From NCBI GenBank assembly GCA_964603945.1, contig CAZRWP010000003.1, positions 6,830-70,829 of the forward strand: 64,000 nucleotides of DNA. Reading direction: 5' to 3'. Source of the stretch: an uncultured Pseudomonadales bacterium. Its GTDB lineage: Bacteria; Patescibacteriota; Microgenomatia; UBA1400; UBA1396. The position numbers were made by a program, and so were the translations under genes. The notes under the pieces were generated by a model. The model made no database searches. It had not been told where the DNA came from and saw nothing but the letters and a program-made list of their open reading frames with translations. Of the stretch, positions 1 to 64,000 are shown one piece after another (the first letter of the stretch is position 1; the number at the start of each line of letters is the position of its first letter).

Positions 1-253
1 CCATGGCCATACCCACGCCAGATCGGCAAAGCAGAATTCCCATAACGGTTGGGTCTTGGGTTGGGCTTTCTGCCTGATCAGAAATTGGCTGACTGACCCG
101 CTTAGCGAACTCAGGATAATCATCTTCTGGATTCAATTCGGTCGCCCCACAATCCGTAATTGAAAAGTTTTCCTGACGCAACCAATCAGCTAAATTTTGT
201 TTAAGTTCAAACCCGCCATGGTCACTGCCTATATAAATGTGTGTAATCTTCAT
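1..253 (-). CDS. rpiB: ribose-5-phosphate isomerase B (RpiB/LacAB family), C-terminally truncated by window edge
   Basis: Reverse-strand translation from ATG at 253..251 gives MKITHIYIGSDHGGFELKQNLADWLR...ILLCRSGVGMA, matching the RpiB N-terminal IGSDHxGxELK and CxxGxGM signatures; ATGA overlap with the upstream gene stop. Not in the ORF track because it runs off the window. Confidence 0.7.
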   Translation of the reverse strand, partial: MKITHIYIGSDHGGFELKQNLADWLRQENFSITDCGATELNPEDDYPEFAKRVSQPISDQAESPTQDPTVMGILLCRSGVGMAM

Positions 254-663
254 TTATTCCCTTCTGTAGAATTTGAGTTAATCTGAGATTGAACTGCACC
301 AAGTTGTTCAGCTCGATTTGGGTTAATAAGACCAGCTTGACTCATGCCTGGCTGGCCAAGTTTATTTTCTCCAAACTGGCCGACCGGTGAAAATATTCCC
401 TCCCATTCTCTAGTCTGAAATCCCAAGGCCTTCGCCTCTTCTGATCTGGCTGAGGCAGAACCAGCAAGCGTCAGAACCGGCAACTTGAGAATTGCCCGGG
501 GATCTTCCTGCCAAGCTCTCATTAACTGCCAGAGTTGATCGACGCGGTTTTTGTTGGCTGGATGATCAAGATTAACCTCAGTAAATTCAATAGACCGCTT
601 GGTTAAAAAGTGACTGGCCATTACACCGCGCGGACAAGTATCAGAAGTGTACAAGGTATACAT
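250..663 (-). CDS. ArsC/Spx-family thioredoxin-fold protein (possible)
   Basis: N-terminus MYTLYTSDTCPRG...IEFTEVNLDHP resembles the Spx/ArsC-family start (LYTSxxC...); 137 aa; the second Cys of the CxxC motif is absent (CPRG). Confidence 0.4.
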   Translation of the reverse strand: MYTLYTSDTCPRGVMASHFLTKRSIEFTEVNLDHPANKNRVDQLWQLMRAWQEDPRAILKLPVLTLAGSASARSEEAKALGFQTREWEGIFSPVGQFGENKLGQPGMSQAGLINPNRAEQLGAVQSQINSNSTEGNK

Positions 664-723
664 TTAGTTTATTCTAGGGTTCTAACTTGATTGAGTCTAG
701 TTGTGGGTAATAGTTGATAGAGC

Positions 724-1071
724 TTAAAACCCGAGCTCAGCGCGCGCTGACTCACTCATTGACTCAAGGCTCCAAGGCGGGTCAAAGGTTAATTCAAGTG
801 AAATGTCGGTGTTGGGGTCAAATGCTTGGGCGGGATCATCATTGGCCAAATCAGCTAAGGCAGATCTAATCATATACTGAAAGGATCCGGCCAGCGGGCA
901 TCCAGGCGTGGTTAGGGTATAACGGATTTGCACCATTACGTGGCCATTTTGCGTTTGATCAGGCGTCAAAACTTTAACGTCATAAATTAGGCCCATAGCC
1001 ACCAAACTAAGATTTGTTTCCGGATCCATAACCTGGTTTAGCCGCTCGTAAATTTGTTCGGTGGTAATCAT
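724..1071 (-). CDS. DUF59/MIP18-like Fe-S cluster assembly protein (SufT-like)
   Basis: 115 aa; the MITTEQIYERLNQVMDPE...GCPLAG pattern is typical of DUF59 metal-sulfur cluster biosynthesis proteins. Confidence 0.5.
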   Translation of the reverse strand: MITTEQIYERLNQVMDPETNLSLVAMGLIYDVKVLTPDQTQNGHVMVQIRYTLTTPGCPLAGSFQYMIRSALADLANDDPAQAFDPNTDISLELTFDPPWSLESMSESARAELGF

Positions 1072-1093
1072 ATGTTGATAAATCTCAGTGCGA

Positions 1094-2911
1094 TTAGGCG
1101 ACTTTTATTTTTTCCATTTCGGCTAGCGTGGTGATTTGCTCAACTGACTTGTCATCGCGAAACTTTACCAGACGAGGAAACCGTAAGGCCAAACCGGCGG
1201 TGTGCGTAGGAGATTGGGTAATTTCATCGGCGGCTACTTCTACCACAATTCCGGGCGGTAGCATAACGTCTGGCGTTAATAGATCGGGGATTTCTACTGA
1301 TAAATTGGCTGTATTGGCGGAGACACTTCCGCGCTCAGCCAGCACATCATCAGCACGCTGTTTCATCTCTCGCCATTGATCGTCGGTCAAGCCGGTGCCA
1401 ATCTTGGCAATAGTTACCAGGTGATCTGATTTTTCATTCTGAATGGCGATTAAAAATGCCCCTAAACCAAAAGCCGTCCGCTTGCCGCGACCATAATAAT
1501 AACCAACCACCACGGCATCAATGGTGTCGGAAAGTTTAGCGGTTGTTCCTTCAGCTTCCTTAAATTTAACCCAATTGAAAGCTTTGCGACCGGCCTCATA
1601 ATTGCCCTGCAGTTTTTTAACCACTACCCCTTCATAACCATTTAACAACTGCTCTGTATGAAACTCACGGAGTTCAACCGGATCACTAGTTTTGATATAA
1701 GGCGACAACACCAAATCAGCCGAGCGAACTGAACTCAAAATACTTTTTAGCTTGGCTTTTCGTTCTTCCAGCGGGAAACGGAGAAGTGATTTTCCATCCA
1801 GATACAATAGATCAAACACAAAAAAGCGCAAAGGAATTTCCGCCATTACAGCCTCAATATCATGCTTGCGCTTGCGTTTAATTGTCTGCTGAAAAACCAC
1901 CAAGCCGTTGGTGGCCGGATCGTAACCGACAGCTTCGCAGTCCAAAATTACACTTTGCGCATTTATATCCTCCAGCAAGCGCTTGAGCTCCGGAAACATT
2001 AAGGTGTTTTCTTCCAAATTACGGGTAAAGGTGTGCAGTTCTTGCTTGTCAGCGTCCCAATGAATTTGCACGCGCGTACCATCGTACTTAGGTTCTACAA
2101 AAACCTCACCCATCTTGGCGATCATTTCCTGAGAGGTTTTTAACCTATCCGCCAACGCAGGAATTACTGGCACACCCAAAGTTACGTCGAGTTGGGCGGC
2201 GGCTTCCAGGCCGCCGCCTACCACCTTTTCCGCAATAGCGCCGATATCTGGATGCCGCTGGTAAGTTTGATCCAGCACCGCCCGATGCGATTTGTCGCCA
2301 GATAGATACCAAGACAGTGCGTCTAACCAGGTTTTGTCAGAAAATCCGAGCCGCAAATTGCCTAAAACAATGCGCGAAACAAACCGCGACGACAGCGGAT
2401 CTATTTGTTTGAACAATTGCGCCAATTGGTACACTTTTTCTTCCTGACTCCCCTCGCCTGAAGTTTGTGTCAGCTCAATCAAAAAGTTAAAAACTTCTAA
2501 AACATCTAGATTCGATTTTTCAGAATTATCCGCATAACTTTGGTTAGTAAATTGCTCTTTTACCTCCTGAGCCAAACTTCCAATGTCTCCCAACTGTTTA
2601 TAACGCTTACTTAGTCGCTTGAGTTCGGTGGGATCGGCGCCAGCATCACCAAATAATGATTGCCCTTCACTGGGATGTAATTGAGCCAGCGCTCTTAACA
2701 TAAAAGCAATTCCGACATTAGTCTGCGGATTAGCATAGACCGGACCCAGCTGACCCAAGCTTAGATATAGGTAAGGTTTTACTTCTGATGGCTCCGCCAA
2801 ATCAGGCTGAAGTTGTTTTAAAAATTCCGCCAGCAGAGCTGTTTGTTCCAACTTACTACTTGTAGCCTCTAGCGGCTTTAATAGTTTTTGAGAGAATTCT
2901 GAAAAAGTCAT
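1094..2911 (-). CDS. ATP-dependent DNA ligase
   Basis: 605 aa; adenylation motif I EPKYDGTRVQIH (KxDGxR) and overall ligase I-type layout. Confidence 0.85.
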   Translation of the reverse strand: MTFSEFSQKLLKPLEATSSKLEQTALLAEFLKQLQPDLAEPSEVKPYLYLSLGQLGPVYANPQTNVGIAFMLRALAQLHPSEGQSLFGDAGADPTELKRLSKRYKQLGDIGSLAQEVKEQFTNQSYADNSEKSNLDVLEVFNFLIELTQTSGEGSQEEKVYQLAQLFKQIDPLSSRFVSRIVLGNLRLGFSDKTWLDALSWYLSGDKSHRAVLDQTYQRHPDIGAIAEKVVGGGLEAAAQLDVTLGVPVIPALADRLKTSQEMIAKMGEVFVEPKYDGTRVQIHWDADKQELHTFTRNLEENTLMFPELKRLLEDINAQSVILDCEAVGYDPATNGLVVFQQTIKRKRKHDIEAVMAEIPLRFFVFDLLYLDGKSLLRFPLEERKAKLKSILSSVRSADLVLSPYIKTSDPVELREFHTEQLLNGYEGVVVKKLQGNYEAGRKAFNWVKFKEAEGTTAKLSDTIDAVVVGYYYGRGKRTAFGLGAFLIAIQNEKSDHLVTIAKIGTGLTDDQWREMKQRADDVLAERGSVSANTANLSVEIPDLLTPDVMLPPGIVVEVAADEITQSPTHTAGLALRFPRLVKFRDDKSVEQITTLAEMEKIKVA

Positions 2912-2943
2912 ACCGTTAGTATACCTGGAAGGTTGATGAAAGT

Positions 2944-3028
2944 AGGATCATCCTTGCGTTTAGTTTCCTTGAGAAGGATCATCCTAGGATGATCCTTCCA
3001 GGCAAGCGGAGGGGCAAGGATGATCCTT
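2944..3028. repeat. Family A palindromic intergenic repeat element, copy 1
   Basis: Element layout is AAGGATCATCCTTGC – 16-nt spacer – AAGGATCATCCTAGGATGATCCTTC – 16-nt spacer – GCAAGGATGATCCTT (copy 1 begins AGGAT). The three conserved modules are identical in the 4 copies (2944, 8729, 38571, 60466). Confidence 0.9.
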
Positions 3029-3043
3029 CCAGGTTTAAAAAAA

Positions 3044-4165
3044 TTAAACTGCCACATCGGTCAATGAATAAGACACACCCTTGGTCACACCATGTTTGCG
3101 AATTAGGCCCTTATCCATCAGGTCTTTAAGGTCACGTAAAATGGTGTCGGTTGAAACCATCGGCAAAATCTCATTTAAATCAGATGAGGTGACACGACCT
3201 TGCTCTTGCAAGTACTCCATGATAATCAGCTGACGCTCGGTTAAAGCTACCTGCTGGCCAAGCTTCTTTTGCATGCGGAAATCCTGTGACAGTTTTAAAA
3301 CGGACTGCTTAATTCGGTCAAGCTCAATCGCCAAACCATAGGAAAAGTATTCCAACCAGTATGTCATGTCATTATTAGGACTTTCCTGAACTGACTTGAT
3401 CGCTAGGTAATAGTTTTCAATGTCGTTGTCAAAGTATTGCTCCAGAGAGAAAAACCGCTTAACGTCATAGCCTTCGGCATATAACAAGGCCAATGCCATA
3501 GCGCGGGACATGCGGCCATTTCCCTCAATAAACGGATGGATATTCACTAATTCATAATGCATAACCCCAGCTCGAATAATCTTATGCAAACTTAAAGAAC
3601 TAGAATTATTGATCCAGCCCAAAAATTCACTTATTTGCTGAGGAACCTCTTCCGGAGCCGGCGGTCGGTAGGCCACTTGACCACTTTCCACACTGCGAAC
3701 AACTACTCTTTGGGTGCGGTAAACGCCACATTGTTCAGGCGGGACAATTCGGTGCACCGAGATTGAGTGCAAGGTTTTCAGCATGTCTTCGGTGTAGACT
3801 GGCTGACCCTTGAGATTCTTACCCCAGTCATTAATCCAATCCAAAACCGCTCGGTAATTCAGCACTTCCTGAATGTCGCGCTCCTTACCAACTACACCAG
3901 CCTTGCTGGCTACTTCATCTGGGCTTGTCCCCTCAACTGAGAGGACTCTTTCTGCTTGTTCTTCGCTTAATTCATTACCTTCCAGGCGAGTGCCATGATA
4001 AACCGTTCTAACCTTGGCTTCTTGCTGAAATTTCATTTCCCAAGCTGGCACAATTGGCGAGTGACGAATTACTTCGCGAGAGGCCTCGATACTGGAAATG
4101 TATTGAAGAAGATTGTGTGATATCTGAAATTTTGGTTGATACATGGGTATATTTTCCTCCTGCAA
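3044..4165 (-). CDS. Fic family protein (AMPylation/phosphocholination domain) with C-terminal winged-helix region
   Basis: Fic motif HPFIEGNGRMSRA (HPFx[DE]GNGR); 373 aa. Confidence 0.85.
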   Translation of the reverse strand: MQEENIPMYQPKFQISHNLLQYISSIEASREVIRHSPIVPAWEMKFQQEAKVRTVYHGTRLEGNELSEEQAERVLSVEGTSPDEVASKAGVVGKERDIQEVLNYRAVLDWINDWGKNLKGQPVYTEDMLKTLHSISVHRIVPPEQCGVYRTQRVVVRSVESGQVAYRPPAPEEVPQQISEFLGWINNSSSLSLHKIIRAGVMHYELVNIHPFIEGNGRMSRAMALALLYAEGYDVKRFFSLEQYFDNDIENYYLAIKSVQESPNNDMTYWLEYFSYGLAIELDRIKQSVLKLSQDFRMQKKLGQQVALTERQLIIMEYLQEQGRVTSSDLNEILPMVSTDTILRDLKDLMDKGLIRKHGVTKGVSYSLTDVAV

Positions 4166-4315
4166 GAGAATATTTTAAGTCCTGATGTGAAGGTGGTCGG
4201 CGATCACATTAGGTCTTCGGGTTAAGTATCACCTTTTATTGCAGAAATTGCAAGGAAGAGTTGATTCATGCCGGAATAAATCAAGAATAGATTTGGCAAT
4301 TTGATAAAAATTGGA

Positions 4316-5329
4316 TTAAGTTTTATTCACTGACGACATTAAATTAGCCCAACTTAGGGGCAGCTGATTAACTAAATCCGAGGTGTTGTACATCGCTCTA
4401 CTCTGGGTATATAGCTGATGACCAGCTAATTTACAAAGATAACTACCCACAACCGCCGAAGCAAATGGCTCTGATTTGGCGGCCAAGCCTGCCACCAAGC
4501 CAGCTAGAACATCGCCAGTACCACCCTTGGCCATGCCGGCATTTCCGCCGACCACCGCCACAATCTGCTGATTATTCCAGATCAAATCAGCCTGTCCTTT
4601 AATTATTAGATTGGCGTTGTTTAGTTTGACCGAGACCGCCAACATCAAATCCGCTAAATCTGATGGGAGAAATTTATTTAAATCTTTCCGCTCAACCAGC
4701 ACTGGCTCCAGCGACTGCTCTTTGCCAAATGCCCACACTCCCAATTCTGACTGCACTTCTTTAAGCTGATCAGCAAAATTTGCCAAGGAAGGCGAAAGTC
4801 TTTTAGTTAAATCGGCTAATTCCCGCTGATGAGGTGTCAAAACACTATTAGGTGGTAACCAGCTAGGCCGAACAACTTGCAAGGCGCCGGCATCAATTAC
4901 CCAATGCTTATCAGGAAAATGCTTAAGCACTACCGCTGTAACAGCCTGAGTATCAAACTCCCAGTCCAGCTCATTAAGATCTTCCCAGCGCAAACTGCTC
5001 ATCTTTTCCAGCTTGAATCTGGAACGAAAATCGCGGCGCATACCTGGACCCAACAAAACGCTGTCAGCTTCCTGCAAATAATTAGACAAATCCAATCGCC
5101 TAACCACCACTCCATCCTGAATCCCGATTTTTGCCTCCTGAATGATTTCATTATTTTCCGCCACTGAACTGTAAAACGTCATGTCAACAATGCGCGAGAT
5201 AACTTGAAAGCTCCACTGACTGGCGGCGTGGAACAGATCGCTCCCGCCAATTATTAGAGTGCGACCATTGACTCCCTTATGAGAATCGGCTGGCGGTTCG
5301 TAAATCTGTGCAAGATAAGTTTGAATCAC
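4316..5329 (-). CDS. YjeF C-terminal domain protein, ADP-dependent NAD(P)H-hydrate dehydratase-like
   Basis: N-terminal KGVNGRTLIIGGS and later GGNAGMAKGGTGDVLAGLVAGL match YjeF-C/carbohydrate kinase fold motifs. Confidence 0.6.
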   Translation of the reverse strand: MIQTYLAQIYEPPADSHKGVNGRTLIIGGSDLFHAASQWSFQVISRIVDMTFYSSVAENNEIIQEAKIGIQDGVVVRRLDLSNYLQEADSVLLGPGMRRDFRSRFKLEKMSSLRWEDLNELDWEFDTQAVTAVVLKHFPDKHWVIDAGALQVVRPSWLPPNSVLTPHQRELADLTKRLSPSLANFADQLKEVQSELGVWAFGKEQSLEPVLVERKDLNKFLPSDLADLMLAVSVKLNNANLIIKGQADLIWNNQQIVAVVGGNAGMAKGGTGDVLAGLVAGLAAKSEPFASAVVGSYLCKLAGHQLYTQSRAMYNTSDLVNQLPLSWANLMSSVNKT

Positions 5330-5389
5330 CTAACTAGTATAAGTACAAAACCGAAGAAGTTCTACGTAGGGCTGAGTTTGGGGGGATGA

Positions 5390-5580
5390 GTTTTTTGTGG
5401 AGGGGTAAATTTGGATCGGTTGATTTTGAGGGGACTGAGTTTGTGGGTTGATTTGGGCGAGTTGATTTTGAGGGGACTGAGTTTGTGGGTTGGCTGAATT
5501 TGAAGTCTGAATTTGGCTTGGCTGATTTAGGATTGGCTGATTTAGGGTTGACTAATTTAGGATTGGCTGATTAGGCTGTT
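5390..5580. repeat. G/T-rich tandem repeat tract (two ~42-bp units, then ~5 units of ~15 bp TTGGCTGATTTAGGA), with multiple G-runs
   Basis: GTTGATTTTGAGGGGACTGAGTTTGTGGGTTG occurs twice (5419 and 5461), followed by GGCTGATTTAGGATTGGCTGATTTAGGGTTGACTAATTTAGGATTGGCTGATT; lies between the recF stop and the YjeF-C gene start. Confidence 0.85.
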
Positions 5581-6641
5581 TTGGCTTGGTTGAGGATTTC
5601 TACATCTAGACTCACTTGTTCAGGCACTTCTTGCCCGGGGACAGTCGTAACAATTGCCTGAATTCCCTTGGTAGCTTTCAAAAGGTAGCGACAATTTTCA
5701 TCATCCAATTCTGAAAAAACATCATCTAGAAGCAAAATCGGATCTTCACCAAGTTTTTCCCGCAAATACTCCACTTCTCTTAATTTAAACCAAAGCAAGC
5801 TGAGGCGTTGTTCACCCCTTGAACCAAATGTAGTAATGTCGCGCCAATCGTCGTTGCGCTCAATCATAATTCGCCAGTCATCTTTATGCGGACCTACTAA
5901 TGTGTGTCCAGCCGCCACTTCCTGATTGGCATACTGACGCAGACGGGCTTCAGAAATTATGGAGTGATCATACTCAAGCTGATATTTTTCACGAATCCCC
6001 GGATCAAGCTGGAGCCAGTTGAGATAAGTTTGGCGCTGATCATGAAGGTAGGTGCCGTTTTGGATTAGCAATCTATCCCAGTAAAAAAAGTCCTGACGAG
6101 TGGCTTCATGGTCGCGTAGTTGAAGGATTAGCTTGTTGCGGCGGCGCAGAGCTTGCTCATACTGCGTGAGCGCACGACGGTATTTGGGATCCGTTTGAGT
6201 GAGAATATCGTCCAGGAGCTCGCGGCGTGCCGCTGGCCCCACCTGAAAAATCAACATATCCTCTGGCGTGAACAGCACAGTCGCCATCTCGCCGACAATG
6301 TCGGCGCGCCGCTTCCCTACCCCGTTAATTTTGTAGGTGCGTCGGGCAGTTTTCTTGCCTTGCAGTTGGCCGTGAGTCAGGACTTGCTCCAGCTCCACCT
6401 TCTCACCGCTCTCATGAAGAGAGGTCGATTTGAGGCGCGCCAGGTCAGCTTGCCATTCAATCAGCTCCTCGGTTTTGCCCGTGCGCCAACTTTTACCGGT
6501 AGACAATAAGCGAATCGCTTCGATTAAATTAGATTTACCAGAACCATTGGGCGCAACAAAAACATTGAGGCCCGGCTTGAACTGCCAGACCTGTTCCTCA
6601 ATTGATCGAAAATGCTGAAGCCACAGCCCTTTAATAAGCAT
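5571..6641 (-). CDS. recF: DNA replication and repair protein RecF
   Basis: Walker A PNGSGKSNLIEAI and N-terminal MLIKGLWLQHFRS. Start chosen at the internal Met (6641); the ORF track start at 6680 lies inside the inverted repeat of the adjacent element. Confidence 0.85.
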   Translation of the reverse strand: MLIKGLWLQHFRSIEEQVWQFKPGLNVFVAPNGSGKSNLIEAIRLLSTGKSWRTGKTEELIEWQADLARLKSTSLHESGEKVELEQVLTHGQLQGKKTARRTYKINGVGKRRADIVGEMATVLFTPEDMLIFQVGPAARRELLDDILTQTDPKYRRALTQYEQALRRRNKLILQLRDHEATRQDFFYWDRLLIQNGTYLHDQRQTYLNWLQLDPGIREKYQLEYDHSIISEARLRQYANQEVAAGHTLVGPHKDDWRIMIERNDDWRDITTFGSRGEQRLSLLWFKLREVEYLREKLGEDPILLLDDVFSELDDENCRYLLKATKGIQAIVTTVPGQEVPEQVSLDVEILNQAKTA

Positions 6642-6665
6642 CTGGGCATAAGATATCACACCTGG

Positions 6666-6851
6666 CATTGTTCGCCTCAATCTGGATATAACAGCTATGC
6701 CCAGATCACACCCTTGTCTTTTATTAGTTTTTAGACCCTAAACTTGCCCTAATTTAACCAAAAAAACTAACAAAAAATCTTGAAATATTAGAATTTTGAC
6801 AAGGGTTCAATCTGGAGATAATCACTATATCCAGATTGAGGCGAACTTGTT
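6666..6851. mobile_element. Family C MITE-like element, ~185 bp with ~48-bp imperfect terminal inverted repeats
   Basis: Left arm TTCGCCTCAATCTGGATATAACAGCTATGCCCAGATCACACCCTTGTC and right arm GACAAGGGTTCAATCTGGAGATAATCACTATATCCAGATTGAGGCGAA (ends perfect for 20 bp) flank an AT-rich ~80-bp core. Confidence 0.7.
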
Positions 6852-8635
6852 TAACGCTTAAGCACGGCCATGAAAGCCGATTGCGGAATCTGCACCTGTC
6901 CGATTTCTTTCATGCGCTGCTTGCCGGCCTTCTGCTTTTTGAGCAGTTTTTCGCGTCGGGTTTTGTCGCCACCATATAGCTTGGCGGTCACATCTTTACG
7001 GTAGGACTTAACGGTTTCCCGGGCGATAATCTTGCCACCGATGGCGGCTTGGATCGGGATCTCAAATTGCTGGCGGGGAATTGTTTCTTTGAGTCGCTTC
7101 GTGATGGCGCGTGCAATCCTATCAGCTTGTTCGCGGACCACGATTTGCGACAAAGCCTCTACTTCTTCGCCATGAACCATAATGTTTAATTTAACGGCGC
7201 TTACGGACTCGTAGCCGGTAATGACATATTCCAAAGAGGCAAAACCGGAGGAAACCGACTTCAGTTGATCATGGAAATTCACAATTAGCTCCATTAAGGG
7301 AATTTTGAATACGGCTTTTACGCGGGTGCCGACATCAGCAACTTCCTGCAAGCGGCCGCGATGATCTTCAACTAACTGCATAACCGTGCCCAAATACTGG
7401 CGAGGCGTAAAGATCGTGGCCTTAGTGATTGGCTCACGCAGTTCTAGAACCTGACTGGGATCCGGATATTCACTGGCATGATGAATTGTTTCAATTTCAT
7501 GATTGGTCAACTCTACTTCGTAAGGCACCGATGGCGCGGTTGCCACTAGATCTAAATCGAATTCTCGCTCCAGGCGCTCTTGAACAATTTCTGCATGCAA
7601 AACTCCTAAAAAGCCGACCCTCATGCCATTTCCCAGGGCAGTTGAGTGAGTACCGGTGAATTGTAAGGCCGCGTCATGCAGGCGCAGTTTGTTAATCGCT
7701 TCTTGAAGCAATATAAATTCATCACCGTTGGTTGGATACAAATCCAAATAGACCATTGGTTGAGGAATCTTGTAGCCCGGCAGTGGTTTTACCTTATCCG
7801 CGTTGGAAGCCTGGGTGATGGTGTCGCCAACCTGCACCATGGCGACATCCTTGAGTCCGGTAGCAATATAGCCAACTTCCCCAGCCTTGAGCGACTCAAC
7901 CGAACGGCGGTCTGGGCCAAAAAAACCAATTTCGGTGGGGGAAAATTTGTGATGATTGGCCAAGAGGGAGAGAGGCGCGCGCCGCAGTTCGCCTTCGATG
8001 ACCCGCACGTAAGCTATCACGCCCTGATGGACATCATAAAGCGAGGTGAAAACCAGGGCGCGCGCCGCCTGGTCCACCGGCTCTGGCGCCTCAGGAATTT
8101 TATCGACTATCACTTCAAGTAGGCGGTCAACATTGAGGCCTGACTTAGCTGACACCTCAACCATATCGCTTTCATCAAAGCCAAATGTCTCCATTAGTTC
8201 TAGCGTCACACTTTCCACGTCGGCGGCCGGCAGATCAATCTTGTTAACAACCGGAATAACTTTTAGGTTTAGCGCCTTAGCTTTTTCATAATTAGCCAGC
8301 GTTTGGGCTTGAATACCTTGAGTCGCATCAACCACCAACAAGACTCCCTCGGCGGCGGCCAGCGAACGCGACACTTCGTAACTAAAGTCAACATGTCCTG
8401 GTGTATCAATTAAATTTAACTGATATCGCTTATTTGTCCGAGGATCCTGCCAATTCATGCGAACCGGCGCCATCTTAATAGTGATGCCGCGCTCCTGTTC
8501 AATCGGATTTGAATCCATTAGGCGCTCGGAAAATTCACGTACGCCAATCGTGCTGGTCGCCTGCAACAGGCGATCCGTCAGCGTCGTTTTGCCATGATCA
8601 ATATGAGCGATAATCGAAAAGTTACGGATTGACAT
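6851..8635 (-). CDS. lepA: Elongation factor 4 (LepA)
   Basis: MSIRNFSIIAHIDHGKTTLTDRLL G-domain and 594-aa LepA layout. Confidence 0.95.
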   Translation of the reverse strand: MSIRNFSIIAHIDHGKTTLTDRLLQATSTIGVREFSERLMDSNPIEQERGITIKMAPVRMNWQDPRTNKRYQLNLIDTPGHVDFSYEVSRSLAAAEGVLLVVDATQGIQAQTLANYEKAKALNLKVIPVVNKIDLPAADVESVTLELMETFGFDESDMVEVSAKSGLNVDRLLEVIVDKIPEAPEPVDQAARALVFTSLYDVHQGVIAYVRVIEGELRRAPLSLLANHHKFSPTEIGFFGPDRRSVESLKAGEVGYIATGLKDVAMVQVGDTITQASNADKVKPLPGYKIPQPMVYLDLYPTNGDEFILLQEAINKLRLHDAALQFTGTHSTALGNGMRVGFLGVLHAEIVQERLEREFDLDLVATAPSVPYEVELTNHEIETIHHASEYPDPSQVLELREPITKATIFTPRQYLGTVMQLVEDHRGRLQEVADVGTRVKAVFKIPLMELIVNFHDQLKSVSSGFASLEYVITGYESVSAVKLNIMVHGEEVEALSQIVVREQADRIARAITKRLKETIPRQQFEIPIQAAIGGKIIARETVKSYRKDVTAKLYGGDKTRREKLLKKQKAGKQRMKEIGQVQIPQSAFMAVLKR

Positions 8636-8728
8636 GATTTGCTTGATATTCTTTTAGTTTTTCCCGATATTTATATTAATACTTCCAGAATCACCGATTA
8701 TACCTTGAGTAATGATTATGAGATAACA

Positions 8729-8814
8729 AAGGATCATCCTTGCGCTTGGTTTCCTCAAGAAGGATCATCCTAGGATGATCCTTCCAGGCAAAAGGAGGGG
8801 CAAGGATGATCCTT
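8729..8814. repeat. Family A palindromic intergenic repeat element, copy 2
   Basis: Same three conserved modules as copy 1; lies between the divergent lepA and pilin-like genes. Confidence 0.9.
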
Positions 8815-8837
8815 GTCCATTATTATGACGCGAATGA

Positions 8838-9293
8838 ATGATACAATTTCCGCAGACTATGACTTTGTCAAAATTCATCCGCCGATCAACTTTAACCGCA
8901 ACTGCCTTAACTTCATTGCTAACTGCCTCGCCTGCTTGGGCGCAAGGCGCTTGGGAACAGGGTCGCTGTGTTACTACGGTTCAAATGGGCGAGAGTGCAA
9001 ATGCTGTAACAAAAGAAGTCGCCACCTTTAGAGGAATTGAGTGCTTGCTCGCCAATGTTTTAAATGTGGCCGTCACTTTTGTTGGTCTAGCCGCTTTTGT
9101 CATGATTATTTATGGTGCCTTTTTATATTTAACCAGCGGCGGCAGTAGCAAGGGCACTGAGGCCGGCAAGCAAGCCCTGACTTACGCCATCATTGGTATT
9201 GTCGTGGCTTTAATGGCCTTCTGGATACTCAATCTTATTGCTACTTTCACCGGTGTCAGCGGCATTTTAAACTTTAGTTTGTCTCTAGATTGA
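8838..9293 (+). CDS. VirB2/TrbC-like type IV secretion pilin-like small membrane protein (inferred)
   Basis: Sec-type signal peptide ending AWA|QG, then two hydrophobic helices separated by the short loop TSGGSSKGTEAGKQ; this topology and size are typical of T4SS pilins. No family-specific motif verified. Confidence 0.35.
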   Translation: MIQFPQTMTLSKFIRRSTLTATALTSLLTASPAWAQGAWEQGRCVTTVQMGESANAVTKEVATFRGIECLLANVLNVAVTFVGLAAFVMIIYGAFLYLTSGGSSKGTEAGKQALTYAIIGIVVALMAFWILNLIATFTGVSGILNFSLSLD

Positions 9294-9365
9294 GACTTAA
9301 ATTAATCAGCCATTGTCCACCTCGCTCTCTTGTGTCTCTCGAGATTTCACGTACAATAGTTTTAC

Positions 9366-11252
9366 ATGTACCGGTGGCTATTTAAGACCATTTCCTTTTT
9401 ATTGGCCGTCACTTGGCTGGCGACAAATTTGCTAACTCCGGTGGCAGTTTTGGCACAGGCTGATCCAGAAGACGATGAAACAACTGAAATCGGAGGCGCC
9501 ACCTTCAGTCGAGATGACTTTGAAGCCGCCATCAACTCACCTACTCCTAACCTGGCAAATACAACTGCTTATGTATTAACCACGATCAGTGTAATGTTGG
9601 TAAATTCAGTTAGCCCATCAAAGTTGGTGCAAAACCCAGATGGCGCAGCAATACCAGGAAGTACCCACTACGCCTCCTCCACTCCAAGAACTCTCGACAA
9701 CGCTCTTAATAATGGAGGTTTAATAGGCGGTGTCGCTTTTCTAACCGCCGAGTTGGTTCGCAATCCTCCAGCTTCTGGTTCAGAATACATCGCATACATC
9801 ATGCACGAATCTCCACTGATTCCGCAAACAGCTTACGCTCAGGGGTTTGGAGTTGGCTTTGGCGCTCTAAGTCCTATTCTTAGTACTTGGGCGGCTTTTA
9901 GAGATGTAGCTTACTTTTTATTAACTCTGATTTTCTTGACGATTGGTATTTTGATTATTTTCCGCAAAAAAGTCAGTGGCAATGTAGCCGTAACGGTGCA
10001 AAGTGCCCTCCCCCGTCTGATTATTACCTTAATCTTAATTACTTTTTCCTACGCTATTGCCGGCTTCATTGTCGACCTGATGTTCTGGGCTATTTATTTT
10101 GTGGTGATAATTTTTAGTAGTTTACTGAATGAACCAATAGATTTTAAAATCGCCAGCGACCCTACACTACGAGAATTTGCCCTAGACACCAATTTATTTA
10201 CCATTTTATTCCAATATGTAATTGCTGGAGGAGCCGGTAATGCGGCAAATGCTCTATCAACAATAGTAATGAAAGCTTTAACGGGCATTCCTTTCCTTGG
10301 TGGAGATCCAGGATCGTGGCTAGGAAGTATTCTTAGTTTTGGTTTAGACATTTTATTTACCCTAATAATTGGTGTCGCCATCCTAATTCAATCATTCCGA
10401 GTCTTCTTTCAGCTTCTAATGTCCTACGCTGGATTTGTAATTAATGTCGTACTGAGCCCATTTGTCCTTCTCCAAGGTGCAATCCCTGGCAAAGACCCCT
10501 TTATGAAGTGGTTAAAAAATCTAATTGCCGGCTTAGCTCCCTTTGTCGTGGTGGTGTTTATGCTATTTATGGCCTTCACCTTGTCTGGTAAAAACACTAA
10601 GCCTGGTGTTGGCTATGATGTAAACAACCCCAGCACAGCAGGCCTGCGACTACCACTTCTATTAACTGGTGATGTCTCAGGCAATGGCATCATGGGACTC
10701 TTAGCCATTGGCTTTATCATGCTATTACCAGAAGCCGTAAATATGACCAAGAAAGCTCTCGGCGCCTCCGGCGGACCGCTTGATGAGTTCAAAGACAAAG
10801 CTGTAGGGAACTTCAAGCAAGGTTGGGAAGGAAATAAGTACGTTCCAGGAGCTAAAACAGGTCTGCGCAATATGGCCGCTGGAGCTGGCGCCGGCATGGC
10901 GGGTGGTTTCGTAGCAGGCGACAAATTGTCTCAAGATCGTAGTCGACCGGTCAGGTGGGCTGCAAAAGGTGCCGGTGCTATACTTGGTACTGGCCTCGGC
11001 GGGGCATTCGGAGGAGCATACACAGCTGCCTCTCCGCCTTTAAAAGTGATTAATGAAAAGATTTTAAAACCAGTAACGCCAGTTGTTTCTCGCGTCAACA
11101 AAGAAGGCGTTAGGGTTAATGAGTTTATTGAGCAACAAAGAGCAAGAAAGCAGCTTGAGAGAGACGGCGAGCGACAGGAGGCTTCCACAAACAGAACCAG
11201 TAGTGGTGAGCCCGTTAATCCTTCACAGGGAGGTGGGGCTGTTGCTCCATAA
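9366..11252 (+). CDS. VirB6/TrbL-like polytopic membrane protein (inferred)
   Basis: 628 aa; N-terminal signal/TM, ~140-aa extracytoplasmic loop, 6 or more TM helices, and a Gly/Ala-rich hydrophilic C-terminal tail. AT-rich coding sequence. Confidence 0.35.
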   Translation: MYRWLFKTISFLLAVTWLATNLLTPVAVLAQADPEDDETTEIGGATFSRDDFEAAINSPTPNLANTTAYVLTTISVMLVNSVSPSKLVQNPDGAAIPGSTHYASSTPRTLDNALNNGGLIGGVAFLTAELVRNPPASGSEYIAYIMHESPLIPQTAYAQGFGVGFGALSPILSTWAAFRDVAYFLLTLIFLTIGILIIFRKKVSGNVAVTVQSALPRLIITLILITFSYAIAGFIVDLMFWAIYFVVIIFSSLLNEPIDFKIASDPTLREFALDTNLFTILFQYVIAGGAGNAANALSTIVMKALTGIPFLGGDPGSWLGSILSFGLDILFTLIIGVAILIQSFRVFFQLLMSYAGFVINVVLSPFVLLQGAIPGKDPFMKWLKNLIAGLAPFVVVVFMLFMAFTLSGKNTKPGVGYDVNNPSTAGLRLPLLLTGDVSGNGIMGLLAIGFIMLLPEAVNMTKKALGASGGPLDEFKDKAVGNFKQGWEGNKYVPGAKTGLRNMAAGAGAGMAGGFVAGDKLSQDRSRPVRWAAKGAGAILGTGLGGAFGGAYTAASPPLKVINEKILKPVTPVVSRVNKEGVRVNEFIEQQRARKQLERDGERQEASTNRTSSGEPVNPSQGGGAVAP

Positions 11253-11288
11253 CCATTTAATTAAATTTGAAACTTTTTTATAACCTAA

Positions 11289-14200
11289 TTATTTTTCTGA
11301 CTGAAACAAACCCATTAAGGTCTTTCCTGAATTAAATAGCTCTCCCCATGTGTATTTAACACCCATAAGCTTGAGAAGTTTCATAAATTGAGCCTTGGTA
11401 AATAAGTTTTGTCCCTCGATGTGTGGAAGTTCTTTCTCAACTGAGTCAATCCAGCCCTCTTTGTGAGCAACTCTCAATATTTTCTTAAATCCAGTCACCA
11501 GGGGACCCACCAGCACACCATCAAAATTACGATTACGATACATCTCTCGAATTTCAGCAGAAACTATAATACCAAGTAATAGATAGTCTTCTGGACTTAA
11601 CTTTTCGATAACATCCCCCTCATACGAAGCCATTGTCATCACTTGTGTAAATTTATGCTTAACTAACAAATCTTTTGGATTAACTATTGGACCACCATTT
11701 GGCGGAACAACTGTAAATACCATTTCTTTAACCCCATCATCTGCTACATGAAGAGCTGAAGAATTATACCTCTTGTCCCTCTTCATCTCATCTGGTATCC
11801 AATAAGCCAGATCTACTGGTTCCATTTGAATAAACAAGTGAGAGCGTACGAGTAGTTCTTTATAATCACCATCTCCAGATGAATTTGTAGCACCTGGTTT
11901 TTTCACAATTATTCTTACAAACTGGCCGGATTTCAAAGCTTCCTCTTTAGACACACCCGGATTAATTGGTTCTCCGGCTTCATCATACATCATCCAGTAA
12001 GTGTCAATTTTTCTGATCGTATCAATTACTTCAGCTGCAAATCGCCCATTAACTTTAGCCGGCTGATTCGTTTTAAAATCCAAAGATCCCAACTCAAGCA
12101 GATTTCCTGATGAAAAACCATTCATGCAGCGCTTAGCCAAGGCAAACATATGCTTCATATGTCCAAGCCATTGATAAGTAGCATCCGGAGGTAATTGATC
12201 AAATGGAATGTCAGCCCAACTACGAGCATGAGTAATATGATCTTTAAGAGTTCTTACTACACCATGCCTATTTTTTAGGACAAAATAGTCAAAAAAGGTT
12301 AAAAAGAAGGATTGCATTAAAATTAGAGACTCATTAATAGAACCAGTTTTTTCATCTCTTTCACCATTTAGATACTTCAAGGCGGCAAGAATCGGATTCA
12401 TCAAAATCTGCATTCTTTCAACACCTTCTGGAGATCCAAAGTTTTGTTTTTTTCCTTTTAGTCTCGCATCTTGAAAGTCTGCTTCTAATCCCAACTCACA
12501 CATCCACTCAGCAAAGTACATGGCAATTGTTGAAAACGGATACATTGCCTCCATTGCACTTGAGGATAGTGCTTCTGCGACTCCTTTCTTAATAGATGGA
12601 TCAAATTGATCATTAAAAGCTTTGGCTTCTTCATTGTTGAGACTTTCATTTTTAGCATCTAAGAATTGGTTTAAAGTACCCATAACGCTAGAACCATTTG
12701 GTTCCGATAATCCCCTTGACTCAATCTCAGTAATTTTCCTTTCCACTGACTCACGAATCTTCTCAGGCAATAATTGTGTAATAACTAAATTTCTTCTTGC
12801 CAAAGCCCTGGCAAAAGAATCTGATATCACGCTTGAAGTAGGTAAAACAGACCTCTTTAAACGCTTAGTTACCAATTGTTTAACACTATGAGTACCAAAC
12901 CTGAAACCCGGTCTTAAGCTCGAAGGAATACTAGGTTCAATTATTGTATATTGATCTGAATAAGGAATTGCCATGTCAGGTGGTAAGCCCTGATCATTAC
13001 GAATTTTTTGTTCACGCTTTTCTAGTTCATCAACACTGTTATATCCCCTCCCTCTAAGAAATACTTGTTGCAAAGCTATGCGTATTTGCTCGCCGATTGG
13101 CAAATTATCAGGTCCAAACTCTGACCCTTCTACCCAGCGATTTTGACTCTCAATATGGAGGGGCAATAAGAATCTATCATCAGCAAGTTCTGCCAACAAT
13201 TTCCAAACAATTGGATGAAACCATTTATTCTCTCTTGCGTCAGAAGAATAAAATTCTTCATACTGTTCAACAGTTTTTGACCCCATTGCCCTAGTACCAT
13301 CGGTTGCTAGAAGATCAAGCATCCACAAATACCCATTTAGCATTTCATCTTTAGCTATAAGTGCCGCTCCTCTAAATTCTGGGTCAACTTGCAAGTCATA
13401 TGCTTCAATAACTTGCTTAAGCGTCATTTGCTGAGATGGAATGGCGCTAGCATCGACAGTTTCTGTAAGTGCAAATGCTATACCTCCAATAGGGGGTATA
13501 ACACCTCTTTCAGGATCTCTCTGTCCAAAAGCCTTCTCCATTGCTAATGAAATAAGATGTCTATTAATAACTTCATACCGCTCAACCGGATCTTTTATTT
13601 CTAAAATATACTCAGCCCCATTTTGAACCAGAATATTTATAGCCGGATTGCTCATTTCGCGGTTTTTGCGCTCTTTTAACTTTGCCGCTTCTGCGTCTAA
13701 TTTATCTGCTGCTTTTTTAGCAGCTCTTTCCGCGCGCTTAGCAAGAAGATCTGTTCTACGTTCATCGTAAAGTGCAGCCTTAATTGCTTCTATATCATTG
13801 GTATGAGCGGCATTATTGATAATCTCTAACAGCTGACGTTCTAAATTTAACTTATCTACATCATCAATAATTTTCTGTAGTCTTACCTCCAAGTCTGAAT
13901 CTGTTATTCCAACGAGATCATTGGCTGCCCTCTGCTTTTCCAGGGACTTTTTTTCTGTGTCAAAGGTCAGTAGCTGATCATCAATCTCATTAATTCTTGA
14001 CTCTGTGAGAGAAATGATTATCCTAACTTGATTGAGTTGTTCAGCCTGATCAATTGTCCTGTTTTCTATGTCAACAATTGTTTGTCGCAATAGTTCATCA
14101 ATTTCCTTAAATTCAGGACTTAAATCTATGCTTCCTGCAGCTTTTCTCTTTGGTATGAACTTATCAGCCCACTCTTCAAATGATCTATTGACAAATAAAT

Positions 14201-14591
14201 CTTCATCGTTCATTAGTTCGAGCAACTGATTTAAAAGTTTTTCCTCAATCAACATTTTTTCTTCTTCATCCTTAGAAATTCCAGGAACCGCCTTTTCGAC
14301 CGAAATGTCTTTTATTCGCTGTCTAGTGGTTTCCCTGATTGTATTTAGCCTTACTAATTGATTATTTTCACTTAAAGCTCCTGACCTGGCCTGGTGAATT
14401 AATAATGCTAAATTATCAGTAATTATTCTAAAAGGCGTTCCTGCCTTCAAAATACCTGGGTGAAAATCAGGTGAAGCAATTCCACTTGCATCATAAGCAG
14501 CTTTATTCATTGCGATATCGCGCAGAAATTTAAATGAGGGGTTTATACTTTCAATCTGCGACATAATCAAGTTTATTTTAACATCAATCAA
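11289..14591 (-). CDS. Large (1100 aa) coiled-coil-rich hypothetical protein; no recognisable catalytic motif
   Basis: Long uninterrupted ORF 6 nt downstream of the 435-aa gene on the same strand; central charged heptad-like segments (RAERAAKKAADKLDAEAAKLKERK); no Walker A and no TM. Very AT-rich codon usage. Confidence 0.6.
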   Translation of the reverse strand: MIDVKINLIMSQIESINPSFKFLRDIAMNKAAYDASGIASPDFHPGILKAGTPFRIITDNLALLIHQARSGALSENNQLVRLNTIRETTRQRIKDISVEKAVPGISKDEEEKMLIEEKLLNQLLELMNDEDLFVNRSFEEWADKFIPKRKAAGSIDLSPEFKEIDELLRQTIVDIENRTIDQAEQLNQVRIIISLTESRINEIDDQLLTFDTEKKSLEKQRAANDLVGITDSDLEVRLQKIIDDVDKLNLERQLLEIINNAAHTNDIEAIKAALYDERRTDLLAKRAERAAKKAADKLDAEAAKLKERKNREMSNPAINILVQNGAEYILEIKDPVERYEVINRHLISLAMEKAFGQRDPERGVIPPIGGIAFALTETVDASAIPSQQMTLKQVIEAYDLQVDPEFRGAALIAKDEMLNGYLWMLDLLATDGTRAMGSKTVEQYEEFYSSDARENKWFHPIVWKLLAELADDRFLLPLHIESQNRWVEGSEFGPDNLPIGEQIRIALQQVFLRGRGYNSVDELEKREQKIRNDQGLPPDMAIPYSDQYTIIEPSIPSSLRPGFRFGTHSVKQLVTKRLKRSVLPTSSVISDSFARALARRNLVITQLLPEKIRESVERKITEIESRGLSEPNGSSVMGTLNQFLDAKNESLNNEEAKAFNDQFDPSIKKGVAEALSSSAMEAMYPFSTIAMYFAEWMCELGLEADFQDARLKGKKQNFGSPEGVERMQILMNPILAALKYLNGERDEKTGSINESLILMQSFFLTFFDYFVLKNRHGVVRTLKDHITHARSWADIPFDQLPPDATYQWLGHMKHMFALAKRCMNGFSSGNLLELGSLDFKTNQPAKVNGRFAAEVIDTIRKIDTYWMMYDEAGEPINPGVSKEEALKSGQFVRIIVKKPGATNSSGDGDYKELLVRSHLFIQMEPVDLAYWIPDEMKRDKRYNSSALHVADDGVKEMVFTVVPPNGGPIVNPKDLLVKHKFTQVMTMASYEGDVIEKLSPEDYLLLGIIVSAEIREMYRNRNFDGVLVGPLVTGFKKILRVAHKEGWIDSVEKELPHIEGQNLFTKAQFMKLLKLMGVKYTWGELFNSGKTLMGLFQSEK

Positions 14592-14597
14592 CCAACA

Positions 14598-15905
14598 CTA
14601 ATCTTCTTTCTTAAAAGTAACTCTCGCGGACTGTTCCAAAAGATACTGAATTACTTCAGCAGACAAATTTATTGATTTTTTGTCAGGCAAATCCGATTTT
14701 TTGCCTTCAAGATTTTTTTTGATTGCATAAGCAACTCTTTCCTTAATGTCCTCAATAAGTTTGACTTTTTCTTCAGGATCCTCTGCCTTTTTAGGAGCGG
14801 ATAGAAGATCTCGTACTTCAGTCTGCAAGTTGATCTCTTCAATTTTCTTTTCTTCTTTAAACAAATAAAGGTAAAACTTTTTTTTATCTTCTTCACTTTC
14901 CATTGAGGCTTTCAAGAATTCCATTGTTGTGTCTTCCAAATCATTTTTGGCTTCAACTCCATCTCTATATAACCTGTCTCCGTAGCCAAATCCTGATTTA
15001 TCAACTGCAAATATTAATGAAATAAAATCACTTACACCGGGAATTCCCTCCGACCAGTCATCAACGCCTTTTTGCATATCTTTAAATGAAGAAAAAAATG
15101 AGGCTTGCTTTTCACTATCCCATTTTTCTGACAACCCCTGTCGAGCCACACTATCCTCAATCTGCAGATAAACTTCTAGCAAATGAGATGTCGTCTCATA
15201 CTTAGATAAAAACCAGGCTGAGTGCTCTGAAAACAATTTTTTATCATTTTGAAGCTCCTCCCAAGAAAGTTGATCGTCTTGAGAGCCTGTTAAAAACAGT
15301 CTTTCGAGCTCGGCATGATCTTGAAAGCTTGTTAAAAAAGCCAAAGTATCTAAAGTTTGGTTTTTAAATTTTTCAACCTCAATATCCTCGGTTTCAAGCA
15401 GCATTGTTTTTGTTTGTTCTTGAATAATGGAAGAAATGCGATATTTTAATCTTCGAATGTTGTCTATTTTTTTATTGACATCCTCAGTTTTTCCTGAATC
15501 ATCACTTTTTTCAACCTTTTGAAGATCGCTTTTAAATCTACTCTCAACTTTGTCTAAAAGCTGAGTAAATTCTGCTAGAGGGGGATTATCGCCGTCAAAG
15601 TGCTCTTTTAATAAGAGATTAACACGCCTTTCCAGTTTAAATTCTTCATCATCTCTTTTTATTCCCTCAACTAATTGCTCAATATTAAAATTCCCTACAA
15701 ATTGCTCTGAATTTTCTTCCAAATCCTGGTTCTGAGGAAGATTGTTTTCATTTTCAGACCCAGTCGCTAAGTTGTCAGCACCTTTATCATTTCCATCATT
15801 CTGATTTTCAGGCTGAACCCGAGTTTCCTCTGCTTTTGCTCTAATGTCATCCATCGACATATTTTCACCAGCTATTAAAATCGAAGATTGATTGACTTCT
15901 GCCAT
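14598..15905 (-). CDS. Acidic, low-complexity/coiled-coil hypothetical protein (435 aa), first gene of a two-gene operon divergent from dnaA
   Basis: The ORF starts 217 bp from the dnaA start on the opposite strand; the N-terminal 70 aa are Asn/Glu/Asp/Gln-rich; AT-rich. Confidence 0.55.
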   Translation of the reverse strand: MAEVNQSSILIAGENMSMDDIRAKAEETRVQPENQNDGNDKGADNLATGSENENNLPQNQDLEENSEQFVGNFNIEQLVEGIKRDDEEFKLERRVNLLLKEHFDGDNPPLAEFTQLLDKVESRFKSDLQKVEKSDDSGKTEDVNKKIDNIRRLKYRISSIIQEQTKTMLLETEDIEVEKFKNQTLDTLAFLTSFQDHAELERLFLTGSQDDQLSWEELQNDKKLFSEHSAWFLSKYETTSHLLEVYLQIEDSVARQGLSEKWDSEKQASFFSSFKDMQKGVDDWSEGIPGVSDFISLIFAVDKSGFGYGDRLYRDGVEAKNDLEDTTMEFLKASMESEEDKKKFYLYLFKEEKKIEEINLQTEVRDLLSAPKKAEDPEEKVKLIEDIKERVAYAIKKNLEGKKSDLPDKKSINLSAEVIQYLLEQSARVTFKKED

Positions 15906-15986
15906 ACTTACACAGATTAGTATGGTTTTTGCTTATATGCAACTTTAATAACCGAGATTTTCTCCCCCTTGCCAACCCAACCCGAT

Positions 15987-16006
15987 TGTGGATATATTGT
16001 GGATAA
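15987..16006. promoter_or_regulatory. Two tandem DnaA boxes upstream of dnaA (TGTGGATAT, TGTGGATAA)
   Basis: TGTGGATAA is the exact reverse complement of the consensus TTATCCACA; likely dnaA autoregulation/origin flank. Confidence 0.6.
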
Positions 16007-16122
16007 CTTTACATGGAGGAGCTGAGGGTTTATCTGGAGGAGTGAGTCGCTAAATTCACTCACCTTTTCAACCGGCGACCTCAAGTAATTTTAAAACCAG
16101 CCTGCCTGAATTAGAAATTATT

Positions 16123-17760
16123 ATGACAACTACTGAGCCTCAACTTGTATGGTCCGCAGTCTTACGTGATCTATCCAAATCAATGTCCTCCTCTAGTTTT
16201 TCAACCTGGATTAAGCCATTAAAGATTGAGTCTATTGAGGCAGTGGGAGATGGTCACGCCATAGTTAAAATTTCAGCGGCCAGTCCATATGTGGCTGAGC
16301 AAGCCGAAATGCGCTGTTATGCTCAGTTAAAACAGATCATTGATCGCTCTACGGGGCGTGCTTGCGATTTGACTTTTGATATTAGTGGTGGGGTGGGAAA
16401 TACCGCTGTAAAAGATACTCTGTCAAATGAGAATGGTTCTCAGTCAAATACAATAGATGTTCAGCCAATTGAGGAAGAAGATGATAATCACTCCAATTTT
16501 ATTAACCGCTCTAAAGCTGACAATAAAACCCATCCAACTTATCAAAACGCGCAAATTAATCCCAATATTAGTCATCAAACCGGCCCCAGTAATTCGCCGC
16601 TTTTTAGCCCGGACTCCAGTAGACCATCAAGACCTGGCTCTAAAAAATCCAGCGCAACTAGCGACGCCCCTTCTCTATTTAGTCAGGCTCAAATCCGCAT
16701 TCCCACTGTTGACCGCCACAAGCTGGCGGCCCAAAAAGCCCATCTGCGCGAGGATTATACCTTTGACAGTTTTGCCGTTTCGGGCTCTAATGAAATGGCT
16801 CATGCGGCCGCCAGCGCCGTGGCGGCTAGCCCCGGGCAAGTTTATAACCCGCTGTTTTTGTGGGGCGGAGTTGGTGTTGGCAAAACCCATTTAATGCAGG
16901 CGATTGGCAATACTATTCTCAAAAATGATCCTGACACACCCCTTACTTATTGCATGGGTGAAGAATTTTTAAATGAGATCATTGGGGCAATTCGTAGTAA
17001 GCGTACTTTGGAATTTAAGGAGAAATATCGCCGGCTTAAAGTTTTACTAATTGATGATATTCAGTTTATTGCCGGCAAAGATACGGCTCAGGAAGAGTTC
17101 TTTCACACTTTTAACGCCATTACCCGAAGTGGTGGGCAGGTAATTATGACCTCTGACCGACCACCTTATGAAATTCATCCTTTAGAGGACCGTTTAAGAA
17201 GCCGGTTTGAGGGCGGCCTAACAATTGATATTCAGCAACCGACTTTTGAGCTTAGAACAGCAATTTTACTTATCAAATCGCAGAAAATGGGACTTGATCT
17301 ACCAATGAATTTGGCTCAAATTATTGCCTCGGAGGTGGAGAGCACCCGTAAATTGGAAGGTGTAATTTACAAACTCCACAGCGCTCACCGTTTTCAAAAC
17401 AAACCACTTGATGAACATTTAGTCAGGGAAGTTTTAGGCAATGAAAGCCGGCCGGTAATTTCAAGAAAAAAACTTAAACCATCTGCTATTTTACGGGCGG
17501 TAACGTCACATTTCCACGTCAGCGCCAGCACTCTCCGCGGCCCATCTCGCAAGAAAGACTACGTCACCGCCCGCCACATCGCTATGTACTTACTCAAATC
17601 GGAATTAGATGTTCCCTACGCAGAAATCGGCCATTCCTTTGGCGGGCGCGACCACACTTCAATTATGCACGCCGTTTCTAAAATTGAGAATGAAATGGCC
17701 GATAGCTCAATTATCAATCAGCATGTCAATGCGATCCGGTCTTCGCTGTCGGCAATGTAG
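16123..17760 (+). CDS. dnaA: Chromosomal replication initiator DnaA
   Basis: AAA+ Walker A GGVGVGKTHL, the C-terminal DNA-binding domain and typical position before dnaN. Confidence 0.95.
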   Translation: MTTTEPQLVWSAVLRDLSKSMSSSSFSTWIKPLKIESIEAVGDGHAIVKISAASPYVAEQAEMRCYAQLKQIIDRSTGRACDLTFDISGGVGNTAVKDTLSNENGSQSNTIDVQPIEEEDDNHSNFINRSKADNKTHPTYQNAQINPNISHQTGPSNSPLFSPDSSRPSRPGSKKSSATSDAPSLFSQAQIRIPTVDRHKLAAQKAHLREDYTFDSFAVSGSNEMAHAAASAVAASPGQVYNPLFLWGGVGVGKTHLMQAIGNTILKNDPDTPLTYCMGEEFLNEIIGAIRSKRTLEFKEKYRRLKVLLIDDIQFIAGKDTAQEEFFHTFNAITRSGGQVIMTSDRPPYEIHPLEDRLRSRFEGGLTIDIQQPTFELRTAILLIKSQKMGLDLPMNLAQIIASEVESTRKLEGVIYKLHSAHRFQNKPLDEHLVREVLGNESRPVISRKKLKPSAILRAVTSHFHVSASTLRGPSRKKDYVTARHIAMYLLKSELDVPYAEIGHSFGGRDHTSIMHAVSKIENEMADSSIINQHVNAIRSSLSAM

Positions 17761-17879
17761 TTTTTTTGCCCTGCCCTACTCCACCTCGATTTCCTGTCAA
17801 CTTGATTCTAATTGTTATAAGAATGTTTGTTTTACCTGGCAAAATCACATCAAATTAGTAAAAAGCAATGGATATTGAA

Positions 17880-18160
17880 CAACTCGGAGGATAACTAATT
17901 TTACAAAAAAGAAAGGGTGTCCAGATAAAAAATCGCATTTTACTCAATTGCCATAAGTTATTTTTCCACAACTTATGCACAATTGTGAATAAATTCGGTG
18001 GATATCCTGTGAGTAACCGCGGTAAAACTTATCCACTTCTCCCCATCAGCCATCATCCAAGAAAAAGTTATTCGCTTTTTAAATAAGTTATCCCTACTCC
18101 TCCACAAAAGTATCCACTGTCTGATAGAGTACACTCACACACGAAACAAAAACGAACTAG
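17880..18160. promoter_or_regulatory. Putative oriC in the dnaA–dnaN spacer: AT-rich tract plus a cluster of DnaA-box-like 9-mers
   Basis: TTTTCCACA (17962), GTGGATATC (17998), TTATCCAC (18029), AGTTATCCC (18087) and AGTATCCAC (18111), plus an AT-rich stretch at 17880–17960. Confidence 0.55.
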
Positions 18161-18229
18161 TTGAGCGGCGCCGGCGGAGTTTTACACTTGTTCGCACGCC
18201 TACTACTACTTCTACTAGAATATATATAC

Positions 18230-19339
18230 ATGAAGTTAATAATCGAACAATCCAACTTAGTTACTAAGCTTAATTCAGCAAGTAGGTTTACAGCTAATAA
18301 AAGCTCGTCTCCTCTTTTAAGCGGATACTACCTGTCAGCTTTAAAGGATAATCAATTAATTATTAGAACCAGTTCTGGCTCAGTTGTTTATGAAAGTCGC
18401 GTGGAGGCAAAAGTTGAGTCAGTTGGCTCCTGCGCAGTTCCGGCAGGTCTAATGCTCTCAATTATTAAATCTTTAGAAGCTGGAGAAATTGAGTTTAATC
18501 TAACTGAGGATAGCTTGGAAATCGTTCAAAAAAGATCCCGTTCACAAATTTCCATTATGTTGGCTGATAATTTTCCAGATCTTCATCGGGATCAACTTAA
18601 AGAAAAACTGGTTTTGCCAGTTGAGGAATTCGTTAAATATGGCCAGCGCGTTCTGATCGCCGCTAGTACAGATGAAACTAAACCGGTTTTAACATCCTTA
18701 GCGATGGAAATGTCTCAGCCGAATGCTTTAGTTACAACTGATGGATTTAGACTCTATCGAAATCAAGTTGACTTATCTCTGGACGAGGAAGGTCGGTTTT
18801 TGTTGCCGGCCAGAGTCCTCAAAGATTTCTTTGCCATTTTAGAAAAAGATTCAGCATCAACTATTACTTGCTGGACCGATTCGGATCGGCAAGAAATCTT
18901 ATTTGACCTTGGTGAAACAGCTTTGCAGGTTAGCGCGATTCAGGGAGAGTTCCCACCATATCAGTCAATTATTCCGGATAACGTTGCTTTTTCACTGCAA
19001 GTTGATAAAGAATCTCTGGTTCAGCGTGTCAATCAGGCCATGATTTTTGCCCGCGAATTTTCATCCATTATTGTTTTTGACATGGATAAAAAAGACTTGG
19101 TAATTTCATCTCAAACTAATACTAAGGGGAAAACGGAATCTAGATTAACTTGTAACTCAATTGAGGGTGAACCGGTTCGTTTTGCTTGTAATGGCAAGTA
19201 CGTCCAGGATTATTTAAACGCTACGGAAGCTGAAGAAATCAGGATTCAGGGTAACGAATCGTTAAAACCAGTTTTGTTTTCTGATGCTGAAAGCGACCGC
19301 GAGCTTTATCTGATTATGCCTTTTAAATTACAGGAGTAA
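18230..19339 (+). CDS. dnaN: DNA polymerase III beta subunit (sliding clamp)
   Basis: Start at MKLIIEQSNL (internal Met of the ORF-track entry beginning 18161); ~370 aa; position after dnaA. Confidence 0.85.
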   Translation: MKLIIEQSNLVTKLNSASRFTANKSSSPLLSGYYLSALKDNQLIIRTSSGSVVYESRVEAKVESVGSCAVPAGLMLSIIKSLEAGEIEFNLTEDSLEIVQKRSRSQISIMLADNFPDLHRDQLKEKLVLPVEEFVKYGQRVLIAASTDETKPVLTSLAMEMSQPNALVTTDGFRLYRNQVDLSLDEEGRFLLPARVLKDFFAILEKDSASTITCWTDSDRQEILFDLGETALQVSAIQGEFPPYQSIIPDNVAFSLQVDKESLVQRVNQAMIFAREFSSIIVFDMDKKDLVISSQTNTKGKTESRLTCNSIEGEPVRFACNGKYVQDYLNATEAEEIRIQGNESLKPVLFSDAESDRELYLIMPFKLQE

Positions 19340-19430
19340 TTAGGTATTTGGTTAAACTCTCAATTAATCTCTAATTAATCTCTAAACCAGATATTAGAAC
19401 TTAAATTTCCCATGATATAATTCCACCTCT

Positions 19431-19568
19431 ATGTCAAAACGCACTTATCAACCAAAGAAAGCTCGCCGAGCCAGACGCCATGGCTTTTTTAGCCGGATGG
19501 CAACAAGAGCTGGTCGAGCTGTACTCAAGCGCCGCCGCCAAAAAGGCCGTCAGCGCTTGGCCGCTTAA
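19431..19568 (+). CDS. rpmH: 50S ribosomal protein L34
   Basis: [45 protein letters not shown]; 45 aa, below the ORF-track cutoff; lies before rnpA. Confidence 0.9.
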
Positions 19569-19761
19569 TATCAATATTTTTAGTTCATTTGTTTAATTTG
19601 TGTCTGCTTAATTGTCTAGTGACCGGGAATTTTAATTGTGAATAATGTCTAGAAAATTAAGAAGTTAATAGCCGGACAACCCATTTTATTTACTAGACTT
19701 AATTTAGCCTGAGTCAGTCAAAAAAAAATAAATTAGAAGCGCTATACTCAATACTCAGATT

Positions 19762-20121
19762 ATGTTACCTAAAAACAGCCGCCCAAATTTGCGACAGAAT
19801 ACAGATTTTTTTAAAGAAGCTGAATCTTTGTCTAGCCGTCATTTGAGACTTTTGTTTAGACGGAATCCGGATGAGCAAAAACTTAAACTAGCCTTTATTG
19901 TTTCTAAACGTCACGGTGGAGCGGTTCAGCGCGTCAAAACAAAGCGTCAGCTGAGGCATGCGTCTATGGCTATCAAACAAGAACTTCCGGCACTTTTTGC
20001 CCTACCCTACTCTTCAGCCATATTAGTAAAAGGTCGTCCGCAAGATTATCAGCTATATAAACAGGAAATAGAACAGCTTTTAAGTAAACTGCAGAATTAT
20101 TACTTAAAAAACACTGTCTAA
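19762..20121 (+). CDS. rnpA: Ribonuclease P protein component
   Basis: 119 aa basic protein following rpmH; the RLRLLFRR motif region. Confidence 0.8.
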   Translation: MLPKNSRPNLRQNTDFFKEAESLSSRHLRLLFRRNPDEQKLKLAFIVSKRHGGAVQRVKTKRQLRHASMAIKQELPALFALPYSSAILVKGRPQDYQLYKQEIEQLLSKLQNYYLKNTV

Positions 20122-20160
20122 TTTTAAATTCCGAAAAAAAAAGACAACTAATCAAAAATT

Positions 20161-20418
20161 ATGACAAATAAAACTATCTCTGAGCAAACAACTAATAAAG
20201 CTAATAAAACTAACAATTTCTTAAAACTATTTATTCGTGGCTATCGCCGGATTCGTCAATTAATTTTAGATCCACTACTCCACTCGGCTTTTGGCGCGGT
20301 GAGTCAATGCAAATATGATGAGAGTTGTTCTCATTACGCTGAGCGAATGTTGGGTGAGCATGCTACAATTCCGGCACTAGGAAAAATTGTGCGGCGTATC
20401 TGGAGTTGCCACAGCTAA
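20161..20418 (+). CDS. yidD: Membrane protein insertion efficiency factor YidD
   Basis: CKYDESCSHYAERMLGEH matches the YidD Cx(4)CSxYxxE signature; lies between rnpA and yidC. Confidence 0.7.
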   Translation: MTNKTISEQTTNKANKTNNFLKLFIRGYRRIRQLILDPLLHSAFGAVSQCKYDESCSHYAERMLGEHATIPALGKIVRRIWSCHS

Positions 20419-20466
20419 TTCTTCTCTTCTCCAAGCGTCAAAAAGTCAGAAAGCGAGTTAACGCAT

Positions 20467-21570
20467 ATGAATATCATTACAGAACCTCTGGTATGGTTAT
20501 TATTTGAGCTGAATAACATTACGGGCAATATGGGATTAGCCATTATCGCCCTGACTTTAATGATTAGAGCCGCCCTACTCCCCCTGACTTTACCAGCAAT
20601 GAAGTCGCAAAATAAAATTCGCGAGCTTCAGCCTCAATTGAATGCTCTCAAGGGTAAATTTGGCGATGACAAAATAGCTTTAGCCCAAGCCCAGCAAGCG
20701 CTTTATAAGGAAAATAAGATTAATCCACTTAGTGGTTGTTTACCCTACTTACTGCAATTTGCGGTTTTAATTGCACTTTACCAGGTGTTAAGACAATTTT
20801 TGGGCGACGACGCCAATGGCTTAACTAACAACACTTACTTTTTGGGATTAGATCTAACTCAGCGCGACACAACTTATATTCTGCCTGTTTTAGCCGCTGG
20901 AACGCAGTTCTTACTCTCTATGATGATTATGCCTGGCGCCAATACCAGGAATATCATTCCTGATGAGAGTAAATCTAAAAAAGCCAGAAAAGCCAATGAA
21001 AAAGAAGAAAGCATGGCTGACATGGCTGGCATGATGCAAAAACAGATGATGTATGTAATGCCGGTTATGACCGGCGTATTTGCCGCCACCTTCCCAGCTG
21101 GATTAGCCGTTTACTGGGTGACAACTACTGTTTTTAGTGTTGTTCAGCAATACTTTATCAGTGGGCTAGGGGGTTTGGCCAAATATATTCCGGGTCATAA
21201 AGAAAAGGATTTCACCGTTGAAACATTGGAAGCTGTAGCTGAAGAAAACAAATTGGCTGATAAATCAAAGGATAAAGCTGAATCTAAAGTTAAATCTAAG
21301 TCAAAAACTAGTGGCAAAAGCAAATTATTTAAACTCCCTAAAAAGTCATCCGGCAAGAGTGAGGTTGAAGCAGATTTCGCCTCTGCCTTTATGAAGGTTG
21401 CTGATACTAGTTCAAAGGGCAGTGGTGTTAAAACTAAGACAGAATCAGCGGTTGAGGCTGAAATTGTTGAAAGAGCGCCAGTGAAAACAAAGCCAAAAAC
21501 CTCAACTAAATCAAAGAAAAAGACTGCTAGAAAAAGCAAGAAAAACAAGCGCAAGAACCGCAAGAAGTAA
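20467..21570 (+). CDS. yidC: YidC/Oxa1-family membrane protein insertase with a long Lys-rich C-terminal tail
   Basis: Short-form YidC core (ALTLMIRAALLPLTLPAMKSQ...) followed by a ~150-aa K/S-rich tail (KSKKKTARKSKKNKRKNRKK). Confidence 0.85.
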   Translation: MNIITEPLVWLLFELNNITGNMGLAIIALTLMIRAALLPLTLPAMKSQNKIRELQPQLNALKGKFGDDKIALAQAQQALYKENKINPLSGCLPYLLQFAVLIALYQVLRQFLGDDANGLTNNTYFLGLDLTQRDTTYILPVLAAGTQFLLSMMIMPGANTRNIIPDESKSKKARKANEKEESMADMAGMMQKQMMYVMPVMTGVFAATFPAGLAVYWVTTTVFSVVQQYFISGLGGLAKYIPGHKEKDFTVETLEAVAEENKLADKSKDKAESKVKSKSKTSGKSKLFKLPKKSSGKSEVEADFASAFMKVADTSSKGSGVKTKTESAVEAEIVERAPVKTKPKTSTKSKKKTARKSKKNKRKNRKK

Positions 21571-21583
21571 GCAAAAGGAGTTT

Positions 21584-22042
21584 ATGACAGTACAGGAATA
21601 TACCGATCAACTATTAGATCTATTACGAATCCAGCCTGAAAAAGTCGAGATCGTTGAAGAAGAGGGATATATTTTTGTGATGGTTGACGTCATTGAAGAT
21701 GACGCTGGCAAAATGATTGGTAATAAAGGCGAAACTCTGTATTCACTTGGCCAGATAATGTCACTGACTTTTCAGGATCAGCTGGATGATAAGCGTATTG
21801 TGGTTGACGTTAATGACTACAAGGGCAAGCGAGAAGAGCGGGCAACCGAGATTGGTTATGAGGCCGCCGAGCGCGCGCGCCAAGAGCAGAGACCAATAGA
21901 TTTGCCACCGCTGGCGGCCTATGAGCGCCGCGTAATTCATCAGGCTTTATCTGAAGAAGAAGGCATTTTTACCCGCAGTGAAGGCGAGGGTAGAGACCGA
22001 CGCTTGGTAGTTTATCCAGACAGCTATAAGATAGACGCATGA
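21584..22042 (+). CDS. Jag/KhpB-like R3H RNA-binding protein
   Basis: R3H motif ERRVIHQALSEEEGIFTRSEGEG; conserved position after yidC. Confidence 0.75.
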   Translation: MTVQEYTDQLLDLLRIQPEKVEIVEEEGYIFVMVDVIEDDAGKMIGNKGETLYSLGQIMSLTFQDQLDDKRIVVDVNDYKGKREERATEIGYEAAERARQEQRPIDLPPLAAYERRVIHQALSEEEGIFTRSEGEGRDRRLVVYPDSYKIDA

Positions 22043-22455
22043 AGCTAATTATTCACACCGACGGCGGAAGTCGCGGCAATCCCGGACCAGGCGCCAGCGG
22101 ATTTGTATTTCTTGATGACAATGGAGATATTGTCTTAGATGACGGTGAATTTCTTGGTTCAACTACCAACAACGAAGCCGAATACAAAGCCTTGATTATG
22201 GCCCTGGAAACTCTGCTTACCTTTAATAATTTATCCAAGGTAGAAAGTCTAATTGTTAAACTAGATTCTAAATTGGTGGTGGAGCAGGTGCTTGGCAACT
22301 GGAAGGTTAAAGAGGAGAGATTGAAACCATTAGTGGACAAGGTAAGGTTATTGTTAGTTAAATTGCCGTTTCCTTATCAGTTGAAACATGTGCCGCGCGC
22401 TGAAAACCACCTGGCTGACGCAAAAGTTAATGAAATTCTTGATTCCGTAGAATAA
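22039..22455 (+). CDS. rnhA: Ribonuclease HI
   Basis: MKLIIHTDGGSRGNPGPGASGFVF...NNEAEYKALI catalytic DEDD layout; ATGA overlap with the upstream gene. Confidence 0.85.
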   Translation: MKLIIHTDGGSRGNPGPGASGFVFLDDNGDIVLDDGEFLGSTTNNEAEYKALIMALETLLTFNNLSKVESLIVKLDSKLVVEQVLGNWKVKEERLKPLVDKVRLLLVKLPFPYQLKHVPRAENHLADAKVNEILDSVE

Positions 22456-22512
22456 ATGCTATTAAATTCTCGTTAAGCTAGAACAGCATATTGCATTTTA
22501 GGGCATAGAACG

Positions 22513-22541
22513 TGAAATAGTTATTGACAATTCGGATTTTA
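22513..22541 (+). promoter_or_regulatory. Candidate sigma70-type promoter (TTGACA-17-TAGTAT) upstream of the 888-aa gene
   Basis: Read directly from the sequence; no expression data. Confidence 0.3.
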
Positions 22542-22684
22542 TTTGGTAGTATTACAATTCGTTATTCAAAGACCCTTATCTGGACACATCGGGCAAAATT
22601 CTCCAAAAATTAACTAAAAAAAACTCAAAATGTTTTCACACAATGGTAATTGTTGTTTTTTAATGTTTTGAGGTTTTTAGGGCC

Positions 22685-25351
22685 TTGCTTAACAATTGTC
22701 CCCACAACCCCTACACTGTACCTATGCGCCGCTACTTAGTGCAGGTAGTGGATGAAGAAGATTCTGCCAACGAGTCTTCTAAGTCCGGTGAAACGAAGAT
22801 ATTCAGTCCACAGCCTGTTCAATCTGCCCAGCCGGTGTCATCTGACACATCTAGCTCGTCCGGAAACAAGACTTCCCCGAGGCGATTTGTGGTAGAAACT
22901 GTCCGAGATAAACCACCTGAGCCAGCGCGGCCTAAACCGCCTCAAGTTAAATATCGGGTGGAGACGGAACAGGCGCCGGCGATTACGCAAGAAATCAATT
23001 CCAGATCCAAATCTAAATCTAAATCATTGGAAAATAATCTGAGTGATGAAAGTCGAGTAGTAGCTGATAAGTCACCTCAAATAGGCCCGCCATTCCCAAG
23101 CACACATCCATCTGATTTACCACCTACTGACTCACCAAATGCTGATTCACCAAATACTGATTCGCCACCTAATGATTTACCGCCCACTGATTTACCACTT
23201 ACTAAAACGCCCGCCTCAGCTTCCAAACCCAAACAATCTCCATCCCCAGTCTCTGAGCCACCAGATTATTGGGAGTCGCGTCAGTCGGCGCTTAATAAAC
23301 TTTGGCGTCAAGACAGGATTCGGGGGCTACCCGAGTCGCCAGCGGTTAAGAGGCCACGGCATGAAAGAGAAAATGATGTTAAACAAAGTTTCAAAAAGAT
23401 CTCGCCGTCTAAGGCCATAAAATTGCAAAATGTTGAGCGTATTGAAAGGTTCTACCAAAATAGGGTAAAGCCAGCTGTTTTAAAGGCCTCAGCGCCTTCA
23501 AAGCCTGCTTTATGGCAAAGGCATCGTTGGTTGATTGGACTAAGTGCGGCGGTAATTTTTATTGGCGGTTCAATTTGGTTGTCAGTGATGGCTGTTAAAG
23601 CTGAAGTTTCCACGGTGACGGTTCAGGTTGAGTCATTGGCTGAGGATCTACGCCAGAATCGCCTTGTTTCAGCCAATGAGCGATATCAGATTCTTGATAA
23701 AAAGCTGGATCAGTATCAGCAAATTTACCGATTTATTAGACCGGCAGTAGCGGTGACTCAGGGATCAGAAAAAACGACTCACATTGATCGCCTACTCGAG
23801 GTTTCCGATCAGTCGCTGGAGATTGTTAACTCTGGCCTGGTTTTGTACGCCGATTTGGATCGCGGTTATCGTCAGTTTGTTGGCGAGGCCGAAGGCGAGA
23901 GTGTGGAAACCTTCACCCATTTGTCTGGTCAATTTGAGGGTTTGTTTACCCAGTTAGCCAAACTGCAGACCGAGCTATCTCAGCTAGGAAATCCGTATGA
24001 ATTGGAATTGTTATCTAAATTAGATCATCAGATAAAACAAGAGTTGCCAGATTTGCGTAAAAGCGTATTAACTGCTCAAAAAGTTAGTATGGTTTTACCG
24101 GAGTTATTGGGTGAGGACTCAACTAAAACCTATTTAGTTTTATTGCAAAACAACGCTGAGCTGAGACCGACCGGCGGCTTTATCGGCTCTTTTGCCTTGC
24201 TCACGATTAAGGATGGAAAACTACTTGATTTTAAGGTTGAGGATGTCTACGAAGCAGATGGTCAATTAAATGGATTTGTGACACCGCCAGAGGAAATTGT
24301 TCAATATTTGGGTGAAGAGCAGTGGTTTTTACGCGACGTCAACTGGAGTCCGGACTTTCCAACAGTGGCTCAGCGCGCCAGCTGGTTTTTGGACAAATCC
24401 ATAGGTGTTGAAGTTGATGGGGTAGTGGCAATTAATTTAAATGTGGCTCAAAGGTTGATGGAGGTGACGGGGCCGCTTCAGGTGGTAGATTACAACGAGG
24501 TCATCACGGCTGATAACTTGTATGAGCAGGCACAAAAACACTCCGAGATTAATTTTTTCCCAGGTTCCAATGGTAAAAAAGACTTTTTAAGTGCGGTTTC
24601 AACTCAGATTCTAAACCAGGTGTTTTATGGTGATACTAATAAAATTAAGCTGGTACAGGCGCTGGTTGATTCAGCAGAATCAGCCGAGTTATTTTTGAGT
24701 TTTTCCCAAGCTGATCTAGAAGAAACCTTTTCAACCCTGGGCTGGAACGGAGAATTGCGCACACCAGCCTGTCCGGCCGTCTTTAGTCCAGAAAATTGTT
24801 TTGTTGACACCGTTATGCAAGTTGAGGCGAATGTTGGCGTGAATAAAGCTAATCAGTTTGTTAGTCGGACGATAGATCATCAGGTTGAAATCTTGGGCGA
24901 CCGCGCCAGGCATACCCGCACCATTAGTCTGCAAAATTCTTCCCAGAGCGAAGCCTGGCCGGCGGGCAAGTACAAAACTTACTTGAGGCTTTATGTAAGT
25001 CGGGGGGGCGAATTGCGGTCATTATCAGTTGGTGGCCAGCCGGTGAACTTGCAGACGGTTAGATCCTTTGAGGAAGAGGGTAAACAGGTGTTTGGTCATT
25101 ACGTAGAAGTTCCAATTAAAGGTGAGGTAGTAGTTACCGCTTTTTATGAAGTGCCACTTTCACCTCAACTAAAAACCTATGCCTTATTTGAACAAAAGCA
25201 GTCCGGCACATCTGGCGATGAGGTGGTTCATGTGATTGATGTGGGTGAGCGATCGGTTAGCACGGTGGCGCCGGAACCACAAATTGATAACCGTCAGCTA
25301 AGGTTTAGCTCAGATCACTCAGCTCACCAGTTCATTGGGGTTGAGTTTTAA
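22685..25351 (+). CDS. Large membrane-anchored extracytoplasmic protein (Pro/Ser-rich N-terminal region, single TM, ~580-aa C-terminal domain); resembles DUF4012-type proteins of small-genome bacteria (unverified)
   Basis: TM helix WLIGLSAAVIFIGGSIWLSVMAV after a low-complexity PTDSPN repeat region; long uninterrupted ORF. Confidence 0.5.
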   Translation: MLNNCPHNPYTVPMRRYLVQVVDEEDSANESSKSGETKIFSPQPVQSAQPVSSDTSSSSGNKTSPRRFVVETVRDKPPEPARPKPPQVKYRVETEQAPAITQEINSRSKSKSKSLENNLSDESRVVADKSPQIGPPFPSTHPSDLPPTDSPNADSPNTDSPPNDLPPTDLPLTKTPASASKPKQSPSPVSEPPDYWESRQSALNKLWRQDRIRGLPESPAVKRPRHERENDVKQSFKKISPSKAIKLQNVERIERFYQNRVKPAVLKASAPSKPALWQRHRWLIGLSAAVIFIGGSIWLSVMAVKAEVSTVTVQVESLAEDLRQNRLVSANERYQILDKKLDQYQQIYRFIRPAVAVTQGSEKTTHIDRLLEVSDQSLEIVNSGLVLYADLDRGYRQFVGEAEGESVETFTHLSGQFEGLFTQLAKLQTELSQLGNPYELELLSKLDHQIKQELPDLRKSVLTAQKVSMVLPELLGEDSTKTYLVLLQNNAELRPTGGFIGSFALLTIKDGKLLDFKVEDVYEADGQLNGFVTPPEEIVQYLGEEQWFLRDVNWSPDFPTVAQRASWFLDKSIGVEVDGVVAINLNVAQRLMEVTGPLQVVDYNEVITADNLYEQAQKHSEINFFPGSNGKKDFLSAVSTQILNQVFYGDTNKIKLVQALVDSAESAELFLSFSQADLEETFSTLGWNGELRTPACPAVFSPENCFVDTVMQVEANVGVNKANQFVSRTIDHQVEILGDRARHTRTISLQNSSQSEAWPAGKYKTYLRLYVSRGGELRSLSVGGQPVNLQTVRSFEEEGKQVFGHYVEVPIKGEVVVTAFYEVPLSPQLKTYALFEQKQSGTSGDEVVHVIDVGERSVSTVAPEPQIDNRQLRFSSDHSAHQFIGVEF

Positions 25352-25532
25352 TTTCTCTGTTTGAAGTTAGAGATCGTTTTTTATTTAGAGTTTTTTTGTC
25401 ATTGATTTTAGTGGCGACTTGGTCAACTTGCTTATAGGTTTAAATAATCAAAGTTTTCAGTCTCAATTTTTAAAAATTAATAACAACTCGAAATTCAAAA
25501 TTTAAAGTCGCGCTGGCGTTTATCTTGAAAAA

Positions 25533-27899
25533 CTATGAATTTTTAGGCCACGCCGATAAAGCTAATGACTCATCACCTGGCCGTAAATATTGCCAAACTG
25601 CTTCGGTTACAAACGGCATAAAAGGGTGGAGAAGTTGTAAGCAGGTCAGATAAATTTTGGTTATGACAGCTAAATAAACATGTTTGTCGGTGCGGTTTTT
25701 GTTTTCTTCTAGATAGGTGTTGGCTAATTCATTCCAGATGAAATCATACAAACCAAGGGCGGCGTCGCTAAAGCGGAAAGCTTCAAGGAATTCGGTGGTT
25801 TGGGCAATAATCTCATTGAGTCTGCTTAAAATTTGCTGATCTGATTCCGGTAGTTCAACCGCTGATTGTTCATTAATTTCAAATAGCGACTCGTTGAGTT
25901 CAGCTGTCTGAAGGTCAATAAATCGACCGATATTCCAGATCTTATTAGCAAAGTTGCGATAGCCTTTTACCTTAGGTTCACTCAAAGCAATGGGGTTTCC
26001 TGGTGCCGAGCTAGCCACCATCGAAATACGTAGGGCATCGGCTCCATATTTGTCGACCAATTCCAAAGGATTAATAACATTACCCTTGGATTTGCTCATT
26101 TTGGCGCCTTTAGCGTCGGTCACCATGGAGTGCAGATAAACCGTTTTAAATGGAGCTATGCCATTAGGATTGGTGGTGGAGCGGGTGAGGTATTTGCTCA
26201 GCATAATCATGCGGGCAATCCAGAAAAACAGAATATCCCACATGCTGTCGAGTACTGAGGTAGGGTAGAAAGTTTTGAAGTCGTCGCCATCTGGAAAGTT
26301 GGTTGTAAGTAGCGGCCACTGGCCACTGCTAAACCAGGTATCAAAGGTATCGGTTTCTTGTAGATAATTATCACCCGGCTGAGTTTTACTGACTGTGTAA
26401 TCGGCTGTCATGGGCGCGGTTAGTGACTGTAATCCTTGGGAAATTTCCTCGATGGTAAAACCTTGTTCCAAGGCTTGACCGGTCAGTAAGTTTTGCCGCT
26501 CACCGTTTTTGTCTAAAAAGGAAACAAAGATATCTGAGTGTTTAGTAATGTCATACCAAACTGGCAAGCGAATTCCCCAAACAATCTGGCGGGAAATTGG
26601 CCAGTCGCGGATATTGTTGAGCCAATCAAAATACTGTTTATTAAAGCGTTTAGGAATAAGGTTGACTTCGCCGTCATTGACGGCTTGTTTGCCCAATTCG
26701 GCTAGCTCGTCCATGTGCAGGAACCAGTTGGGATAGGGTAATGGCTCAATTGGGTGGTCGCCTTTATAACTGACCGCAACGCGATTTTGATAGTTTTCAT
26801 CAATTTTAGTAATGGCATTTTCTGCCTGCAGTAATTGAACCACGGCTGGACGGCCATGAAAAACGCTCAGGCCGTGGAATTGCTCGCGGAGCTCGTTGGC
26901 GCGGCTTTTTAACGGTTCAGTTTCTGGCCGCCACCAATCCAGCGTAATTTTGCCAAAAGTATCGATAGTAGAGTGGATGGGTAGGTCGTGGCGTCGGCCA
27001 ATTGCGAAATCCGCGTGGTCATGAGCGGGTGTAATTTTTAGCAGACCGGTGCCAAATTCGGGATCAACATCAGGGTCTGTGATAACTGGAATCGGAGCGC
27101 GAGTTAGGGGATTGAGAACGTATTCGCCAGCTAGTGATTGCGCACGTGGGTCGTCAGGATGAATAGCCAAAGCCACGTCAGCAAAAATAGTTTCCGGGCG
27201 GACGGTAGCGATCTCCAAATAGGGAATTTCTTGGCCATTAATGACGCGCGGCTCACCATCGCTAAATAAATAGCGGACATAGTAGAGCGGAGTAGTTTGT
27301 TCTTTATAAACTACTTCTAAATCGGCAAAAGTTGTACCAAGCTTAGGGCAATAATTGACGATGTAATTGTCGCGGTAAACTTTACCCTCATTTTCCAGTT
27401 TGATAAATGTGTCAAGGACGGTATCAACTACTTTTGGATCCAATGAGTAAGTTGTGCGGCTCCAGTCAGCGGAAAAACCCAGGCGTTTCATCTGTTCAAG
27501 CATTTGACCGGAGTTGTCTTTAACAAATTCAGCAATATCTTGATACAGCGTCTCGCGATCAAACTGAAAACGCGACTTTCCCTGCTTTTTTAAATGATTT
27601 TCATAAACGTACTGCGATTCAAAACCGGCGTGATCCAGACCTGGAAACCAAACGGTGGGGTGACCCTGCATGCGTTTAAAACGGATAAGGATGTCCTCAA
27701 CCACGTACATGGCATGACCGACGTGTAATGAAGCATTGGCGTTGGGGGGTGGCATCAAAATAGAGAAGGGTTCTTTGTCTTGATTAGTATTAGCTGGATG
27801 ATTAAAACGAGGTTTACCCAGTTCTAATTCATCCCATTTTTGCCGGATATCGGCTTCGGCTGATTGGTGTTGAAAGGCTTTGGGAAGGGCGGAGGACAT
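25533..27899 (-). CDS. valS: Valyl-tRNA synthetase (compact form)
   Basis: HIGH-region PPPNANASLHVGHA and KMSKSKGN; the region after HIGH matches the ValRS pattern (QGxxxxWxPGxDHAG). Confidence 0.8.
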   Translation of the reverse strand: MSSALPKAFQHQSAEADIRQKWDELELGKPRFNHPANTNQDKEPFSILMPPPNANASLHVGHAMYVVEDILIRFKRMQGHPTVWFPGLDHAGFESQYVYENHLKKQGKSRFQFDRETLYQDIAEFVKDNSGQMLEQMKRLGFSADWSRTTYSLDPKVVDTVLDTFIKLENEGKVYRDNYIVNYCPKLGTTFADLEVVYKEQTTPLYYVRYLFSDGEPRVINGQEIPYLEIATVRPETIFADVALAIHPDDPRAQSLAGEYVLNPLTRAPIPVITDPDVDPEFGTGLLKITPAHDHADFAIGRRHDLPIHSTIDTFGKITLDWWRPETEPLKSRANELREQFHGLSVFHGRPAVVQLLQAENAITKIDENYQNRVAVSYKGDHPIEPLPYPNWFLHMDELAELGKQAVNDGEVNLIPKRFNKQYFDWLNNIRDWPISRQIVWGIRLPVWYDITKHSDIFVSFLDKNGERQNLLTGQALEQGFTIEEISQGLQSLTAPMTADYTVSKTQPGDNYLQETDTFDTWFSSGQWPLLTTNFPDGDDFKTFYPTSVLDSMWDILFFWIARMIMLSKYLTRSTTNPNGIAPFKTVYLHSMVTDAKGAKMSKSKGNVINPLELVDKYGADALRISMVASSAPGNPIALSEPKVKGYRNFANKIWNIGRFIDLQTAELNESLFEINEQSAVELPESDQQILSRLNEIIAQTTEFLEAFRFSDAALGLYDFIWNELANTYLEENKNRTDKHVYLAVITKIYLTCLQLLHPFMPFVTEAVWQYLRPGDESLALSAWPKNS

Positions 27900-27916
27900 G
27901 ATGGGTGGAATCTAAG

Positions 27917-28291
27917 TTATTGTTGTTTGGCGGACTTCACTTGACTATTAATGCTATTTTGTGGGTATAAGTGGGCTTCTCGCTGTAGAGCTAGGACAGC
28001 TTCTTGAATTTTTTTAATAGTATCCTTGTCAATTTTTTCTGCTACAACCGGACTGCCCAAATAGTCATTTAGCTGTCTAGCGAAGTGTGCAGGGGAGGTG
28101 GTGAGTTTTCCATCGGATGCCAGGAGTAAGTCCTGGACGTAGCCTTTTATTTGCAGAGATATGTTTTTAGGAAGGCTGTCTAGTTGTTTAAATAAACCAC
28201 CCAATCGCGTGTCTTCTTGTTTAGTTTCAAGGCTTCCATAGATAATTTTATCTAATTGATGCCTAGTATCCTCTGTTATTGGCTTTGCCAT
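27917..28291 (-). CDS. hypothetical protein
   Basis: 124-aa ORF with tight spacing to valS; no motif recognised. Confidence 0.35.
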   Translation of the reverse strand: MAKPITEDTRHQLDKIIYGSLETKQEDTRLGGLFKQLDSLPKNISLQIKGYVQDLLLASDGKLTTSPAHFARQLNDYLGSPVVAEKIDKDTIKKIQEAVLALQREAHLYPQNSINSQVKSAKQQ

Positions 28292-28453
28292 ATCTATTCC
28301 CGCACTTTCCTGGCGCTATTTCGGAAGAGTATATAAAACTGCATCAAATTGTCTCAAGTTCAGCGGAGAAATTAACCGCCAGTTACAGCTTTTTGTCTCT
28401 TTCGGCTTTTCTGAGCCTTGTCGCCATAGCCTATTATACGGTAGTTTGAACCT

Positions 28454-29044
28454 GTGCGTCATGTCTTTCTCGATGTCGAGACTCAGAAATCATTTGAAGA
28501 AGTAGGAGGCTTTCTACCTCAGGAGCTGAAGGTGAGTTTTGTTGGCATTTGCGTGCGTGATGGTTTTACTGGACCCGGAGAATTTCAAGGATATTTTGAA
28601 AAAGATCTGCCAAAACTATGGCCAATCTTGGAAACCGCCGATGTAATTGTGGGTTACAACATTCTGGGCTTTGATAACGAGGCTTTGCGTCCATATTACT
28701 CAGGTAATCCGGACAACTGGAACGTTTTGGATTTAATGCTTAGGTTCAAGGAATCTACAGGGCACCGCATTAAGCTCGACGCGATTGCTCAAGAAACACT
28801 TGGTTTGGGGAAGATTGGCAACGGTTTACAAGCGATTGAGTATTATCGCCGCGGCCAATTTAGAGAGTTGGCCCGCTATTGTCTGCATGACGTGGCAATT
28901 ACCAGAGATATTTATGATTATGGACGTCAGCATAGACAGGTGAAGTATGTCAATAAATGGAACCGGAAAATTGAAGCTGAGGTAGATTTTTCTTATACGC
29001 CAGAGAATGCAGGTGGTGTTCAAATGACCTTAATGGGAGCTTAA
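28454..29044 (+). CDS. DEDDh-family 3'-5' exonuclease (DnaQ/RNase T-like fold)
   Basis: Exo I FLDVETQ, Exo II GYNILGFDNEAL and Exo III YCLHDVAITRDIY (H-x4-D). Confidence 0.6.
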   Translation: MRHVFLDVETQKSFEEVGGFLPQELKVSFVGICVRDGFTGPGEFQGYFEKDLPKLWPILETADVIVGYNILGFDNEALRPYYSGNPDNWNVLDLMLRFKESTGHRIKLDAIAQETLGLGKIGNGLQAIEYYRRGQFRELARYCLHDVAITRDIYDYGRQHRQVKYVNKWNRKIEAEVDFSYTPENAGGVQMTLMGA

Positions 29045-29072
29045 GATTACGCGGCGGGGACCAAATTTTATT

Positions 29073-30125
29073 GTGTGGAGACCTGATTTCACTCTGGCGT
29101 GCTACAATTTCTTTATGTCACCTACGATTTTTAGCGCCTCTGATGTTCAGCAAAAATCCAGACGGCGCGAACTAGAAGAAGAACTTAAAAAAATTACCCA
29201 AGCAAACAAAAATAATGGCGAAGATTTAAGTCAGTCAGCGGAGCGAACCGCAGAGCATCCAACAGGCGAATCCACAAATGTTTCGGCGAAACAGTCAACT
29301 TTAGATTCAGAAGAAAAACCAATCAGAAATCCATATCTTGAAGAAAGTAGACAAGAAGAACCAACGCTCGACGACAATCCCTTTACCGATACAACAGAAG
29401 TTTCAGCTGAGGTGACACCAAATAAGTTGGGCTCATCCGTGGCGTCTGCCTCAAAAACTGAAGATTCTCAATCCGCCCCCAGCCCAGAGGAACCATCGGT
29501 AGAGCCCATAAAATCAAATGAGCCCGAAGACTATAGCGACGTAATGCGTAATGAAAAACCTACCACCAACCCGCTGGCGTCGTTTGTGGTCCGGCCCCCA
29601 GGTGTTAGTTTTGTAAATCAGCATTCAAAAGAAAAGATTTTACTGGTTTTGCGTCAGCATCCGATTGTAAATTTCAAGTGGGTTGTTATCTCAGTATTCC
29701 TGATTTTAGCGCCATTTTTAGTTTTTCCTTTACTGCCCCTATTTGACTTTTTGGCCAGCGAATTTAAGTTTTTTACTATGGTTGGCTGGTACCTTTTGGT
29801 CTCGGCTTATGTGATTGAACATCTTTTATATTGGTATTACAACATTTATTTGATAACCGATGAACGGATAATCGATATTGATTTTATTTCATTAATTTAT
29901 CGCCGAGTTTCTGAGGCTAAAATCGACAAAATTGAGGATGTAACATCCGCAACCACAGGCTTGTTTGCTGGCATTTTTAATTATGGAAACGTGACAATTC
30001 AGACCGCAGCCGAAAAGCGCGAGTTCGAATTTTTAGCCGTGCCTCAGCCAGAAAAAGTTACAAGACTCCTTAATGAACTTGTTTTAGAAGAAGAGCGCGA
30101 GAAAAATGAAGGGAGGGTAATGTGA
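29073..30125 (+). CDS. Membrane protein with acidic N-terminal region and bacterial PH-like (YdbT-type) C-terminal domain (tentative)
   Basis: Two TM helices (FKWVVISVFLILAPFLVF / FTMVGWYLLVSAYVIEH) followed by a ~90-aa domain; the layout resembles bPH_2 proteins. Confidence 0.4.
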   Translation: MWRPDFTLACYNFFMSPTIFSASDVQQKSRRRELEEELKKITQANKNNGEDLSQSAERTAEHPTGESTNVSAKQSTLDSEEKPIRNPYLEESRQEEPTLDDNPFTDTTEVSAEVTPNKLGSSVASASKTEDSQSAPSPEEPSVEPIKSNEPEDYSDVMRNEKPTTNPLASFVVRPPGVSFVNQHSKEKILLVLRQHPIVNFKWVVISVFLILAPFLVFPLLPLFDFLASEFKFFTMVGWYLLVSAYVIEHLLYWYYNIYLITDERIIDIDFISLIYRRVSEAKIDKIEDVTSATTGLFAGIFNYGNVTIQTAAEKREFEFLAVPQPEKVTRLLNELVLEEEREKNEGRVM

Positions 30126-30379
30126 ACGGAAACGGCCTCTTACCCGATTTGAATTTATTTTCTCCCGCCGGCGCCAGCTCAATCCTGGAAATGTTTTTAA
30201 AAGTGCTATTTATATCCGCCTTTTTTATTTTCATGGTTTTTTCTTTTATGGTGATACGCCAGACAGTTTTGATGGAAAAAACTTATAAAACAACCCTGGG
30301 ACCGATGATAAAACTATTTGCCGTTGCTTATTTTTTAGTGTCGGTTGGAATATTTGCCTTAGTCATCATTATTTTGTAA
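30122..30379 (+). CDS. Small two-TM membrane protein, translationally coupled (4-nt overlap, GTG start)
   Basis: 85 aa with two hydrophobic helices; overlap ATGTGA with the upstream gene. Confidence 0.35.
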   Translation: MNGNGLLPDLNLFSPAGASSILEMFLKVLFISAFFIFMVFSFMVIRQTVLMEKTYKTTLGPMIKLFAVAYFLVSVGIFALVIIIL

Positions 30380-30398
30380 TGGTTCACAAAAAATTGCT

Positions 30399-32414
30399 AT
30401 GATAGAAGACATGCCCATGCAGATGGCTTCGGCCGTCGGTATACCGTCGAAAACCTCTTGGTCGACGACCGCCCTGCGTCGATCCGCTGGCGGTGTGATT
30501 TATGTGGCGGCTGGCTTCTCTGGCGACGAACAAACACCTGGCCAGGGTCGGGAGTTTGTCCACTGGCTGGAAGACCGGAATTTTGAAAGTCCAGCTCAAC
30601 TTTATCAATTAGTTCGTAATTATTGGCAAGAGGTGAGTGGCAGTACGGCCGCCTCAATCGCTTTAGTTTTTCAGCAGGACACTCACATTACTGTAATGAG
30701 TTTTGGCTTTGCCATGATTGGCTTGCTGCGCGGTGAAGAAAGTCGCTGGTTAATCGACGGGCAGGGTGAGGAACAGGTGCTGGAGGGTAGTCTGCAGTCT
30801 GGCGACAGATTGTTGTTGGCTACCGCTCGGGCGCGCGATATTTCTCCAAGCTTAGAAATTTGGCAGAATGCTACCGCTGACGATATCGCCAGCGATTTGT
30901 TTGGCCGGATAAGTTCACATCCAAATTCTGGCGAGTTAGCTTACAACGTGCTGGAGTGGAGGGATCAGTCGCCAGTTCACTCAGCTAATGTTGAAGAAGA
31001 TGCAGGTGATTATTCCGATTTAGATAAAAATTCCCCTGCTGATGAAGCTCAATTTGAGATAAACCAGGGACAGGCGGGAAATGAAAAGTATTTGGATGAT
31101 CAGTCAGGTGTGAGCGGCCAAGATCTTGAAGAAAAAGGGCAGACAGCGCCAGGTGCTAGTCACACGTTTACTGCCGATTCACGCCCATCAGTGCCAAAGA
31201 GTCCGGTTGGATCTTCTCACTTAATTGCCCCCGAAAAAATAGCGGCGGGTATTGTGGCTACTCAGCAGGAACAAGTGCAGAAGGTAGAAAAGCAAAGGCT
31301 GAGCGATCGCTGGGTGGGAATTATTGCTCGATTGCAAAGTTTGAGCTGGCTCCGTCTGGTGGTCGCGATTGTTTTAATTGGCGGTGTGGTTGGCGGCGTA
31401 ATGATTTGGCGCGAGTTAAACATTCGTCAGGAAAATCGCGACGTAATTGTGCCGCTAGAGCAGGAAGTGGAGGCACTACAAACAATTCCGGAAGAGCAAC
31501 GGTTAGAACAGCGCGACAGCGCTAAGTCGCTGTTGGAGCGTTTGCAGGCTACGCGCGTAAATTCACGTTCCAATCGCACTCGTTTAATCGAATTGACAAC
31601 ACAGGTAGAGCAAATTTATCAAACCGTTTCTGGTGAGCGAGACGTGGTAAATCTGCCGATTTTTTACGATTTTAGGCTGGTGGTGGCCAACTTCCTGGCA
31701 ACCAAGGCCGATCGATTTGAAGATCAAGCGGTGTTTTTGGATGCCAATGAAAAGAAGTTAATAAATCTTAATTTACAGTCAAAAAATAACCGCACAGTTT
31801 CTCAGGAAGCTTTAGCAGACAGTCGCGATATTGTGGCTGACGCCTTACGGGCAGTTGTTTTAAAGCAGGAAACGGTTGAGGAAATGCCTTATAGCGGTGA
31901 TGCGCCAACCGTTATTTCAAATTTAAGTGATATGACTGAACCGGCTCTATTGGATGAATTTGGCACAAATTTATATGTTTTAGACAAGGGCAGGCAACAA
32001 CTTTGGCGGATAAATCAGGAAAATGAATCTGCTAGTCCTTCGGCTTGGATTAGATCGGCGCCTGGCGTGGATTTTGCCTCGACTACGAGTTTGAGCATCG
32101 ATGGCGACATCTGGCTGGGAACAAATCAGGGCAACATTTATCGATTAAGACGCGGCGAGCGCTTGGAATTTTTAGTTGAAGGTTTGTTGGAGCCATTCAC
32201 CTCAACCTTGTTGCTAGCTACTACCGAAGATGGAAATAAATTAGCCGTAGTTGAGCCGGCACAAAACCGCCTGGTTGTGTTAAGTAAAGACGGCGTATAC
32301 CAATTACAGATGAAGTCCGAACAAATTGGCGGCGTGACCGACATATTTTTAAGCCAAGATGAGCGTTATGCCTACCTGGTGGCAGGTAGTGTGGTTTACC
32401 AAGTTGAGATTTAG
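30399..32414 (+). CDS. Hypothetical bitopic membrane protein (cytoplasmic ~300-aa N-domain, one TM, ~330-aa extracytoplasmic C-domain)
   Basis: TM LRLVVAIVLIGGVVGGVMIW at ~aa 320; no recognised motifs. Confidence 0.5.
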   Translation: MIEDMPMQMASAVGIPSKTSWSTTALRRSAGGVIYVAAGFSGDEQTPGQGREFVHWLEDRNFESPAQLYQLVRNYWQEVSGSTAASIALVFQQDTHITVMSFGFAMIGLLRGEESRWLIDGQGEEQVLEGSLQSGDRLLLATARARDISPSLEIWQNATADDIASDLFGRISSHPNSGELAYNVLEWRDQSPVHSANVEEDAGDYSDLDKNSPADEAQFEINQGQAGNEKYLDDQSGVSGQDLEEKGQTAPGASHTFTADSRPSVPKSPVGSSHLIAPEKIAAGIVATQQEQVQKVEKQRLSDRWVGIIARLQSLSWLRLVVAIVLIGGVVGGVMIWRELNIRQENRDVIVPLEQEVEALQTIPEEQRLEQRDSAKSLLERLQATRVNSRSNRTRLIELTTQVEQIYQTVSGERDVVNLPIFYDFRLVVANFLATKADRFEDQAVFLDANEKKLINLNLQSKNNRTVSQEALADSRDIVADALRAVVLKQETVEEMPYSGDAPTVISNLSDMTEPALLDEFGTNLYVLDKGRQQLWRINQENESASPSAWIRSAPGVDFASTTSLSIDGDIWLGTNQGNIYRLRRGERLEFLVEGLLEPFTSTLLLATTEDGNKLAVVEPAQNRLVVLSKDGVYQLQMKSEQIGGVTDIFLSQDERYAYLVAGSVVYQVEI

Positions 32415-32573
32415 TTTTTAGGGATCTATAGTCTGAAAATTTTTGTCGCTTTTCTGATTTGTTCTGATATTATTCTGCCGAATAATTAATGTTTTTTCGG
32501 CAACTTTTATCATCTCTAGAAAATCAAGGGTTGATTCTATGACTAATGTTATTTAAGGTATAGAACTATTGCT

Positions 32574-33113
32574 ATGAGTAACGAGCGAAATACAGAAATA
32601 CCACCGCTTCTTCATCGATTGCAAACCGAATCAAATGAAGTCGGAGATAAAGATTTAGGGAGTCCTTCTGGCGAAGATCAGCTGGAAATGTTGTTGGATG
32701 AGCTAAGTGCCATGGCTAATCCGCTTGGAAATTTAGCCCAGCCAGATTTGAGCCCAAAACAACAGGTGGCAGTAAGCGGATTTTATGATGAAGTGGATAA
32801 AAAAGAGCTGGAGGTAATGGAAAATATTAAAAGGGCAATTAGTACAGCCGCCGATCTGGATGAGTTGTTTAGGAATCTAAAACCTCTTAAACGTCATCTC
32901 AAAACTTTGATTGAAAATAATGAAAACAGCAATGACAGACAGCATGAAATTGTGGTTGAGACAGTTATTGGGCCGTTACTGGCTAATGAAAAATTAAAAC
33001 CTTGGCACCGCAAAGTTATTTCAGCACTGGCTAATACTGATCTGTTAAGTCAATTAAATACAAGGTTTTTAGATAGTGGTCGTCTAGATGATTACTTGTC
33101 TAATCAATCTTGA
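32574..33113 (+). CDS. hypothetical protein
   Basis: 179-aa ORF; no motif recognised. Confidence 0.35.
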   Translation: MSNERNTEIPPLLHRLQTESNEVGDKDLGSPSGEDQLEMLLDELSAMANPLGNLAQPDLSPKQQVAVSGFYDEVDKKELEVMENIKRAISTAADLDELFRNLKPLKRHLKTLIENNENSNDRQHEIVVETVIGPLLANEKLKPWHRKVISALANTDLLSQLNTRFLDSGRLDDYLSNQS

Positions 33114-35578
33114 GTTGTATTTTTGTCTTCAAATCCCGATTGCCCAACTGATCTAGCTTGCCACTGACTGGCTTCATACATTTGTTCAACCGAGACAACA
33201 TATCTTTCTGGGGTTGCTGGTGCTTGAGCCTGCTCGCCTTCAGGCGGATTTTCTTCTCCCTCTTGAGGTGTGCTGACACGCTGGCAGTCATAACAATAGT
33301 CGCGTGTAAATGGGTCGGTTAGCAAAACGTGCTCTTCGAGTTTTAATTTGTCGGTGGGGTCGCCTTCACGGGCGGGCAATCCGGTTTGTTCAGCAATCCA
33401 AGTTTGATGCCAGACATTTTCAGGGGCATCTGGTTGAGTGCCTTGCCAAAAGTAATCGGTGGTCATTTCGCAGGCCGGTCCAGCCGGATTGGGCAGGGCG
33501 CCAGAGCGGCGGCAGAATGAAGCTTGGACAACTTGTTCCGGCTGGGCCGGCCACTCACTTGGTTCTCCTTCATGATAATTCTCCAAAAGATAACTCATAA
33601 TGCCGTTCCAAATTGGGGCGGCTCCGGTGATTCCAGAAACTAAGTAAGGGTTCATAGCAGTGTTATTGTTGTTGCCCACCCAAGTAGCCACGACATAATC
33701 TGGATTGTAACCTATAGTCCAGTTATCGCGCAGGTCATTGGTGGTGCCGGTTTTGGCGGCGACTTTATAGCCAGGCAAGTAGAGGTTGGAGCGGGAGCCA
33801 AAAGCTGAGGAGCGAGCTTGGTTGTCAGTCAGAATATCATTCATGAGCCAGGCTACTTCGCGGTCCAAGACTCGTTTGATGTTGTCGGGGTCATTACTAG
33901 CGGCCGCCGCAAAATCTGGCTGAGGTCGGTCGGTGGCGTCGCCGTCTGGAGTTAAAAATAGCTGTTTTTCTACTTCCTGACGACGCTGGTCGGGGTCAAT
34001 TTCATACAAAACATTGCCTTTATAATCTTCAACTCTTAAAAGGGAGGTGAGCGGGACCTTGACACCCTCATTAGCCATAACGCCATAGGCGGTAGCCATT
34101 TCGGTCATGGGAATTTCGGCGGCGCCCAGGCCAAGTGAAACACCATAGTTTTCAGCGGTTCTAAAAGTGGTAATGCCCATGGCTGAGCCAACTTCAATTA
34201 AGCCGGGCACAGTATTAATGGCTGTAACTTTCACAGCTGGCAAATTATATGAATTAGCTAGTGCTTGGCGCATGGTGACTGGCCCATGATAACTGCCGTC
34301 ATAGTTGCGGGGACAATATGTGCTACTTCCGGCGGCTTCAAAACAAGTAGGAATATCTAACAGCATTGATCCAGGCGTGAGCTTGCGCAATTGAAAGGCG
34401 GTGGCCAGATTAATTGGCTTCATGGATGAACCAGGCTGGCGCGGGCGTACGGTCATGTTGATTTTACCTTCTGAGGTGGCGTTGAAATAATCGCGGGAAC
34501 CTACCATCGCTAAAATTTCGCCGGTACCTGGCCGAGTCACTAACGCTGAGCCATTGCTTATTTTGTGGCGCTCTAAATTATCAATTTCAGCTGACACTGT
34601 GGCCTGAACAACTTCCTGTAAATCTAAGTCCAAAGTGGTTGTAACGCGCAAGCCGCCGCGCTCCACAACAGCTTGTCCATACTCTTCAATCAGCTGGTCG
34701 CGGACGTAAAACACAAAGTGTGGCGCCTTGATATCAATTCGGGGCTGAGCAAAATTAAGCTCCTCTAGCTTAGCCGCCTCTGCTTCCTCTTTTGTTATGA
34801 ATTTTTCCTTGGCCATACGGTCTAAAACGGTAGCTTGGCGCGCCTTACCCATTTCTGGAGAACTGCCAAAAGGTGAGTAGCGAGTTGGTGATTGGGGCAG
34901 TCCGGCTAGATAAGCCGCTTCGGCCAGGGTTAGATCTTTAGCTGATTTATCAAAGTAAGTTTGGGCCGCCGCCTCGATTCCCCAGGCGGTGCCGCCATAA
35001 GGAACGTAGTTTAAATACATCTCTAAAATATCGTCTTTGGAATAGCGGATTTCGGTGAAGGTGGTTAAAACCGCTTCTTTAATTTTTCGCTCAAAAGTTC
35101 GCTCACGTGTTAATAAAGAAACTTTAACTAATTGCTGGGTAATGGTTGAGCCACCTTGCAGGCTTTCACCGCGAAGATTATTGTAAAAAGCACGCAAAAT
35201 ACCAACATAATCCAAGCCAAGGTGACGATAAAAATTTTGATCTTCAATGGCAATTGTCGCCTGAACTAGATAGGGAGGTAGACTTTCCAACTCAACCGGC
35301 GTGCGGTTAGTATCAGCAAAAATCTCATACAAAAGCTTGTTATTACGGTCAAAAATTTGGGTGCTGACAGCAAAGCCTTCATTAGTTTCCAGTTTGTTAA
35401 CTGACGGCAAGTCCTTAATAAAAGTAATAGTCACAACCAATAATCCAATTAAAGTTGAGATCGCAACCAAACCCAAAGTTTTTACCAGCATTGATTGGTG
35501 GTTCCACTGAGTTAAGAAATACCGGCCAGCCTTTCTCGGCTGACGGATTGAGCGATTGAGTTGTTTCCACCACTTCAT
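33104..35578 (-). CDS. Class A penicillin-binding protein (PBP1A-type transglycosylase/transpeptidase)
   Basis: N-terminal TM anchor; GT51 motif region QATIAIEDQNFYRHLGLD; SxxK transpeptidase SSMKP; C-terminal low-complexity tail. Confidence 0.85.
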   Translation of the reverse strand: MKWWKQLNRSIRQPRKAGRYFLTQWNHQSMLVKTLGLVAISTLIGLLVVTITFIKDLPSVNKLETNEGFAVSTQIFDRNNKLLYEIFADTNRTPVELESLPPYLVQATIAIEDQNFYRHLGLDYVGILRAFYNNLRGESLQGGSTITQQLVKVSLLTRERTFERKIKEAVLTTFTEIRYSKDDILEMYLNYVPYGGTAWGIEAAAQTYFDKSAKDLTLAEAAYLAGLPQSPTRYSPFGSSPEMGKARQATVLDRMAKEKFITKEEAEAAKLEELNFAQPRIDIKAPHFVFYVRDQLIEEYGQAVVERGGLRVTTTLDLDLQEVVQATVSAEIDNLERHKISNGSALVTRPGTGEILAMVGSRDYFNATSEGKINMTVRPRQPGSSMKPINLATAFQLRKLTPGSMLLDIPTCFEAAGSSTYCPRNYDGSYHGPVTMRQALANSYNLPAVKVTAINTVPGLIEVGSAMGITTFRTAENYGVSLGLGAAEIPMTEMATAYGVMANEGVKVPLTSLLRVEDYKGNVLYEIDPDQRRQEVEKQLFLTPDGDATDRPQPDFAAAASNDPDNIKRVLDREVAWLMNDILTDNQARSSAFGSRSNLYLPGYKVAAKTGTTNDLRDNWTIGYNPDYVVATWVGNNNNTAMNPYLVSGITGAAPIWNGIMSYLLENYHEGEPSEWPAQPEQVVQASFCRRSGALPNPAGPACEMTTDYFWQGTQPDAPENVWHQTWIAEQTGLPAREGDPTDKLKLEEHVLLTDPFTRDYCYDCQRVSTPQEGEENPPEGEQAQAPATPERYVVSVEQMYEASQWQARSVGQSGFEDKNTTQD

Positions 35579-35772
35579 AGTTTAATTTGATTTATTATAC
35601 TCGGGTGTTGATATTATCATTGTTTGCTTTTGATTTTTGTAAGGGAGCATTTTAGCGATACAAAAACATTTTTTAACAATAACCATTTGGCTACAGAATA
35701 AGGTGTCTCAACTCCTGATAAGTGATAGCCGGTCTTTAACCTTTGGTAAAAAAACGTTAGGCTGTATTAGTC

Positions 35773-36330
35773 ATGCAATACAAAACTCCCTTTGCTCTTA
35801 CGCCTGCCCTGCGACGTTTTTTGGAACCGGAATTAGTCGATCATATTCAGGACAGTTTGACTTTAGTTCATCAGATGGAGGAGCCGGATCACTATAGTAC
35901 GTATTACGATTACGCCTTTATGGTTTTTCCAATTGCCAAAGCGTATGAAGGGTTTTTAAAACAATATTTTGTTAAATTGGGCGTGATAGATCAAGACAGC
36001 TACCGCGATCGTCATTTTAGAGTGGGGCGCAGTTTTAATCCCGACTTGCCCAATCGCCTTAAAGATAATGTTTGGATTTATGATGATGTCCGTGCGTTTT
36101 GCGGAGAAAAAACCACCAGATCTTTATGGAATATGTGGGTGGATGGGCGAAATCACACTTTTCATTACTTTTCTGACAACCGCAACCGGCTTAATTATGC
36201 CCAAGCCAAGCGTTTAGTTGAGCGATTTTTAGAATCAATGGAGTTAGCTATGGTTTGTCATTTGCAGAGATCTGCCCCTAAAGCAAAGCAGAGCTTAAGT
36301 ACAAAGGCGGAAGTTCAAACTTCGGCATAA
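35773..36330 (+). CDS. hypothetical protein
   Basis: 185-aa ORF. Confidence 0.35.
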   Translation: MQYKTPFALTPALRRFLEPELVDHIQDSLTLVHQMEEPDHYSTYYDYAFMVFPIAKAYEGFLKQYFVKLGVIDQDSYRDRHFRVGRSFNPDLPNRLKDNVWIYDDVRAFCGEKTTRSLWNMWVDGRNHTFHYFSDNRNRLNYAQAKRLVERFLESMELAMVCHLQRSAPKAKQSLSTKAEVQTSA

Positions 36331-36455
36331 TGGCTTTGCAATCTAAAAAACTTCTTAATTCAAGACTAATTTTTACTTAAGACTAACTAATTCTTCCCTC
36401 AACTTTAGCTGACATAATAGGTGACATAGTCGAGAGAATACTTTACAATCCATTC

Positions 36456-37157
36456 ATGCAAAGCCCAAGCGCCCGCGATTCCCAAACTCCAATTAATACT
36501 GATCAAAATTCGCTAATTCGCAACATCACTATATCTGGCCTGCCAGGCAGTGGTTCGACCACCTTACTTCAGGAGTTAAAGAATAAATTGCAATTTCATG
36601 GTTGGCGGGGATTTTCCGGTGGGGAATTTATGCGTTCCTACGCTGAAGAAAATGGATTTATTGATCCAGCCACAGGCAAGCTCCATCACGATGCTACTGT
36701 TTATGGTGAAGATTTTGACCGCCAAGTTGACTATGGCATGCGTGAGCGTTTGGAAAGTGAATCGGGCTGGATTCTGGAGTCCTGGCTTTCCGGATTTTTA
36801 GCGCAAAATGTTCCAGGTGTATTAAAAATCCTACTGGTTTGCTCCGATGACGCTGTGCGGATTGACCGGATCGTCAATCGCGACGAGGTAAGTGTGGAGG
36901 AGGCCAAACATCACTTATTAGACAGAGCAAATAAAAACTTAACCAAATGGAGCGCCATGTACGCCAAGGAGTGGCAGGACTGGGTGGTGGCAGTTGGCAA
37001 AGCCAAATCGGATGAAGAAATTGATTTCTATAAACCAGAGCTCTACGATATAGTAGTAGATACCTACTCTACGAACAAAAATGACACCCTAGAGATAGTA
37101 CTCAAAGCCATTTATGCCTCGCGACCAGAGCTCCAGCCGCCGCCTACATCAGCTTAA
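36456..37157 (+). CDS. P-loop nucleoside/nucleotide kinase-like protein (cytidylate kinase-like family)
   Basis: Walker A ISGLPGSGSTT near the N-terminus; ~230 aa. Confidence 0.45.
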   Translation: MQSPSARDSQTPINTDQNSLIRNITISGLPGSGSTTLLQELKNKLQFHGWRGFSGGEFMRSYAEENGFIDPATGKLHHDATVYGEDFDRQVDYGMRERLESESGWILESWLSGFLAQNVPGVLKILLVCSDDAVRIDRIVNRDEVSVEEAKHHLLDRANKNLTKWSAMYAKEWQDWVVAVGKAKSDEEIDFYKPELYDIVVDTYSTNKNDTLEIVLKAIYASRPELQPPPTSA

Positions 37158-37284
37158 AACTAAGCATGGTGATGGTACAGCGCGTCAAAAAAAGTCGCTG
37201 GCGGCTGTAAGTTCGCTGGCTCCACCAGGCGGGAAAAAGTCCAAAAAGCTTTCAGCGCAAACTTTTTCAACTACTTTTGATACC

Positions 37285-37956
37285 ATGACGCCGTCTGGCC
37301 ACCGACAAGTTTTTGGTCAATTGTATTCTTTCTTTTTCTTCATGCTGACGCTTTTATTAGTCTGGGTAGGTTACCGATCCTTTTTTCAGGGCTTGCCGGT
37401 TTGGTTCGACGAAGGCGTCGCTAAAGCCTTAATTTTTGGCGTGCCGGTAGTGTGGTTCGCTAGCCAGTCGCGGTTTATTGCCAATGAACTTGGCTTGAAT
37501 GAAGATCAGTTCTTGCCTGGAATGTTTTTGGGCATCGCGGTGGGCGGGCTTTATGGCTTTGCCGGCTTGTTGATTCAAGTAGCCGCTGGCCAGGAGGTGG
37601 TTGAAGGCGCGCTATTTGCCAGTACCGGTTTTTGGTGGTTGGCCTTCCTGGCTTTGCTAACAGCCTGGTGGGAGTCGCTATTTTTCTTTGGACTGCCGAT
37701 TCAGTATGTGCGCAGTATTGCACCTTGGTTTTCTGAAACCTTGCTGGCGGTGTTTGTAATTGGCATCTTTTTACTCTTCCACGCGCCATTGCGAGTGCTG
37801 GTAACTGGCATTCAGCCGCAGTTTTTAATTCAGATGGGATTACTGGCATTATTTGCGGTGGGACAATTCATTTTCTATATGAGAACTAAGAATATGTATG
37901 CTCTGATTCTGTCCCATATGCTGTGGGGATTGGTAATCGAGATCTACGCAGTGTAA
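37285..37956 (+). CDS. CPBP-family (CAAX protease-like) intramembrane protein (tentative)
   Basis: Start at the internal Met (MTPSGH...) to avoid a 44-nt overlap; multiple TM helices; the WESLFFFG...FHAP motifs resemble CPBP EExxxR/FxxxH motifs. Confidence 0.4.
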   Translation: MTPSGHRQVFGQLYSFFFFMLTLLLVWVGYRSFFQGLPVWFDEGVAKALIFGVPVVWFASQSRFIANELGLNEDQFLPGMFLGIAVGGLYGFAGLLIQVAAGQEVVEGALFASTGFWWLAFLALLTAWWESLFFFGLPIQYVRSIAPWFSETLLAVFVIGIFLLFHAPLRVLVTGIQPQFLIQMGLLALFAVGQFIFYMRTKNMYALILSHMLWGLVIEIYAV

Positions 37957-37975
37957 GATATCAACTTCGCTGTTT

Positions 37976-38503
37976 ATGAAATGGCCTTGGAAAATAAGTC
38001 TTGTTTTGCTGGTGCTCGGCTTGATTGTGGTGTTTTTCTCTTTGCAATCACTGCAGAGCAAGGCGGTGGCGCAGGAGTTAGCGATGAGTGATCGGCCAGA
38101 ACACAAAGATTATTTGTTGGAACATATGTTTGATACTCAGATGCCTGGTTCCTTGTCTTATCAGGTTGAGCGGGGCACAGAAAAGCTGAAGCTCATGTCT
38201 GAGTCCGGTGAAAACCGCACTAACGAGCAGTTGGCTAGGGCAAAACACCGCCTGGAGGCTAGTCAGTATGCCTGGCAGCACGATCACACTTCTGAGGCGA
38301 TCCAGACCCTAAACAAGGCCTTTATTTATCTTTCCCATACTACCGAATCAGCTAATCATTTGGCTCAAAAAACTGAGTTAGCTGATGAAATGGTCAAGAC
38401 CATAGACGAGTGGACTCAATCAGGTGCGTCTGATTCGGAAAAATGTTTACTGAATGAGTTGTCCGCACAATTGCAGGCAGTGCGTCAGCACTATCATTTT
38501 TAG
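37976..38503 (+). CDS. N-terminally membrane-anchored hypothetical protein
   Basis: Signal/TM MKWPWKISLVLLVLGLIVVFFSL. Confidence 0.4.
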   Translation: MKWPWKISLVLLVLGLIVVFFSLQSLQSKAVAQELAMSDRPEHKDYLLEHMFDTQMPGSLSYQVERGTEKLKLMSESGENRTNEQLARAKHRLEASQYAWQHDHTSEAIQTLNKAFIYLSHTTESANHLAQKTELADEMVKTIDEWTQSGASDSEKCLLNELSAQLQAVRQHYHF

Positions 38504-38570
38504 AGGCTTTCCAGCCAGTCAATTGTTTTCCCAAATCACTAATTTTTTACTTATTCTCTTTTGACGAGAG

Positions 38571-38656
38571 AAGGATCATCCTTGCCGTTAGTTTCCTCAA
38601 GAAGGATCATCCTAGGATGATCCTTCCAGGCAAGCGGATGGGCAAGGATGATCCTT
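38571..38656. repeat. Family A palindromic intergenic repeat element, copy 3
   Basis: Same three conserved modules as copy 1; lies upstream of nrdR. Confidence 0.9.
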
Positions 38657-38835
38657 CGTCTTTTAAACTTTCTTCCTTCTCCTTCTCCAACAAACCTCTT
38701 ACCAAACATCCCCTTTACAACCCCCCTCCATAGTGTTTTACTGATTCTCCGACCGCTACCAGTAGCGTTTTGGACCTTAACAATAAGATTGATGGATGCA
38801 CCCAAAGATCCGTCGAAAATGAACACATAAAGTCT

Positions 38836-39333
38836 ATGCAATGTCCATATTGTGGCAAACAACAAAGCTCAGTTTTAGAGAGCCGATTAGCCGAAGATAA
38901 CCGTGCTATTCGCCGGCGTCGTGTTTGTGAATTCTGCGAGAAACGTTTTACCACTTATGAGCGTGTTGAGGGTGTCGATTTGGTCGTCACTAAGAAAAAT
39001 GGCGTTAGTGAATCTTTTGACCGTGAAAAAATCCGCAAGGGAATCGTTAAAGCCACCTGGAAGCGACCGATCGCCATGTCAGATATTGATGAATTAATTG
39101 ATGACGTGGAGCGCCGCTTGCGACAGCGCAAAAACACTAAGGTAAAAAGCTGGGAAATCGGCAATTTGGTCATGAATCGCCTGCGCAAGCTGGATGCAGT
39201 GGCCTATCTGTTATTTGCTTCGGTTTATAAAGATTTCCAGTCATTTGAGGATTTTGAAGAAGAAATCAGTCGTCTCCGCACCGGGAGCGACCAGGACTCT
39301 AATTCACCAGAAATAGGAAAGGGTACGGCATGA
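38836..39333 (+). CDS. nrdR: Transcriptional repressor NrdR
   Basis: MQCPYCGKQQSSVLESR...CEFCEKRFTTYE zinc ribbon plus ATP-cone; start at the internal Met of the longer ORF-track entry. Confidence 0.85.
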   Translation: MQCPYCGKQQSSVLESRLAEDNRAIRRRRVCEFCEKRFTTYERVEGVDLVVTKKNGVSESFDREKIRKGIVKATWKRPIAMSDIDELIDDVERRLRQRKNTKVKSWEIGNLVMNRLRKLDAVAYLLFASVYKDFQSFEDFEEEISRLRTGSDQDSNSPEIGKGTA

Positions 39334-42300
39334 TTCAGAAGGCTACAGCTAAAACCAAAAAAACATCATCTGTTGAGACCGGGCGAAAGGCAAAGGTCAA
39401 GCAGACCCGCCGCAATCAAAACACTCAAAAAACAGCCGTTAATGGTCGGACAAGCAATGGTCAGCTGAGTAAAAGTCAGGCAAAAAATGGTCATTTAAGT
39501 AGCGGACACTCGGCCAATGGCCACTTAACCAAAGCTCAACTTACTAATGGTCACGTCAAGCAGGCTACAACTGAAGTAAATCTAGATTCAGCTGTGTCGC
39601 CACGTCCATACCGCCAAAAAATGAAGTTCACGGAGCGCCAGCTGGATCCCGGCATGGGAATGGCGGTGGCGCGCCGCACCTATCTGCGCAAGAAAGAAGA
39701 TAAAAATGGCAAGGAAAAATGGGAAACCTGGGGTGAGGTAGCTGAGCGCGTCGCGCGCGGGAACACCGCCTTGCTGGGCAAGAAAAAACTTCAGCACCAA
39801 AAAGATGAATACAAGTTGCTCAAAAAACACATCGCCAACGGCTCAATTTTAATGTCCGGCCGCCACCTACAACACGGCGACGAGACTCAGCCAGGACGCA
39901 ACATGGAGGTTTTTACTAATTGTCTAGAAAAAAACACCAAGATTCTCACTCAAGAATATGGTCCAATTGAAATTGGCAAGTTGGCTGGCAAAACAATTAC
40001 CGTCAAAGCGGCTGATGGTGAATGGCGTCAAGCGGAAGCAAAGTCCTATGGAAAGCAAAAACTTTACAAAATTACCTTTGTCCCAAAAACTGGAACAAGC
40101 AATTACTCACACACTGTAGTTGCCACTAGAAATCACCGTTGGTTTTTAGAAGATGGCTCTGTTACTGATAATCTACAAGTTGATGATAGCCTGGATGTAG
40201 CTCCACAGCTCGAAGCTGAAGCTCCTGAAGGAATTCAGCATGGACTAATTTTTGGCGATGGTTCAGCTCACAAAAGCAGAAAAGATTATCCGGTGGAAAT
40301 GGTTTCTCAAGGAAGGGAATATCCAGCCATTCGATTGTGTGGAGCAGATAAGAAATACTTAGAATACTTTGAAGATGAATCAGTTAGTTATCCCCCGCAT
40401 GCCAATGGAGACCCTGTTGTTTACGTTGGCAGAAAATCATTCCTTAAAGATTTGCCATACACACTTGATTCAAGTTATATTGCTGGCTTTATAAAAGGCT
40501 GGTGGATGGCTGGCGGTTCTAAGACATTGACCAATACACAAAGCATCGAGATTTCTACCGTCCGCGAAGATGCCATTGCTTGGCTAGAAGATTACGCCGC
40601 TTATGCTGGCTACATAATCACGTCTCACCGGATTATAGAAAGAAAAGAGCAAGATGGCAGTTATAAAAATGGGAAGCCCTTGCATTGCATTCGACTATCT
40701 CAGACCGCAATTAGAAAAGTTGCCTCCATCGAACCTTTTGGTGAAGATGAGGTTTATTGTGTTGAAGAACCGGTGACAACGGGGTTTGTATTGGCCAATG
40801 GATTATTGACTGGTAACTGCTCCACCGCCTCCAATTCCTACCTTTTGTTTTATTTGTTAATGAACGGTTCCGGCGTCGGTCGCGCCTATGACGACGATAT
40901 GTGCATTGTGGACTGGGATAACATGCCCAATCTGCGCTGTGTTTTGTCGGATGAACACCCGGATTTTGAGTGGGGTAAAGATGAAAGTGTCCGTGACGCC
41001 GAGCACAAATACGGTCACGGTGACACCATTCATTGGTTTGAGGTGCCGGATAGCCGCGAAGGCTGGGCGCAAGCCGTTGAATTGTTAGAGGTAATGGCTT
41101 TTGAGAAAAAATTCAAAAATGACCTGGTGATACTAGACTTTTCTAAGGTTAGAGCCAAGGGCGCGCCGATTCACGGTATGCAGGATCGGCCGGCCTCTGG
41201 GCCTAAACCATTAATGAACGCCATTGAGCGGGTGGCCACCGTTAAAGGAGCTGGCATGTCCGCCTGGAAGCAAGCTATTTTTGTTGACCACTATCTAGCC
41301 GAATGTGTGTTGGTGGGTGGCGCGCGCCGGAGCGCGCGCATCGCGACCAAGGTGTGGACCGATCCGGAAGTTTTGGAATTTATTAACATCAAGCGAGGCG
41401 GCTTTTTGTGGAGTGCCAACAATTCTGTGGCCGTAGATGAAAAATTCTGGGAGCAAAAGACCGCGCACGCCCGAAAAGTTCTTAAAACAATTTTAGAGGC
41501 CAGTTACCATGATGGTACGGGTGAGCCCGGTTTTGTTAATCAGCACATGCTGGTCCAAAATGACGACGGCTACAGCGGTTACAGCGACGGTAAATACGCC
41601 GAGAGCAAAAAATACAAACCAATGGCGCGCACGGAAAAACTTTTAGCCAAGGTTGCCCGCAACGCCGGCGCTAAGGTCTATCACCAAATCCCCAATCCCT
41701 GCGGCGAAATTACCCTTAACATGCTGGGTGGCTACTGCGTGATTGGCGATGTGGTACCATTTTTCGCCCCTAGCTTGGATGCGGCCGAAGAAGCTTTCCG
41801 TGCCGTAACCCGCGCTTTAATTCGCGTCAACTTAATGGACTCTTTGTATAATCGTGAAGTTAAACGCACCAACCGAATTGGTGTCGGCATGACTGGTATT
41901 CACGAGTTTGCTTGGAATGCTTTTGGTTACGACTTCAACGATCTAATTGATGAAGACAAATCTAAAGATTTTTGGCTGACCCTTAATCGCTTTAAACGGG
42001 CAGTTGATGAAGAGGCGACCAAATACGCCAAGACAATTGGTGTTAATGTGCCTCACACCAACACTACCATCAAGCCATCCGGAACAGTTTCCAAGCTATT
42101 TGCCCTGACTGAGGGCGCTCACTTACCCAGTATGCGCGAGTATATTCGTTGGGTGCAGTATCGGTCTGATGACGCCTCGCTCGACTCTTACCGCGAGCAA
42201 GGCTATCCAGTCAAAGAGCTTAAAAGCTATACTGGTTCATCAGTGGTAGGTTTCCCCACTCAACCGATGATCTGCCGCTTGGGCATGGAAGACCGCTTGG

Positions 42301-42686
42301 TCACCGCCGCCGAGGCTTCACCGGAAGACCAATACAAATGGCTGATGTTACTTGAAAAATACTGGATTGTTGGCGTGGATGATGAGGGAAATCCGCTGGA
42401 AGATACTGGTAATCAGGTGTCTTATACTCTCAAGTACAATCCACAAAAAGTGACCTTTGAGGAGTACGCTGACATGGTCAAAAAATACCAAAGTCAGGTC
42501 AAATGCTGCTCAGTTATGCCTCAGCAGGACAATACCGCTTATGAATATCAGCCGGAACAGCCAGTCACCAGTTCAGAATTCATGAAGATCATCCGCGAAA
42601 TTGAGAAGGCCGCCGATGCTGGCGACCTCCACGAGGACATCGACTACGAACACCTGAAATGTTCCACCGGCGCCTGCCCGATTTAA
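39330..42686 (+). CDS. Ribonucleotide reductase catalytic subunit (probably class II/NrdJ-like) containing an intein and an N-terminal NGHL-repeat extension
   Basis: Active-site NPCGEI (VYHQIPNPCGEITL); no NrdB nearby; ATGA overlap with nrdR; a 299-aa insertion is bounded by Cys198 and Asn496|Cys497. Confidence 0.75.
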   Translation: MIQKATAKTKKTSSVETGRKAKVKQTRRNQNTQKTAVNGRTSNGQLSKSQAKNGHLSSGHSANGHLTKAQLTNGHVKQATTEVNLDSAVSPRPYRQKMKFTERQLDPGMGMAVARRTYLRKKEDKNGKEKWETWGEVAERVARGNTALLGKKKLQHQKDEYKLLKKHIANGSILMSGRHLQHGDETQPGRNMEVFTNCLEKNTKILTQEYGPIEIGKLAGKTITVKAADGEWRQAEAKSYGKQKLYKITFVPKTGTSNYSHTVVATRNHRWFLEDGSVTDNLQVDDSLDVAPQLEAEAPEGIQHGLIFGDGSAHKSRKDYPVEMVSQGREYPAIRLCGADKKYLEYFEDESVSYPPHANGDPVVYVGRKSFLKDLPYTLDSSYIAGFIKGWWMAGGSKTLTNTQSIEISTVREDAIAWLEDYAAYAGYIITSHRIIERKEQDGSYKNGKPLHCIRLSQTAIRKVASIEPFGEDEVYCVEEPVTTGFVLANGLLTGNCSTASNSYLLFYLLMNGSGVGRAYDDDMCIVDWDNMPNLRCVLSDEHPDFEWGKDESVRDAEHKYGHGDTIHWFEVPDSREGWAQAVELLEVMAFEKKFKNDLVILDFSKVRAKGAPIHGMQDRPASGPKPLMNAIERVATVKGAGMSAWKQAIFVDHYLAECVLVGGARRSARIATKVWTDPEVLEFINIKRGGFLWSANNSVAVDEKFWEQKTAHARKVLKTILEASYHDGTGEPGFVNQHMLVQNDDGYSGYSDGKYAESKKYKPMARTEKLLAKVARNAGAKVYHQIPNPCGEITLNMLGGYCVIGDVVPFFAPSLDAAEEAFRAVTRALIRVNLMDSLYNREVKRTNRIGVGMTGIHEFAWNAFGYDFNDLIDEDKSKDFWLTLNRFKRAVDEEATKYAKTIGVNVPHTNTTIKPSGTVSKLFALTEGAHLPSMREYIRWVQYRSDDASLDSYREQGYPVKELKSYTGSSVVGFPTQPMICRLGMEDRLVTAAEASPEDQYKWLMLLEKYWIVGVDDEGNPLEDTGNQVSYTLKYNPQKVTFEEYADMVKKYQSQVKCCSVMPQQDNTAYEYQPEQPVTSSEFMKIIREIEKAADAGDLHEDIDYEHLKCSTGACPI
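39921..40817 (+). mobile_element. Intein with LAGLIDADG-type homing endonuclease motifs inside the ribonucleotide reductase gene
   Basis: Begins at CLEKNTKIL (Cys1), ends ...LLTGN followed by the extein Cys; internal motifs GLIFGDGSAHKS and AGFIKGWWMAGGS (LAGLIDADG-like). The penultimate residue is Gly rather than the usual His. Confidence 0.6.
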
Positions 42687-42739
42687 AGAGTTAAGTGCCA
42701 GTTTTGGTGTTAAGAAATTGCCATCCCAAACAGGCTATA

Positions 42740-45700
42740 ATGCTGATTGTGAGACGTTTGATAAAGCCTCTGTTATTGGCCTTGGCATTTTTGTTGTCGA
42801 TTCCCTCGGTGGCGCAAGCCGCTTGTGGCGAAGGCCAAATTGATTTGCTGGAATACTGGATGCCCAAGGGCAATACCTCTTACAACATGCTGTACTGCAC
42901 CACTTGGCCGGGCTTGCCCGCTAGCGGCCAGACAGTGGGTGGGACGCAGCGAATGCCGGATGCATTGTGGCAGCAGTATCGGGCGCAGGGAGCACCAGGC
43001 GATGGCGCTTTCATGCTGGATGGCGGCACGGATACCAATGGCAATCCTCAGTATTTTGTCTATTCTTATGACGCCAATAATATTTACTTTTTAGAAGACC
43101 AAGTTTGGGGTGGCCAATCCTGTACTGACGGTGGTGGTCCGGCTTTTTACCGAGTTATGAACGCCAGTAATGGTACATGGGGCTCGCCCTATCCCCGCTG
43201 TGTTACACCTGGCGAAACTTTTTCTACCAATGAACAAGCGGTGGCTTATTCCAAAGCTTCCTATAGCGAAGGTTTTAAAACTGCTTTAACAGGCGGAGCT
43301 TTGCCCCGGCCAGTTGCCTGTGAGAATCCTTTGGCTGGTGCTTCCACGCCATCTAAAGCCGTTGAGTTAGTCGATAATATTGGTTCTTCTGAAGCGGGTG
43401 TGCAGTGCTTGGATGAACCTTCGATTGCCTTTAAAGCAGTTGGTGGTTCTGGCTCTGGCGAAACAATGTATTTCACTAAAGGTTTTGGCATGACGGCTTT
43501 TGTGGCTAAAGAAGGCAGTGCTACTACTTTTCATTCGGCTTACCATGATCCAAGTTGTGCCTTTCCGCCAGATTTAAGTTGTAGTGAGGATGAGACTGGC
43601 AAGGCGCCGCTATTCATTTATCCGCAAAATAATAATCCAACTGACTGGAATAAATACCTGGCCAATTCTCAGGTTTATTGTGCGCCTGGTCAGGTAAATT
43701 GGCCTAAACTAGAAGGAACTTCGCCAAATCTGCAAAACTGTACACCTGCCAGTGGATCGGAGGTCGATCCCTTGGGTCAAGGAGTTATCAATACTGATGG
43801 TAGTGCCTGTGAACCTCAGGAATATCCGGTGGTTGATTTTGTGGAGTCTTATAATTTGCAGAATTTTACTTTGCCTTTGTTCCGTAATCAGTCGGGTGGA
43901 ATTAGTATTGAGTCTGATTTGTCCCGCGTGAATCCGGAAGATACCCTAGCTCAAGCCATCAAGCGGAATGCTCGGCCTGATTACGCACCCCAGTTTTTCC
44001 TGTCTTCGCCGCAGATGCAGTGTTTGAATGCGGTTCGTTATGTTAATTACGTTAATGATTTATGTGCCGAATATGGGCCTGAAAGCGAGGAGTGCTCAGC
44101 TAAAAAAGTCGTGAATTTGCCAGGTGGTGGCTTCCGCAACTGGGAGGCTGTGACCGCTCTGCTCACTGAAGATAAATGCCTGAACTTCACGCCGGAAATG
44201 GAACAAAACACCGATGTGGCTCAAATTGTCCGTAGCTTGCAAACTTATACTCCCAGCGCTTACAAGATGGGGTTTTTAGTTCAGCATAATTACCTGTTTG
44301 ATGGTGGGGCTAATAGTCTGCTTGGTCGCGGTCAATACTTGGTCAAATCAATTGCGGCTTGGTTAAAGGGCGACACCCAGCCAGATCCGCGGATTAAAGA
44401 ACACTTAGTAGTGGTGCCGGTTTGGTATCAATCAGGAATTACGACTAATGAATATAATCGAGACCAAATTGCCCCTTATCCAATCGATCCAGAGACCGTT
44501 GATCTGGAAAACGTCAAAGTCAGCGAAGACAATTTTAAGGGACCATTTTGGCAAACGTACGCGCCGGTTTTGCCTTTGAATATTCAGGAGGCAATCTTCA
44601 AAACCAAAGCTAAAACAGTTAAGGAAAATTATGAACTATTGATTGAGCGAGTCCGGCGGACCGATCCCAATGATATTTTGCCCTGTGAAGGCGATGAATG
44701 CATCCGAATTGACTCAGAATATCTGGAAGAATTAAAACAGTCTTTCCCGGCTAGTTTCTTCAAAGATCAAAGTAATGAGCAAGTTTATGGATTTTTGATT
44801 GCCTTGCAGAGATCCATTGTCGCTCGGATCAATTCTGGCATTCAAGAAACTGAGGAATATATTCCGCTAGACGAGCGTCCAGATGACTACGATGAGCCTC
44901 CGGGACCGTTGTCAGCACGAAGCTTTAATCGCTGTGAGGTTGATCCCAAAAACATCAAGTTCGGTGAGAGCGAAACTGCCAGTGATATTAATTACCAAGC
45001 TCTTCAGCCGTTAGCCAATGAAGATGAAGACCCGGCCTTAGTTGCTAAAGCCATTGACGCAATTCGCAATGAGTTTCGAGCCAAGATTCTTTGGCAAGAT
45101 CCTGACTTGGAACACCAATTTCCCAAAAGTTATAGCTACATAATTTTGCCCGATGAATCAATCGATATCGACATTGCTCAAGCCTATGTCACCCCAATGT
45201 TTTTGAGTCCGCAGATGTATGACTCTATTATGAGTGGCGAGAATCCGCTCTACCCGTGGAAAACCGATGGCGGTGTAGATGGCGGCATGGGTGGTGCAGG
45301 CAGTGGTGATTCAGCCGATTATCTGTCGGCCTTTTTGCGAACTAGTGGCTATGACCGTCAATATTCATCAGAAGAGCGAGGGTACGTTAAGATGGAACGG
45401 ATTATCACTCAGTACGGCTCAACTTGTACAACTGCCCCGCCAGGCGGAGCCATCTCAATTGATCCAACTGAACCAGTCTGTACCTGCAATATGGAACGCG
45501 TGGCCGACCCAATTATTGAGGACATGGGCTGGGAAGAGTATCCATCAATTCATGACAGCGAAGAGCCGACCATTACCAATGGCTGTCGCAAAGTAGAGTA
45601 CATTCAAAAAGAAAAAAGCACCGTCAAAGCGATTGATAGTTTGCCGGAGGATAATCCCGATTCTAATTTACAAGTACCAGGGAAAACAATGGCCCTGCAT

Positions 45701-46636
45701 GAATATTTGCGACGCATGGCTTTTACACCTCACTATTTAATTCAAAAGTATGAAGGCTTGGAACAGTTTTACCAAAATGGCGTGCCGATTCCGGAATTTC
45801 TCAAAAAGTCTCTGGACAAGCTGAGCGGATATTTTGCCCAGCTCCAAAATATGTCTAGTACTTATGGCGAGGCAAACTCAGCTGGCACTTGTGGCACAGT
45901 TTATGTCAATAGGAGCAAAGCCCAGCAGTACGCTGATGAAATTCGTCAGCTAATGAGTGCAGAAATGAAAGCAGATATGTTGACCCAGTACCCACGAGCC
46001 CAGTTGTATGGCGAGTGCGGTGGTCAGGATTGTGTTGAATTTATCTTGAACACTGTTTTGGAGTATCCAATTTGCAATGGCGATAGGTACGTAAATCCAT
46101 ATATGGCGATTGCGATTGGCATGACTGAGACCGGCGGTCTGCAAGGGATTGGCGAAAATAATACCGGCTTTCACTTTGGTTGCAGTCCAATTGCTTTTTC
46201 GGCTTATAAGCCTGGTGCAACTCACAATGGACTCCAGTGTGTAGTGGAAAACGCCACGCCAAATCAGGTAATTAATCCACTGCTTGTGTGGAATGAGGAT
46301 GTCTTAAATTCTTGTGTTGATGTTAGCGGTGGCGCGGTGCCAACTTACGGCACGGTTCGGCGGGAGCAGACAGTTGAGGATGGTCTAGCCTGTATGGTGG
46401 CCACGTTCCATCGCTACTGCCAGAGCATTGAAGGTGACAATATCGATGTTTACGCGATTCAGGGTGATCCCAATGTAGCTGAAGACATGTATGGTTACGG
46501 TTCTTTCCCAGGTCCTTTGGTCAGCAGATTTAATGAATTGATTGTTTTAGCCCAAAGATCCGGTACCATGACTCCAGCCTTGGAAGCCAGAATTAAAACA
46601 TCAATTACCGAGATGACTTCTGGGTGTACTAATTAA
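42740..46636 (+). CDS. Giant secreted/cell-surface Cys-rich protein (~1298 aa mature precursor), function unknown
   Basis: Sec signal peptide MLIVRRLIKPLLLALAFLLSIPSVAQA|ACGEG; many Cys residues throughout; no catalytic motif recognised. The ORF-track start at 42695 is a GTG upstream of this ATG. Confidence 0.6.
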   Translation: MLIVRRLIKPLLLALAFLLSIPSVAQAACGEGQIDLLEYWMPKGNTSYNMLYCTTWPGLPASGQTVGGTQRMPDALWQQYRAQGAPGDGAFMLDGGTDTNGNPQYFVYSYDANNIYFLEDQVWGGQSCTDGGGPAFYRVMNASNGTWGSPYPRCVTPGETFSTNEQAVAYSKASYSEGFKTALTGGALPRPVACENPLAGASTPSKAVELVDNIGSSEAGVQCLDEPSIAFKAVGGSGSGETMYFTKGFGMTAFVAKEGSATTFHSAYHDPSCAFPPDLSCSEDETGKAPLFIYPQNNNPTDWNKYLANSQVYCAPGQVNWPKLEGTSPNLQNCTPASGSEVDPLGQGVINTDGSACEPQEYPVVDFVESYNLQNFTLPLFRNQSGGISIESDLSRVNPEDTLAQAIKRNARPDYAPQFFLSSPQMQCLNAVRYVNYVNDLCAEYGPESEECSAKKVVNLPGGGFRNWEAVTALLTEDKCLNFTPEMEQNTDVAQIVRSLQTYTPSAYKMGFLVQHNYLFDGGANSLLGRGQYLVKSIAAWLKGDTQPDPRIKEHLVVVPVWYQSGITTNEYNRDQIAPYPIDPETVDLENVKVSEDNFKGPFWQTYAPVLPLNIQEAIFKTKAKTVKENYELLIERVRRTDPNDILPCEGDECIRIDSEYLEELKQSFPASFFKDQSNEQVYGFLIALQRSIVARINSGIQETEEYIPLDERPDDYDEPPGPLSARSFNRCEVDPKNIKFGESETASDINYQALQPLANEDEDPALVAKAIDAIRNEFRAKILWQDPDLEHQFPKSYSYIILPDESIDIDIAQAYVTPMFLSPQMYDSIMSGENPLYPWKTDGGVDGGMGGAGSGDSADYLSAFLRTSGYDRQYSSEERGYVKMERIITQYGSTCTTAPPGGAISIDPTEPVCTCNMERVADPIIEDMGWEEYPSIHDSEEPTITNGCRKVEYIQKEKSTVKAIDSLPEDNPDSNLQVPGKTMALHEYLRRMAFTPHYLIQKYEGLEQFYQNGVPIPEFLKKSLDKLSGYFAQLQNMSSTYGEANSAGTCGTVYVNRSKAQQYADEIRQLMSAEMKADMLTQYPRAQLYGECGGQDCVEFILNTVLEYPICNGDRYVNPYMAIAIGMTETGGLQGIGENNTGFHFGCSPIAFSAYKPGATHNGLQCVVENATPNQVINPLLVWNEDVLNSCVDVSGGAVPTYGTVRREQTVEDGLACMVATFHRYCQSIEGDNIDVYAIQGDPNVAEDMYGYGSFPGPLVSRFNELIVLAQRSGTMTPALEARIKTSITEMTSGCTN

Positions 46637-46697
46637 TTTGATTCTATAAATCAGCTAGCTTGTTCTAAATATTTAGCCAGCTACAATAGAAAGAGAT

Positions 46698-47084
46698 ATG
46701 ACATTATTAAATAAATTAGCCAGTCCTTTTCAGGCTGGCGACAAGGGCAAAGTAATTGGCGTTGTTGAGCCGATTTCGATTCGTCGTCAGGACGGCTCAG
46801 AAGAAGAGGGGGTTTTGGCCAAAGTTGACACAGGTGAAGACTACTCTCAAATTGATAAAAAATTAGCTCAGGAGTTAGGTTTATATAGTGCCGAGTTGGT
46901 GGTTGATCGGATTACCACTGAGATTGATGGTCGCGAGCGACTAGTTGAACAAATTGAGGTTAGCTTCACGATAGATGGCGATTGGTTGAACTCCCGTTGG
47001 TTGGTCTTAGATTTAGCCGATGAAAAACAGTTAGTGGTGCTGGGGAAAGAGGACTTAAGAGGGTATTTGGTAAGAATTCCGTAG
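46698..47084 (+). CDS. Retropepsin-like aspartic peptidase fold protein (COG4067/RimB-like)
   Basis: AKVDTGEDYS (D-T-G) and C-terminal VVLGKEDLRGYLV resemble the LLGRxxLxG ending of this family. Confidence 0.45.
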   Translation: MTLLNKLASPFQAGDKGKVIGVVEPISIRRQDGSEEEGVLAKVDTGEDYSQIDKKLAQELGLYSAELVVDRITTEIDGRERLVEQIEVSFTIDGDWLNSRWLVLDLADEKQLVVLGKEDLRGYLVRIP

Positions 47085-47085
47085 C

Positions 47086-47200
47086 GTTTTACATTCTCCA
47101 TTTGATCAAGTAGCCGCCCGTCACTTGATTACATTCTCCATTTACTCAAGGCATGAGCCGTCACCAGATTATAGTCTCTCCCTCTGATAAACTACAGCCT
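47086..47200. repeat. Family C-related degenerate repeat segment (tandem ACATTCTCCATTT...TCAAG units; ends in the ATAGTCTCTCCCT motif)
   Basis: Shares GCCCGTCACTTGA and CCAGATTATAGTCTCTCCCT with the arms of the element at 61992–62178. Confidence 0.6.
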
Positions 47201-47210
47201 GGAGATAAAA

Positions 47211-48392
47211 ATGACACTCGATCATAATGGCACTAAAAAGAAAGTAGCGCTGGGATTGTCCGGCGGTGTTGACTCGGCCGTTTCAGCTCACTTACTAAAA
47301 TCTGCTGGTTATGAAGTGACCGGCGTATTTTTGCAGTGCTGGCGCGCCCCTGGCTGCCGCGCCGAAGATGACCGCAAGGACGCCTTAGCAGTGGCGCTAG
47401 ACCTAGACATTCCTTTTGAAGTATTGGATTTTGTGGAGGCTTACCGCAATCAAGTGGTGGAACAATTTTTTGAAGATTATCGGCGCGGTCTGACACCTAA
47501 CCCAGATGTCTGGTGCAACACCGCCATTAAATTTGGCCTGTTTTATGACTGGGCAATGGCCAACGGCTTCGACGCTGTGGCCACTGGTCACTACGCTCAG
47601 ATTGGCGAGCATGATGGGTCACTTGCTCTCGTGCGTGGCGCCGACGCCAAAAAAGACCAGTCTTACTTTTTATACCGCACGCGCCAGGATCAGCTGGACC
47701 ACATCATGTTCCCAATTGGTCATCTGCAAAAATCAGAAGTGCGCCAGGCCGCCCAAGACCGCAATATTGCTGTGGCCGACAAGCCGGATTCTCAAGGCAT
47801 TTGTTTTATCGGCGACATTAATGTGCGGGAGTTTTTGCGTGATAATTTAGGCGAAAAACCAGGCGACGTTTTGGACACCGACGGCAATGTGATCGGCCGA
47901 CACCAGGGTGTATGGTTTTACACCATTGGCCAGCGCCATGGATTTGACCTTTTTCCCAAATTCCGCGCCCAAAACAATGAATGGAAACACGTGTTGCCAC
48001 CCATGTATGTTATCAGTAAAAATGCTGATGAAAACACTATTATTGTAGGTTATGGCGTAGAAACAACGCGCAGTGAAATAGAGGTGCGTGATGTATTTTG
48101 GCGAAATCAGAACTTGAGCAATTTTAATTTACAGAATCCTCAAAAAGAGCATCAGCAGAATCTTCATAATGAACATCAATCGACTGACAATTCCAAACCA
48201 ACACCAATTAAGGCTCGCATCCGCCACGGCGGCGAGCTCTACCAAGCTGATTTTATCTGGACAGATCCAAATAAATCCAGTGGTAAATTAAAATTTGCCG
48301 AGCCAGTCAAAGGCCTGGCTCCTGGCCAAGCGGTAGTGTTTTATGACAACCAGGACGACTCAGTGTGCCTTGGCGGCGCGCAGTTGGGGTAG
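47211..48392 (+). CDS. mnmA: tRNA-specific 2-thiouridylase MnmA
   Basis: PP-loop LGLSGGVDSAV; catalytic Cys region CFIGD; ~390 aa with a low-complexity insertion near aa 300–330. Confidence 0.85.
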   Translation: MTLDHNGTKKKVALGLSGGVDSAVSAHLLKSAGYEVTGVFLQCWRAPGCRAEDDRKDALAVALDLDIPFEVLDFVEAYRNQVVEQFFEDYRRGLTPNPDVWCNTAIKFGLFYDWAMANGFDAVATGHYAQIGEHDGSLALVRGADAKKDQSYFLYRTRQDQLDHIMFPIGHLQKSEVRQAAQDRNIAVADKPDSQGICFIGDINVREFLRDNLGEKPGDVLDTDGNVIGRHQGVWFYTIGQRHGFDLFPKFRAQNNEWKHVLPPMYVISKNADENTIIVGYGVETTRSEIEVRDVFWRNQNLSNFNLQNPQKEHQQNLHNEHQSTDNSKPTPIKARIRHGGELYQADFIWTDPNKSSGKLKFAEPVKGLAPGQAVVFYDNQDDSVCLGGAQLG

Positions 48393-48523
48393 GTGCACAG
48401 ACTTAAAACAATATTTACTGGAAAAATGTCAGATTAGTTGTAAGAAGCTACGCCTTACGTCCTTCCTGCCTGTTAATTATGGTGCTGACTGCTTATACTA
48501 AGAAATGAATCAGGAGGATATTT

Positions 48524-48913
48524 ATGGTAGAAACTGTTGGAACAATTGAGACTGTTAAACCAGCGACTGCTGAGCAACCAATAAAACTCGGACATCTTTC
48601 CCCAGAGGAGTTGGCAACAATGGACTCAGCTAAATTAGTACTTGAGCTTATGGATAGAGTTAAGCAGGCTGAAGCTGACTACGAGGCTGAACAAAAAGAG
48701 GCTGACAGGAAGTCAAAAGAAAATGGAGATCGCAAACAAATTGGCCACGTGATTAATTATCTCAGAAAAAATGGGGCGTTTGCTATTAAAGATGAGCTCA
48801 AGCGGCGCGAACAGGAAAAATCTAAAGAGGGCTCAGACAAACATGATTCTACAATAAAGGAAGTGGGCTCGGAAAATTCTCTAGATGTATCCGGCAACGA
48901 TAACTCTCAGTAA
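48524..48913 (+). CDS. hypothetical protein
   Basis: 129-aa charged ORF. Confidence 0.35.
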   Translation: MVETVGTIETVKPATAEQPIKLGHLSPEELATMDSAKLVLELMDRVKQAEADYEAEQKEADRKSKENGDRKQIGHVINYLRKNGAFAIKDELKRREQEKSKEGSDKHDSTIKEVGSENSLDVSGNDNSQ

Positions 48914-48930
48914 TTTCAAGTAAAACAAAA

Positions 48931-49716
48931 ATGCCCAATTTTGATGTCTCTGCTCATATTGATCAAATTAGAATTTTGGCTTATAGAAATTCGCTAAATT
49001 GTACTTTGCTGGGGTTAGTGCGGGATTTTCCGCTACTACTACTGACTCCAAAGCTCATGGATCCGAACTTGCCAAATCTCTTAATTGCTACTGGTTTTCA
49101 TGGTGATGAGCCGGCTGGTTGTTTGGCTATCAAAGAGATTTTGGAAAACGAATTGGGTGAGTTTGCAGAATTGACTCAGTTTGCCAATTTGTCTTTTCTA
49201 CCAATCGTTAACCCGACCGGCATTGAGGCTGGAATCAGAACCAATTATCTGGGTCAGGATCCTAATCGCGGATTTTACGCTTTGCCCGGTTTTCCAAATA
49301 GTCCTTCCATTGAGGGCGAAATTTTGCTTAAAAATCAGACAAAATTAAAATATTTAGCTAAAGACGGCTTTTTGTCCCTCCATGAGGATGTAGATTTATC
49401 TGACACTTTTTATTTATATACATTTGAAAGTTTGCGGGCGCCAGGTCCTTTTTCTTATGCCATGCAGCTGGTTGCGGCGCGTCATTTTTCCCCGCCGTCT
49501 GACGGAATTTGGGAGGGCGCCCGCGTAAAAAACGGAATCATATATCGACACTCCGACACCTCGTTGGAAGACTATCTATTTAAGTGTGGCATACCACTGA
49601 CGGCCAGCGCCGAGGTGCCAGCGCAAAATTCGTTAGACAAGCGCGTTGCTTTGTGCACTAGCTACATCAAAGCTTTTGCGGAATATTTTCAAACTCAGCC
49701 GAGCGTTTTAATGTGA
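48931..49716 (+). CDS. Zinc carboxypeptidase/deacylase-fold protein (M14 / AstE-AspA family-like)
   Basis: LIATGFHGDEPAG resembles the HGNE zinc-binding motif of this superfamily. Confidence 0.45.
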   Translation: MPNFDVSAHIDQIRILAYRNSLNCTLLGLVRDFPLLLLTPKLMDPNLPNLLIATGFHGDEPAGCLAIKEILENELGEFAELTQFANLSFLPIVNPTGIEAGIRTNYLGQDPNRGFYALPGFPNSPSIEGEILLKNQTKLKYLAKDGFLSLHEDVDLSDTFYLYTFESLRAPGPFSYAMQLVAARHFSPPSDGIWEGARVKNGIIYRHSDTSLEDYLFKCGIPLTASAEVPAQNSLDKRVALCTSYIKAFAEYFQTQPSVLM

Positions 49717-49740
49717 ATGAAAGTACTAACAAAATGTCTT

Positions 49741-49830
49741 TGTAAGCCTCACTTACACAATGTTCACCTCAAGGAAGCCTCACCCGGGTGAGGCTTCCTT
49801 GAGGAAGTGTGAATGTAAGCCTCGCTTACA
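49741..49830. repeat. Family B long-hairpin element copy 1 (38-bp perfect palindrome CCTCAAGGAAGCCTCACCCGGGTGAGGCTTCCTTGAGG at 49767–49804 with flanking TGTAAGCCTCRCTTACA repeats)
   Basis: Read directly; sits immediately upstream of the -35 of the rRNA promoter. Confidence 0.9.
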
Positions 49831-49842
49831 ATTCCTCCCTCC

Positions 49843-49870
49843 TTGACACCTGGCGGACCCCATGTACAAT
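49843..49870 (+). promoter_or_regulatory. Strong sigma70-type promoter TTGACA-16-TACAAT, likely the 16S rRNA promoter
   Basis: Consensus -35 and near-consensus -10 about 430 nt upstream of the mature 16S 5' end. Confidence 0.55.
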
Positions 49871-50232
49871 ACAAACTCCGAGACCACATTTTTCTGTGGT
49901 ATTTCTACTCGTGAAGCTAAAAAGCAGTTTGTCCAACTTTCAGTTGGCCGCCTGCAGATAGATAGCGATCAGCTCGGAAACGCTCGTGAACAAGTAAAAG
50001 ATTACAGCAGTGTGATTGAAGATTGGTCAGCCGACTCAAAGTTGATTGCAAATTTTAGAATGATTCAATTTTATTATTGAATCGCTAACTTTGAATTTCC
50101 CTTTTGAGTCAGCCAAAAATCTTTAGTTATACAAGGAATTCGGTCAAGACACTTTTGCAGGGTCTGTGACCGATCCAATACAATACAAGAACTTTCTAAG
50201 TCCCATCGGGCTTAGAAAGAGAAGATAGACAT

Positions 50233-50250
50233 TACACAAACTGACAGGAT
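50233..50250 (+). other. 5' half of the 16S precursor processing stem (pairs perfectly with 51892–51909)
   Basis: ACACAAACTGACAGGATG is the exact reverse complement of CATCCTGTCAGTTTGTGT downstream of the 16S. Confidence 0.7.
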
Positions 50251-50299
50251 GCTCTGACGAGGAATATCTTGTCATTTGTGATAAGTTATTCCGTCAATT

Positions 50300-51799
<1,500 letters not shown>

Positions 51800-51891
51800 T
51801 AAGGAGTTTGAGGTGGAGACTCACGCCTCTTTCCTCGCTCGACAGCAATGTCAGCAAAAACTCCAAGACCCGTGGACATAATTGCCCGGGC

Positions 51892-51909
51892 CATCCTGTC
51901 AGTTTGTGT
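51892..51909 (+). other. 3' half of the 16S precursor processing stem
   Basis: See the 5' half-stem feature (50233–50250). Confidence 0.7.
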
Positions 51910-51956
51910 GGTGTTTATTGATAAACGCTGTGATCTTTTACTTTTTAAAATTGATG

Positions 51957-51986
51957 AAAAGCGCTCTAGGGGCGCTTTTTTCATAA
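51957..51986 (+). terminator. Intrinsic terminator after the 16S rRNA (AAAAGCGC-TCTAGGG-GCGCTTTTTT)
   Basis: GC stem with T-tract ~160 nt after the 16S 3' end; implies the 16S is not co-transcribed with a 23S. Confidence 0.6.
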
Positions 51987-52089
51987 TTATTTTGCCAGAA
52001 TTTTAATTTGTTATTGATGATTATGCTTAAATTCTAACCATAGCTGATGAAATCAGTGATATCATAGGGGCAAATTAGAGAGGGCGAAT

Positions 52090-52449
52090 ATGGGAGAAGG
52101 TTTAGGAGATGGCGGTGGGGCCAGTCAGCGACGAGAAAGAGCTGAGAGAGATAAAAAACTAATTAATGTACGCGTTCAGTTTCCAAACAGAGACAGATTG
52201 TCGACGATGATATTTGGTCATGGCATAATTGAAAGTAACCCGCAGGCGCTTGTTCTAATTGATAGAATTGGAGGCCAATTACTTTCCGCTGAGCAATTTG
52301 TTGATGTCTGGATTGAAGTATTTAACGGTAATCAAAGGCAAGATCTAAATAATATTATGGGATTGTTTGAACTTGGTCAGCCTTTTCAACAAGAAGTTCG
52401 GAAAATACTCGGGCAAAAATTGATGGATTCTTACCTATCCACCCGTTAA
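52090..52449 (+). CDS. hypothetical protein
   Basis: 119-aa ORF between the 16S and the HD-domain gene; weak support. Confidence 0.3.
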   Translation: MGEGLGDGGGASQRRERAERDKKLINVRVQFPNRDRLSTMIFGHGIIESNPQALVLIDRIGGQLLSAEQFVDVWIEVFNGNQRQDLNNIMGLFELGQPFQQEVRKILGQKLMDSYLSTR

Positions 52450-52496
52450 ATAATTGGGGTAATTAAGTTGTTTTTAATTTAGTCTCGTTATTTGTT

Positions 52497-53027
52497 TTAA
52501 CGGTTAAACACTTCAATTAAAAAACCGACGTGCTCGGCTAATGGTTTGTCGATGAGTTGAGCGCCTTGCTCAATGTCGTCGCGGCTGACATTAGCGGCAA
52601 AACTTTTGTTTTTGAGTTTTTTATTAACGGATGACCATTTCATGCCGGCAAATTTGGCCGGTCGCACCTTGGCTACCGCGTCTAAAAAGCCGCAAATTTC
52701 ATCACAGGCAAACAAATAGCGTTCAATTTGGGTGTCGGGTTGTTGGCCGGTGCGGTCAGGCGCGTGGGCGGTGATGGCCGCAATGATTTCAGCTGGAACG
52801 TCAGCTTGGGGCAAAATGTCGTTAACAGCTTTATTGGGGTGTTCATCCGGAAACTGTTCCCAATCAAGATCATGCAAAAGGCCGGCGATATACCAGGAGT
52901 CAGTATCCTGATTAAGATTATTAGCGTAGGCTTCCATGGCCTGAGCCACCATCTGACAGTGCCGGCGAAGCGAGGGATTTGCAATGTATTTTTCCATGAG
53001 TTGCTGAGCTTCTTGACGGGAGATCAT
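52497..53027 (-). CDS. HD-domain metal-dependent phosphohydrolase
   Basis: The H...HD motif (IAGLLHDLDWEQ) and downstream D; 176 aa. Confidence 0.6.
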   Translation of the reverse strand: MISRQEAQQLMEKYIANPSLRRHCQMVAQAMEAYANNLNQDTDSWYIAGLLHDLDWEQFPDEHPNKAVNDILPQADVPAEIIAAITAHAPDRTGQQPDTQIERYLFACDEICGFLDAVAKVRPAKFAGMKWSSVNKKLKNKSFAANVSRDDIEQGAQLIDKPLAEHVGFLIEVFNR

Positions 53028-53233
53028 AGGGGTTAGGATAAACCCTAAAGACTAATAGCTCAAGAGCGACTAATAGTGATTAATTTATCTGCTTTGTGCA
53101 ATTGAGCGCAATCGGCCCAAGGGTTTATATGGATACTTTTGCAATTACAATGGCCCGATATTCCTTTTAGGCAAAGTTTTGTTACAATACGCTGTATGCT
53201 TGCAAGCCTGGTCGTGGCTAGTTTGCAACCCAA

Positions 53234-53307
53234 GAGAGTATAGCTCAGTTGGTTAGAGCGCAGTCCTGATAAGACTGAGGCCCCTGGTTCGAGTCCAGGT
53301 ACTCTCA
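53234..53307 (+). tRNA. tRNA-Ile (anticodon GAT)
   Basis: Acceptor GAGAGTA/TACTCTC, D-arm AGCTCAGTTGGTTAGAGC, anticodon loop CTGATAA, T-arm GGTTCGAGTCC; no encoded CCA. Confidence 0.9.
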
Positions 53308-53527
53308 CATCCTTCTTTCCCCTTTTGCTCCACAAGGAAGGCTAAAGCCTTGGCTTTCGTCGCAAAAGGCAAAAGAAGTTTCTAGGTTTATTTCTGAGTT
53401 GGTCTAGAGTCCAATTGGCTAGAATGCTAAAAACATTTCTGCTTTTTTGTATGTCTCATAAAATATGGTATTACTAAATTATTAAAGCGTAGCGGCAATC
53501 TCCCCTGATATAATAACCTTCTTAGCG

Positions 53528-53603
53528 GGCCCATAGCTCAGTTGGCTAGAGCGCTTCATTTGCAATGAAGAGGTCAGGAGTTCGAGTCTCCTTGGGTCCA
53601 CCA
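53528..53603 (+). tRNA. tRNA-Ala (anticodon TGC) with encoded CCA
   Basis: Acceptor GGGCCCA/TGGGTCC with the G3:U70 Ala identity pair, anticodon loop TTTGCAA, T-arm GAGTTCGAGTCTC, 3' CCA. Confidence 0.9.
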
Positions 53604-53682
53604 ACAATTTTTACTAGATAAAGCTGATATTGGAAGGTATAAATTTGTAAAAATTTGAATTTTGTTGATAGTTAAAATTAAA

Positions 53683-53946
53683 TTATCTTATCTCACGGAG
53701 GCCAATTTCATTTACATCTGCCGGAACAGCGCCGGAATTAAGGGGTGGCAAAGCATCGCCGGCTTTATCTACTAATTTTCCAAAGCCAACGCCGGTTGAA
53801 ATAGCCAGAATAATCATGGTAATGATGGCTAGCGAGGAAGCTTTATGAGGCTCGTCTTCATTGGCAGGAAGACAATTACTGATAAAATCTTTTAATTTTC
53901 TGGATAGATTGGGGCTTGTTGTTTCTGCTGAAGAATTAATGGCCAT
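53683..53946 (-). CDS. small hypothetical membrane protein
   Basis: 87 aa with one TM helix (LAIITMIILAISTGVGF). Confidence 0.3.
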   Translation of the reverse strand: MAINSSAETTSPNLSRKLKDFISNCLPANEDEPHKASSLAIITMIILAISTGVGFGKLVDKAGDALPPLNSGAVPADVNEIGLREIR

Positions 53947-54017
53947 GCTTATCCGTAGTCTAACACAATTACTTTTCAGGCCGGAAAACTTGCACTTTGA
54001 ACTGTTTGGCAGCTTGT

Positions 54018-54269
54018 TTAATTGTCAGGACCAAAACGAATACTCGACCCCTGATTGTAAACCTTGGCTACTTGCTCGGATGAGAGGGCGTAGTTGTAGA
54101 TTTGCACGTCGTCGAGCTGGCCGATATGTGGATATAAATTATTGGCGGTTTTGCCTATGCTTAGGCCTGATTCATTTACTATACTTCCAGAAGCGCTAGT
54201 TGTTCCTACCTCTTTTCCGTCGAAATATATCTTGATGTCTGATCCGTTATAGGCGCCTGTTACACTAGT
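54018..54269 (-). pseudogene. Start-less C-terminal fragment of a LamG/concanavalin-A-like lectin-domain protein (gene remnant)
   Basis: An 83-codon open frame bounded upstream by a stop, with no Met or alternative start; it translates to TSVTGAYNGSDIKIYFDGKEVGTT...GQLDDVQIYNYALSSEQVAKVYNQG, the characteristic LamG C-terminal strand motif (DDVRIYNRALSxxEI). Absent from the ORF track because it lacks a start. Confidence 0.5.
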
Positions 54270-54287
54270 TTAAGTCGACGTCACAGC

Positions 54288-55031
54288 TTACGCCAACACG
54301 GTCTCGACGTCAGTGGCGATCAAGGTGCCGACTTCTTCTCCCTGGCAGGCGCGCAGTAAATTGTCACCCTCAAACAGTTTAAAGATCTGGATTGGCATGT
54401 TGTTTTCCATCGACATAGAAAGGCCGGCTGTGTCCATGACCTGAATTTCCGGTTGCGTAATGGCGTCGCGGTAGGTCATGGTTTTATAGCGCTTGGCGTC
54501 AGGATATTTCATGGGATCCTTGTCATAAATACCGTCGACCTTGGTGGCTTTCATGACGACTTCACAATGAAGTTCCAAGGCGTGCAGAGTGGCGCCGGTG
54601 TCGGTGGTAACGTAGGGATTGCCGGTGCCGGCCGTTAGGATGAGTAAACGGTTTTTCTCCAGATGACGCAGAGCTTTGTTGCGGATGAAGGGCTCGGCCA
54701 CTTCAGGCATGCTGAGTGCAGTTTGGACGCGGGTAGGGACTTCAAGTTGAATAAGCGCGTCTTGCAGGGCTAAGCCATTCATGACGGTGGCTAACATGCC
54801 CATGTAATCTGCGGTGGCGCGGTCAAAACCGCTTCGGCTAGCTGATAATCCGCGGAAAATATTGCCGCCGCCAACCACAACTGCCACCTGAATTCCCATG
54901 TCATGAACTTCTTTAAGTTTTAGTCCGACTTCGGTCGCCGCCTCATTAGAGATTCCATATTCGCGGTCACCCATTAATGACTCGCCGCCCACCTTGATCA
55001 TGACTCGCTTGTAGCCAGTAGAATTTTTCAT
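54288..55031 (-). CDS. pyrH: UMP kinase
   Basis: MIKVGGESLMG...VAVVVGGGNIFRG and the amino acid kinase fold. Confidence 0.9.
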   Translation of the reverse strand: MKNSTGYKRVMIKVGGESLMGDREYGISNEAATEVGLKLKEVHDMGIQVAVVVGGGNIFRGLSASRSGFDRATADYMGMLATVMNGLALQDALIQLEVPTRVQTALSMPEVAEPFIRNKALRHLEKNRLLILTAGTGNPYVTTDTGATLHALELHCEVVMKATKVDGIYDKDPMKYPDAKRYKTMTYRDAITQPEIQVMDTAGLSMSMENNMPIQIFKLFEGDNLLRACQGEEVGTLIATDVETVLA

Positions 55032-55094
55032 ATTTCCCTTTCTTTCAAGTTAGGCCTGCAGTACTTGGATTGCGACCGTTTGCTCTGGCTGTCT

Positions 55095-55195
55095 GGCGAG
55101 CTGAGGTTCAGATTGAACTCACCTGCTGTCGAGCTGATGTTCATCTTGAGCTCAGATTCCAGCGAGCTGAGTCTGACACTTGTGGCCAGTTTACA
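55095..55195. repeat. Three imperfect ~33-bp direct repeats beginning CGAGCTGA in the pyrH–pgk intergenic region
   Basis: GGCGAGCTGAGGTTCAGATTGAACTCACCTGCTGT / CGAGCTGATGTTCATCTTGAGCTCAGATTCCAG / CGAGCTGAGTCTGACACTTGTGG; overlapped by a low-complexity 99-aa minus-strand ORF of doubtful reality. Confidence 0.6.
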
Positions 55196-55310
55196 GCAAT
55201 CGCTTTTAGCCGAGGCATTGTCACGGGCTAGTTGAGGCGAACCAACCCTCCGGGAAATCCGGATATTGCCGGTATTGTAACGGTTTGCCCGGCTGAAAGG
55301 CAAGGAGGAG

Positions 55311-55427
55311 GGAATTGTAAGCGTCACTTACAAACACTCTTCCTCAAGTAAGCCTCACCCGGGTGAGGCTTACTTGAGGTGCACCTTGTGTAAGTGAGGC
55401 TTACAATTAAGTGACGCTTACAATTCC
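55311..55427. repeat. Family B long-hairpin element copy 2 (38-bp perfect palindrome CCTCAAGTAAGCCTCACCCGGGTGAGGCTTACTTGAGG at 55342–55379 nested inside a 23-bp outer inverted repeat GGAATTGTAAGCGTCACTTACAA)
   Basis: Read directly; lies ~45 bp upstream of the pgk start. Confidence 0.9.
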
Positions 55428-55471
55428 CAATTCCCACCACTCCTGCCGGAAACATCCGCTATAATACCCCC

Positions 55472-56488
55472 ATGTATTATCTCAAGTCCCTCGATCTGCG
55501 TGAAAAAAAAGTTCTGCTTCGACTGGATCTGGATTTACCGGAAAATCAGGATGGTTTTGACCAGACGCGTCTGGATTATGGTTTGCCGACACTTCAGACG
55601 ATTCTCAAAAAACATATCGACAGTGTTCACATAATTGGTCATCGTGGTCGCCCCAATGGCAAAAATTCAAAAAAATACTCATTAAAACCAATTGAGAAAC
55701 TCATTTTGGATAAAATTGATGCCAAATTTCACGACAAAATCAGCTTTGGTGAAAATCTGCGCTTTGACCCGGGTGAAGAAAAAAATACTAAGACATTTGC
55801 CAAACAATTAGCCAAAGGATTTGATGTATACGTCAATGATGCCTTTGCTACCGCCCATCGCGAGCACGCTTCGGTGGTGCAATTGCCTTATTTATTGCCA
55901 ACCGTGATGGGTCGTCAGTTTGAAAAAGAAATCAAAGTATTACGCCAAATTGTGTACGCGCCTAAGCGTCCGCTAACTTTGATACTCGGCGGAGCCAAGC
56001 CAGAAAAACTGGAATATATCGACAAATTATTTGATCACTTTAACGTGTTTTTAGTCGGCGGCAAATTAGCTGAAGACAACAAGCACCTAGAAGAAACAAA
56101 CCGCAAGTTGATTGTGGCCAATTTAACTGAAGACGGGCTCGATATGGATGTCGACAGTACTGAGCAATTTGACCGGTTTATCAAAGCTTCTGAAACAGTT
56201 GTTTGGAATGGTCCACTGGGTAAATACGAAGATGGCGAGCACCACCTGGCGACTGAATTTATTGCCAACTCCATGGCGCGATCCAAGGTTTACAGTTACG
56301 TGTGCGGCGGCGATACCGAGGCCGCGTTGGATCACCTGGGATTTGAACACAAGAATTTCAATCATGTGTCTACTGGCGGCGGCGCGGTGATGGAATACCT
56401 GGCTAACGGAACTTTGCCGGGTCAGAAAGCCATAGAAGAAAGCCAAAAACAGTTTGAATGGGACGAACTACTTGAATTTGTAGCCTAG
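55472..56488 (+). CDS. pgk: Phosphoglycerate kinase (compact, 338 aa)
   Basis: RLDLDLP, IGHRGRPNG, NDAFATAHREHAS, WNGPLGKYE and STGGGA motifs. Confidence 0.9.
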   Translation: MYYLKSLDLREKKVLLRLDLDLPENQDGFDQTRLDYGLPTLQTILKKHIDSVHIIGHRGRPNGKNSKKYSLKPIEKLILDKIDAKFHDKISFGENLRFDPGEEKNTKTFAKQLAKGFDVYVNDAFATAHREHASVVQLPYLLPTVMGRQFEKEIKVLRQIVYAPKRPLTLILGGAKPEKLEYIDKLFDHFNVFLVGGKLAEDNKHLEETNRKLIVANLTEDGLDMDVDSTEQFDRFIKASETVVWNGPLGKYEDGEHHLATEFIANSMARSKVYSYVCGGDTEAALDHLGFEHKNFNHVSTGGGAVMEYLANGTLPGQKAIEESQKQFEWDELLEFVA

Positions 56489-56591
56489 ACACCTTTTTAC
56501 TAAAATCGTAGAGTAACTTCTCGCTTGAATTAAGTCTAATATCACTGGTTTATCCTAAAAAGTAGATATATCTCAAAACTAAGGTGTCTCC

Positions 56592-58007
56592 CTAAATAAC
56601 TGTAAAATAGGACGCCTCTTGGCTGTAGGCAATGGGATCAAACAATAAAATTGCTGCGATACTCGCCAAAATTACTAAACTGAGTATTATCCATTGCGAT
56701 CTAATCCACCAACGGTTAGGCAAGAAGCTAACTGCGCCAATAACACCCAAAATCCCCAAGACTAACCAATCTGGCAAACCGCCATTACCTAAGGTTGCCA
56801 AGCCGGTGTAAAGATAAATTAATCTAAATTGCAATATTAAAAATAAATTTATAATAAACAAGAAAACACGTTTTCTTTGAGTAATAGATTCGGTCCAAAG
56901 ATAACCCAAGGAAGCAAAAAATAGCGGAAATAGTGGATACCAGTACCAACCATAACTACCATGTCCTCCAGAGGTATTTGGGGCTTGAACCCATTCACCG
57001 ACCGTGGCAGCTAAAAATATCAGATAAACCGAAGCAAAAACATACATGCGTTTAACGGCTATTTTTTTAGGCAGATTAAAGGCCAAGACGATAAAAGAGA
57101 GTTTGGCCGCAATCAATAATCCGTCAAAAAATATTGTATCTATTGCCTTGGGCTTACCAAAAAAGCCAAGTAGGATAGTTAAAAATGTGGTATGTCGATA
57201 AGATCCTTGCAAAAGCTGAATGTTGAGAAATTGCTCTAAGTCAAATATGGAAGCATAGGCAATTAAAAGACTTATACCAATCAGGGCACCGGCAATGACA
57301 CCAATCATTTCTCGCCAACGTTTTTCCATCATTAAAACCAAAGTGTGTGCAAGCACCATCGCTAAGCCAGCAATTTTTATTAGTGGGTAGAGAAAATTTA
57401 TAAATTCCGATTCAAGCCCTCTAATTTTTTGGTTAAATTTTGGCTCAAGTAATATTAATTGGCCCAGCATTAGCGGTGTCAGTAAGTTTTCAGCTAAAAT
57501 CATTCTATTGCCCAATATTGCAGAGGGCGCAACAGCATACAAAACTAGAGTAGTTAATGAGGCGGTTCGATTCATCCAAGATCTTGACCAGGCGTAAAGC
57601 AACCACATTGTTAAGCCGCTCAGCAAAACCATGGGAAGTCGTAATATTCCTAGTGATATCGGATTTTGCCAAGTATTTCCGCTCAAAGTTTGAATTGTTC
57701 CAGGCAAAAGACTAAAAAGAGGCGGATGATCCATAAATGGACTGACAATCGGGAAATAATGGCCGGCAATGATTGTATTATCAACTTGAGGATAAGGAAA
57801 ATATGACCAACCTACCGGCACTTGATTTTGTATCAGTGAGCTTCCCATAAAAATCCAAGCATATTCATCGGCGGTTTCTCCAGGGGACGGTATCTCGCCA
57901 AGCTGATAGAGACGCAGGCTAAGACCTAATAGGATAATTATTATGGCTAAGATTGACGAGGTTTGTTTGGATAATACTAATTCACGCCATTTGACTTGAA
58001 ATTTCAT
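56592..58007 (-). CDS. GT-C fold membrane glycosyltransferase (GT39/GT83, PMT/ArnT-like)
   Basis: About 11 TM helices; first-loop acidic motif GETADEYAW (DE motif). Confidence 0.5.
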   Translation of the reverse strand: MKFQVKWRELVLSKQTSSILAIIIILLGLSLRLYQLGEIPSPGETADEYAWIFMGSSLIQNQVPVGWSYFPYPQVDNTIIAGHYFPIVSPFMDHPPLFSLLPGTIQTLSGNTWQNPISLGILRLPMVLLSGLTMWLLYAWSRSWMNRTASLTTLVLYAVAPSAILGNRMILAENLLTPLMLGQLILLEPKFNQKIRGLESEFINFLYPLIKIAGLAMVLAHTLVLMMEKRWREMIGVIAGALIGISLLIAYASIFDLEQFLNIQLLQGSYRHTTFLTILLGFFGKPKAIDTIFFDGLLIAAKLSFIVLAFNLPKKIAVKRMYVFASVYLIFLAATVGEWVQAPNTSGGHGSYGWYWYPLFPLFFASLGYLWTESITQRKRVFLFIINLFLILQFRLIYLYTGLATLGNGGLPDWLVLGILGVIGAVSFLPNRWWIRSQWIILSLVILASIAAILLFDPIAYSQEASYFTVI

Positions 58008-58309
58008 AAGTTTGCAGATGTACCAATAGCATTATATCTGAACAAAATTGTTTTTGTGATTTATTAGTGGTTATTTGCTGATTGTATCTGTCTCATTTAT
58101 TTGCTAACTTTTAATTTGCTGTGGAACATAGTGAAATTCTATGACTGTGCCGCAACGGTGATTCCAAACACGGAAAGTCCGATCTTCAGCAAAAGAGAAA
58201 TCTTGACGAGCATCGAGGAATTATTGTCGGCATATATCTGAAAAATTAGCCGAAAATAATTTAAACAAACGACCTTTATTTTGGACAAACCAAAAATAGG
58301 TCAACCGAT

Positions 58310-58331
58310 GCTCCCTTAAGGGAGCTTTTTT
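58310..58331 (+). terminator. Orphan intrinsic terminator on the + strand (GCTCCC-TTAA-GGGAGC followed by TTTTTTGTTT)
   Basis: Perfect 6-bp GC-rich stem, 4-nt loop and T-tract; no + strand CDS upstream in the 300-bp gap. Confidence 0.55.
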
Positions 58332-58395
58332 GTTTACCACAGCCGATAATTGTTTTGGCTTGAGGGTGTTTTCCAAAAAGTCAGGAGGAATTAAT

Positions 58396-59181
58396 ATGGC
58401 TGGACTTGAAAGTCGAGGTGCCATGAACATGAGGCGAAGGCCAACTGAAATGGCCAAGAGCATTGGAAGTCAGCCGTCGGAGATAAGAAAGAGTTGGCAA
58501 GCTTTAAGAGGGCAAGGTTTGGGGCCGGAATCGGTGGTGCAAGACTTTGAGTCGATAGGCTCAGTTGGAAATTTTGAAAGTCTGCAAAGTCTGATTCAGC
58601 TTGAGCCAGCTTTGGCGACCGGCTTAAATCAATTGCTGGGTCAATTAATTGGCAATGTAATTGAGCAAACAACGGCCAGCGAGTTAATTAGTGCTTTTGG
58701 TGTTCCGGAGTCTTTATTGGCGATGCCAGTATTTTTAGAGTTGCAGGTGATGGAAGTGGAGTCACAAAGAGCGGTGCGTCAGTCAGCTGAAATAGTCAGA
58801 TATCAATGGCAGAAGATGGTGAACCAGATAATTGCTCAGCTAAAGTTATTTCTGGCGGAAAGAATAAACTCACTTGAACAAAAAAGGCAGGCGCATCAGC
58901 ATGCTTGGCGAGACTCGCTCATGGCGGCAGGAAACACTCAGGAATTAAATGGCACGATGGCCACTTTGGATTCTCGTTTTATGTCCGAAATTTCTCAGAT
59001 AGATCAGCAAATTAAGCAGTTGAGGCAGACACTGGGTAATATTGAACAGAAAGTCCAAAAGTATGAATCCACTTGGCTGGCGCCGACGGTACTTAGGGCG
59101 AGCGAGCAGAGGGTTGGGCCGACAATTGTTTTAAACTCGGCGGAAAGGCTTGGAGCGGGCGGAGAAAGTTTAGCTGTCTAG
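58396..59181 (+). CDS. hypothetical protein (coiled-coil-rich)
   Basis: Start chosen at the ATG preceded by a strong SD AGGAGG (58383–58388) rather than the ORF-track start at 58330. Confidence 0.45.
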   Translation: MAGLESRGAMNMRRRPTEMAKSIGSQPSEIRKSWQALRGQGLGPESVVQDFESIGSVGNFESLQSLIQLEPALATGLNQLLGQLIGNVIEQTTASELISAFGVPESLLAMPVFLELQVMEVESQRAVRQSAEIVRYQWQKMVNQIIAQLKLFLAERINSLEQKRQAHQHAWRDSLMAAGNTQELNGTMATLDSRFMSEISQIDQQIKQLRQTLGNIEQKVQKYESTWLAPTVLRASEQRVGPTIVLNSAERLGAGGESLAV

Positions 59182-59235
59182 GTTGTCATGGACAATATTG
59201 GCTAGATGAAAACATGGACGACCTCAAAAATCTAA

Positions 59236-59300
59236 ATGGCCAAAGGGTCCAATTGCCAAATTGCCAAATGGCCAAATGGTCAAATGGCCAAATGGCCACC
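59236..59300. repeat. Octanucleotide microsatellite CAAATGGC/CAAATTGC/CAAATGGT, ~7 tandem copies, upstream of gap
   Basis: CCAAATTGCCAAATGGCCAAATGGTCAAATGGCCAAATGGCC read directly. Confidence 0.85.
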
Positions 59301-59343
59301 AAGTTTCTTAGTATTGCTGGACAGAACTTGCTACACTTAAGTC

Positions 59344-60450
59344 ATGACTAAATTTGCCATCAATGGTTTTGGCCGCATCGGCCGAACCGCCTGCCGTGTT
59401 TGGTATAAAAAACTGATTTCGGGTGAATTGCCAGATCTTGAATTAGTAGCAATTAATACGTCTGGATCAATGGAAGTCGAGGATTGGGCGCATCTTTTAA
59501 AATATGACAGCAACTATGGCGTGTGGATGCCTGAAGTTAAGGTTAATCGCTATCGGGATGTTAAAGAAACCTCAGAAGATTATCCGGAAATCGGTACGAT
59601 TGAGGTTGCCGATACTGATGGTCGAGTTCATATTATTACGGTGACAGCCCAGCGCGATCCCAGTCTGATTCCCTGGCATAGATATGGGGCTGAAGTGGTT
59701 ATTGATTCCACTGGCGTTTTTAACAAAGCTGACAAAGCGGCTCTGCACTTTGCCGGTGGTGTTAAGCACGTGATTTTGTCGGCTCCAGGTAAAAGTGACG
59801 GTATTGCCACTACTGTTTTAGGTGTCGATACTGATGAAATGCTAGCCGCCAAGTTAAATAATCACCCGCAAGGCTCCATTGTGTCTAATGCGTCTTGCAC
59901 GACCAACTGTATTGCGCCGGTCGCCAGGTTAATGGTTGATGCCTATGGTGTGGAGCGCGCTTTACTAACGACCATTCATGCCTACACCGATGACCAAAAT
60001 ATTCAGGATAACTCGCATAAGGATATGCGCCGCGCCCGCGGCGCGGCGCAAAACATCATCCCCACGAGCACCGGCGCGGCCAAGGCCACAGCTTTAGTCA
60101 TTCCGGAGCTCAAAGGTAAATTCGATGGCATCGCCATGCGCGTGCCGGTGCCCACAGGATCAATCTCCGATTTGACTTTTATGGTTACTAAACCGACTTC
60201 TGTTGAAGAAGTTAACACCATGCTAACTGAAGCCGCCAAGCAACCGCGCTGGCAGGGAATTTTAGCGGTGACTAATGAGCCGCTGGTTTCGCATGATCTG
60301 GTTGGTCGTTCTGAGTCGAGCATTGTCGACTTGGGTTTGACTCAAGTGATGGACGGTGCCATGGTCAAAGTTGTTGCCTGGTATGACAACGAATGGGGTT
60401 ATTGCAATCGCTTGATTGAACTCGCCGACAAAGTGGCTCAGTTGGGCTAA
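59344..60450 (+). CDS. gap: Glyceraldehyde-3-phosphate dehydrogenase
   Basis: INGFGRIGR NAD-binding N-terminus and the catalytic SNASCTTNC. Confidence 0.9.
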   Translation: MTKFAINGFGRIGRTACRVWYKKLISGELPDLELVAINTSGSMEVEDWAHLLKYDSNYGVWMPEVKVNRYRDVKETSEDYPEIGTIEVADTDGRVHIITVTAQRDPSLIPWHRYGAEVVIDSTGVFNKADKAALHFAGGVKHVILSAPGKSDGIATTVLGVDTDEMLAAKLNNHPQGSIVSNASCTTNCIAPVARLMVDAYGVERALLTTIHAYTDDQNIQDNSHKDMRRARGAAQNIIPTSTGAAKATALVIPELKGKFDGIAMRVPVPTGSISDLTFMVTKPTSVEEVNTMLTEAAKQPRWQGILAVTNEPLVSHDLVGRSESSIVDLGLTQVMDGAMVKVVAWYDNEWGYCNRLIELADKVAQLG

Positions 60451-60465
60451 TTTTTTTCTGCCTGG

Positions 60466-60551
60466 AAGGATCATCCTTGCCCCTTGTCTAGTCTGGAAGG
60501 ATCATCCTAGGATGATCCTTCTCGAGGAAAATAAAGGCAAGGATGATCCTT
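60466..60551. repeat. Family A palindromic intergenic repeat element, copy 4 (inverted orientation relative to copies 1–3)
   Basis: The modules are identical, and the spacers match copies 1–3 only after reverse complementing. Confidence 0.9.
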
Positions 60552-60587
60552 CTAGGGAAAGCTTTAAAACAATAGGTGTGGGCTCAA

Positions 60588-61985
60588 TTACTTTCCAACT
60601 TTTTTGGCTAATTTCAGGATATTTTGACATCCGTCGGTAAATTCCGGCGGTAGATCCTTTGCTTTTTGCATGGCCATTTCAAGCCAGCTTTTGTTGTCCT
60701 CAATTGGCTCCTGTAAAAATGTCAGTTGTTCAATTAATTGATCAATTTCCGCTGAGCGGGCGATGCCGCGGCGGGTGAAAATTGAGGCGATGTTGTCTTC
60801 CCATTCTCCCCAGGATTTTAATAGTAGCAGAGCACAACCAGCCGCCGCGGCGTCATAAGCCATGTCGCCGGAAGGCTTAGCCAGCACAAGATCTGCCCAA
60901 GGGAAACCGTATTCCACAATCAGTTCATTGGCGGCCACAATGTCATCGCCATACAAAAGTCTCATGGAAGCATTTTTGTCAGATTCACCGCCAAGAATTA
61001 CTTTATGTTTTTTAGTCAGGGCTCGCACCATTTCAGCGTGATCAGAGTTGGTGCCGGCATAGTATATAAGTTGCACAGCCAACGGTGGATTCGCAGTCTC
61101 AGTAGTTTTCTTAGATTTGCTCTTGGTATCAGTTTTCAAAAGCGGGAGAAGTTGCTCCAGCGCCTTCTCAAGCTCAGCTTTATTCGTCCCGACGCCACCG
61201 GTAGTCAGCAAAATCCGTAGCGGACGCTTTTTCCAGGCGGTGGTAGATTTTTCTTCGCCAGCAGTTTTAACTCGAGGATCAATAAAGGGACCAGTTACAA
61301 CAACTTTAGCCGGATCTATATCTTTGCCACGCAAAGTGGCGATTTCTAAAAAGTGCTGACGGGTTGGCTCATCAAATACCACAAAATAAGTGTTAGGCCG
61401 GTCTGCGTAATCGGTGTATTGCTCACGCACATGAGGATCAGTGACAGCCTGAATAATGGTGTGCTTCGTTTCTCGAGCTAGAATATTGCCGAGTTCAACG
61501 TGGAATGAGACAATCGGGCGTTTAATATCTTTGGTTAAATCCAGAAGTGGAGGGGTAATGGTCTCGGCGATGGGCATTTTACTGCGGGCGCGCCGGTCTA
61601 GAACTTCCTTTTTGACCCAAGTTAGCAGTGGGTAGCGGGCTAAAACTTTGCCTACTCGTTCAGTGAAAGCCACCTGAGGCCAATCTTCTGCGCTGACATA
61701 GTTAGTTGGATCCACCAAAACGGCCTGCTTCTCATCTGGATCATCACTTCCCCAGGCACAAATTGCCAGGCCGTAAGCCATAGAATAGTGGGCGCGCGAC
61801 AGCACAATATCAGGGTGATTTATGTCATCAGCCAGGCTATGTTCAGCCTCTACGATATCCCGAAAGCTAGCCGAGAGGGTGACGATTGGCAATTGAGTCG
61901 TCGCCAACCGCTCCTGATCTTCTTTTAAGAGTTTAGCAGTGACGCGATTCTTGAGTGACTTGGCCATACAGTCATTGTATAGCAT
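60588..61985 (-). CDS. GT-B fold glycosyltransferase, MurG/MGDG-synthase-like (GT28-like), tentative
   Basis: C-terminal domain ILLTTGGVGTNKAEL and DLVLAKPSGDMAYDAAAAGCALLLLKSWGEWEDN resemble MurG/MGDG synthase donor-binding motifs. Confidence 0.4.
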   Translation of the reverse strand: MLYNDCMAKSLKNRVTAKLLKEDQERLATTQLPIVTLSASFRDIVEAEHSLADDINHPDIVLSRAHYSMAYGLAICAWGSDDPDEKQAVLVDPTNYVSAEDWPQVAFTERVGKVLARYPLLTWVKKEVLDRRARSKMPIAETITPPLLDLTKDIKRPIVSFHVELGNILARETKHTIIQAVTDPHVREQYTDYADRPNTYFVVFDEPTRQHFLEIATLRGKDIDPAKVVVTGPFIDPRVKTAGEEKSTTAWKKRPLRILLTTGGVGTNKAELEKALEQLLPLLKTDTKSKSKKTTETANPPLAVQLIYYAGTNSDHAEMVRALTKKHKVILGGESDKNASMRLLYGDDIVAANELIVEYGFPWADLVLAKPSGDMAYDAAAAGCALLLLKSWGEWEDNIASIFTRRGIARSAEIDQLIEQLTFLQEPIEDNKSWLEMAMQKAKDLPPEFTDGCQNILKLAKKVGK

Positions 61986-61991
61986 TCATCC

Positions 61992-62178
61992 ATTCTCGCT
62001 ATGATCGAGTGACGAGCCAGCCCCAGATCATAGTCTCTCCCTAAACCGCTGTTTTTTCCAAATTTTAAGCAATAAATAGGTCAAATATTGGTAAAAATTG
62101 GCTAAAATGCTAACAAAAATGCGGTTTAGGGAGAGACTATAGTCAAGTGACGGGCGGGTCCTCGATCATAGCGAGAAT
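61992..62178. mobile_element. Family C MITE-like element (~187 bp; ~57-bp imperfect terminal inverted repeats ATTCTCGCTATGATCGAG...ATAGTCTCTCCCTAAACCGC) abutting the 3' end of tRNA-Tyr
   Basis: Arms read directly; AT-rich core contains CTAACAAAAAT, as in the 6666–6851 element. Confidence 0.7.
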
Positions 62179-62186
62179 ATAAAAAG

Positions 62187-62269
62187 TGCCGGCTGAAGGA
62201 TTCGAACCTACGTAGGCATACGCCAGCAGATTTACAGTCTGCCCCCGTTGACCGCTTGGGTAAGCCGGC
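62187..62269 (-). tRNA. tRNA-Tyr (anticodon GTA), class II with long variable arm
   Basis: Reverse complement: acceptor GCCGGCT/AGCCGGC, D-region TACCCAAGCGGTCAACGGG, anticodon stem-loop GCAGA-CTGTAAA-TCTGC, long variable arm, T-loop TTCGAAT; no encoded CCA. Confidence 0.8.
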
Positions 62270-62380
62270 ACTTGTTGGGAAGAATAATTGATATGCTCCC
62301 TAACGAAGACCTATTGTATCAGAAAGCCAAGCATTTCCGCGATGTTTTAGTCTTTAGTTTATTCAGAAAAATAGCTTCGA

Positions 62381-62650
62381 ATGGGTTTTAATATCGACGA
62401 ACGCAAACTTCGCGTAACTTTACATTTGCATGAATATCATAACGACACTATTCAGCGCCAATTTTGGCATGAGATAACCGGAATTCCTTTAAAACAATAT
62501 CATCGAATACATCGCAAAAATAATTCGGTCAAGAGACGGCGGGAAGGATACCAGGGCTGTGCTAGAATATGTTACTATCACGCCGAAACAGCCCGTAAAA
62601 TTCGGGCTCTGTACTTGACATTTCAAGAACAGTTTAGGGGTGTCGGTTAA
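62381..62650 (+). CDS. hypothetical protein (doubtful; 3' end overlaps tRNA-Trp by 15 nt)
   Basis: 89-aa ORF only. Confidence 0.25.
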   Translation: MGFNIDERKLRVTLHLHEYHNDTIQRQFWHEITGIPLKQYHRIHRKNNSVKRRREGYQGCARICYYHAETARKIRALYLTFQEQFRGVG

Positions 62651-62706
62651 TGGTAAACCACCGCTCTCCAAAAGCGGAACTGGGGGTTCGATTCCCTCCA
62701 CCCCTG
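62636..62706 (+). tRNA. tRNA-Trp (anticodon CCA)
   Basis: Acceptor AGGGGTG/CACCCCT, D-arm GGTT-AATGGTA-AACC, anticodon stem-loop CCGCT-CTCCAAA-AGCGG, T-arm GGGGG-TTCGATT-CCCTC; 71 nt. Confidence 0.8.
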
Positions 62707-62814
62707 CAGTAAGTACTCGAACCTAAATTTCCTCCTTGATTCTGTTATAATTTCTTTCAATGAATCACAGAACACTACTAACTGTGACAGTATCGCTACA
62801 GTAGAGTCAAACTT

Positions 62815-63125
62815 ATGAAAATTGAAAAACTCTCGAGAGAAGATATTCCTTTAATTTTGGAATTAGAAAGTCGAAGTGCTCCTGAAAACCGTATTACTCT
62901 AAGTATGATGATGAGGCTTTGAATTTTATATTTGATAATCCAGATAATTGTGGTGCAGTAGGAATATTTCATGCCAACAGTCTAGTGGGATGGGGAGCAT
63001 ACAGAACAAATTGGAAAAAACATGATAAAGAGGCTGGAAGCTGTGAGGTTAGCTCAATTGTTGTGGATAAAAACTACAGACGAGAGGGTTTAAGTAGTCA
63101 ACTACAGGAAAAGATAATGAATTAA
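62815..63125 (+). pseudogene. GNAT-family N-acetyltransferase (RimI-like) interrupted by a +1/-1 frameshift near 62885–62920
   Basis: Frame A gives MKIEKLSREDIPLILELESRSAPENRITLSMMMRL*; frame B continues ...KYDDEALNFIFDNPDNCGAVGIFHANSLVGWGAYRTNWKKHDKEAGSCEVSSIVVDKNYRREGLSSQLQEKIMN, the typical GNAT acetyl-CoA motif-A region. Confidence 0.5.
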
Positions 63126-63174
63126 AACAACGGCTAAGATTGCTGTTCCTTTAGCTTTGGTTACCACCTGCCGA

Positions 63175-64000
63175 TTAAGCATCATTTTCTTCTGGTTGAG
63201 ATTTTAGCTGAGATTTCGACCGATAATTAAGTTGAGATTTGGTTGGAGATTTCGATTTCTTTGACTTGCTGATCTTATTTGCCGTCTTTTTTACCTGATT
63301 GGCAATCGGTAATGAAAAGCAAAAAGTTGAGCCTTTCCCCAGCTCACTTTCAACCCAGATTTTGCCACGGTGACGTCTAATAATCTCTGCGGAAATATAA
63401 AGACCGAGTCCAAAGCCGGCAAAAGTTTCCTGAATCGGTCCCTCCAGGCGGAAAAAGCGTTCAAAGATCATATCTTGCTTGTTAGGCGGAATACCCGGGC
63501 CAAAATCCTGGACGCAGACCGTAACTTGTCTGGATGTCAAACGCTGGTAAACAATGATTGATTTATTCTCTGGTGAGTATTTAATGGCATTGCTAAGCAG
63601 ATTAACCAGAACCTGGCTGAGACGATCACGGTCAGCTTTAACCAAGACTGACTTGAATTTTTTCATTTTGATTGAGCTGTGTGGTGACGTTAATTGAATC
63701 ATTTCAACTACTTCCTCAGCTAGCTCCCGAAGATCAAAAGTGGTTGAGTTGATTGAGATATCTCCGCCTTCAATTCGGGAAACATCAAGTAGATCACGGA
63801 TCAAATTGGCGAGCTTATTAAGTTGTTGATCCATTTTCTTCATTAGTTCAACTGAAATCTCATCATTTCTCTTAACAAAATATGCCTGAAGATATTGGGC
63901 AAAAACCTTAAGACTGGTAACTGGTGTTTTTAGTTCATGACTGGCAATACTGATGAATTCATCTTTGCGGCGCTCAAGAGCTTGCCGCTCAGTAATATCG
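63175..64000 (-). CDS. Sensor histidine kinase (HisKA + HATPase_c), N-terminally truncated by window edge
   Basis: H-box SHELKTPVTSL is encoded at ~63930–63960 in frame with the track ORF 63175–63843; HATPase_c N/G boxes LVNLLSNAIKYS...GFGLGLYISAEII. Confidence 0.75.
   Translation of the reverse strand, partial: DITERQALERRKDEFISIASHELKTPVTSLKVFAQYLQAYFVKRNDEISVELMKKMDQQLNKLANLIRDLLDVSRIEGGDISINSTTFDLRELAEEVVEMIQLTSPHSSIKMKKFKSVLVKADRDRLSQVLVNLLSNAIKYSPENKSIIVYQRLTSRQVTVCVQDFGPGIPPNKQDMIFERFFRLEGPIQETFAGFGLGLYISAEIIRRHRGKIWVESELGKGSTFCFSLPIANQVKKTANKISKSKKSKSPTKSQLNYRSKSQLKSQPEENDA

Follow-up and report, generated by a model that had tools for sequence, protein, structure and literature searches.

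The element and its surroundings

The window, a stretch of 64,000 nucleotides, contains dnaA, dnaN, rnpA and yidC. The sign of the GC skew changes at about 16–20 kb, indicating that a replication origin lies within the window. Among species-representative genomes, the relatives of the class II ribonucleotide reductase encoded here are nearly all labelled Patescibacteria, Microgenomates or Pacebacteria, the closest with about 90% identity. The host is a Patescibacterium, an ultra-small bacterium of the CPR/Patescibacteria. Repeat families A, B and C are present in the window (Table 1). Family A is an 86-bp element with four copies in the window, which were located where the preliminary description had placed them, except that copy 1 starts at 2943 and not at 2944. 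Their tandem, divergent and convergent gene contexts also agree with that description. Copy 4 is inverted, as had been noted, and its minus strand aligns with the spacers of copies 1–3.

Table 1. Coordinates of the repeat copies, their neighbouring genes and the Y1 HUH transposase genes. Labels beginning with L denote contigs outside the window.
Feature	Location	Strand	Description
Family-A copy 1	2943..3028	+	86 bp; first base T, not A (TAGGATC...); ATP-dependent DNA ligase gene 1094-2911 minus (start side), Fic/HTH gene 3044-4165 minus (stop side); tandem
Family-A copy 2	8729..8814	+	86 bp; lepA 6851-8635 minus, T4SS-pilin-like gene 8838-9293 plus; divergent
Family-A copy 3	38571..38656	+	86 bp; DUF5667-like gene 37976-38503 plus, then downstream nrdR (ATG 38836) and the class II ribonucleotide reductase gene 39330-42686, with nrdR before it; tandem on the plus strand
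Family-A copy 4	60466..60551	-	inverted relative to copies 1–3; GAPDH 59344-60450 plus, 465-aa ORF 60588-61985 minus; convergent
Family B	49740-49845, 55301-55406; also on L018 and L030		96-bp palindrome with four AAGCCTCAC at 31-13-31
Family C	47087-47183, 61992-62178		third repeat family of the window
Family A'	GCA_964598125.1 (L039, L121, L122)		three copies; closest sequenced relative
Y1 gene adjacent to family A	L033 4104-4538 = L001 5798-6232		144 aa; HUH (NHFHF) and YxxxNP motifs
Paralogous Y1 gene	L013 988-1425		145 aa; 40% identical to the A-adjacent Y1 protein; L013 also carries a family-A copy

The family-A element consists of AAGGATCATCCTTGC, a 16-nt spacer, AAGGATCATCCT joined directly to AGGATGATCCTT, a second 16-nt spacer and GCAAGGATGATCCTT. 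The two inner 13-mer sites share a 2-nt overlap and thereby form a 24-bp palindrome, which together with the flanking G and C is a perfect 26-bp palindrome in all four window copies. The outer modules, AAGGATCATCCTTGC and GCAAGGATGATCCTT, are the same in all four copies except for the first base of copy 1. This base is the single exception to the invariance of the modules that had been claimed, and all other differences between the window copies are restricted to the two 16-nt spacers. When AAGGATSATCCTT was searched with at most one mismatch, 16 matches were found in the window, four in each element, versus 0.12 expected; none of 100 shuffles gave more than 2. The element is therefore a distinct multi-module unit and no chance palindrome, in line with the earlier view.

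Distribution on related contigs

The 20-mer core of family A was found in 36 copies on 34 metagenome contigs, which represent about 27 distinct loci and 28 different element sequences. The contigs derive from the same species and near relatives, as several of them match parts of the window with 88–99% identity. The occurrence of the element is thus not limited to local duplication within the window. The exact 20-mer had no match in 185,579 species-representative genomes or in viral contigs, a scan that is blind to sister families, whose core differs. Short-read assemblies break within the element, as expected of a multi-copy repeat: the Logan contig L001 breaks inside copy 1, and L116 ends inside copy 4.

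Every full copy at the about 27 loci is exactly 86 bp long. All family-A copies are intergenic, both orientations are present, and many copies lie 7–60 bp away from a gene end. Among 22 loci, 10 are in tandem, 5 in convergent and 7 in divergent gene contexts, and 15 are downstream of at least one gene. Where the flanking genes are in tandem, the element points either way relative to them, at about 7 to 3. The 40 genes that flank 25 other family-A loci are ordinary housekeeping genes without a common function. No target-site duplication was detected, since none of 25 loci has a direct repeat of at least 2 bp at its junctions, and no fixed flanking tetranucleotide was seen at the family-A copies. 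The palindrome extends into the flanks more often than with permuted flanks (P about 0.002–0.006).

The 13-mer module was not found outside full or half elements in 223 kb of related contigs. As the module is never alone there, single sites of the uptake-signal, parS or matS-like kind were rejected. A restriction-site role was also rejected, because GATC, GGATC, GGATG and CCTAGG all occur in the module and none of them is avoided in the rest of the window. The preliminary description had asked whether a REP or MITE family of the same sequence is already known. Rfam gave no match on the element at gathering thresholds, and a permissive Rfam search returned generic hairpin (miRNA-precursor) matches alone, far below threshold. 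BLAST of the family-A consensus against plasmids and phages gave no match, and the 13-mer gave no result in the searched literature.

Conservation of the modules and turnover of the sites

Family A has invariant modules and varies almost only in its spacers, which are about 80–90% alike. The copies were retrieved with a perfect core, so the invariance of the core is partly due to ascertainment; the outer modules lie outside the query and are equally constant. Orthologous pairs of copies were also compared. Copy 1 has orthologues in L006 and L016, with flanks 99% identical. The orthologues of copy 3 in L025 and L026, with flanks 97–98% identical, differ from it at 6 of 32 spacer positions and 1 of 54 module positions. 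The site orthologous to copy 2 in L012 (flanks 88% identical) and the orthologue of copy 4 in L027 (flanks 93% identical) are half elements, each of which arose from a deletion between the direct repeats AGGATGATCCTT. Over the orthologous pairs, the differences were 1.7% in the flanks, 4.4% in the spacers and 0.3% in the modules. By our count, about 10–11 independent changes fell in the spacers and 1 in a module; with the search core excluded, we calculated from these counts a P of about 0.004 for this bias. Such conservation of the modules in vertical descent would also fit a host function or gene conversion between copies.

The sites are stable within 88–99% nucleotide identity and differ between more distant lineages. 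An exact look-up of the LepA protein returned no match. Copies are present in the syntenic lepA region (about 20 kb) of the window and of two relatives, one with 86% and one with 82% LepA identity, and the three have none of them in common. The window has its copies between the Fic and ligase genes and between the pilin and lepA genes; the 86% relative has copies in two other intergenic regions, and the 82% relative has one between lepA and a recF-like gene. A one-module relic may be present between the Fic and ligase genes of the 82% relative. At the site of copy 1, no element is present in the 86% relative (L117). At the site of copy 2, none is present in relatives with 95%, 86% and 82% LepA identity, and L131 has a B'-type palindrome in the same intergenic region. 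L039 has no element at the site of copy 3, and L040 has a B'-type palindrome at the equivalent place. Likewise, the reductase region contains one copy in the window and two in L039, none of them common. No clean empty site was found among these comparisons, as the unfilled intergenic regions of the 95%, 86% and 82% LepA relatives and of L039 are too diverged for placement of the junctions.

Folding of the element and its sister families

Family A can be read as an inverted doublet of a 43-nt unit, composed of a module, the 16-nt spacer and a module. As single-stranded DNA or RNA, it would fold into one long hairpin with two perfect stems of 15 bp and 11–12 bp and a variable 16x16-nt internal loop. 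Two side-by-side hairpins would be an alternative fold. The RNA hairpins predicted for the window copies are very stable on both strands, with -46 to -62 kcal/mol (z -6.5 to -9.6), and the DNA hairpin is predicted at about -30 kcal/mol (z -7 to -9). Within one element, the spacers do not complement each other (5–9 of 16 positions). No conserved pairing was detected in the spacers, and no covarying pairs were found within family A. A structured RNA with a conserved spacer fold is not supported, given the lack of covarying pairs within the family, the spacers without conserved pairing and the mixed orientation.

The A' elements of the closest sequenced relative have the outer module AAGGAATATCTTTGC and the centre AAGGATATTCCT joined to AGGAATATCCTT. 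Their modules differ from those of family A at 10–12 of 54 positions, and the stems are still perfect (15/15 and 12/12). The AAGGA/TCCTT arms are common to A and A', while the central 3 nt differ, the A' module being AAGGA-ATA-TCYTT. Exact dyad symmetry of each 13-mer, earlier taken as a property of the element, is thus not conserved, because the A' centre (ATA/TAT) is non-palindromic; the complementarity of the arms and the spacing are kept instead. The module centres are 31-11-31 bp apart without any indel in A, A', the L117 copies and the elements on L135 described below. The spacers are only about 50% alike across families despite this fixed spacing. In the 86% LepA relative (L117-L120), two copies with the family-A module have decayed stems (12–13 of 15).

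The pairing of the stems was analysed in a cross-family alignment of 15 A copies, 3 A' copies and 2 decayed copies. In this alignment the long hairpin is 98.7% paired, and seven pairs have changed on both sides, two of which are private to single A' copies. The covariation score of the long hairpin is 0.124, compared with at most 0.029 for slid partners, and none of 500 shuffles reached 0.124. The two side-by-side hairpins are 92% paired, with three pairs changed on both sides. A few one-sided changes in the stems are G-U compatible.

Family B shares TTCCTCAAG with family A at the equivalent place, directly 5' of the inner module. Variants of family B, the B'-type palindromes, are present in L040 and L131.

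Y1 HUH transposase genes linked to the repeats

On L033 and L001, a Y1 gene starts 42 bp from a family-A copy, with the repeat on one side only. L001 matches window positions 1-3006 with 99.97% identity and runs 3.3 kb past the window start, which places this gene about 2.8–3.2 kb before window position 1. The tyrosine motif of its product is YILSNP. The paralogous Y1 gene on L013 is flanked by 51-nt inverted repeats of family C, a family also present in the window. This paralogue was first flagged by a local tblastn search with RayT and IS200 TnpA queries; the case for homology rests on searches of Pfam, NCBIfam, PDB and protein folds, not on these queries. At E <= 1e-4, Pfam did not pick out the A-adjacent Y1 gene among the flanking genes; it was found as the 40% paralogue of the L013 gene.

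For the Pfam model Y1_Tnp (cut-off 23 bits), the L013 paralogue passes with 28.4 bits and the A-adjacent protein stays below with 19.1 bits. The best NCBIfam model is NF047646, 'REP-associated tyrosine transposase', with 28–47 bits versus a cut-off of 80; the A-adjacent protein scores 28 bits. A profile of the Y1 proteins has its best solved-structure match in 4ER8 (TnpA-REP). With an AlphaFold model (pLDDT 80), the top 30 fold matches are all Y1 HUH transposases. The best superposition is again that of 4ER8 (TM 0.65, rmsd 3.0 Å), and the IS200/IS608/ISDra2 enzymes score similarly.

Only four homologues of the A-adjacent Y1 protein were found among 5.8 billion proteins. The 78% identical orthologue (L133/L134), which comes from the same Logan study as the 86% LepA relative, has a family-A copy 43 bp upstream at the orthologous locus. 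The gene for the 49% homologue (L135, GCA_964385325.1) has 86-bp elements with the module layout of family A on both sides, 42 bp upstream and 8 bp downstream. The outer modules of these elements are of A' type, and the spacer holds AGTTTCCTCAAG in common with family A. Family-C-type repeats are present on the flanks of the gene for the 44% homologue, like those of the L013 paralogue, and the fourth homologue is 31% identical. Taken alone, the one-sided adjacency of the Y1 gene and the element in the window lineage would have a chance probability that we estimate at roughly 1 in 10.

Comparison with known repeat systems

REPINs and their RAYT or TnpA-REP enzymes have been described in Pseudomonas and enterobacteria, and REPINs also in Neisseria (PMC3116915, PMC3337134, bioRxiv 10.1101/2021.07.10.451892). 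REPINs are extragenic and have invariant ends, compensatory changes and a less conserved spacer, in which length and the capacity to form a hairpin matter; they accompany a single-copy RAYT gene, duplicate slowly and persist for a long time (PMC3116915; bioRxiv 10.1101/2021.07.10.451892). In these papers, REPIN-RAYT systems are argued to be vertically inherited replicators that persist in genomes. Family A resembles them in most of these respects. Both are extragenic palindromic doublets of about 90–100 bp in which the ends are invariant and the spacer is less conserved but constant in length, with compensatory changes in the stems and no target duplication. Both have singlet or half forms as decay products, persist long and move slowly. 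A small Y1 HUH gene with the repeat beside or around it is likewise common to both, which for family A was found in three genomes. In both, a single lineage can also contain several families that have separate enzymes, in this case A and C with the two paralogues. The preliminary description had set the element apart from a simple REP, and this distinction is contradicted by the features listed here. The protein-binding array proposed in the same place was right in one part, as recognition of family A by a protein is likely, and wrong in the other, as the anatomy and behaviour are of REP type instead of non-REP.

Family A also differs from REPINs. Its unit is 43 nt long with two 13-nt modules and not a 20–40-bp REP hairpin, and the doublet comprises four modules, with a perfect 26-bp palindrome in its centre and no tip spacer. 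Most described REP families are defined by a GTAG (or CGTC) tag, which is located at the foot of the hairpin (PMC3733652). In contrast, neither GTAG nor CGTC is present in the family-A consensus or at a fixed position in the flank. The enzyme is very distant from the curated RAYT models, as its NCBIfam scores indicate, and in the window lineage the repeat is on one side of the gene only. The host is a Patescibacterium, not a proteobacterium.

The IS200/IS605 elements, such as IS608 and ISDra2 with their TnpA, have the same enzyme fold as that predicted for the family-A Y1 protein. Their enzymes recognise hairpins of single-strand DNA, and they insert without target duplication beside a specific tetra- or pentanucleotide. 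Their subterminal hairpins differ between the left and the right end, and the transposase gene is part of the element, which moves as one piece. In contrast, the family-A copies are gene-free symmetric doublets without a fixed flanking tetranucleotide. Correia elements duplicate a TA target, and no Y1 enzyme is known to be linked to Correia or ERIC-type palindromes; family A differs from Correia elements in having no target duplication and four copies of one module. The likeness to Correia (CREE), ERIC and MITE-like palindromes lies in the intergenic position, the inverted-repeat ends and a length of roughly 100–150 bp, and elements of the Correia/ERIC type form long hairpins when transcribed and can affect neighbour genes (PMC2649163, PMC2229807, PMC10969869). 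Within Correia elements there are an IHF site and promoter elements (PMC2649163).

TIGR arrays with Tas proteins also occur in Patescibacteria, as tandem arrays of 5–15 units with 8–12-nt repeats, 9-nt hypervariable spacers and an adjoining Nop-domain gene (PMC12045711). Family A is similar to them in that short conserved repeats alternate with two variable stretches, and both can be drawn as stem, bubble and stem. It differs in being solitary and dispersed, with spacers about 80–90% alike within the family. A TIGR-Tas array was therefore rejected (PMC12045711), as the copies are kilobases apart and no Nop-domain gene is present among the neighbours.

Evaluation of the possible explanations

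The sequence comparisons indicate that family A is probably a REPIN-like non-autonomous repeat that a dedicated Y1 HUH transposase of the RAYT type, specific for single strands, most likely copies in trans. On the best reading, the system is new for the phylum Patescibacteria and atypical, with four modules and no GTAG tag. Family A has presumably moved by transposition. TnpA-REP and the IS200/IS608 enzymes act on single-stranded DNA by cutting and rejoining it. The Y1 enzyme would bind the hairpin stems of the AAGGA-N3-TCCTT modules. By analogy with E. coli TnpA-REP and IS200/IS608 TnpA, it might cut and rejoin single-stranded DNA without target duplication, for example at a replication fork, and this activity would spread the element. 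Besides the one-sided adjacency, the scores of the A-adjacent protein below the curated cut-offs and the absence of a GTAG or CGTC tag, further points count against this explanation. Neither a transposition event nor an excision was seen. There is also only one element-enzyme locus per genome, as in REPIN-RAYT systems, so the independent observations that link the element to the enzyme are few.

The modules could instead serve the host on double-stranded DNA, as four dyad-like AAGGA-N3-TCCTT sites for a dimeric nucleoid, insulator or regulatory protein, with past spread that was maybe transposition. The distances of 31, 11 and 31 bp between module centres are near 3, 1 and 3 helical turns and invariant in all families. 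Retention of the AAGGA/TCCTT arms in A' while the central 3 nt change, and the low module divergence in vertical descent (0.3% versus 4.4% in the spacers and 1.7% in the flanks), also agree with such a site, as do the 7 of 22 loci between divergent genes and near promoters. However, the motif is never single in the 223 kb, unlike the sites of known nucleoid or regulatory proteins, and the loci are lineage-specific without orthologous regulatory targets. Copies in the 86% relative have decayed modules. The two compensated double changes that are each confined to one A' copy point to pairing of the arms and not to reading of a fixed sequence. In addition, no candidate binder was found besides the Y1 enzyme, and the neighbour genes have no common function. 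This explanation is therefore considered unlikely. A function at the RNA level appears quite improbable as the main role. In that case a co-transcribed hairpin would act as a bidirectional terminator, a stabiliser of 3' ends or an RNase III site, like E. coli REPs, ERIC and Correia elements. It would be consistent with the predicted stability of the RNA hairpins on both strands, the G-U compatible changes, the 15 of 22 loci downstream of at least one gene and the many copies 7–60 bp from gene ends. In contrast, none of the window copies has a U-tract after the hairpin, whichever strand is read, and a terminator scan was at background (9 found, 9.5 expected). With 7 of 22 loci between divergent starts in addition, an intrinsic terminator was rejected. 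The mixed orientation relative to tandem genes (about 7 to 3), the spacers without conserved pairing or covariation and the lack of an Rfam match further argue against an RNA element. An RNA-level effect could coexist with the REPIN-like nature of family A as a side effect. A host function on DNA or RNA is placed second because single sites are absent, the locations are specific to lineages and the orientations are mixed, and it could explain the conservation of modules at individual loci.

A classical MITE, that is a deletion derivative of a DDE-type insertion sequence whose transposase binds the 15-bp terminal inverted repeats and the internal subterminal repeats, is very unlikely. Family A does have perfect terminal inverted repeats, is small, non-coding and dispersed and has lineage-specific variants, and with two binding sites at each end it would be similar to transposons that have multiple subterminal sites. 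However, target-site duplication is absent at all 25 loci, and neither a longer element with the same ends nor a DDE transposase was found in the window, the 223 kb of related contigs and the 40 flanking genes. Family-A copies are still present at orthologous sites where nucleotide identity has fallen to 88%, in contrast to MITEs, for which a short life has been described (bioRxiv 10.1101/2021.07.10.451892). The sole transposase linked to the element is the Y1 HUH enzyme.

Implications for REPIN-RAYT systems

Among the top-ranked literature that pairs RAYT terms with Patescibacteria or the candidate phyla radiation, no REPIN-RAYT system was described for these taxa. Family A and its enzyme might form a persistent REPIN-RAYT partnership outside the Proteobacteria, in an ultra-small, streamlined genome of the Patescibacteria. 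It would use a non-GTAG logic (AAGGA-N3-TCCTT four times, at 31-11-31) that co-changes with the enzyme. Its copies would be under purifying selection, so that the host or the element-enzyme pair would depend on them, and at least two such pairs (A and C), perhaps with a third (B), would exist in one genome. This extended reading is tentative, and we hold it to be possible and somewhat doubtful.

If family A is indeed a REPIN-RAYT system, the range of these systems extends to bacteria that are usually described as having very small, gene-dense genomes. For practical work, the family-A repeats break short-read assemblies of the host and could serve as strain markers. The families A, A', the L135 type and family C with its paralogue would provide natural enzyme-substrate variants for the reading of non-GTAG hairpins by Y1 HUH enzymes.

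Family C and a probable partner Y1 gene

In addition to family A, the 86-bp REPIN-like intergenic element, the window carries other intergenic repeats. Family C is present as one inverted doublet without a gene and one tandem pair. In L013, a locus of a related genome, two family-C arms flank a Y1 HUH transposase gene above the Pfam threshold, and in L136 a Y1 HUH gene likewise lies between family-C arms. With arms flanking the gene in these two loci, and a gene-free doublet and a tandem pair in the window, family C and the Y1 gene look like a second enzyme-repeat pair within the window's lineage.

Coordinates of repeats, genes and RNA features (L-numbers, loci of related genomes)
Feature	Location	Context
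Family C	window 47087-47183 and 61992-62178	second stretch adjoins tRNA-Tyr (62186-62269)
Family C arms	L013 894-944 and 1413-1463	either side of Y1 HUH transposase gene
Family B	window 49740-49845 and 55301-55406	mutually opposite orientation
Family B, other copies	L018 ~5762-5857; L030 ~2988-3083	
Family B variants	L040 5236-5307; L131 ~1215-1295	
Family A flanks with recurrent patterns	window 3029-3050, 60440-60465; L117 12899-12910; L021, L035, L023, L015, L031	
Lone module-like site	L121 15781-15800	Fic/ligase region, 82% relative
42-nt unit, four tandem copies	window 5403-5561	between recF-like and carbohydrate-kinase genes
49-nt inverted repeat pair	window 6670-6846	between lepA and recF-like gene
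Short tandem repeat, CAAATGGC-like units	window 59225-59296	upstream of GAPDH gene
16S rRNA gene	window 50300-51798	followed by 1.4-kb spacer with two ORFs
Spacer ORFs	window 52090-52449; 52497-53027 (minus)	second is HD-domain ORF
AdoCbl-II riboswitch	window 58107-58196	47 bits, above threshold; upstream of ORF 58330-59181
Conserved region upstream of nrdR	window 38690-38835; L039 ~5370-5494	
Class II ribonucleotide reductase	window 39330-42686; L039 6037-8445	

Family B and the rRNA locus

Family B is a nested palindrome of 96 bp, in which AAGCCTCAC occurs four times at 31-13-31 spacing. TTCCTCAAG is common to families A and B and occupies the same position in each. No transposase was detected beside any family-B copy. 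The two window copies bracket the 16S rRNA gene, its spacer ORFs and the tRNA-Ile and tRNA-Ala genes that come next (region 50300-53603). The remaining 10 kb of the window past this region contains no 23S rRNA gene, so the rRNA genes appear to be unlinked.

Region upstream of nrdR

Between the window and the closest relative, about 130 nt upstream of nrdR are far better preserved than the intergenic DNA around them, with blocks such as, in order, CCAAACATCC, CTTTACAAC, CTCCATAGTGTTTTACTG, CGCTACCAGTAG and ATTGATGGATGCACCCA. This region has no Rfam match; its possible roles are those of a promoter, an NrdR-box region or a leader. In the window, the ORF for class II ribonucleotide reductase is 1118 aa long, versus 802 aa for its counterpart in the closest relative, which suggests an insertion of about 300 aa in the window protein. 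Pfam recognised neither an intein nor an endonuclease domain in it.

Family A flanks and repeat turnover

An A7TT run lies 8-10 nt past the "+" right end of family A at five loci, and TGTAAGA directly adjoins the left end at four loci spread over different genomes. The shorter TGTAAG is also found at family-B ends, and it precedes the start codon by 20-30 nt in all five Y1 genes examined. These flank patterns may stem from a preferred target, from an end that extends further or from a promoter element. At the position orthologous to window copy 1, the 82% relative (LepA identity) has a lone module-like site, AAGGAGTCTCCTT, after which come ACTCAAG and a stretch resembling a spacer. Its central 3 nt are unlike both family A and its diverged sister family A', and the site may be what is left of an old copy there.

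Two further structured intergenic sites hold different repeats in different genomes. Where the window has the 42-nt tandem repeats, the 86% relative carries a family-A copy, and where it has the 49-nt inverted repeat pair, the 82% relative carries an A' copy. In this clade, different repeats appear to have colonised the intergenic regions again and again.

Follow-up and report, generated by a model that had tools for sequence, protein, structure and literature searches.

Between lepA and dnaA in the window studied here, a 64-kb stretch of a Patescibacteria chromosome (Woesebacteria-like, Microgenomatia) adjoining oriC, two adjacent genes appear to encode a pilin and a polytopic membrane subunit of a T4SS. 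Are these the parts of an apparatus whose remainder is encoded elsewhere, or do they form a module of their own? The original prediction entertained both answers for what it described as an orphan pair of VirB2/TrbC-like and VirB6/TrbL-like proteins. Both open reading frames that it named are present with the topology described, and the flanks are as it placed them: lepA lies upstream at 6851-8635 (TIGR01393, 784 bits), and the genes downstream of the pair are AT-rich (GC 35-40 % against ~45 %). The features of the locus are as follows.

8730..8813, no strand: palindromic intergenic repeat of ~84-88 nt, directly 5' of the pilin gene
8838..9293, plus strand: VirB2-like T4SS pilin gene, 151 aa (PF18895, topology, orthology to an array pilin)
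9366..11252, plus strand: polytopic membrane protein, 628 aa, candidate divergent VirB6 equivalent (AF2 model, Foldseek, CPR T4SS loci)
11289..14591, minus strand: convergent 1100-aa cytoplasmic protein in the "+1" slot beside the VirB6-like gene; position conserved, sequence variable
14598..15905, minus strand: acidic, Lys/Glu-rich 435-aa cytoplasmic protein in the "+2" slot; variable, AT-rich

The relatives bear out the reality of both genes. The 628-aa protein has 270 database homologues, and pilins are encoded upstream of its family in 74 of 83 loci (366 genes); these 83 loci of relatives are the basis of the context counts given below. Scans with Pfam and NCBIfam found no phage genes near the pair, and the locus is core chromosome by oriC. 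The repeat in front of the pilin gene occurs in four copies in the window with the same internal spacing (16 motif matches against 0.06 expected) and folds into a hairpin of -51.2 kcal/mol (z = -7). It matches no Rfam family and is not specific to the pilin locus; it may be a terminator of lepA, an insulator or a regulatory site for the pair.

The pilin

The 151-aa protein is a genuine member of the T4SS_pilin family. It passes Pfam PF18895 with 32.2 bits against a gathering threshold of 26.6 (E 1.2e-7, profile positions 5-70 of 71), and its orthologue in one relative (L090) carries a recorded PF18895 domain. The topology proposed for it, a Sec signal followed by two transmembrane (TM) helices and a short loop, agrees with its hydropathy, from which the following boundaries are taken. 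A Sec-type signal ends in SPAWA before QG, with cleavage predicted after AWA at ~residue 35, and the mature protein has two hydrophobic helices, at ~70-98 and 110-141, with the loop TSGGSSKGTEAGKQ between them. Initiation at an alternative ATG (8859) would yield an identical mature protein. A pair of cysteines, C44 and C69, is conserved.

The designation as a VirB2/TrbC-like pilin holds in part. The protein is a T4SS-type pilin by PF18895, but the TrbC/VirB2 model itself (PF04956) stays below threshold, at 15.6 bits (E 0.018) against 27.9. The pilin-like model from Mycoplasma ICEs (NF045849, Mbov_0395 family) is likewise sub-threshold (21 bits, E 2e-4, cut-off 40), comparison of the pilin profile (A5) with R388 TrwL by hhalign gives a probability of 0.2 %, and the profile matches none of the solved VirB2/TraA pilins among PDB sequences. 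Signal peptide, two-TM hairpin and short cytoplasmic loop are shared with both the TrbC/VirB2 and the Mbov_0395-family pilins, whereas the conserved extracellular cysteine pair is specific to the orthologue group of the window pilin.

What is that group? In related genomes the pilins are arranged in arrays, of which a single member, at the end nearest the 628-aa family gene, is well conserved and carries the Cys pair; the window pilin, the sole pilin-like ORF in the 64 kb, is orthologous to this member. This relationship is found in 69 of 72 loci. The window protein is 43-59 % identical to the last pilin of the array in distant loci, against 17-25 % for the other paralogues. The Cys-pair protein is the conserved core pilin, and the remainder of the array is variable.

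The 628-aa membrane protein and VirB6

The second protein was predicted to have a periplasmic loop after its first TM helix, at least six TM helices and a Gly/Ala-rich tail, and this layout is found. An N-terminal signal or anchor (residues 9-30) precedes an extracytoplasmic region of ~140 aa that closes with the invariant motif AQG.G.GF..L.P.L..W. Residues 175 to 460 then hold six to seven hydrophobic helices, a conserved TFSYAIAG helix among them; together with the anchor these exceed the five TM helices expected at minimum of VirB6/TrbL proteins. The cytoplasmic Gly/Ala-rich tail (~495-580) is disordered, with low model confidence, and is followed by a terminal helix. In the AlphaFold (AF2) model the TM core reaches pLDDT values >90. 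All source names of homologues that give a taxon are CPR. Species-representative genomes contain relatives of the protein at 511 places, and in all loci taken from genomes the family is chromosomal.

Is this protein a VirB6? By sequence, every comparison is negative. Neither the protein nor 63 aligned relatives match TrbL/VirB6 or any other meaningful family in Pfam or NCBIfam at E values up to 1, and the family profile has no match among all PDB sequences. With hhalign, the family profile (A1) reaches a probability of 0.56 % against a 34-sequence PF04610 profile of TrwI/VirB6 proteins (A2) and <1 % against TrwI alone; against pCF10 PrgH and Tn916 Orf15, each entered as a single sequence, the values are 0.45 % and 0.79 %. 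The VirB6/TrbL assignment of the original prediction accordingly fails the test by HMM support that the prediction had set for it, and draws what support it has from predicted fold and, in relatives, from gene neighborhood. When the AF2 model was compared with 350,542 PDB chains by Foldseek, ranks 1-7 and 9 were R388 TrwI/VirB6 chains from three entries (E 2.7e-3 to 0.3, probability 1.00 to 0.54, TM-score <0.5, 14-18 % identity). Only VirB6 chains reach high probability, and the first unrelated match has a probability of 0.25. A transporter identity, which would have spoken against the assignment, was rejected, as the protein and its 63 relatives match no transporter family in Pfam or NCBIfam and Foldseek favors VirB6 chains.

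The best structural match, R388 TrwI/VirB6 (MPF-T; PDB 7O3V, 8RT9, 8RTD; PF04610 TrbL), is likewise a polytopic inner-membrane protein, and by analogy with it the 628-aa protein would be expected to act as an assembly platform for VirB2 pilins and a substrate channel. However, TrwI has 342 aa; the window protein additionally has the N-terminal extracytoplasmic domain (~140 aa) and a Gly/Ala-rich disordered tail (~150 aa), and unlike R388 the window system has no VirB5 partner. A second point of comparison is provided by PrgH of pCF10 and by Tn916 Orf15/ConG/TcpH, polytopic components of monoderm T4SSs (MPF-FATA). In the pCF10 annotation a VirB6-like protein is encoded near PrgI/VirB3 and a CD1110-type VirB4, the same company that the 628-aa family keeps in relatives. 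Proteins of the Orf15/ConG type are also "extended", with 700-800 aa. Sequence similarity to this group is nonetheless undetectable (hhalign <1 %, single sequences), and MPF-FATA systems of the PrgH/Orf15/ConG/TcpH type are not known to have pilins.

The 628-aa protein thus resembles a very divergent channel protein, VirB6-like in predicted fold and context and in no sequence test. VirB6 homologs are "scarce" in Microgenomatia, which has been ascribed to extreme sequence divergence (PMC12102498), and the 628-aa family looks like the hard-to-detect VirB6 equivalent of this group.

Loci of relatives and the missing ATPase core

Examination of synteny in relatives, suggested alongside the original prediction, shows both families embedded in CPR T4SS loci with PrgI, TrsD and VirB4. 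In the 83 loci the 628-aa family sits inside this known locus, whose order is a pilin array, a secreted protein of ~1080 aa (mostly at -2; 65 loci), a protein of ~300 aa (mostly at -1; 61 loci), the 628-aa family itself, a convergent variable protein of ~1000 aa, an M23 peptidase, PrgI/VirB3, TrsD and VirB4. The M23/TM protein is commonest at +2 and is found in 29-35 of the 83 loci, PrgI (PF12666, 27.7 bits against 27) in 23 and a TrsD-like protein (NF041427, E 1.4e-6) in 12. VirB4 of the CD1110 family (NF045971, 390.9 bits against 325) is seen in four loci, those with a long enough flank. PrgI, TrsD and VirB4 lie within six to eight genes downstream of the 628-aa family, and at least one T4SS marker is present in 35 of the 51 loci outside the clade of the window that have at least 9.5 kb downstream. 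Among the gene families that recur in these loci no alternative VirB6 candidate was seen; the other multi-TM proteins carry a C-terminal peptidase- or hydrolase-like domain.

The system itself is already known: it is a monoderm, MPF-FATA-derived T4SS which, unusually, has VirB2-like pilins. It is exemplified by Southlakia epibionticum (SEML1_0006-0019), and its VirB4 forms a clade nested in MPF-FATA (PMC10633639, PMC12102498). The window genes share with it a monoderm type, Sec-exported VirB2-like pilins (PF18895), a chromosomal position near dnaA/oriC and the lack of a relaxase, and their relatives share loci with PrgI/VirB3, TrsD, CD1110-type VirB4 and the M23 hydrolase. Unlike the described loci, the window has one pilin instead of an array, and VirB3, TrsD, VirB4 and the hydrolase are absent from its 64 kb. 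In Saccharimonadia the polytopic subunit is recovered by VirB6/PrgH HMMs, which miss that of the window. Loci of relatives with the orthologous pilin carry PrgI, TrsD and VirB4, and in the window the VirB6-like gene is the pilin's only such neighbor.

The claim that no VirB4/VirD4-type ATPase lies within 10 kb of the pair can be extended to the whole window, because a Walker-A scan of all ORFs of at least 85 aa returned RecF, LepA and DnaA alone, and HMMs for VirB4, TrsD, PrgI and M23 built from the relatives found no match in its six-frame ORFs. T4SS genes are also absent from the 3.6 kb beyond its left edge. The same holds in the clade, where no T4SS core gene was found within +/-10 kb in the seven scanned genome-collection loci or among the called genes on contigs of three further relatives. 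Here a single Cys-pair pilin and the VirB6-like gene are kept between lepA and dnaA, and the order of lepA, pilin, 628-aa gene, variable proteins and dnaA is stable. The pilin/VirB6-like pair can therefore occur in a genome apart from the ATPase core, and in this clade it looks like a rearranged and reduced fragment of the Patescibacteria T4SS locus. As no core gene lies near the pair in the window or in the clade loci, the ATPase associated with it in this clade has to be assumed. The remaining apparatus is most likely encoded elsewhere in the genome. A single genome from outside the clade (GCA_002772695.1) is listed in the supplement of PMC12102498, with VirB4 given as "Yes", and the same study describes Microgenomatia as rich in pilin arrays, with T4SS parts that are often dispersed.

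Proposed role, alternatives and variable neighbors

The products of both genes are probably envelope subunits of the T4SS, or T4SS-pilus apparatus, of Patescibacteria, in a clade where the pair has been split from the core. The pilin would be exported by Sec, lose its signal peptide and then be kept in the membrane as a hairpin of two helices, its short basic loop facing the cytoplasm. The 628-aa protein, from its fold, topology, gene context and by elimination, may be the polytopic VirB6-type subunit, too divergent for any VirB6/TrbL/PrgH sequence model, and could form the membrane platform, or channel, where hairpins of the pilin are pulled out and polymerized and where substrates cross. In most genomes of Microgenomatia and Paceibacteria both genes share one locus with the M23 hydrolase, PrgI/VirB3, TrsD and VirB4; in the Woesebacteria-like clade the pair appears to have been separated from that core, cut to one pilin and moved between lepA and dnaA, and VirB4 is therefore most probably outside the 64-kb window. 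By analogy with S. epibionticum, which cannot grow epibiotically without its T4SS and the pilins of that system (PMC10633639, PMC12857230), the apparatus probably serves to contact a host cell or to exchange material with it, and not to conjugate.

Could the pair instead stand alone? The minimal, possibly novel module raised by the original prediction would be a pilus or surface filament that has lost the T4SS core and works without an ATPase, as a filament or membrane complex that might include its two variable neighbors. The stable synteny across the clade implies maintenance as a unit, no core gene is found in the 64 kb or within +/-10 kb of the scanned clade relatives, and ~20 % of CPR assemblies have no detectable VirB4. 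However, the other ~80 % do (2,417 of 3,035; PMC12102498), Microgenomatia typically have their T4SS parts dispersed, and the share inspected here is ~6 % of a genome of roughly 1 Mb. Extraction and polymerization of VirB2-type pilins are moreover VirB4-dependent in all characterized T4SSs (PMC12102498). A stand-alone module is distinctly improbable and is not favored, since most lineages embed both families in the described Patescibacteria T4SS locus (PMC12102498, PMC10633639).

It is unlikely that the 628-aa protein is instead a CPR-specific polytopic membrane protein of non-VirB6 function, co-localized with pilins and T4SS genes, such as a chaperone or insertase for pilins, a transporter of cell-wall components or lipids, or a channel that takes up metabolites of the host. 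The negative sequence and profile tests and the low TM-scores would suit such a protein, as would a length about twice that of TrwI or PrgH, a large extracytoplasmic domain and a disordered tail of considerable length. Against this, VirB6 chains alone stand out in the Foldseek comparison, neither a transporter family nor a competing VirB6 candidate emerged, and "extended" VirB6 proteins with added hydrophilic domains are known (PMC12857230). Misannotation of both genes, the small protein as a holin or competence (type IV) pilin and the large one as a phage tail tape-measure protein, is hardly credible. Small two-TM proteins do resemble class II holins, and NCBI labels one homolog of the 628-aa protein (P0046) a "phage tail tape measure protein", most likely on account of its Gly-rich tail. 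However, the small protein has a cleavable Sec signal, passes PF18895 and lacks the class-III leader of type IV pilins, and a tape-measure protein is at odds with a polytopic, chromosomal family so widely distributed and with a phage-free neighborhood.

The two large proteins downstream, to which the original prediction linked the pair, are indeed linked to it by position in the loci of relatives, and they combine conserved positions with extreme sequence variation. In 67 of 73 loci the "+1" slot is taken by a protein of 600 aa or more on the opposite strand; these proteins form at least seven families, between which neither phmmer nor hhalign finds a link. The 1100-aa representative in the window is rich in coiled coils in its N-terminal third, lacks TM segments, a signal and a Walker A motif, and matches nothing in Pfam or NCBIfam. 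A word-index search returned the protein itself alone, and an exhaustive search of 1.84 billion proteins just 21 representatives, with similarity mostly limited to the C-terminal third to 40 %, from ~residue 665. Pairwise and profile comparison with same-position proteins of other loci found no similarity beyond its own clade, and its AF2 model (pLDDT 69) gave no fold match in the PDB by Foldseek, only coiled-coil noise. The 435-aa protein in the "+2" slot belongs to no Pfam or NCBIfam family and has no phmmer match even in loci of the same clade, where five of seven relatives have an opposite-strand ORF of 410-495 aa in this position; the 270-aa ORFs of the other two (L009 and L011) may be fragments. 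It is conceivable, though unlikely, that these fast-evolving proteins without Sec signals are lineage-specific T4SS cargo, effectors or host-facing specificity factors, and that the pair is kept with them as a cassette of export gate plus variable cargo.

With the Patescibacteria T4SS, a T4SS was for the first time shown to be indispensable for the growth of its owner. The 628-aa family, which keeps its place between pilin array and PrgI/TrsD/VirB4 core, is nominated as the subunit that the published census hardly found in Microgenomatia. The category of the system is unchanged by this, and structural and genetic work gains specific targets. The hypervariable giant cytoplasmic proteins in their conserved slot could be cargo of the T4SS; if so, the substrates of this essential CPR system would become directly testable.

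Pilin and membrane-protein genes beside dnaA

The two genes share a strand, with 72 nt between them, and lie downstream of lepA (TIGR01393, 784 bits):

8838-9293, +, pilin gene (151 aa)
9366-11252, +, membrane-protein gene (628 aa)
11289-15905, -, two AT-rich ORFs (1100 and 435 aa; 35-40 % GC), downstream of the pair and convergent on it

Beyond the AT-rich ORFs, dnaA, dnaN and yidC are located at the GC-skew minimum, and the locus therefore adjoins oriC. The topology and coordinates of both ORFs are as the original prediction described. The pilin has a Sec-type leader ending SPAWA|QG, two cysteines within a short extracellular stretch, and two strongly hydrophobic helices connected by the loop TSGGSSKGTEAGKQ. 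Its proposed identity as a T4SS pilin is borne out by Pfam PF18895 (T4SS_pilin; 32.2 bits against a gathering score of 26.6), with which the hydrophobic-hairpin topology agrees. Matches to TrbC/VirB2 (PF04956) and the Mycoplasma ICE pilin-like family (NF045849) are sub-threshold only. With a CPR-pilin profile, neither the solved VirB2/TraA pilins nor R388 TrwL could be linked by sequence, and no second pilin was detected in the 64-kb window. The reported absence of a T4SS ATPase near the pair extends to the entire window, where a Walker-A scan of all ORFs matched RecF, LepA and DnaA only.

Several other features of the window were recorded. A palindromic intergenic element of ~84-88 nt occurs in four copies (2944-3027, 8730-8813, 38572-38655 and 60467-60550), the second directly upstream of the pilin gene. 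Each copy comprises four self-complementary AAGGAT[C/G]ATCCTT boxes at offsets 0, 31, 42 and 73 (16 motif matches in the window against 0.06 expected) and forms a long hairpin (-51.2 kcal/mol, z = -7). The element matches no Rfam family and resembles REP or MITE sequences. Some 1.4 kb separate a 16S rRNA gene (50300-51798) from the tRNA-Ile and tRNA-Ala genes that come after it (53234-53603); the last 10 kb of the window yielded no 23S rRNA, and the rRNA operon therefore appears to be split or unlinked. An AdoCbl-II (cobalamin) riboswitch aptamer at 58107-58196 (47 bits against a gathering score of 36.5), upstream of the ORF at 58330-59181, is noteworthy for a reduced CPR genome.

The membrane protein and VirB6

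At its N-terminus the 628-aa protein carries a signal/anchor; an extracytoplasmic region of ~140 aa comes next, hydrophobic helices (six to seven) occupy residues 175-460, and the tail is rich in Gly and Ala. Neither Pfam nor NCBIfam assigns a family to it or to any of 63 aligned relatives, its family profile has no match among PDB sequences, and hhalign comparisons with TrwI, a 34-member PF04610 profile, pCF10 PrgH and Tn916 Orf15 each gave < 1 %. However, the structure predicted by AlphaFold2 from the 63-sequence alignment (mean pLDDT 73.8; TM core at 170-470 mostly > 90) points in the opposite direction from these uniformly negative sequence methods. In a Foldseek search of 350,542 PDB chains, R388 TrwI/VirB6 from three entries fills ranks 1-7 and 9 (E 2.7e-3 to 0.3, probability 1.00 to 0.54), and the first unrelated match has a probability of 0.25. 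The VirB6/TrbL assignment of the original prediction thus fails by sequence but gains from the modelled fold. VirB6 homologues have been described as “scarce” in Microgenomatia, “suggesting extreme sequence divergence” (Quinonero-Coronel et al., 2025; PMC12102498), and this family is a strong candidate for a VirB6 equivalent missed by HMM censuses. No other VirB6 candidate was seen among the recurrent families of 83 related loci; the other recurrent proteins predicted to be multi-TM, the ~1200-aa family at +2, have a peptidase or hydrolase-like domain at the C terminus.

Homologues are confined to Patescibacteria/CPR, with source names including Woesebacteria, Pacebacteria and Microgenomates, and the closest relatives share the synteny of the window. 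Among loci L006-L085 (from related genomes carrying the family), many MAG records with plainly CPR genes are titled “uncultured Pseudomonadales bacterium”, and single CPR-carrying records are titled TM6, Methylococcaceae or Limisphaerales. The Pseudomonadales title is evidently a labelling artefact, and the taxonomy labels of these records should not be trusted.

Gene order in related genomes

A one-genome-per-species scan placed relatives of the 628-aa protein at 511 sites, 80 of which were fetched with 10-kb flanks; ORFs were called in 83 loci and clustered, and HMMs were rebuilt per cluster. The positions below, relative to the membrane-protein gene, are typical ones counted in called ORFs, and their ranges overlap.

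Consensus gene order around the membrane-protein gene
Far upstream, head of pilin array: ECF sigma factor, 30 loci; not in window
Upstream: pilin array, 74 loci, 366 genes
-2: secreted protein of ~1080 aa, 65 loci; faint glycoside-hydrolase signal, unannotated; not in window
-1, opposite strand: degenerate DHH/NrnA-like protein of ~300 aa, 61 loci; unannotated; not in window
0: 628-aa family, 83/83 loci
+1, opposite strand: cytoplasmic protein of 600-1560 aa, 67/73 loci
+2: TM protein of ~1200 aa, 29-35 loci; cluster c13 with Peptidase_M23, cluster c8 without Pfam match
+3: bitopic protein of ~330 aa, 22 loci
+4: PrgI/VirB3, 23 loci (PF12666, 27.7 bits vs 27)
+5: TrsD-like, 12 loci (NF041427, E 1.4e-6)
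+6: VirB4, CD1110 family, 4 loci, the only ones with flank long enough to reach it (NF045971, 390.9 bits vs 325)

Both families are thus associated with PrgI, TrsD and VirB4 in relatives. At least one T4SS marker is present in 35 of the 51 loci outside the window's clade that have at least 9.5 kb downstream, and with this recurrence the 628-aa family counts as a standard part of the CPR T4SS locus.

A single locus may have as many as ten pilin paralogues ahead of the membrane-protein gene: there are six or more in 39 of the 74 loci with pilins, and only one or two in 31. The window's single pilin is the orthologue of the last paralogue, the one nearest the membrane-protein gene, which carries the cysteine pair, in 69/72 loci (~100 bits and 43-59 % identity, against 20-40 bits and 17-25 % for the remaining paralogues), and its conservation exceeds that of the membrane protein. 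In locus L001, from a close relative, the public gene calls omit the pilin gene at 9365-9904 (+) and have a spurious ORF at 9533-10000 (-) instead; L088 and L089 contain comparable miscalls, so automated censuses are likely to under-count the conserved pilin.

The window's clade (the window, L001, L006-L011 and L088-L090) has the order ligase, Fic, Carb_kinase, RecF, LepA, one pilin and the membrane protein, followed on the minus strand by a variable protein of ~900-1180 aa and usually a second of ~410-495 aa, then a 615-aa protein (not in the window) and DnaA. The Fic gene, kept clade-wide in the block from ligase to LepA, encodes in the window a Fic/DOC-domain protein fused to a DeoR-type HTH (3044-4165, -). 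Neither the ~1080-aa secreted, DHH-like and M23 proteins nor PrgI, TrsD and VirB4 occur in the 64-kb window or within 10 kb either side of the model-scanned clade loci, and the 3.6 kb past the window's left edge holds pentose-phosphate and sugar-kinase genes only. VirB2-type pilus biogenesis is known to depend on VirB4. From this dependence, and from the presence of VirB4 in ~80 % of CPR (2,417 of 3,035 assemblies, in a clade nested within MPF-FATA; Quinonero-Coronel et al., 2025; PMC12102498), we infer that the remaining apparatus of this clade is encoded elsewhere.

Variable neighbors and the Patescibacteria T4SS

The 1100- and 435-aa proteins contain no TM segment, signal peptide or Walker motif and receive no Pfam or NCBIfam assignment. 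For the larger, a search of 1.84 billion proteins gave only 21 representative relatives, which mostly resemble it over no more than its C-terminal third to 40 % of the chain (from ~residue 665), and the PDB offers no match to the fold of its AlphaFold2 model (pLDDT 69); the smaller has no homologue detected outside its own species, clade loci included. A large gene on the opposite strand occupies +1 in nearly all loci, and across the window and L001-L090 the +1 and +2 slots almost always hold large cytoplasmic opposite-strand genes, yet the +1 proteins form at least seven families unconnected by phmmer or hhalign. This combination of conserved position and extreme sequence turnover is the region's most unusual feature, and would fit fast-evolving host-interaction proteins, e.g., candidate T4SS cargo.

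What was the original prediction describing? The finding is borne out and its reading was largely right in kind; the pair is part of a Patescibacteria T4SS already described. In Southlakia epibionticum this system (SEML1_0006-0019), pilins included, is essential for epibiotic growth and lacks a relaxase and coupling protein (Wang et al., 2023; PMC10633639), and in a 2025 FEMS review the CPR system is regarded as established, though unusual: a monoderm T4SS that has pilins (PMC12857230). Pilin arrays are found especially in Microgenomatia, T4SS genes often lie near dnaA, and the components are more dispersed in Microgenomatia (Quinonero-Coronel et al., 2025; PMC12102498). The novel elements are modest: a divergent VirB6-like family identified for Microgenomatia/Paceibacteria, a core pilin recognized as conserved, a detached arrangement with one pilin only and a hypervariable neighboring slot. 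The pilin would be exported by Sec, lose its leader and be held as a membrane hairpin, while the 628-aa protein may oligomerize into a VirB6-like platform at which a distally encoded VirB4, with PrgI and TrsD, could extract pilins from the membrane and polymerize them through the wall. Instead of conjugation, the resulting structure would serve host-cell contact or exchange.

Follow-up and report, generated by a model that had tools for sequence, protein, structure and literature searches.

Does the AT-rich block lying directly upstream of dnaA in this chromosome consist of foreign DNA integrated beside the replication origin, or does it belong to the locus in which it is found? The block is part of a 64-kb window (the whole 64,000-nucleotide stretch analysed, W in pairwise comparisons), which is a piece of a Patescibacteria chromosome (Woesebacteria-like; ultrasmall bacteria). 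The evidence favors the second answer. The AT-rich block is likely a hypervariable two-gene accessory cassette of a Patescibacteria T4SS-like locus, which occupies an ancestral slot and is exchanged between strains.

AT-rich genes upstream of dnaA

The AT-rich block itself is real. The two large minus-strand genes, encoding proteins of 1100 aa and 435 aa, have a GC content of 0.378 and 0.353 compared to a window mean of 0.443, and both show the lowest GC3 (0.29) among 46 ORFs, in agreement with the preliminary description, which had called them more AT-rich than the housekeeping genes. Their GC3 at four-fold-degenerate sites is 0.240 and 0.277, which is about 3.4 and 2.9 SD below the mean of the 35 other window genes of at least 150 codons each (0.492 +/- 0.073, minimum 0.333). 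In codon usage the two genes lie at a distance B of 0.35 and 0.33, compared to 0.24 +/- 0.05 (maximum 0.30) in other long genes, and the composition and codon-usage analysis proposed earlier thus found both genes atypical in GC3 and B. Against the GC expected from the amino-acid content of each protein with the codon usage of the window, the observed values were 0.379 instead of 0.437 for the 1100-aa gene and 0.353 instead of 0.404 for the 435-aa gene; of this shortfall, about three quarters in the former and about half in the latter come from synonymous codon choice. The VirB6-like gene, also described as AT-rich at first, has a GC content of 0.458, above the window mean, and an ordinary four-fold GC3 of 0.39. 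The anomaly therefore stands with a smaller extent, ~4.6 kb (11,289-15,905) and not ~6.6 kb. Downstream, dnaN, rnpA and yidC show some AT shift as well (GC 0.39-0.41), and the right-hand contrast of the block is therefore mainly with dnaA itself. As a separate observation, dnaN and rnpA are conserved genes showing the AT shift in the same genome, which counts against the explanation of the bias proposed below.

Organization of the locus

Table 1. Features of the locus, with positions in the window.
Feature	Position	Strand	Basis or remark
86-bp palindromic intergenic repeat element	8729..8814		four copies of 12-mer AAGGATCATCCT
VirB2-like T4SS pilin, 151 aa, two hydrophobic helices	8838..9293	+	PF18895 match
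VirB6-like polytopic membrane protein, conserved core	9366..10831	+	signal/TM helix and about 7 TM segments
VirB6-like C-terminal tail, hypervariable, Gly/Ala-rich	10832..11252	+	left end of replaced segment
Large soluble orphan protein, 1100 aa, AT-rich	11289..14591	-	composition; few homologues
Acidic soluble protein, 435 aa, AT-rich	14598..15905	-	first gene of two-gene unit
Cassette-specific piece of divergent intergenic region	15906..15957		right end of replaced segment; unlike L066
Conserved dnaA promoter region	15958..16122	+	promoter-like hexamers and DnaA boxes; conserved vs L066
dnaA	16123..17760	+	Bac_DnaA E=3e-62, Bac_DnaA_C E=2e-23; 98.9% aa identity to L066
Four-DnaA-box cluster, candidate oriC	17962..18037		dnaA-dnaN spacer, <=1 mismatch each

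The slot in related genomes

About a dozen relatives (L003-L007, L033, L036, L059, which is the same MAG as L002, L063, L066, L068 and L069) share the order lepA, T4SS pilin, VirB6-like gene, large gene (-), small gene (-), 0 to 2 extra genes and dnaA, and the AT dip at the slot is present in nearly all of them. An empty site, with lepA adjoining dnaA and no cassette, had been proposed as the thing to look for in relatives. None was found among these syntenic relatives, every one of which has a filled slot. Across the phylum, the VirB6-like gene is immediately followed by a convergent ORF of 700 aa or more in 45 of 47 metagenome loci. The GC3 of this ORF is lower than that of the neighbouring VirB6-like gene in 41 of 45 loci (mean difference -0.082, Wilcoxon p=1.6e-8) and correlates with it (r=0.78). 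The AT shift is systematic and tracks the composition of the host genome, and therefore it is not a sign of recent import from an AT-rich donor. As judged from these comparisons, the shared order, the composition dip and the convergent ORFs together show the slot, its gene architecture and its composition to be ancestral, and the slot and architecture to be widespread. In the Woesebacteria-like clade, the T4SS-like locus lies between lepA and dnaA.

Replacement of the cassette between strains

Both flanks of the cassette show 98-100% nucleotide identity to contig L066, yet W 10832-15957 has no alignment there, and L066 possesses an unrelated, equally AT-rich gene pair in its place. The junctions of this 5.1-kb unalignable stretch are sharp. 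The left breakpoint (~10,831) lies inside the 3' end of the VirB6-like gene at the end of the membrane core, and the right breakpoint (15,957/15,958) lies 11 bp upstream of the promoter-like -35 hexamer of dnaA. L067 has the same left boundary as L066, the alignments of both to the window ending at 10831, while that of L059 ends at 10855. From about 8600, the identity of W to L066 drops from 98-100% to 84-88%, and the L066 pilin (92% aa identity) and VirB6-like protein (79%) are diverged alleles, with housekeeping flanks of about 99%. L001 independently reproduces the left junction and the cassette of W, matching over 5.9 kb at 98.9% identity; the right-hand junction is known from the window itself only. 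The mismatches between W and L001 lie in clustered patches, suggesting recombination.

Bit-score ratios were 50-84 for DnaA and 30-48 for the VirB6-like protein within the clade (16-21 against the distant L058), 0-12 for the large protein and 0-5 for the small protein. The ratios of the cassette proteins are out of step with the DnaA relationships; L033 and L004 have DnaA ratios of 80-84 and unrelated large proteins. The 62 large proteins formed 20 BLAST clusters. These sequence comparisons show that the cassette diverges far faster than its neighbours and that recombination between strains of one species replaces it as a whole. The region is an ancestral slot whose cassette is replaced through recombination, with its right edge at the dnaA promoter. 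Exchange would proceed via the conserved flanks, which are lepA, the pilin and the VirB6 core on one side and the dnaA promoter on the other. Thus the earlier idea of an acquired block holds for the content, which the L066 swap indicates to be horizontally replaced, and fails for the slot, which is ancestral and not an insertion.

Point mutation cannot be the source of 5.1 kb that is unalignable between flanks of 98-100% identity and bounded by abrupt junctions. This, together with the incongruence between large proteins and DnaA in L033 and L004 and the clustered W/L001 substitutions, makes it improbable that relaxed or diversifying selection and AT-biased mutation have erased the homology by vertical, very fast divergence in situ, with no exchange. 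Such divergence would agree with the composition following the host and the architecture being constant everywhere. It would also agree with the HMM built from eight syntenic partners, which joins small proteins paired with large proteins of class A and of class B and matches residues 272-433 of the small protein of the window (E=1.7e-14).

The T4SS-like locus and its two soluble proteins

The pilin matches the T4SS_pilin family (PF18895) with 32.2 bits (cut-off 26.6, E=1.2e-7). The VirB6-like protein has 8 hydrophobic segments and at least 270 homologues, every one unnamed, and no Pfam or NCBIfam match was found even at E<=5 with 10 orthologues searched. When its AF2 model (pLDDT 73, core about 90) was searched against PDB by Foldseek, R388 TrwI/VirB6 made up 6/7 best and 7/8 best matches; these matches are weak, five having prob 0.99-1.00 with E 7e-3 to 4e-2 and TM 0.39-0.45. 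In the tail, the tblastn matches of relatives stop near residue 497 and pLDDT is below 50 for residues 508-580. Of 54 loci, 43 have a pilin homologue upstream and only 2 adjoin dnaA. VirB4, TraC-like, PrgI and CHAP genes adjoin homologous cassettes in L058, L062, L106, L124, L130 and L137, VirB4 and TraC-like genes in L058, L106, L124, L130 and L137. In the 64-kb window, Pfam on large ORFs and tblastn with the L058 VirB4 fragment detected neither VirB4 nor another T4SS ATPase, and therefore the tie to a working machine comes from the gene neighbourhood in other genomes.

The large protein has 1100 aa when read from a TTG start; probably it starts at the ATG at 14564, which gives 1091 aa. Its N-terminal part, ~660 aa with long helices, is variable, and its C-terminal domain, ~400 aa, is conserved in the family. 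Only 21 homologues were found among 1.84 billion representatives, all matching residues about 660-1100, and large proteins of classes B and C are without this conserved C-terminal domain of class A. The large protein gave no family or PDB-sequence match (Pfam, NCBIfam, PHROG, PADLOC, PDB), its AF2 model (pLDDT 66.5) gave no fold match, and it contains no TM helix and no Walker A motif. The small protein is acidic (22% Asp+Glu), has no TM helix and belongs to no known family in Pfam, NCBIfam, PHROG and PADLOC searches; like the large protein, it matches no PDB sequence and no fold. A signal peptide or lipoprotein signal is absent from both. The cassette genes appear to be functional because the large gene shows a pN/pS of 0.17 against L001.

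In this locus, the VirB2-like pilin gene is followed by the VirB6-like gene and by a convergent operon for an acidic ~435-aa and then a ~1,100-aa soluble protein. The two cassette proteins would work with the T4SS-like machine, and the cassette may supply T4SS substrates or a specificity module. The large protein would most likely be a secreted substrate or host-specificity factor; its conserved C-terminal domain would be the machine-docking part, and its variable N-terminal part would carry a function under diversifying selection. The acidic protein would be its partner, namely a chaperone, an adaptor or an immunity-like protein. Weak codon selection in fast-turnover genes along with AT-biased mutation may account for the AT bias. 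A more specific proposal, put forward tentatively, is that the cassette encodes the substrates or host-specificity determinants of an essential Patescibacteria T4SS-like machine and is an exchangeable module swapped between strains. The large protein would then engage the machine by its C-terminal domain, with the co-varying VirB6 tail as a possible docking site, and its variable N-terminal part would act on the host bacterium, with the acidic chaperone or adaptor alongside. If this is true, a module swap between strains would retune host range. In a Saccharibacterium the T4SS is essential, its role and substrates being not known (PMC10633639, PMC11665869). The hypervariable large and small pair, its AT bias and its strain replacement have no description in the Patescibacteria T4SS papers (PMC12102498, PMC10633639).

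An AT-rich hypervariable two-gene unit between conserved flanks is also typical of defence islands, and both proteins are orphans, hinting at a variable defence or toxin-antitoxin hotspot which is situated beside the T4SS genes and functionally independent of them. This is unlikely, as six cassette proteins of three classes gave nothing significant in PADLOC (best E-values 0.009-0.037), Pfam and PHROG, the cassette proteins have no nuclease or ATPase motif, and the large ORF is convergent with the VirB6-like gene in 45/47 loci whatever the context, complete T4SS clusters included.

Comparison with known systems

The accessory cassette and its neighbours resemble the T4SS-like loci (MPF-FATA-related) reported in Patescibacteria (CPR) by Quinonero-Coronel et al. 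2025 (PMC12102498) and Wang et al. 2023 (PMC10633639), in that a PF18895 pilin adjoins a polytopic, putative VirB6-like protein. As in those loci, no relaxase is present. Sequence profiles miss the VirB6-like protein, in line with Microgenomatia, where VirB6 is hard to detect (PMC12102498). The locus is chromosomal and close to dnaA, dnaN and rnpA. A location of T4SS genes near dnaA has been described before as common in Patescibacteria, with reports from Microgenomatia and Paceibacteria (PMC12102498), and this position is a reported tendency, not strictly defining. The present locus differs in having no virB4 within 64 kb.

Polymorphic cassette loci, such as O-antigen and capsule clusters and the T6SS and Xanthomonas/Stenotrophomonas T4SS X-Tfe/X-Tfi islands, likewise have conserved flanks, within-species alleles which are non-homologous or highly diverged, and persistently low GC. 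The near-identical flanks, non-homologous content and sharp junctions of W and L066 place the cassette among them. It shares the two-gene unit with effector-immunity islands (T6SS, X-Tfe/X-Tfi). X-Tfe effectors bear a C-terminal XVIPCD secretion domain, and the class A large protein, with its conserved C-terminal domain and variable N-terminal part, has a layout that may be effector-like in this sense. Unlike in X-Tfe/X-Tfi, the cassette proteins showed no homology to XVIPCD, a known effector, toxin or immunity domain or a known signal, and have no signal peptide. The extended VirB6 of Rickettsiales and Bartonella is similar in its variable hydrophilic C-terminal extension and accompanying variable pilin, a likeness which suggests host-interaction diversification (PMC7648143, PMC12857230). 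Here the variability lies mainly in separate adjacent soluble genes, and allelic replacement takes the place of the paralogue expansion of VirB2/VirB6 seen there (PMC7648143, PMC12857230).

Integrative genomic islands and ICEs resemble the present locus in having an unusual base composition, a content that varies among strains and neighbours related to T4SS genes, and differ from it, since here the slot is ancestral and no integrase, relaxase, att repeats, tRNA target or empty site is found. No ORF of 8.8-15.9 kb has an integrase, recombinase or relaxase domain, the nearest tRNA in the window is at 53 kb, and direct repeats flanking the block are only short and at chance level. If this lineage had recently received an island from an AT-rich donor in the interval from lepA to dnaA, that would explain the strongly atypical GC and codon usage and the different content of near-identical strains. 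This reading is very unlikely and is largely refuted by the absence of an empty site in about a dozen relatives, the same architecture at 45/47 distant loci, the lack of an integrase, tRNA or att-like repeat, the correlation of the cassette GC3 with that of the VirB6-like gene next to it (r=0.78), and the small-protein family spanning cassette classes. Since the relatives are syntenic, with the same gene order and dip and no lepA-dnaA junction, and T4SS genes near dnaA are common, the integration of foreign DNA proposed in the preliminary description is wrong as stated. Least probable of all are chimeric metagenome contigs behind the cassette differences: all comparison sequences, L066 included, are metagenome assemblies and the W/L001 mismatches are clustered, yet L001 independently has the left junction and cassette of W (98.9%, 5.9 kb), the same architecture occurs in >50 independent assemblies, and all ORFs are intact.

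The edge at dnaA and the repeat element

The 435-aa gene starts at 15905 and dnaA at 16123, leaving a 217-bp spacer in which a promoter-like TTGCCA-18-TATATT (15969-15998) overlaps DnaA boxes at 15987-15995 and 15998-16006. The block thus stops at the dnaA promoter region, as had been described. A second cluster, in which 4 of the 23 DnaA-box matches of the window fall within 76 bp (17962-18037), makes an origin beside the block plausible. The dnaA promoter and DnaA boxes are kept across the W/L066 swap, with one mismatch in the 165 bp from 15958 on, and because of this conservation an effect of the cassette swap on dnaA regulation, suspected earlier, is not indicated by the sequence.

The 86-bp palindromic element occurs at four sites in the window (2943-3028, 8729-8814, 38571-38656 and 60466-60551), and its 12-mer AAGGATCATCCT has 24 matches in the window compared to 0.38 expected. 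The copy at 8729-8814 sits at the left margin of the strain-variable zone, shortly within it, where identity to L066 is already 84% for 8601-8800.

Gene order and composition upstream of dnaA

The gene order of the window recurs in seven GTDB relatives whose DnaA proteins are roughly 56-69% identical: lepA is followed by the pilin gene, the VirB6-like gene, two minus-strand genes of 900-1100 aa and 270-470 aa, and dnaA; one or two genes are added before dnaA in some of these relatives. The two minus-strand genes, large and small, are called here the cassette, and the place they fill between the VirB6-like gene and dnaA is called the slot. The nearest GTDB relative (DnaA 73% identical), split across contigs L002 and L059, matches the window from the DNA ligase gene through the small gene. 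The same order was found in L063 (a 286-kb JGI contig), in the near-identical strain L066 and in the comparison contigs L068 and L069. Neither an empty slot nor lepA adjacent to dnaA was seen in any relative compared, and the cassette genes are AT-shifted against their neighbours in nearly all of them. An integrase, a nearby tRNA and flanking repeats of the block were sought and none was found. The recurrence of gene order and composition in relatives, together with the lack of an empty site among them, argues against the preliminary description, which had proposed foreign DNA inserted upstream of dnaA. The slot is ancestral and foreign insertion is not supported, though the block has been horizontally replaced. 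Low GC alone is no proof of insertion, for a block of this kind beside an origin may be a cassette slot that is ancestral and recombining.

The compositional part of that description was partly confirmed. The GC content of the window is 0.443, and that of the cassette genes 0.378 (large) and 0.353 (small). Their GC3 of 0.29 is the lowest among the 46 ORFs of the window. At four-fold degenerate sites GC3 is 0.240 (large) and 0.277 (small), against 0.492 ± 0.073 (minimum 0.333) in 35 other genes. Sliding-window GC, proposed earlier as a check, and codon usage agreed with this: the GC profile falls to 0.35-0.40 over 11-16 kb, and in codon usage the cassette genes lie further from the remainder of the window than any other long gene. 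Of the GC deficit, about three quarters in the large gene and about half in the small gene stem from the choice of synonymous codons; amino-acid content rich in Lys, Glu, Asn and Asp explains the remainder. The VirB6-like gene, formerly counted in the AT-rich block, has a GC content of 0.458 and is excluded by composition, so the anomalous block measures about 4.6 kb and not 6.6 kb. Its right edge was correctly placed at the dnaA promoter region: in the 217-bp spacer preceding dnaA, two DnaA boxes overlap with a promoter-like site. Four further DnaA boxes are grouped in the dnaA-dnaN spacer.

Positions of the features discussed, on the window unless a comparison contig is named
Feature	Contig	Position	Strand	Remark
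recF	window	5571-6680	minus	
lepA	window	6851-8635	minus	
T4SS pilin	window	8838-9293	plus	151 aa; PF18895, 32.2 bits, exceeds its cut-off
VirB6-like polytopic membrane protein	window	9366-11252	plus	628 aa
Large cassette gene	window	11289-14591	minus	1100 aa
Small cassette gene	window	14598-15905	minus	435 aa
Two DnaA boxes overlapping a promoter-like site	window	15987-16006		
dnaA	window	16123-17760	plus	followed by dnaN, rnpA, yidC, jag
Four DnaA boxes	window	17962-18037		
Identity to L066	window	up to about 8600		mostly 98-100% (nucleotide)
Identity to L066	window	8600 to 9800		84-94%
Identity to L066	window	9800 to 10831		67-84%
Identity to L066	window	10832 to 15957		no alignment
Identity to L066	window	from 15958		mostly 94-100%
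Patches of difference from L001	window	9116-9188, 9374-9431, 12606-12658, 12954-13064, 14034-14051		
Palindromic element, about 86 bp	window	2943-3028, 8729-8814, 38571-38656, 60466-60551		
16S rRNA, tRNA-Ile/tRNA-Ala region	window	50300-51798 and 53234-53603		
AdoCbl-II riboswitch	window	58107-58196		47 bits, exceeds gathering score
Gene downstream of riboswitch	window	58330-59181		
Small ORF	L058	13749-13925		
Small ORF	L062	13557-13751		
Small ORF	L063	13236-13430		
Small ORF	L064	3654-3848		
Extra gene	L004	7883-9862	plus	
Extra gene	L005	7379-9220	plus	
Extra gene	L007	7864-9672	plus	
Extra gene	L033	7736-9757	plus	
Probable extra gene	L059	1-1776		homology assumed

Small differences in layout were also observed. 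The VirB6-like and large genes of the window are separated by a gap of only 36 bp with no small ORF; in several relatives a small ORF of 58-64 aa is conserved at this place. An extra gene of 600-670 aa lies between cassette and dnaA in four comparison contigs, and the start of L059 probably holds another copy. The copies of the four contigs share 35-61% identity among themselves and gave no Pfam or PHROG match. No homologue was found in the window, and the gene is missing also from L003, L006, L036 and L066; gene content immediately upstream of dnaA thus varies within the clade. In the genome collection DnaA is matched best by MAGs of Patescibacteria; those with informative titles bear the names Woesebacteria or Pacebacteria, which suggests that the window is a Patescibacteria chromosome, probably of the Microgenomatia. 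Many of the closest (L002-L006, L008-L011 and others) are titled 'uncultured Pseudomonadales bacterium', probably a placeholder or erroneous label, as gene content and DnaA similarity put them in Patescibacteria.

Replacement of the cassette between strains

The cassette has been replaced between near-identical strains at defined junctions, and L066, from ERZ27247346, is the decisive case. Compared with the window, it has 98.3-99.7% identity in the proteins Fic, NnrD, RecF, LepA, DnaA, DnaN and RnpA, 92% in the pilin and 79% in the VirB6-like protein. The two cassette genes of L066 encode 846 and 466 aa (GC 0.374 and 0.356) and bear no resemblance to those of the window. Nucleotide identity falls stepwise on the left side, and L067, from another species, shows the same left breakpoint. 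On the right side alignment resumes abruptly, 11 bp before the -35-like hexamer of dnaA, and the dnaA promoter and DnaA boxes are identical in both strains.

The window's own cassette was found in contig L001, from SRR8731049, with 98.9% identity. The 63 differences are concentrated in five short patches, at the densest 24 in 111 bp; one patch lies in the pilin gene and is nearly all synonymous. This clustering looks like mosaic short-tract recombination between alleles, or a strain-mixture assembly. The pN/pS of the large gene between window and L001 is 0.17, indicating that the cassette genes are under purifying selection. Exchange of the cassette would rely on homologous recombination within the conserved sequences on either side.

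Hypervariability of the cassette proteins

The cassette is hypervariable. Only 21 homologues of the large protein were detectable among 1.84 billion representative proteins, and all except one 99% identical copy match residues about 660-1100 only. A word-indexed search with the single sequence or with a 28-sequence alignment gave nothing beyond that copy. When BLAST bit scores among relatives were expressed as percent of self-score, the ratio was 50-84 for DnaA, 30-48 for the VirB6-like protein inside the clade and 16-21 for it against the distant L058, 0-12 for the large protein and 0-5 for the small protein. The residual similarity of cassettes is out of step with DnaA relationships. For L033 and L004 the DnaA ratios are 80-84, and the large proteins are not significantly similar (ratio 1); for L006 and L007, with ratios near 60 for DnaA, the large proteins can be aligned over their whole length. 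The 62 large proteins formed 20 BLAST clusters. The HMM of the window's family (class A) misses the large proteins of L003, L004 and L067 (class B) and of L066 (class C), and hhalign of this family against the two class B proteins tested, of L003 and L004, gave no match. An HMM built from eight small partners of class A and B cassettes matches the window's small protein (E=1.7e-14), and the small proteins are one very diverged family.

Signal peptides, TM helices and Walker motifs are absent from both cassette proteins, and the small one is strongly acidic. Nothing significant was found for either in Pfam, NCBIfam, PHROGs or PADLOC, nor any match at E<=1 in a profile search of PDB sequences. 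Modelled with AF2 (pLDDT 66.5), the large protein shows long helices at its N terminus and two α/β regions of better confidence; a Foldseek search of PDB and BFVD gave no structural neighbour, only coiled-coil noise. The true start is likely the ATG at 14564, where the independent gene call P0001 begins and which encodes M10, a residue that does not vary in the family. D708, Y865, R916 and E1054 in the C-terminal domain are invariant across the 22-sequence family alignment, and W808, N848, S1011 and E1013 near-invariant. The invariant residues might mark an active or binding site, and no known motif was recognised among them. A relaxase or ATPase was considered for the large protein and rejected, there being no Walker A motif and no family match.

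Association with T4SS genes

Among 80 metagenome loci with VirB6-like homologues (27-48% identity), 47 with at least 3.5 kb downstream were assessed, and in 45 of them the VirB6-like gene is immediately followed by a convergent ORF of 700 aa or more. Its GC3 is below that of the VirB6-like gene in 41/45 (mean -0.082, Wilcoxon p=1.6e-8) and correlates with it (r=0.78), so the AT offset is a systematic feature which tracks the local genome. A homologue of the pilin is encoded upstream in 43/54 loci and dnaA is adjacent in just 2/54; the linkage of the cassette is with T4SS genes, not with dnaA. VirB4, TraC-like, PrgI-like or CHAP-hydrolase genes adjoin the unit in six comparison contigs (L058, L062, L106, L124, L130 and L137).

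The 628-aa protein had no Pfam match, even with ten orthologues scanned at E<=5. Its AF2 model (64 homologues; pLDDT 73 overall, about 90 in the membrane core) matched TrwI/VirB6 chains of the R388 T4SS in six of the seven top PDB matches, five of these at probability 0.99-1.00 (E 7e-3 to 4e-2), which weakly supports the name VirB6-like. VirB6 of Microgenomatia is hard to detect (PMC12102498).

Location of Patescibacteria T4SS genes near dnaA, dnaN and rnpA is frequent and already known, and their T4SS-like systems have no relaxases (PMC12102498). In the one species tested, Southlakia epibionticum, whose T4SS genes are SEML1_0006-0019, such a system is essential for epibiotic growth; what it does and which substrates it has are stated to be wholly unknown (PMC10633639, PMC11665869). 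A hypervariable, AT-shifted pair at fixed position with strain-level swapping is not found in this Patescibacteria T4SS literature (PMC12102498, PMC10633639, PMC11665869). The conserved C-terminal domain, variable N-terminal part and acidic partner resemble T4SS effector/adaptor arrangements, suggesting that the pair may act together with the T4SS-like apparatus; the tail of VirB6 co-varies with the cassette. Being fixed beside the pilin and VirB6-like genes at the loci sampled and exchanged between near-identical strains, the pair is a specific candidate, open to testing, for the variable part of this system that faces the host. The AT bias might come from weak codon selection in rapidly turning-over genes, the least secure of these steps since dnaN and rnpA are likewise AT-shifted in the window.

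Other features of the window

The palindromic element of about 86 bp has four copies, all between genes, and is found in L066 too. Each holds four copies of the near-palindromic 12-mer AAGGATCATCCT, which has 24 matches in the window against 0.38 expected. The second copy lies just inside the zone of falling identity to L066. Possible identities of the element are a REP/MITE-like repeat, an operator array and a bidirectional terminator. Downstream of the 16S rRNA gene come 1.4 kb with two small ORFs and then tRNA-Ile and tRNA-Ala; no 23S rRNA gene was found anywhere in the 64-kb window, hence the rRNA operon appears split. An AdoCbl-II (cobalamin) riboswitch is situated upstream of a gene near 58 kb.

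Follow-up and report, generated by a model that had tools for sequence, protein, structure and literature searches.

In an ultra-small bacterium of the Patescibacteria, we found next to the replication origin a two-gene slot that, judged from the genomes compared, is a conserved core feature with variable content: a small acidic and a large protein are encoded there throughout, yet between close strains the pair is swapped wholesale by sharp-edged replacement. We infer, with a probability of about 40%, that the pair encodes a recombination-exchanged, strain-specific T4SS substrate with an acidic partner. Effector plus chaperone is the reading we favor, and the pair is a candidate for what makes the interaction with host cells strain-specific. 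A large part of uncultivated bacterial diversity belongs to the Patescibacteria, which live attached to other bacteria as their hosts. We know of no substrate or specificity factor of their T4SS, and the locus offers a concrete, testable candidate pair for such a role.

A conserved slot next to dnaA

The analyzed stretch of DNA (64,000 nucleotides, termed the window) had previously been described in a sequence-only reading as carrying two linked minus-strand ORFs of 1100 and 435 aa, both of which we confirmed in place (Table 1). The 6-nt gap given between them holds for the TTG start of the large gene, but becomes 33 nt if translation begins at the ATG at 14564, nine codons later, as in the public gene call P0001 (1091 aa). 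The small product was rightly called acidic, and its start does lie 217 bp from that of dnaA with DnaA boxes in between; we located two of them, inside a patch of ~50 bp (15959–16009) that is kept in all relatives (blastn against L002, L003 and L005). To the right of the pair, dnaA is followed by dnaN, then by rpmH, rnpA and yidD (read in the identical contig L017), and then by yidC.

Table 1 Features of the locus, in window coordinates.
Feature	Position	Strand	Basis and remarks
T4SS pilin-like gene, 151 aa	8838–9293	+	Pfam PF18895 T4SS_pilin, E=1.2e-7, 32.2 bits (cut-off 26.6)
Polytopic membrane protein gene, 628 aa	9366–11252	+	Hydropathy scan: signal-peptide-like N-terminus, ~7 TM helices
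Replaceable cassette	10832–15957		Membrane-gene C-terminal tail, large gene, small gene and its 5' leader
Large gene	11289–14591	-	ORF, 1100 aa; TTG start
Small gene	14598–15905	-	ORF, 435 aa, pI 4.63; first gene of the pair
Two adjacent DnaA boxes, ATATCCACA and TTATCCACA	15987–15995 and 15998–16006	-	Pattern search; just outside the cassette
dnaA	16123–17760	+	Pfam Bac_DnaA, E=3e-62; conserved right-hand flank

The same slot is filled by a small and a large gene in 12/12 further distinct genomic loci examined, with one pair per genome. The small gene precedes the large one and both converge on the membrane gene (L001, L002, L003, L004, L005, L007, L012, L013, L014, L022, L023, L024 and L025), and in the seven loci with enough flank the gene order further out towards lepA is preserved too, as far as each reaches. 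The pair stands at this place across a clade in which LepA is only 75% identical, and in relatives it is retained beside dnaA and the membrane and pilin genes.

The reported AT-richness was borne out, as the pair averages 37.1% GC in 1-kb windows compared to 44.9 ± 3.4% outside, where merely 0.4% of the windows are equally low. The tetranucleotide profile deviates as well, with a distance of 0.323 for the pair against 0.150 ± 0.024 for other 4.6-kb chunks (maximum 0.221), so that the composition is not uniform. Such low GC and deviating tetranucleotide usage relative to the rest of the window would be expected if foreign DNA, as an island or a mobile element, had been acquired recently beside dnaA, and an insertion upstream of dnaA is indeed what had been proposed from the sequence. 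We find this explanation hardly credible, as it is contradicted by the filled slot and by the synteny across the clade. No integrase or transposase was detected between lepA and dnaA, only short repeats at chance level were found and no flanking direct or att-like ones, the nearest tRNA is 37 kb away rather than at an attachment site beside the pair, and no relatives were found on plasmids, phages or viral contigs; a genomic island or integrative element was rejected on these grounds. The GC3 of the pair is 0.26–0.34 compared to 0.39–0.53 in the flanks in 9/10 loci, and low GC is common to every allele in every genome measured, indicating a property of the gene pool at this place and not a sign of recent foreign insertion.

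Alleles are replaced between sharp breakpoints

Comparing the window by blastn with L025, a locus of the same species, yielded 94.5% identity over 2947–10831, nothing over 10832–15957 and 97.4% over 15958–19293. Breakpoints against L001 were found at 10831 and 15811, whereas the right breakpoint lies at 15958 against L004 and at 15954 against L019. Within one species whose flanks are 94.5–98% identical at the DNA level, three alleles occur that share no DNA similarity and 0–31% protein identity. Among the window, L001 and L004/L025, LepA is 99% and DnaA 89–99% identical (the window DnaA being 99.3% identical to that of L004 and 89% to that of L001), whereas the small protein reaches 0–31% and the large protein 0–27%. 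The part of the earlier proposal that invoked horizontal transfer survives in another form: insertion at the origin is not supported, but horizontal exchange of the slot content is, with dissimilar cassettes between near-identical flanks.

The divergence between allele types extends to sensitive searches. A profile of the window's type retrieves the large proteins of L001 (7e-94) and L002 (6e-28) and misses those of L003, L004 and L005, and the profile–profile probability between large-protein types is 0.2%. The distribution of allele types departs from the phylogeny of the flanks: L003 and L005 have large proteins that match at E=1e-84 but membrane proteins only 50% identical, whereas L002 and L005 have membrane proteins 95% identical and unrelated large proteins. 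Divergence in place could not have produced alleles this different. We also considered the target of a diversity-generating retroelement and rejected it, as the divergence covers whole genes without a short variable region, with no template/variable repeat pair in 10500–16300 and no reverse transcriptase among the scanned window ORFs.

On the left side, the breakpoint is found each time where the C-terminal tail of the membrane protein begins, so that the tail and the pair travel together. Residues 1 to ~497 of this protein are 34–70% identical in all relatives, and conservation always ends near residue 495–499. Within one allele, the pN/pS of the small gene is 0.10 (window compared to the same allele in L020), a value indicating, at the level of sequence, that the genes of the pair are real, constrained and under purifying selection. 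Being constrained within an allele yet swapped between strains is the pattern expected at a host or competitor interface. The replacement also explains breaks of metagenome assemblies at the locus.

Properties of the two proteins

Neither protein matched Pfam, NCBIfam, PHROGs, PADLOC models or PDB sequences, and we detected no conserved Walker A, HExxH or LPxTG motif and no ATPase, nuclease or other enzymatic motif in the pair. No TM helix or signal-peptide-like segment is present in either window protein, in line with what had been noticed from the sequence. Across allele types both proteins likewise lack TM helices and signal peptides, with the exception of one hydrophobic stretch in the L005/L007 large protein.

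These searches bear on a novel two-gene anti-phage or anti-plasmid defence system in a variable hotspot, which we regard as very unlikely. Defence loci are typically strain-variable, AT-rich and horizontally exchanged, and both the compositional anomaly and the allele replacement are present here. However, there was no meaningful PADLOC match: the best E-values, 0.0088 and 0.037 at 10–13 bits, came from the window's own pair only, none was obtained in 4/6 proteins, and no model of a known anti-phage system was matched. Enzymatic motifs are lacking, and, in contrast to accessory defence islands, the slot is always filled and stays linked to the pilin and membrane genes.

For the large protein, the AlphaFold2 model (type A only; 21-sequence alignment, pLDDT 69.4, pTM 0.63) predicts amino-terminal long helical hairpins followed by two α/β regions. 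The long helices would span residues ~52–312, in the first third of the chain, and not the middle third where heptad-like stretches had been placed before. A fold search with this model returned no match beyond the helical hairpins, and of homology to SMC or another housekeeping family, which by the sequence-only reading would have made the pair ordinary, there was no sign beyond generic coiled-coil similarity. Based on the conservation profile, residues 680–1100 are the best-conserved part; consistently, the 21 relatives retrieved among 1.84 billion representative proteins all align to the carboxy-terminal ~400 aa. The last 15 residues carry a net charge of +1.5 compared to −0.3 in other window proteins, a modest signal (Mann–Whitney p=7e-6, treating related sequences as independent), and are net positive in 23/27 large proteins, comprising all allele types. 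No known signal domain was detected at this terminus. The small protein was acidic in 7/7 loci measured. Its size ranges from 306 to 692 aa across loci, and the window version is 31% identical to that of L001 or barely detectable in relatives.

A conserved carboxy-terminal region would also suit a polymorphic toxin–immunity or kin-discrimination pair, delivered by the T4SS against competing bacteria or epibiont strains, with the large protein as toxin and the small acidic one as antidote. Extreme allelic diversity, the co-replacement of two adjacent genes and their exchange by recombination point in the same direction, and there are known T4SS that kill bacteria by means of effector/immunity pairs, with a C-terminal recognition domain that is conserved. 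We nevertheless consider this clearly unlikely. A toxin domain and nuclease, lipase or peptidase motifs were absent from 27/27 large proteins, the partner is large and encoded upstream instead of being a small downstream immunity gene, only a single pair exists per genome, and no orphan immunity genes were seen in the loci examined. Moreover, the classic layout of a conserved amino terminus and a variable carboxy-terminal toxin is reversed, the carboxy terminus being the conserved end, and the polymorphic toxin–immunity layout was rejected as a match.

Linkage to T4SS genes

The pair belongs to a four-gene module of a T4SS pilin, a polytopic membrane protein, the large protein and the small acidic protein, with the pilin gene first. 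Besides the Pfam match (Table 1), the pilin-like gene gave a weak NCBIfam match to a pilin-like conjugal transfer protein. Among the twelve other loci, a pilin-like gene lies beyond the membrane gene in 9/9 reaching far enough, where the call is based on Pfam (L001, L013, L014, L022, L025), on protein similarity (L002, L001) or on DNA similarity only (L005); none was seen in L023. A PF18895 pilin itself adjoins the module in the window and in L001, L013, L014, L022 and L025. Further, L024 encodes PrgI (29.5 bits, cut-off 27) and a weak TraC_F_IV protein within 10 kb of the module, and a CHAP protein adjoins it in L012.

The 628-aa membrane protein, with its Gly/Ala-rich carboxy-terminal tail, resembles VirB6 in position and topology only. 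Searches with it returned neither a Pfam TrbL/VirB6 match nor a PDB sequence match, and therefore the T4SS link rests on the pilin gene and the relatives; VirB6 is often too divergent for detection, according to PMC12102498. Genes for VirB4, VirD4, PrgI, TrsD-like proteins and cell-wall hydrolases are absent from the 64-kb window. For VirB4, 30 of the 35 other ORFs of at least 150 aa were scanned against Pfam without a VirB4/TraC/AAA_10 match, and the five unscanned ones (35773–39333; 175–280 aa) are too short for VirB4; rpoB and rpoC (39330–46636) were assigned by size and position only.

This linkage could alternatively mean that both proteins belong to the secretion machine itself, as structural or accessory components in the cytoplasm, and are not its substrates. 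They might, for instance, form a docking platform at the membrane protein's cytoplasmic tail, and they would vary by co-evolving with this tail and with variable substrates whose genes lie elsewhere. Like a core component, the pair is found in every genome examined, it moves together with the tail at the left breakpoint, and both proteins lack signal peptides and TM helices; monoderm-type T4SS, as portrayed in PMC12102498, contain several class-specific components of unknown function. We judge this reading rather unlikely, since machine parts are not normally swapped for unrecognizable versions within a species in which the pilin and the membrane core are 82–94% identical, and since one and the same conserved core would need to accommodate large proteins of 846 and 1100 aa between which no similarity is detectable.

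A model for the exchanged pair

Returning to the substrate-plus-partner reading, the pair would be the variable half of a conserved module within the T4SS gene set of one Patescibacteria lineage, located beside the origin. The slot is core, with its content drawn from a pool of very old and very divergent versions, and strains exchange alleles through homologous recombination within the conserved flanks, with the right crossover in the small gene's first codons or its leader and the left one always at the start of the membrane-protein tail. We expect the large protein to be synthesized in the cytoplasm and passed to the secretion apparatus, its conserved carboxy-terminal ~400 residues and flexible, positively charged tail serving as the recognition part. 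The small acidic protein would be its dedicated partner, a chaperone or adaptor or, with lower likelihood, a protein of immunity or regulation. Action of the pair on the host bacterium, or its recognition by that host, would maintain the diversity, such that different alleles may suit different hosts or evade host resistance.

More tentatively, and with some doubt, we propose that the pair represents a new class of determinants by which Patescibacteria interact with hosts: a protein of novel fold, delivered by the T4SS independently of Sec, with a dedicated acidic partner, encoded in an ancient multi-allelic cassette beside the origin that is shuffled between strains and lineages, where the allele would decide which hosts can be exploited.

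Comparison with known systems

Among the closest counterparts is the Patescibacteria monoderm (MPF-FATA-like) T4SS, as described in the available portions of PMC12102498 and PMC10633639: T4SS genes lie near dnaA, pilins are VirB2-like, and in the only species tested by genetics epibiotic growth strictly requires the system. A chromosomal T4SS next to dnaA/dnaN/rpmH/rnpA is the pattern given in PMC12102498. Like our locus, the system of Southlakia epibionticum (SEML1_0006-0019) is chromosomal, adjoins dnaA and the origin, has VirB2-like PF18895 pilin genes beside a large polytopic membrane protein, and features variable pilins and no relaxase, whereas the window lacks VirB4, TrsD and PrgI and its membrane protein has no VirB6 match. 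Within those portions of the two papers we found no description of the two soluble proteins or of their allele replacement.

An origin-close locus is shared with SMC and chromosome-partition coiled-coil proteins, which were rejected as a match in the absence of ATPase heads, Walker A or B, a hinge and any sequence or profile match.

VirB/D4 substrates carry positively charged C-terminal signals, as described in the Agrobacterium literature. The putative substrate may resemble these and the Xanthomonas/Stenotrophomonas X-Tfe/X-Tfi effectors in that the most conserved part is carboxy-terminal and the tail flexible and positively charged, and in being encoded beside secretion genes, made without a Sec signal and paired with one adjacent gene. 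On the other side, no XVIPCD or other known domain was detected and no toxin fold was found, and the partner is large, acidic and encoded upstream.

With allelic cassette loci that recombination in conserved flanks maintains, such as capsule/O-antigen, pherotype, bacteriocin and contact-dependent inhibition toxin/immunity modules, the locus shares sharp breakpoints in such flanks, alleles too different to be products of divergence in place and incongruent with the genome phylogeny, and purifying selection within an allele. It differs from them in gene content, in its linkage to an origin-proximal module of T4SS pilin and membrane genes, and in its carrier, an epibiotic bacterium with a reduced genome.

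Organization of the locus

The small gene, encoding an acidic protein, and the large gene were found exactly where the sequence-only reading had placed them, and its description of two linked minus-strand ORFs, AT-rich and of no recognisable family, was borne out. The public call for a near-identical large protein uses an ATG nine codons downstream of the TTG, resulting in 1091 aa, so that the gap between the two genes is 6 (TTG) or 33 nt (ATG). dnaA lies on the opposite strand, with its start 217 bp from that of the small gene. Beyond the pilin gene follow lepA, recF and genes for a carbohydrate kinase, a Fic protein and an ATP-dependent ligase. The minimum of the cumulative GC skew near 20–21 kb locates the replication origin here. 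A promoter and terminator scan gave a signal no better than shuffled sequence.

Features of the locus and of the remaining window
Feature	Position	Strand	Remarks
Pilin gene	8838..9293	+	151 aa; upstream of membrane gene; above Pfam threshold for T4SS_pilin (PF18895)
Membrane gene	9366..11252	+	polytopic, 628 aa; convergent with large gene
Large gene	11289..14591	-	ORF, 1100 aa from TTG
Small gene	14598..15905	-	ORF, 435 aa
Two DnaA boxes	15987-16006		between small gene and dnaA
Four further DnaA-box-like sites	17962-18037		inside 76 bp of dnaA–dnaN spacer; probably main origin cluster
ORF, 671 aa	30399-32414		no Pfam match
16S rRNA gene	50300-51798
HD-domain ORF	52497-53027		opposite strand, between 16S rRNA gene and tRNAs
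tRNA-Ile, tRNA-Ala	53234-53603
AdoCbl-II (cobalamin) riboswitch	58107-58196		47 bits, gathering score 36.5; upstream of 283-aa ORF
ORF, 283 aa	58330-59181		no Pfam match
Palindromic repeat, three copies	2944-2997, 8730-8783, 38572-38625	+
Palindromic repeat, fourth copy	60497-60550	-

The palindromic repeat is an intergenic, nested element of about 85 nt with arms of AAGGATCATCCT, and may represent a REP/MITE-like element or a bidirectional terminator. RNA folding of two copies (2936-3035 and 8721-8825) gave about -52 kcal/mol. One copy sits between lepA and the pilin gene, and related copies occur in contigs L008 and L025, the latter from the same species as the window. Elsewhere in the window the rRNA operon appears split, as no 23S rRNA was found within it; a gap of about 1.4 kb separates the 16S rRNA gene from the two tRNA genes.

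A conserved slot linked to type IV secretion genes

The pair is compositionally distinct, as the sequence-only reading had noted from hand counts, with a mean of 37.1% GC versus 44.9 ± 3.4% elsewhere in 1-kb windows (0.4% of the outside windows are this low) and a tetranucleotide distance from the rest of the window of 0.323 versus 0.150 ± 0.024 for 4.6-kb pieces taken elsewhere, of which the highest reached 0.221. The same reading had taken the pair for a foreign module inserted beside dnaA, a view that does not hold against the conservation of the slot in relatives. A relative of the small protein is encoded on the 134-kb metagenome contig L001, whose gene order equals that of the window from the carbohydrate kinase through DUF4012. 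Membrane-protein scans and look-ups of large-protein relatives yielded further loci, namely L002 (Patescibacteria group bacterium UBA1396), L003, L004, L005, L007, L012, L013, L014, L022, L023, L024 and L025. At every examined locus a small gene (306–692 aa) is followed by a large gene (846–1239 aa) convergent with a homologue of the membrane gene. The pilin gene is present too in 9 of 12 distinct loci, with lepA next after it in L001, L002, L013, L014, L022 and L025; L005 reaches just the lepA end. Since the same slot is occupied across relatives, the pair is not an insertion, and a foreign island is highly improbable. Three loci carry an ORF of 58–64 aa between the large and membrane genes (L014 13236-13430, L012 11749-11925, L024 13557-13751), mutually dissimilar; the window is without a counterpart because its two stop codons are just 36 bp apart.

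This core four-gene module is tied to type IV secretion system (T4SS) genes. Two studies (PMC12102498, PMC10633639) describe Patescibacteria T4SS genes as commonly adjoining dnaA, dnaN, rnpA and rpmH, as including VirB2-like pilins of PF18895 and as being without relaxases; in Southlakia epibionticum, the T4SS genes SEML1_0006-0019, adjoining dnaA, are described there as required for epibiotic growth. Within 10 kb of the module, L024 encodes a PrgI-family protein at 29.5 bits (cut-off 27) as well as a weak TraC_F_IV-like one, and in L012 a 1142-aa CHAP protein adjoins it. Among the scanned ORFs of the 64-kb window there was no VirB4, PrgI or coupling protein, and the membrane protein matched no PDB or Pfam entry up to E = 10 and gave no VirB6 match, so T4SS membership rests on the pilin and the relatives.

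Replacement of the slot content between close relatives

Comparing the window with L001, LepA is 99% identical, DnaA 89% (identical outside its linker) and the membrane protein 70% (with an identical core), versus 31% for the small protein and 27% for the large protein, the latter recognisable in its last 176 residues only. Loci L004 and L025, 99.7% identical to each other, encode a DnaA 99.3% identical to that of the window, and a pair (466 and 846 aa) of which neither protein has detectable similarity to the window's. At the DNA level, the window matches L025 at 94.5% over 2947-10831, shares nothing over 10832-15957, and matches again at 97.4% over 15958-19293. This replaced segment, the cassette, comprises the membrane-gene tail, both genes and the small gene's 5' leader. 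The comparison with L001 places the breakpoints at 10831 and 15811, the latter such that the N-terminal 32 residues of the small protein are nearly the same (30/32). The left breakpoint is common to every comparison and corresponds to residue ~488 of the membrane protein, the start of its Gly/Ala-rich C-terminal tail; alignments of this protein with those of six more distant relatives stop at residues 495–499. Comparison of the tails with cassette type showed them to be Gly/Ala-rich with no anchor motif in common.

With flanks only 2–5% different, such divergence was not produced in place; the segment was exchanged by recombination. The cassette edges contain no integrase or tRNA, and a flanking-repeat search gave chance-level matches only, so that an integrated element was rejected, as was a target of a diversity-generating retroelement (DGR), and homologous recombination in the conserved flanks is the likely route as judged from these alignments. 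Metagenome contigs L008, L018 and L019 end at the cassette edges, as expected if strains of one sample carry different alleles. The cassette of the two soluble proteins and the membrane-protein tail is thus multi-allelic: recombination moves it between strains, and each allele by itself is kept under constraint. Both proteins could instead be cytoplasmic accessory parts of the machine co-evolving with the membrane tail, which is consistent with the universal presence of the pair and with the fixed left breakpoint, but fits poorly with swaps for unrecognisable proteins of different length on a near-identical core; we consider this main rival rather unlikely.

The neighbouring genes show variation of their own. 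The pilin and membrane genes (8712-10831) have a separate allele history, being 82% identical in DNA to L001, yet inside the continuous match to L025; the outer flanks are 96–98% identical to L001, and the segment 8713-8951, which includes the pilin N-terminus, has no DNA match there. In DnaA (16123-17760), the linker that joins the N-terminal and ATPase domains (residues about 95–185) differs strongly from L001 in length and sequence.

Allele types and constraint

Searched exhaustively with HMMER, 1.84 billion representative proteins contained just 21 relatives of the large protein, which range from 879 to 1239 aa, align without exception to its C-terminal ~400 residues and carry no Pfam domain; a word-indexed search with a 25-sequence profile returned the query's own cluster only. 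The profile of the 21 relatives gave full-length matches to two large proteins, that of L001 at 7e-94 and that of L002 at 6e-28, and none to those of L003, L004 and L005. Profile–profile probability was 0.2% both between the window's type and the L003/L005 type and between the latter and L004. L003 and L005 have matching large proteins (E=1e-84) and just 50% identity between their membrane proteins; the membrane proteins of L002 and L005 are 95% identical and their large proteins unrelated by sequence. By these comparisons, the allele types are old and incongruent with the genome tree. A chain of weak similarities joins small proteins of different types, and the large-protein types may be extremely diverged homologues or of separate descent.

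Within the window's allele, also present in L020 at 98.5% DNA identity, the small gene shows 22 synonymous and 9 non-synonymous differences (pN/pS = 0.10), at odds with non-functional ORFs, a reading that was rejected. Long open frames are kept in all alleles, and GC3 of the pair is 0.26–0.34 versus 0.39–0.53 for the flanks in 9 of 10 loci. The small protein, correctly called acidic from the sequence (pI 4.63), is so across alleles (pI 4.4–4.7).

Neither protein had a match in Pfam, NCBIfam, PHROGs, PADLOC or PDB sequences. A defence system was rejected on the missing PADLOC match and is very unlikely. A motif search of the pair and its relatives turned up neither Walker A nor HExxH, LPxTG or CxxC in conserved form; an SMC-like protein was rejected, in keeping with the missing Walker A. 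No hydrophobic segment of the pair reached the threshold for a transmembrane helix or signal peptide, which are absent across alleles; the exception is the large protein of L005/L007, with a single hydrophobic stretch. The flexible C-terminal tail of the large protein has a net charge of +1.5 over its last 15 residues versus -0.3 in 35 other window proteins (Mann–Whitney p = 7e-6, inflated by kinship of the sequences). Searches of plasmids and phages with the large protein (tblastn), and of viral contigs with the membrane protein, gave no match.

Predicted structure of the large protein

AlphaFold2 with a 21-sequence alignment resulted in a model with pLDDT 69.4 and pTM 0.63, versus pLDDT 37 from the single sequence. 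The model predicts long helical hairpins to residue ~312 and mixed α/β regions at ~360–620 and ~690–1040, the latter coinciding with the best conserved part. The long helices are predicted in the first third (~52–312) rather than the middle third, where the sequence-only reading had placed heptad-like stretches. Foldseek against PDB and BFVD (viral models) gave nothing below E=0.04, and the family profile had no match among PDB sequences.

Interpretation and comparison with known systems

We favour a reading, with a probability of about 40%, in which the secretion apparatus would take the large protein as a substrate, with the conserved C-terminal region and the charged tail serving for recognition, the large protein would have a dedicated partner in the small acidic one, and the diversity of the pair would persist because it meets the host bacterium. 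That the two instead form a toxin–immunity pair appears unlikely. The two protein families are undescribed, and the literature searched held no description of the pair or its allele replacement. The single elements of the pattern have precedents in cassette loci kept by recombination, in variable genes beside secretion systems and in T4SS genes at the origin of Patescibacteria.
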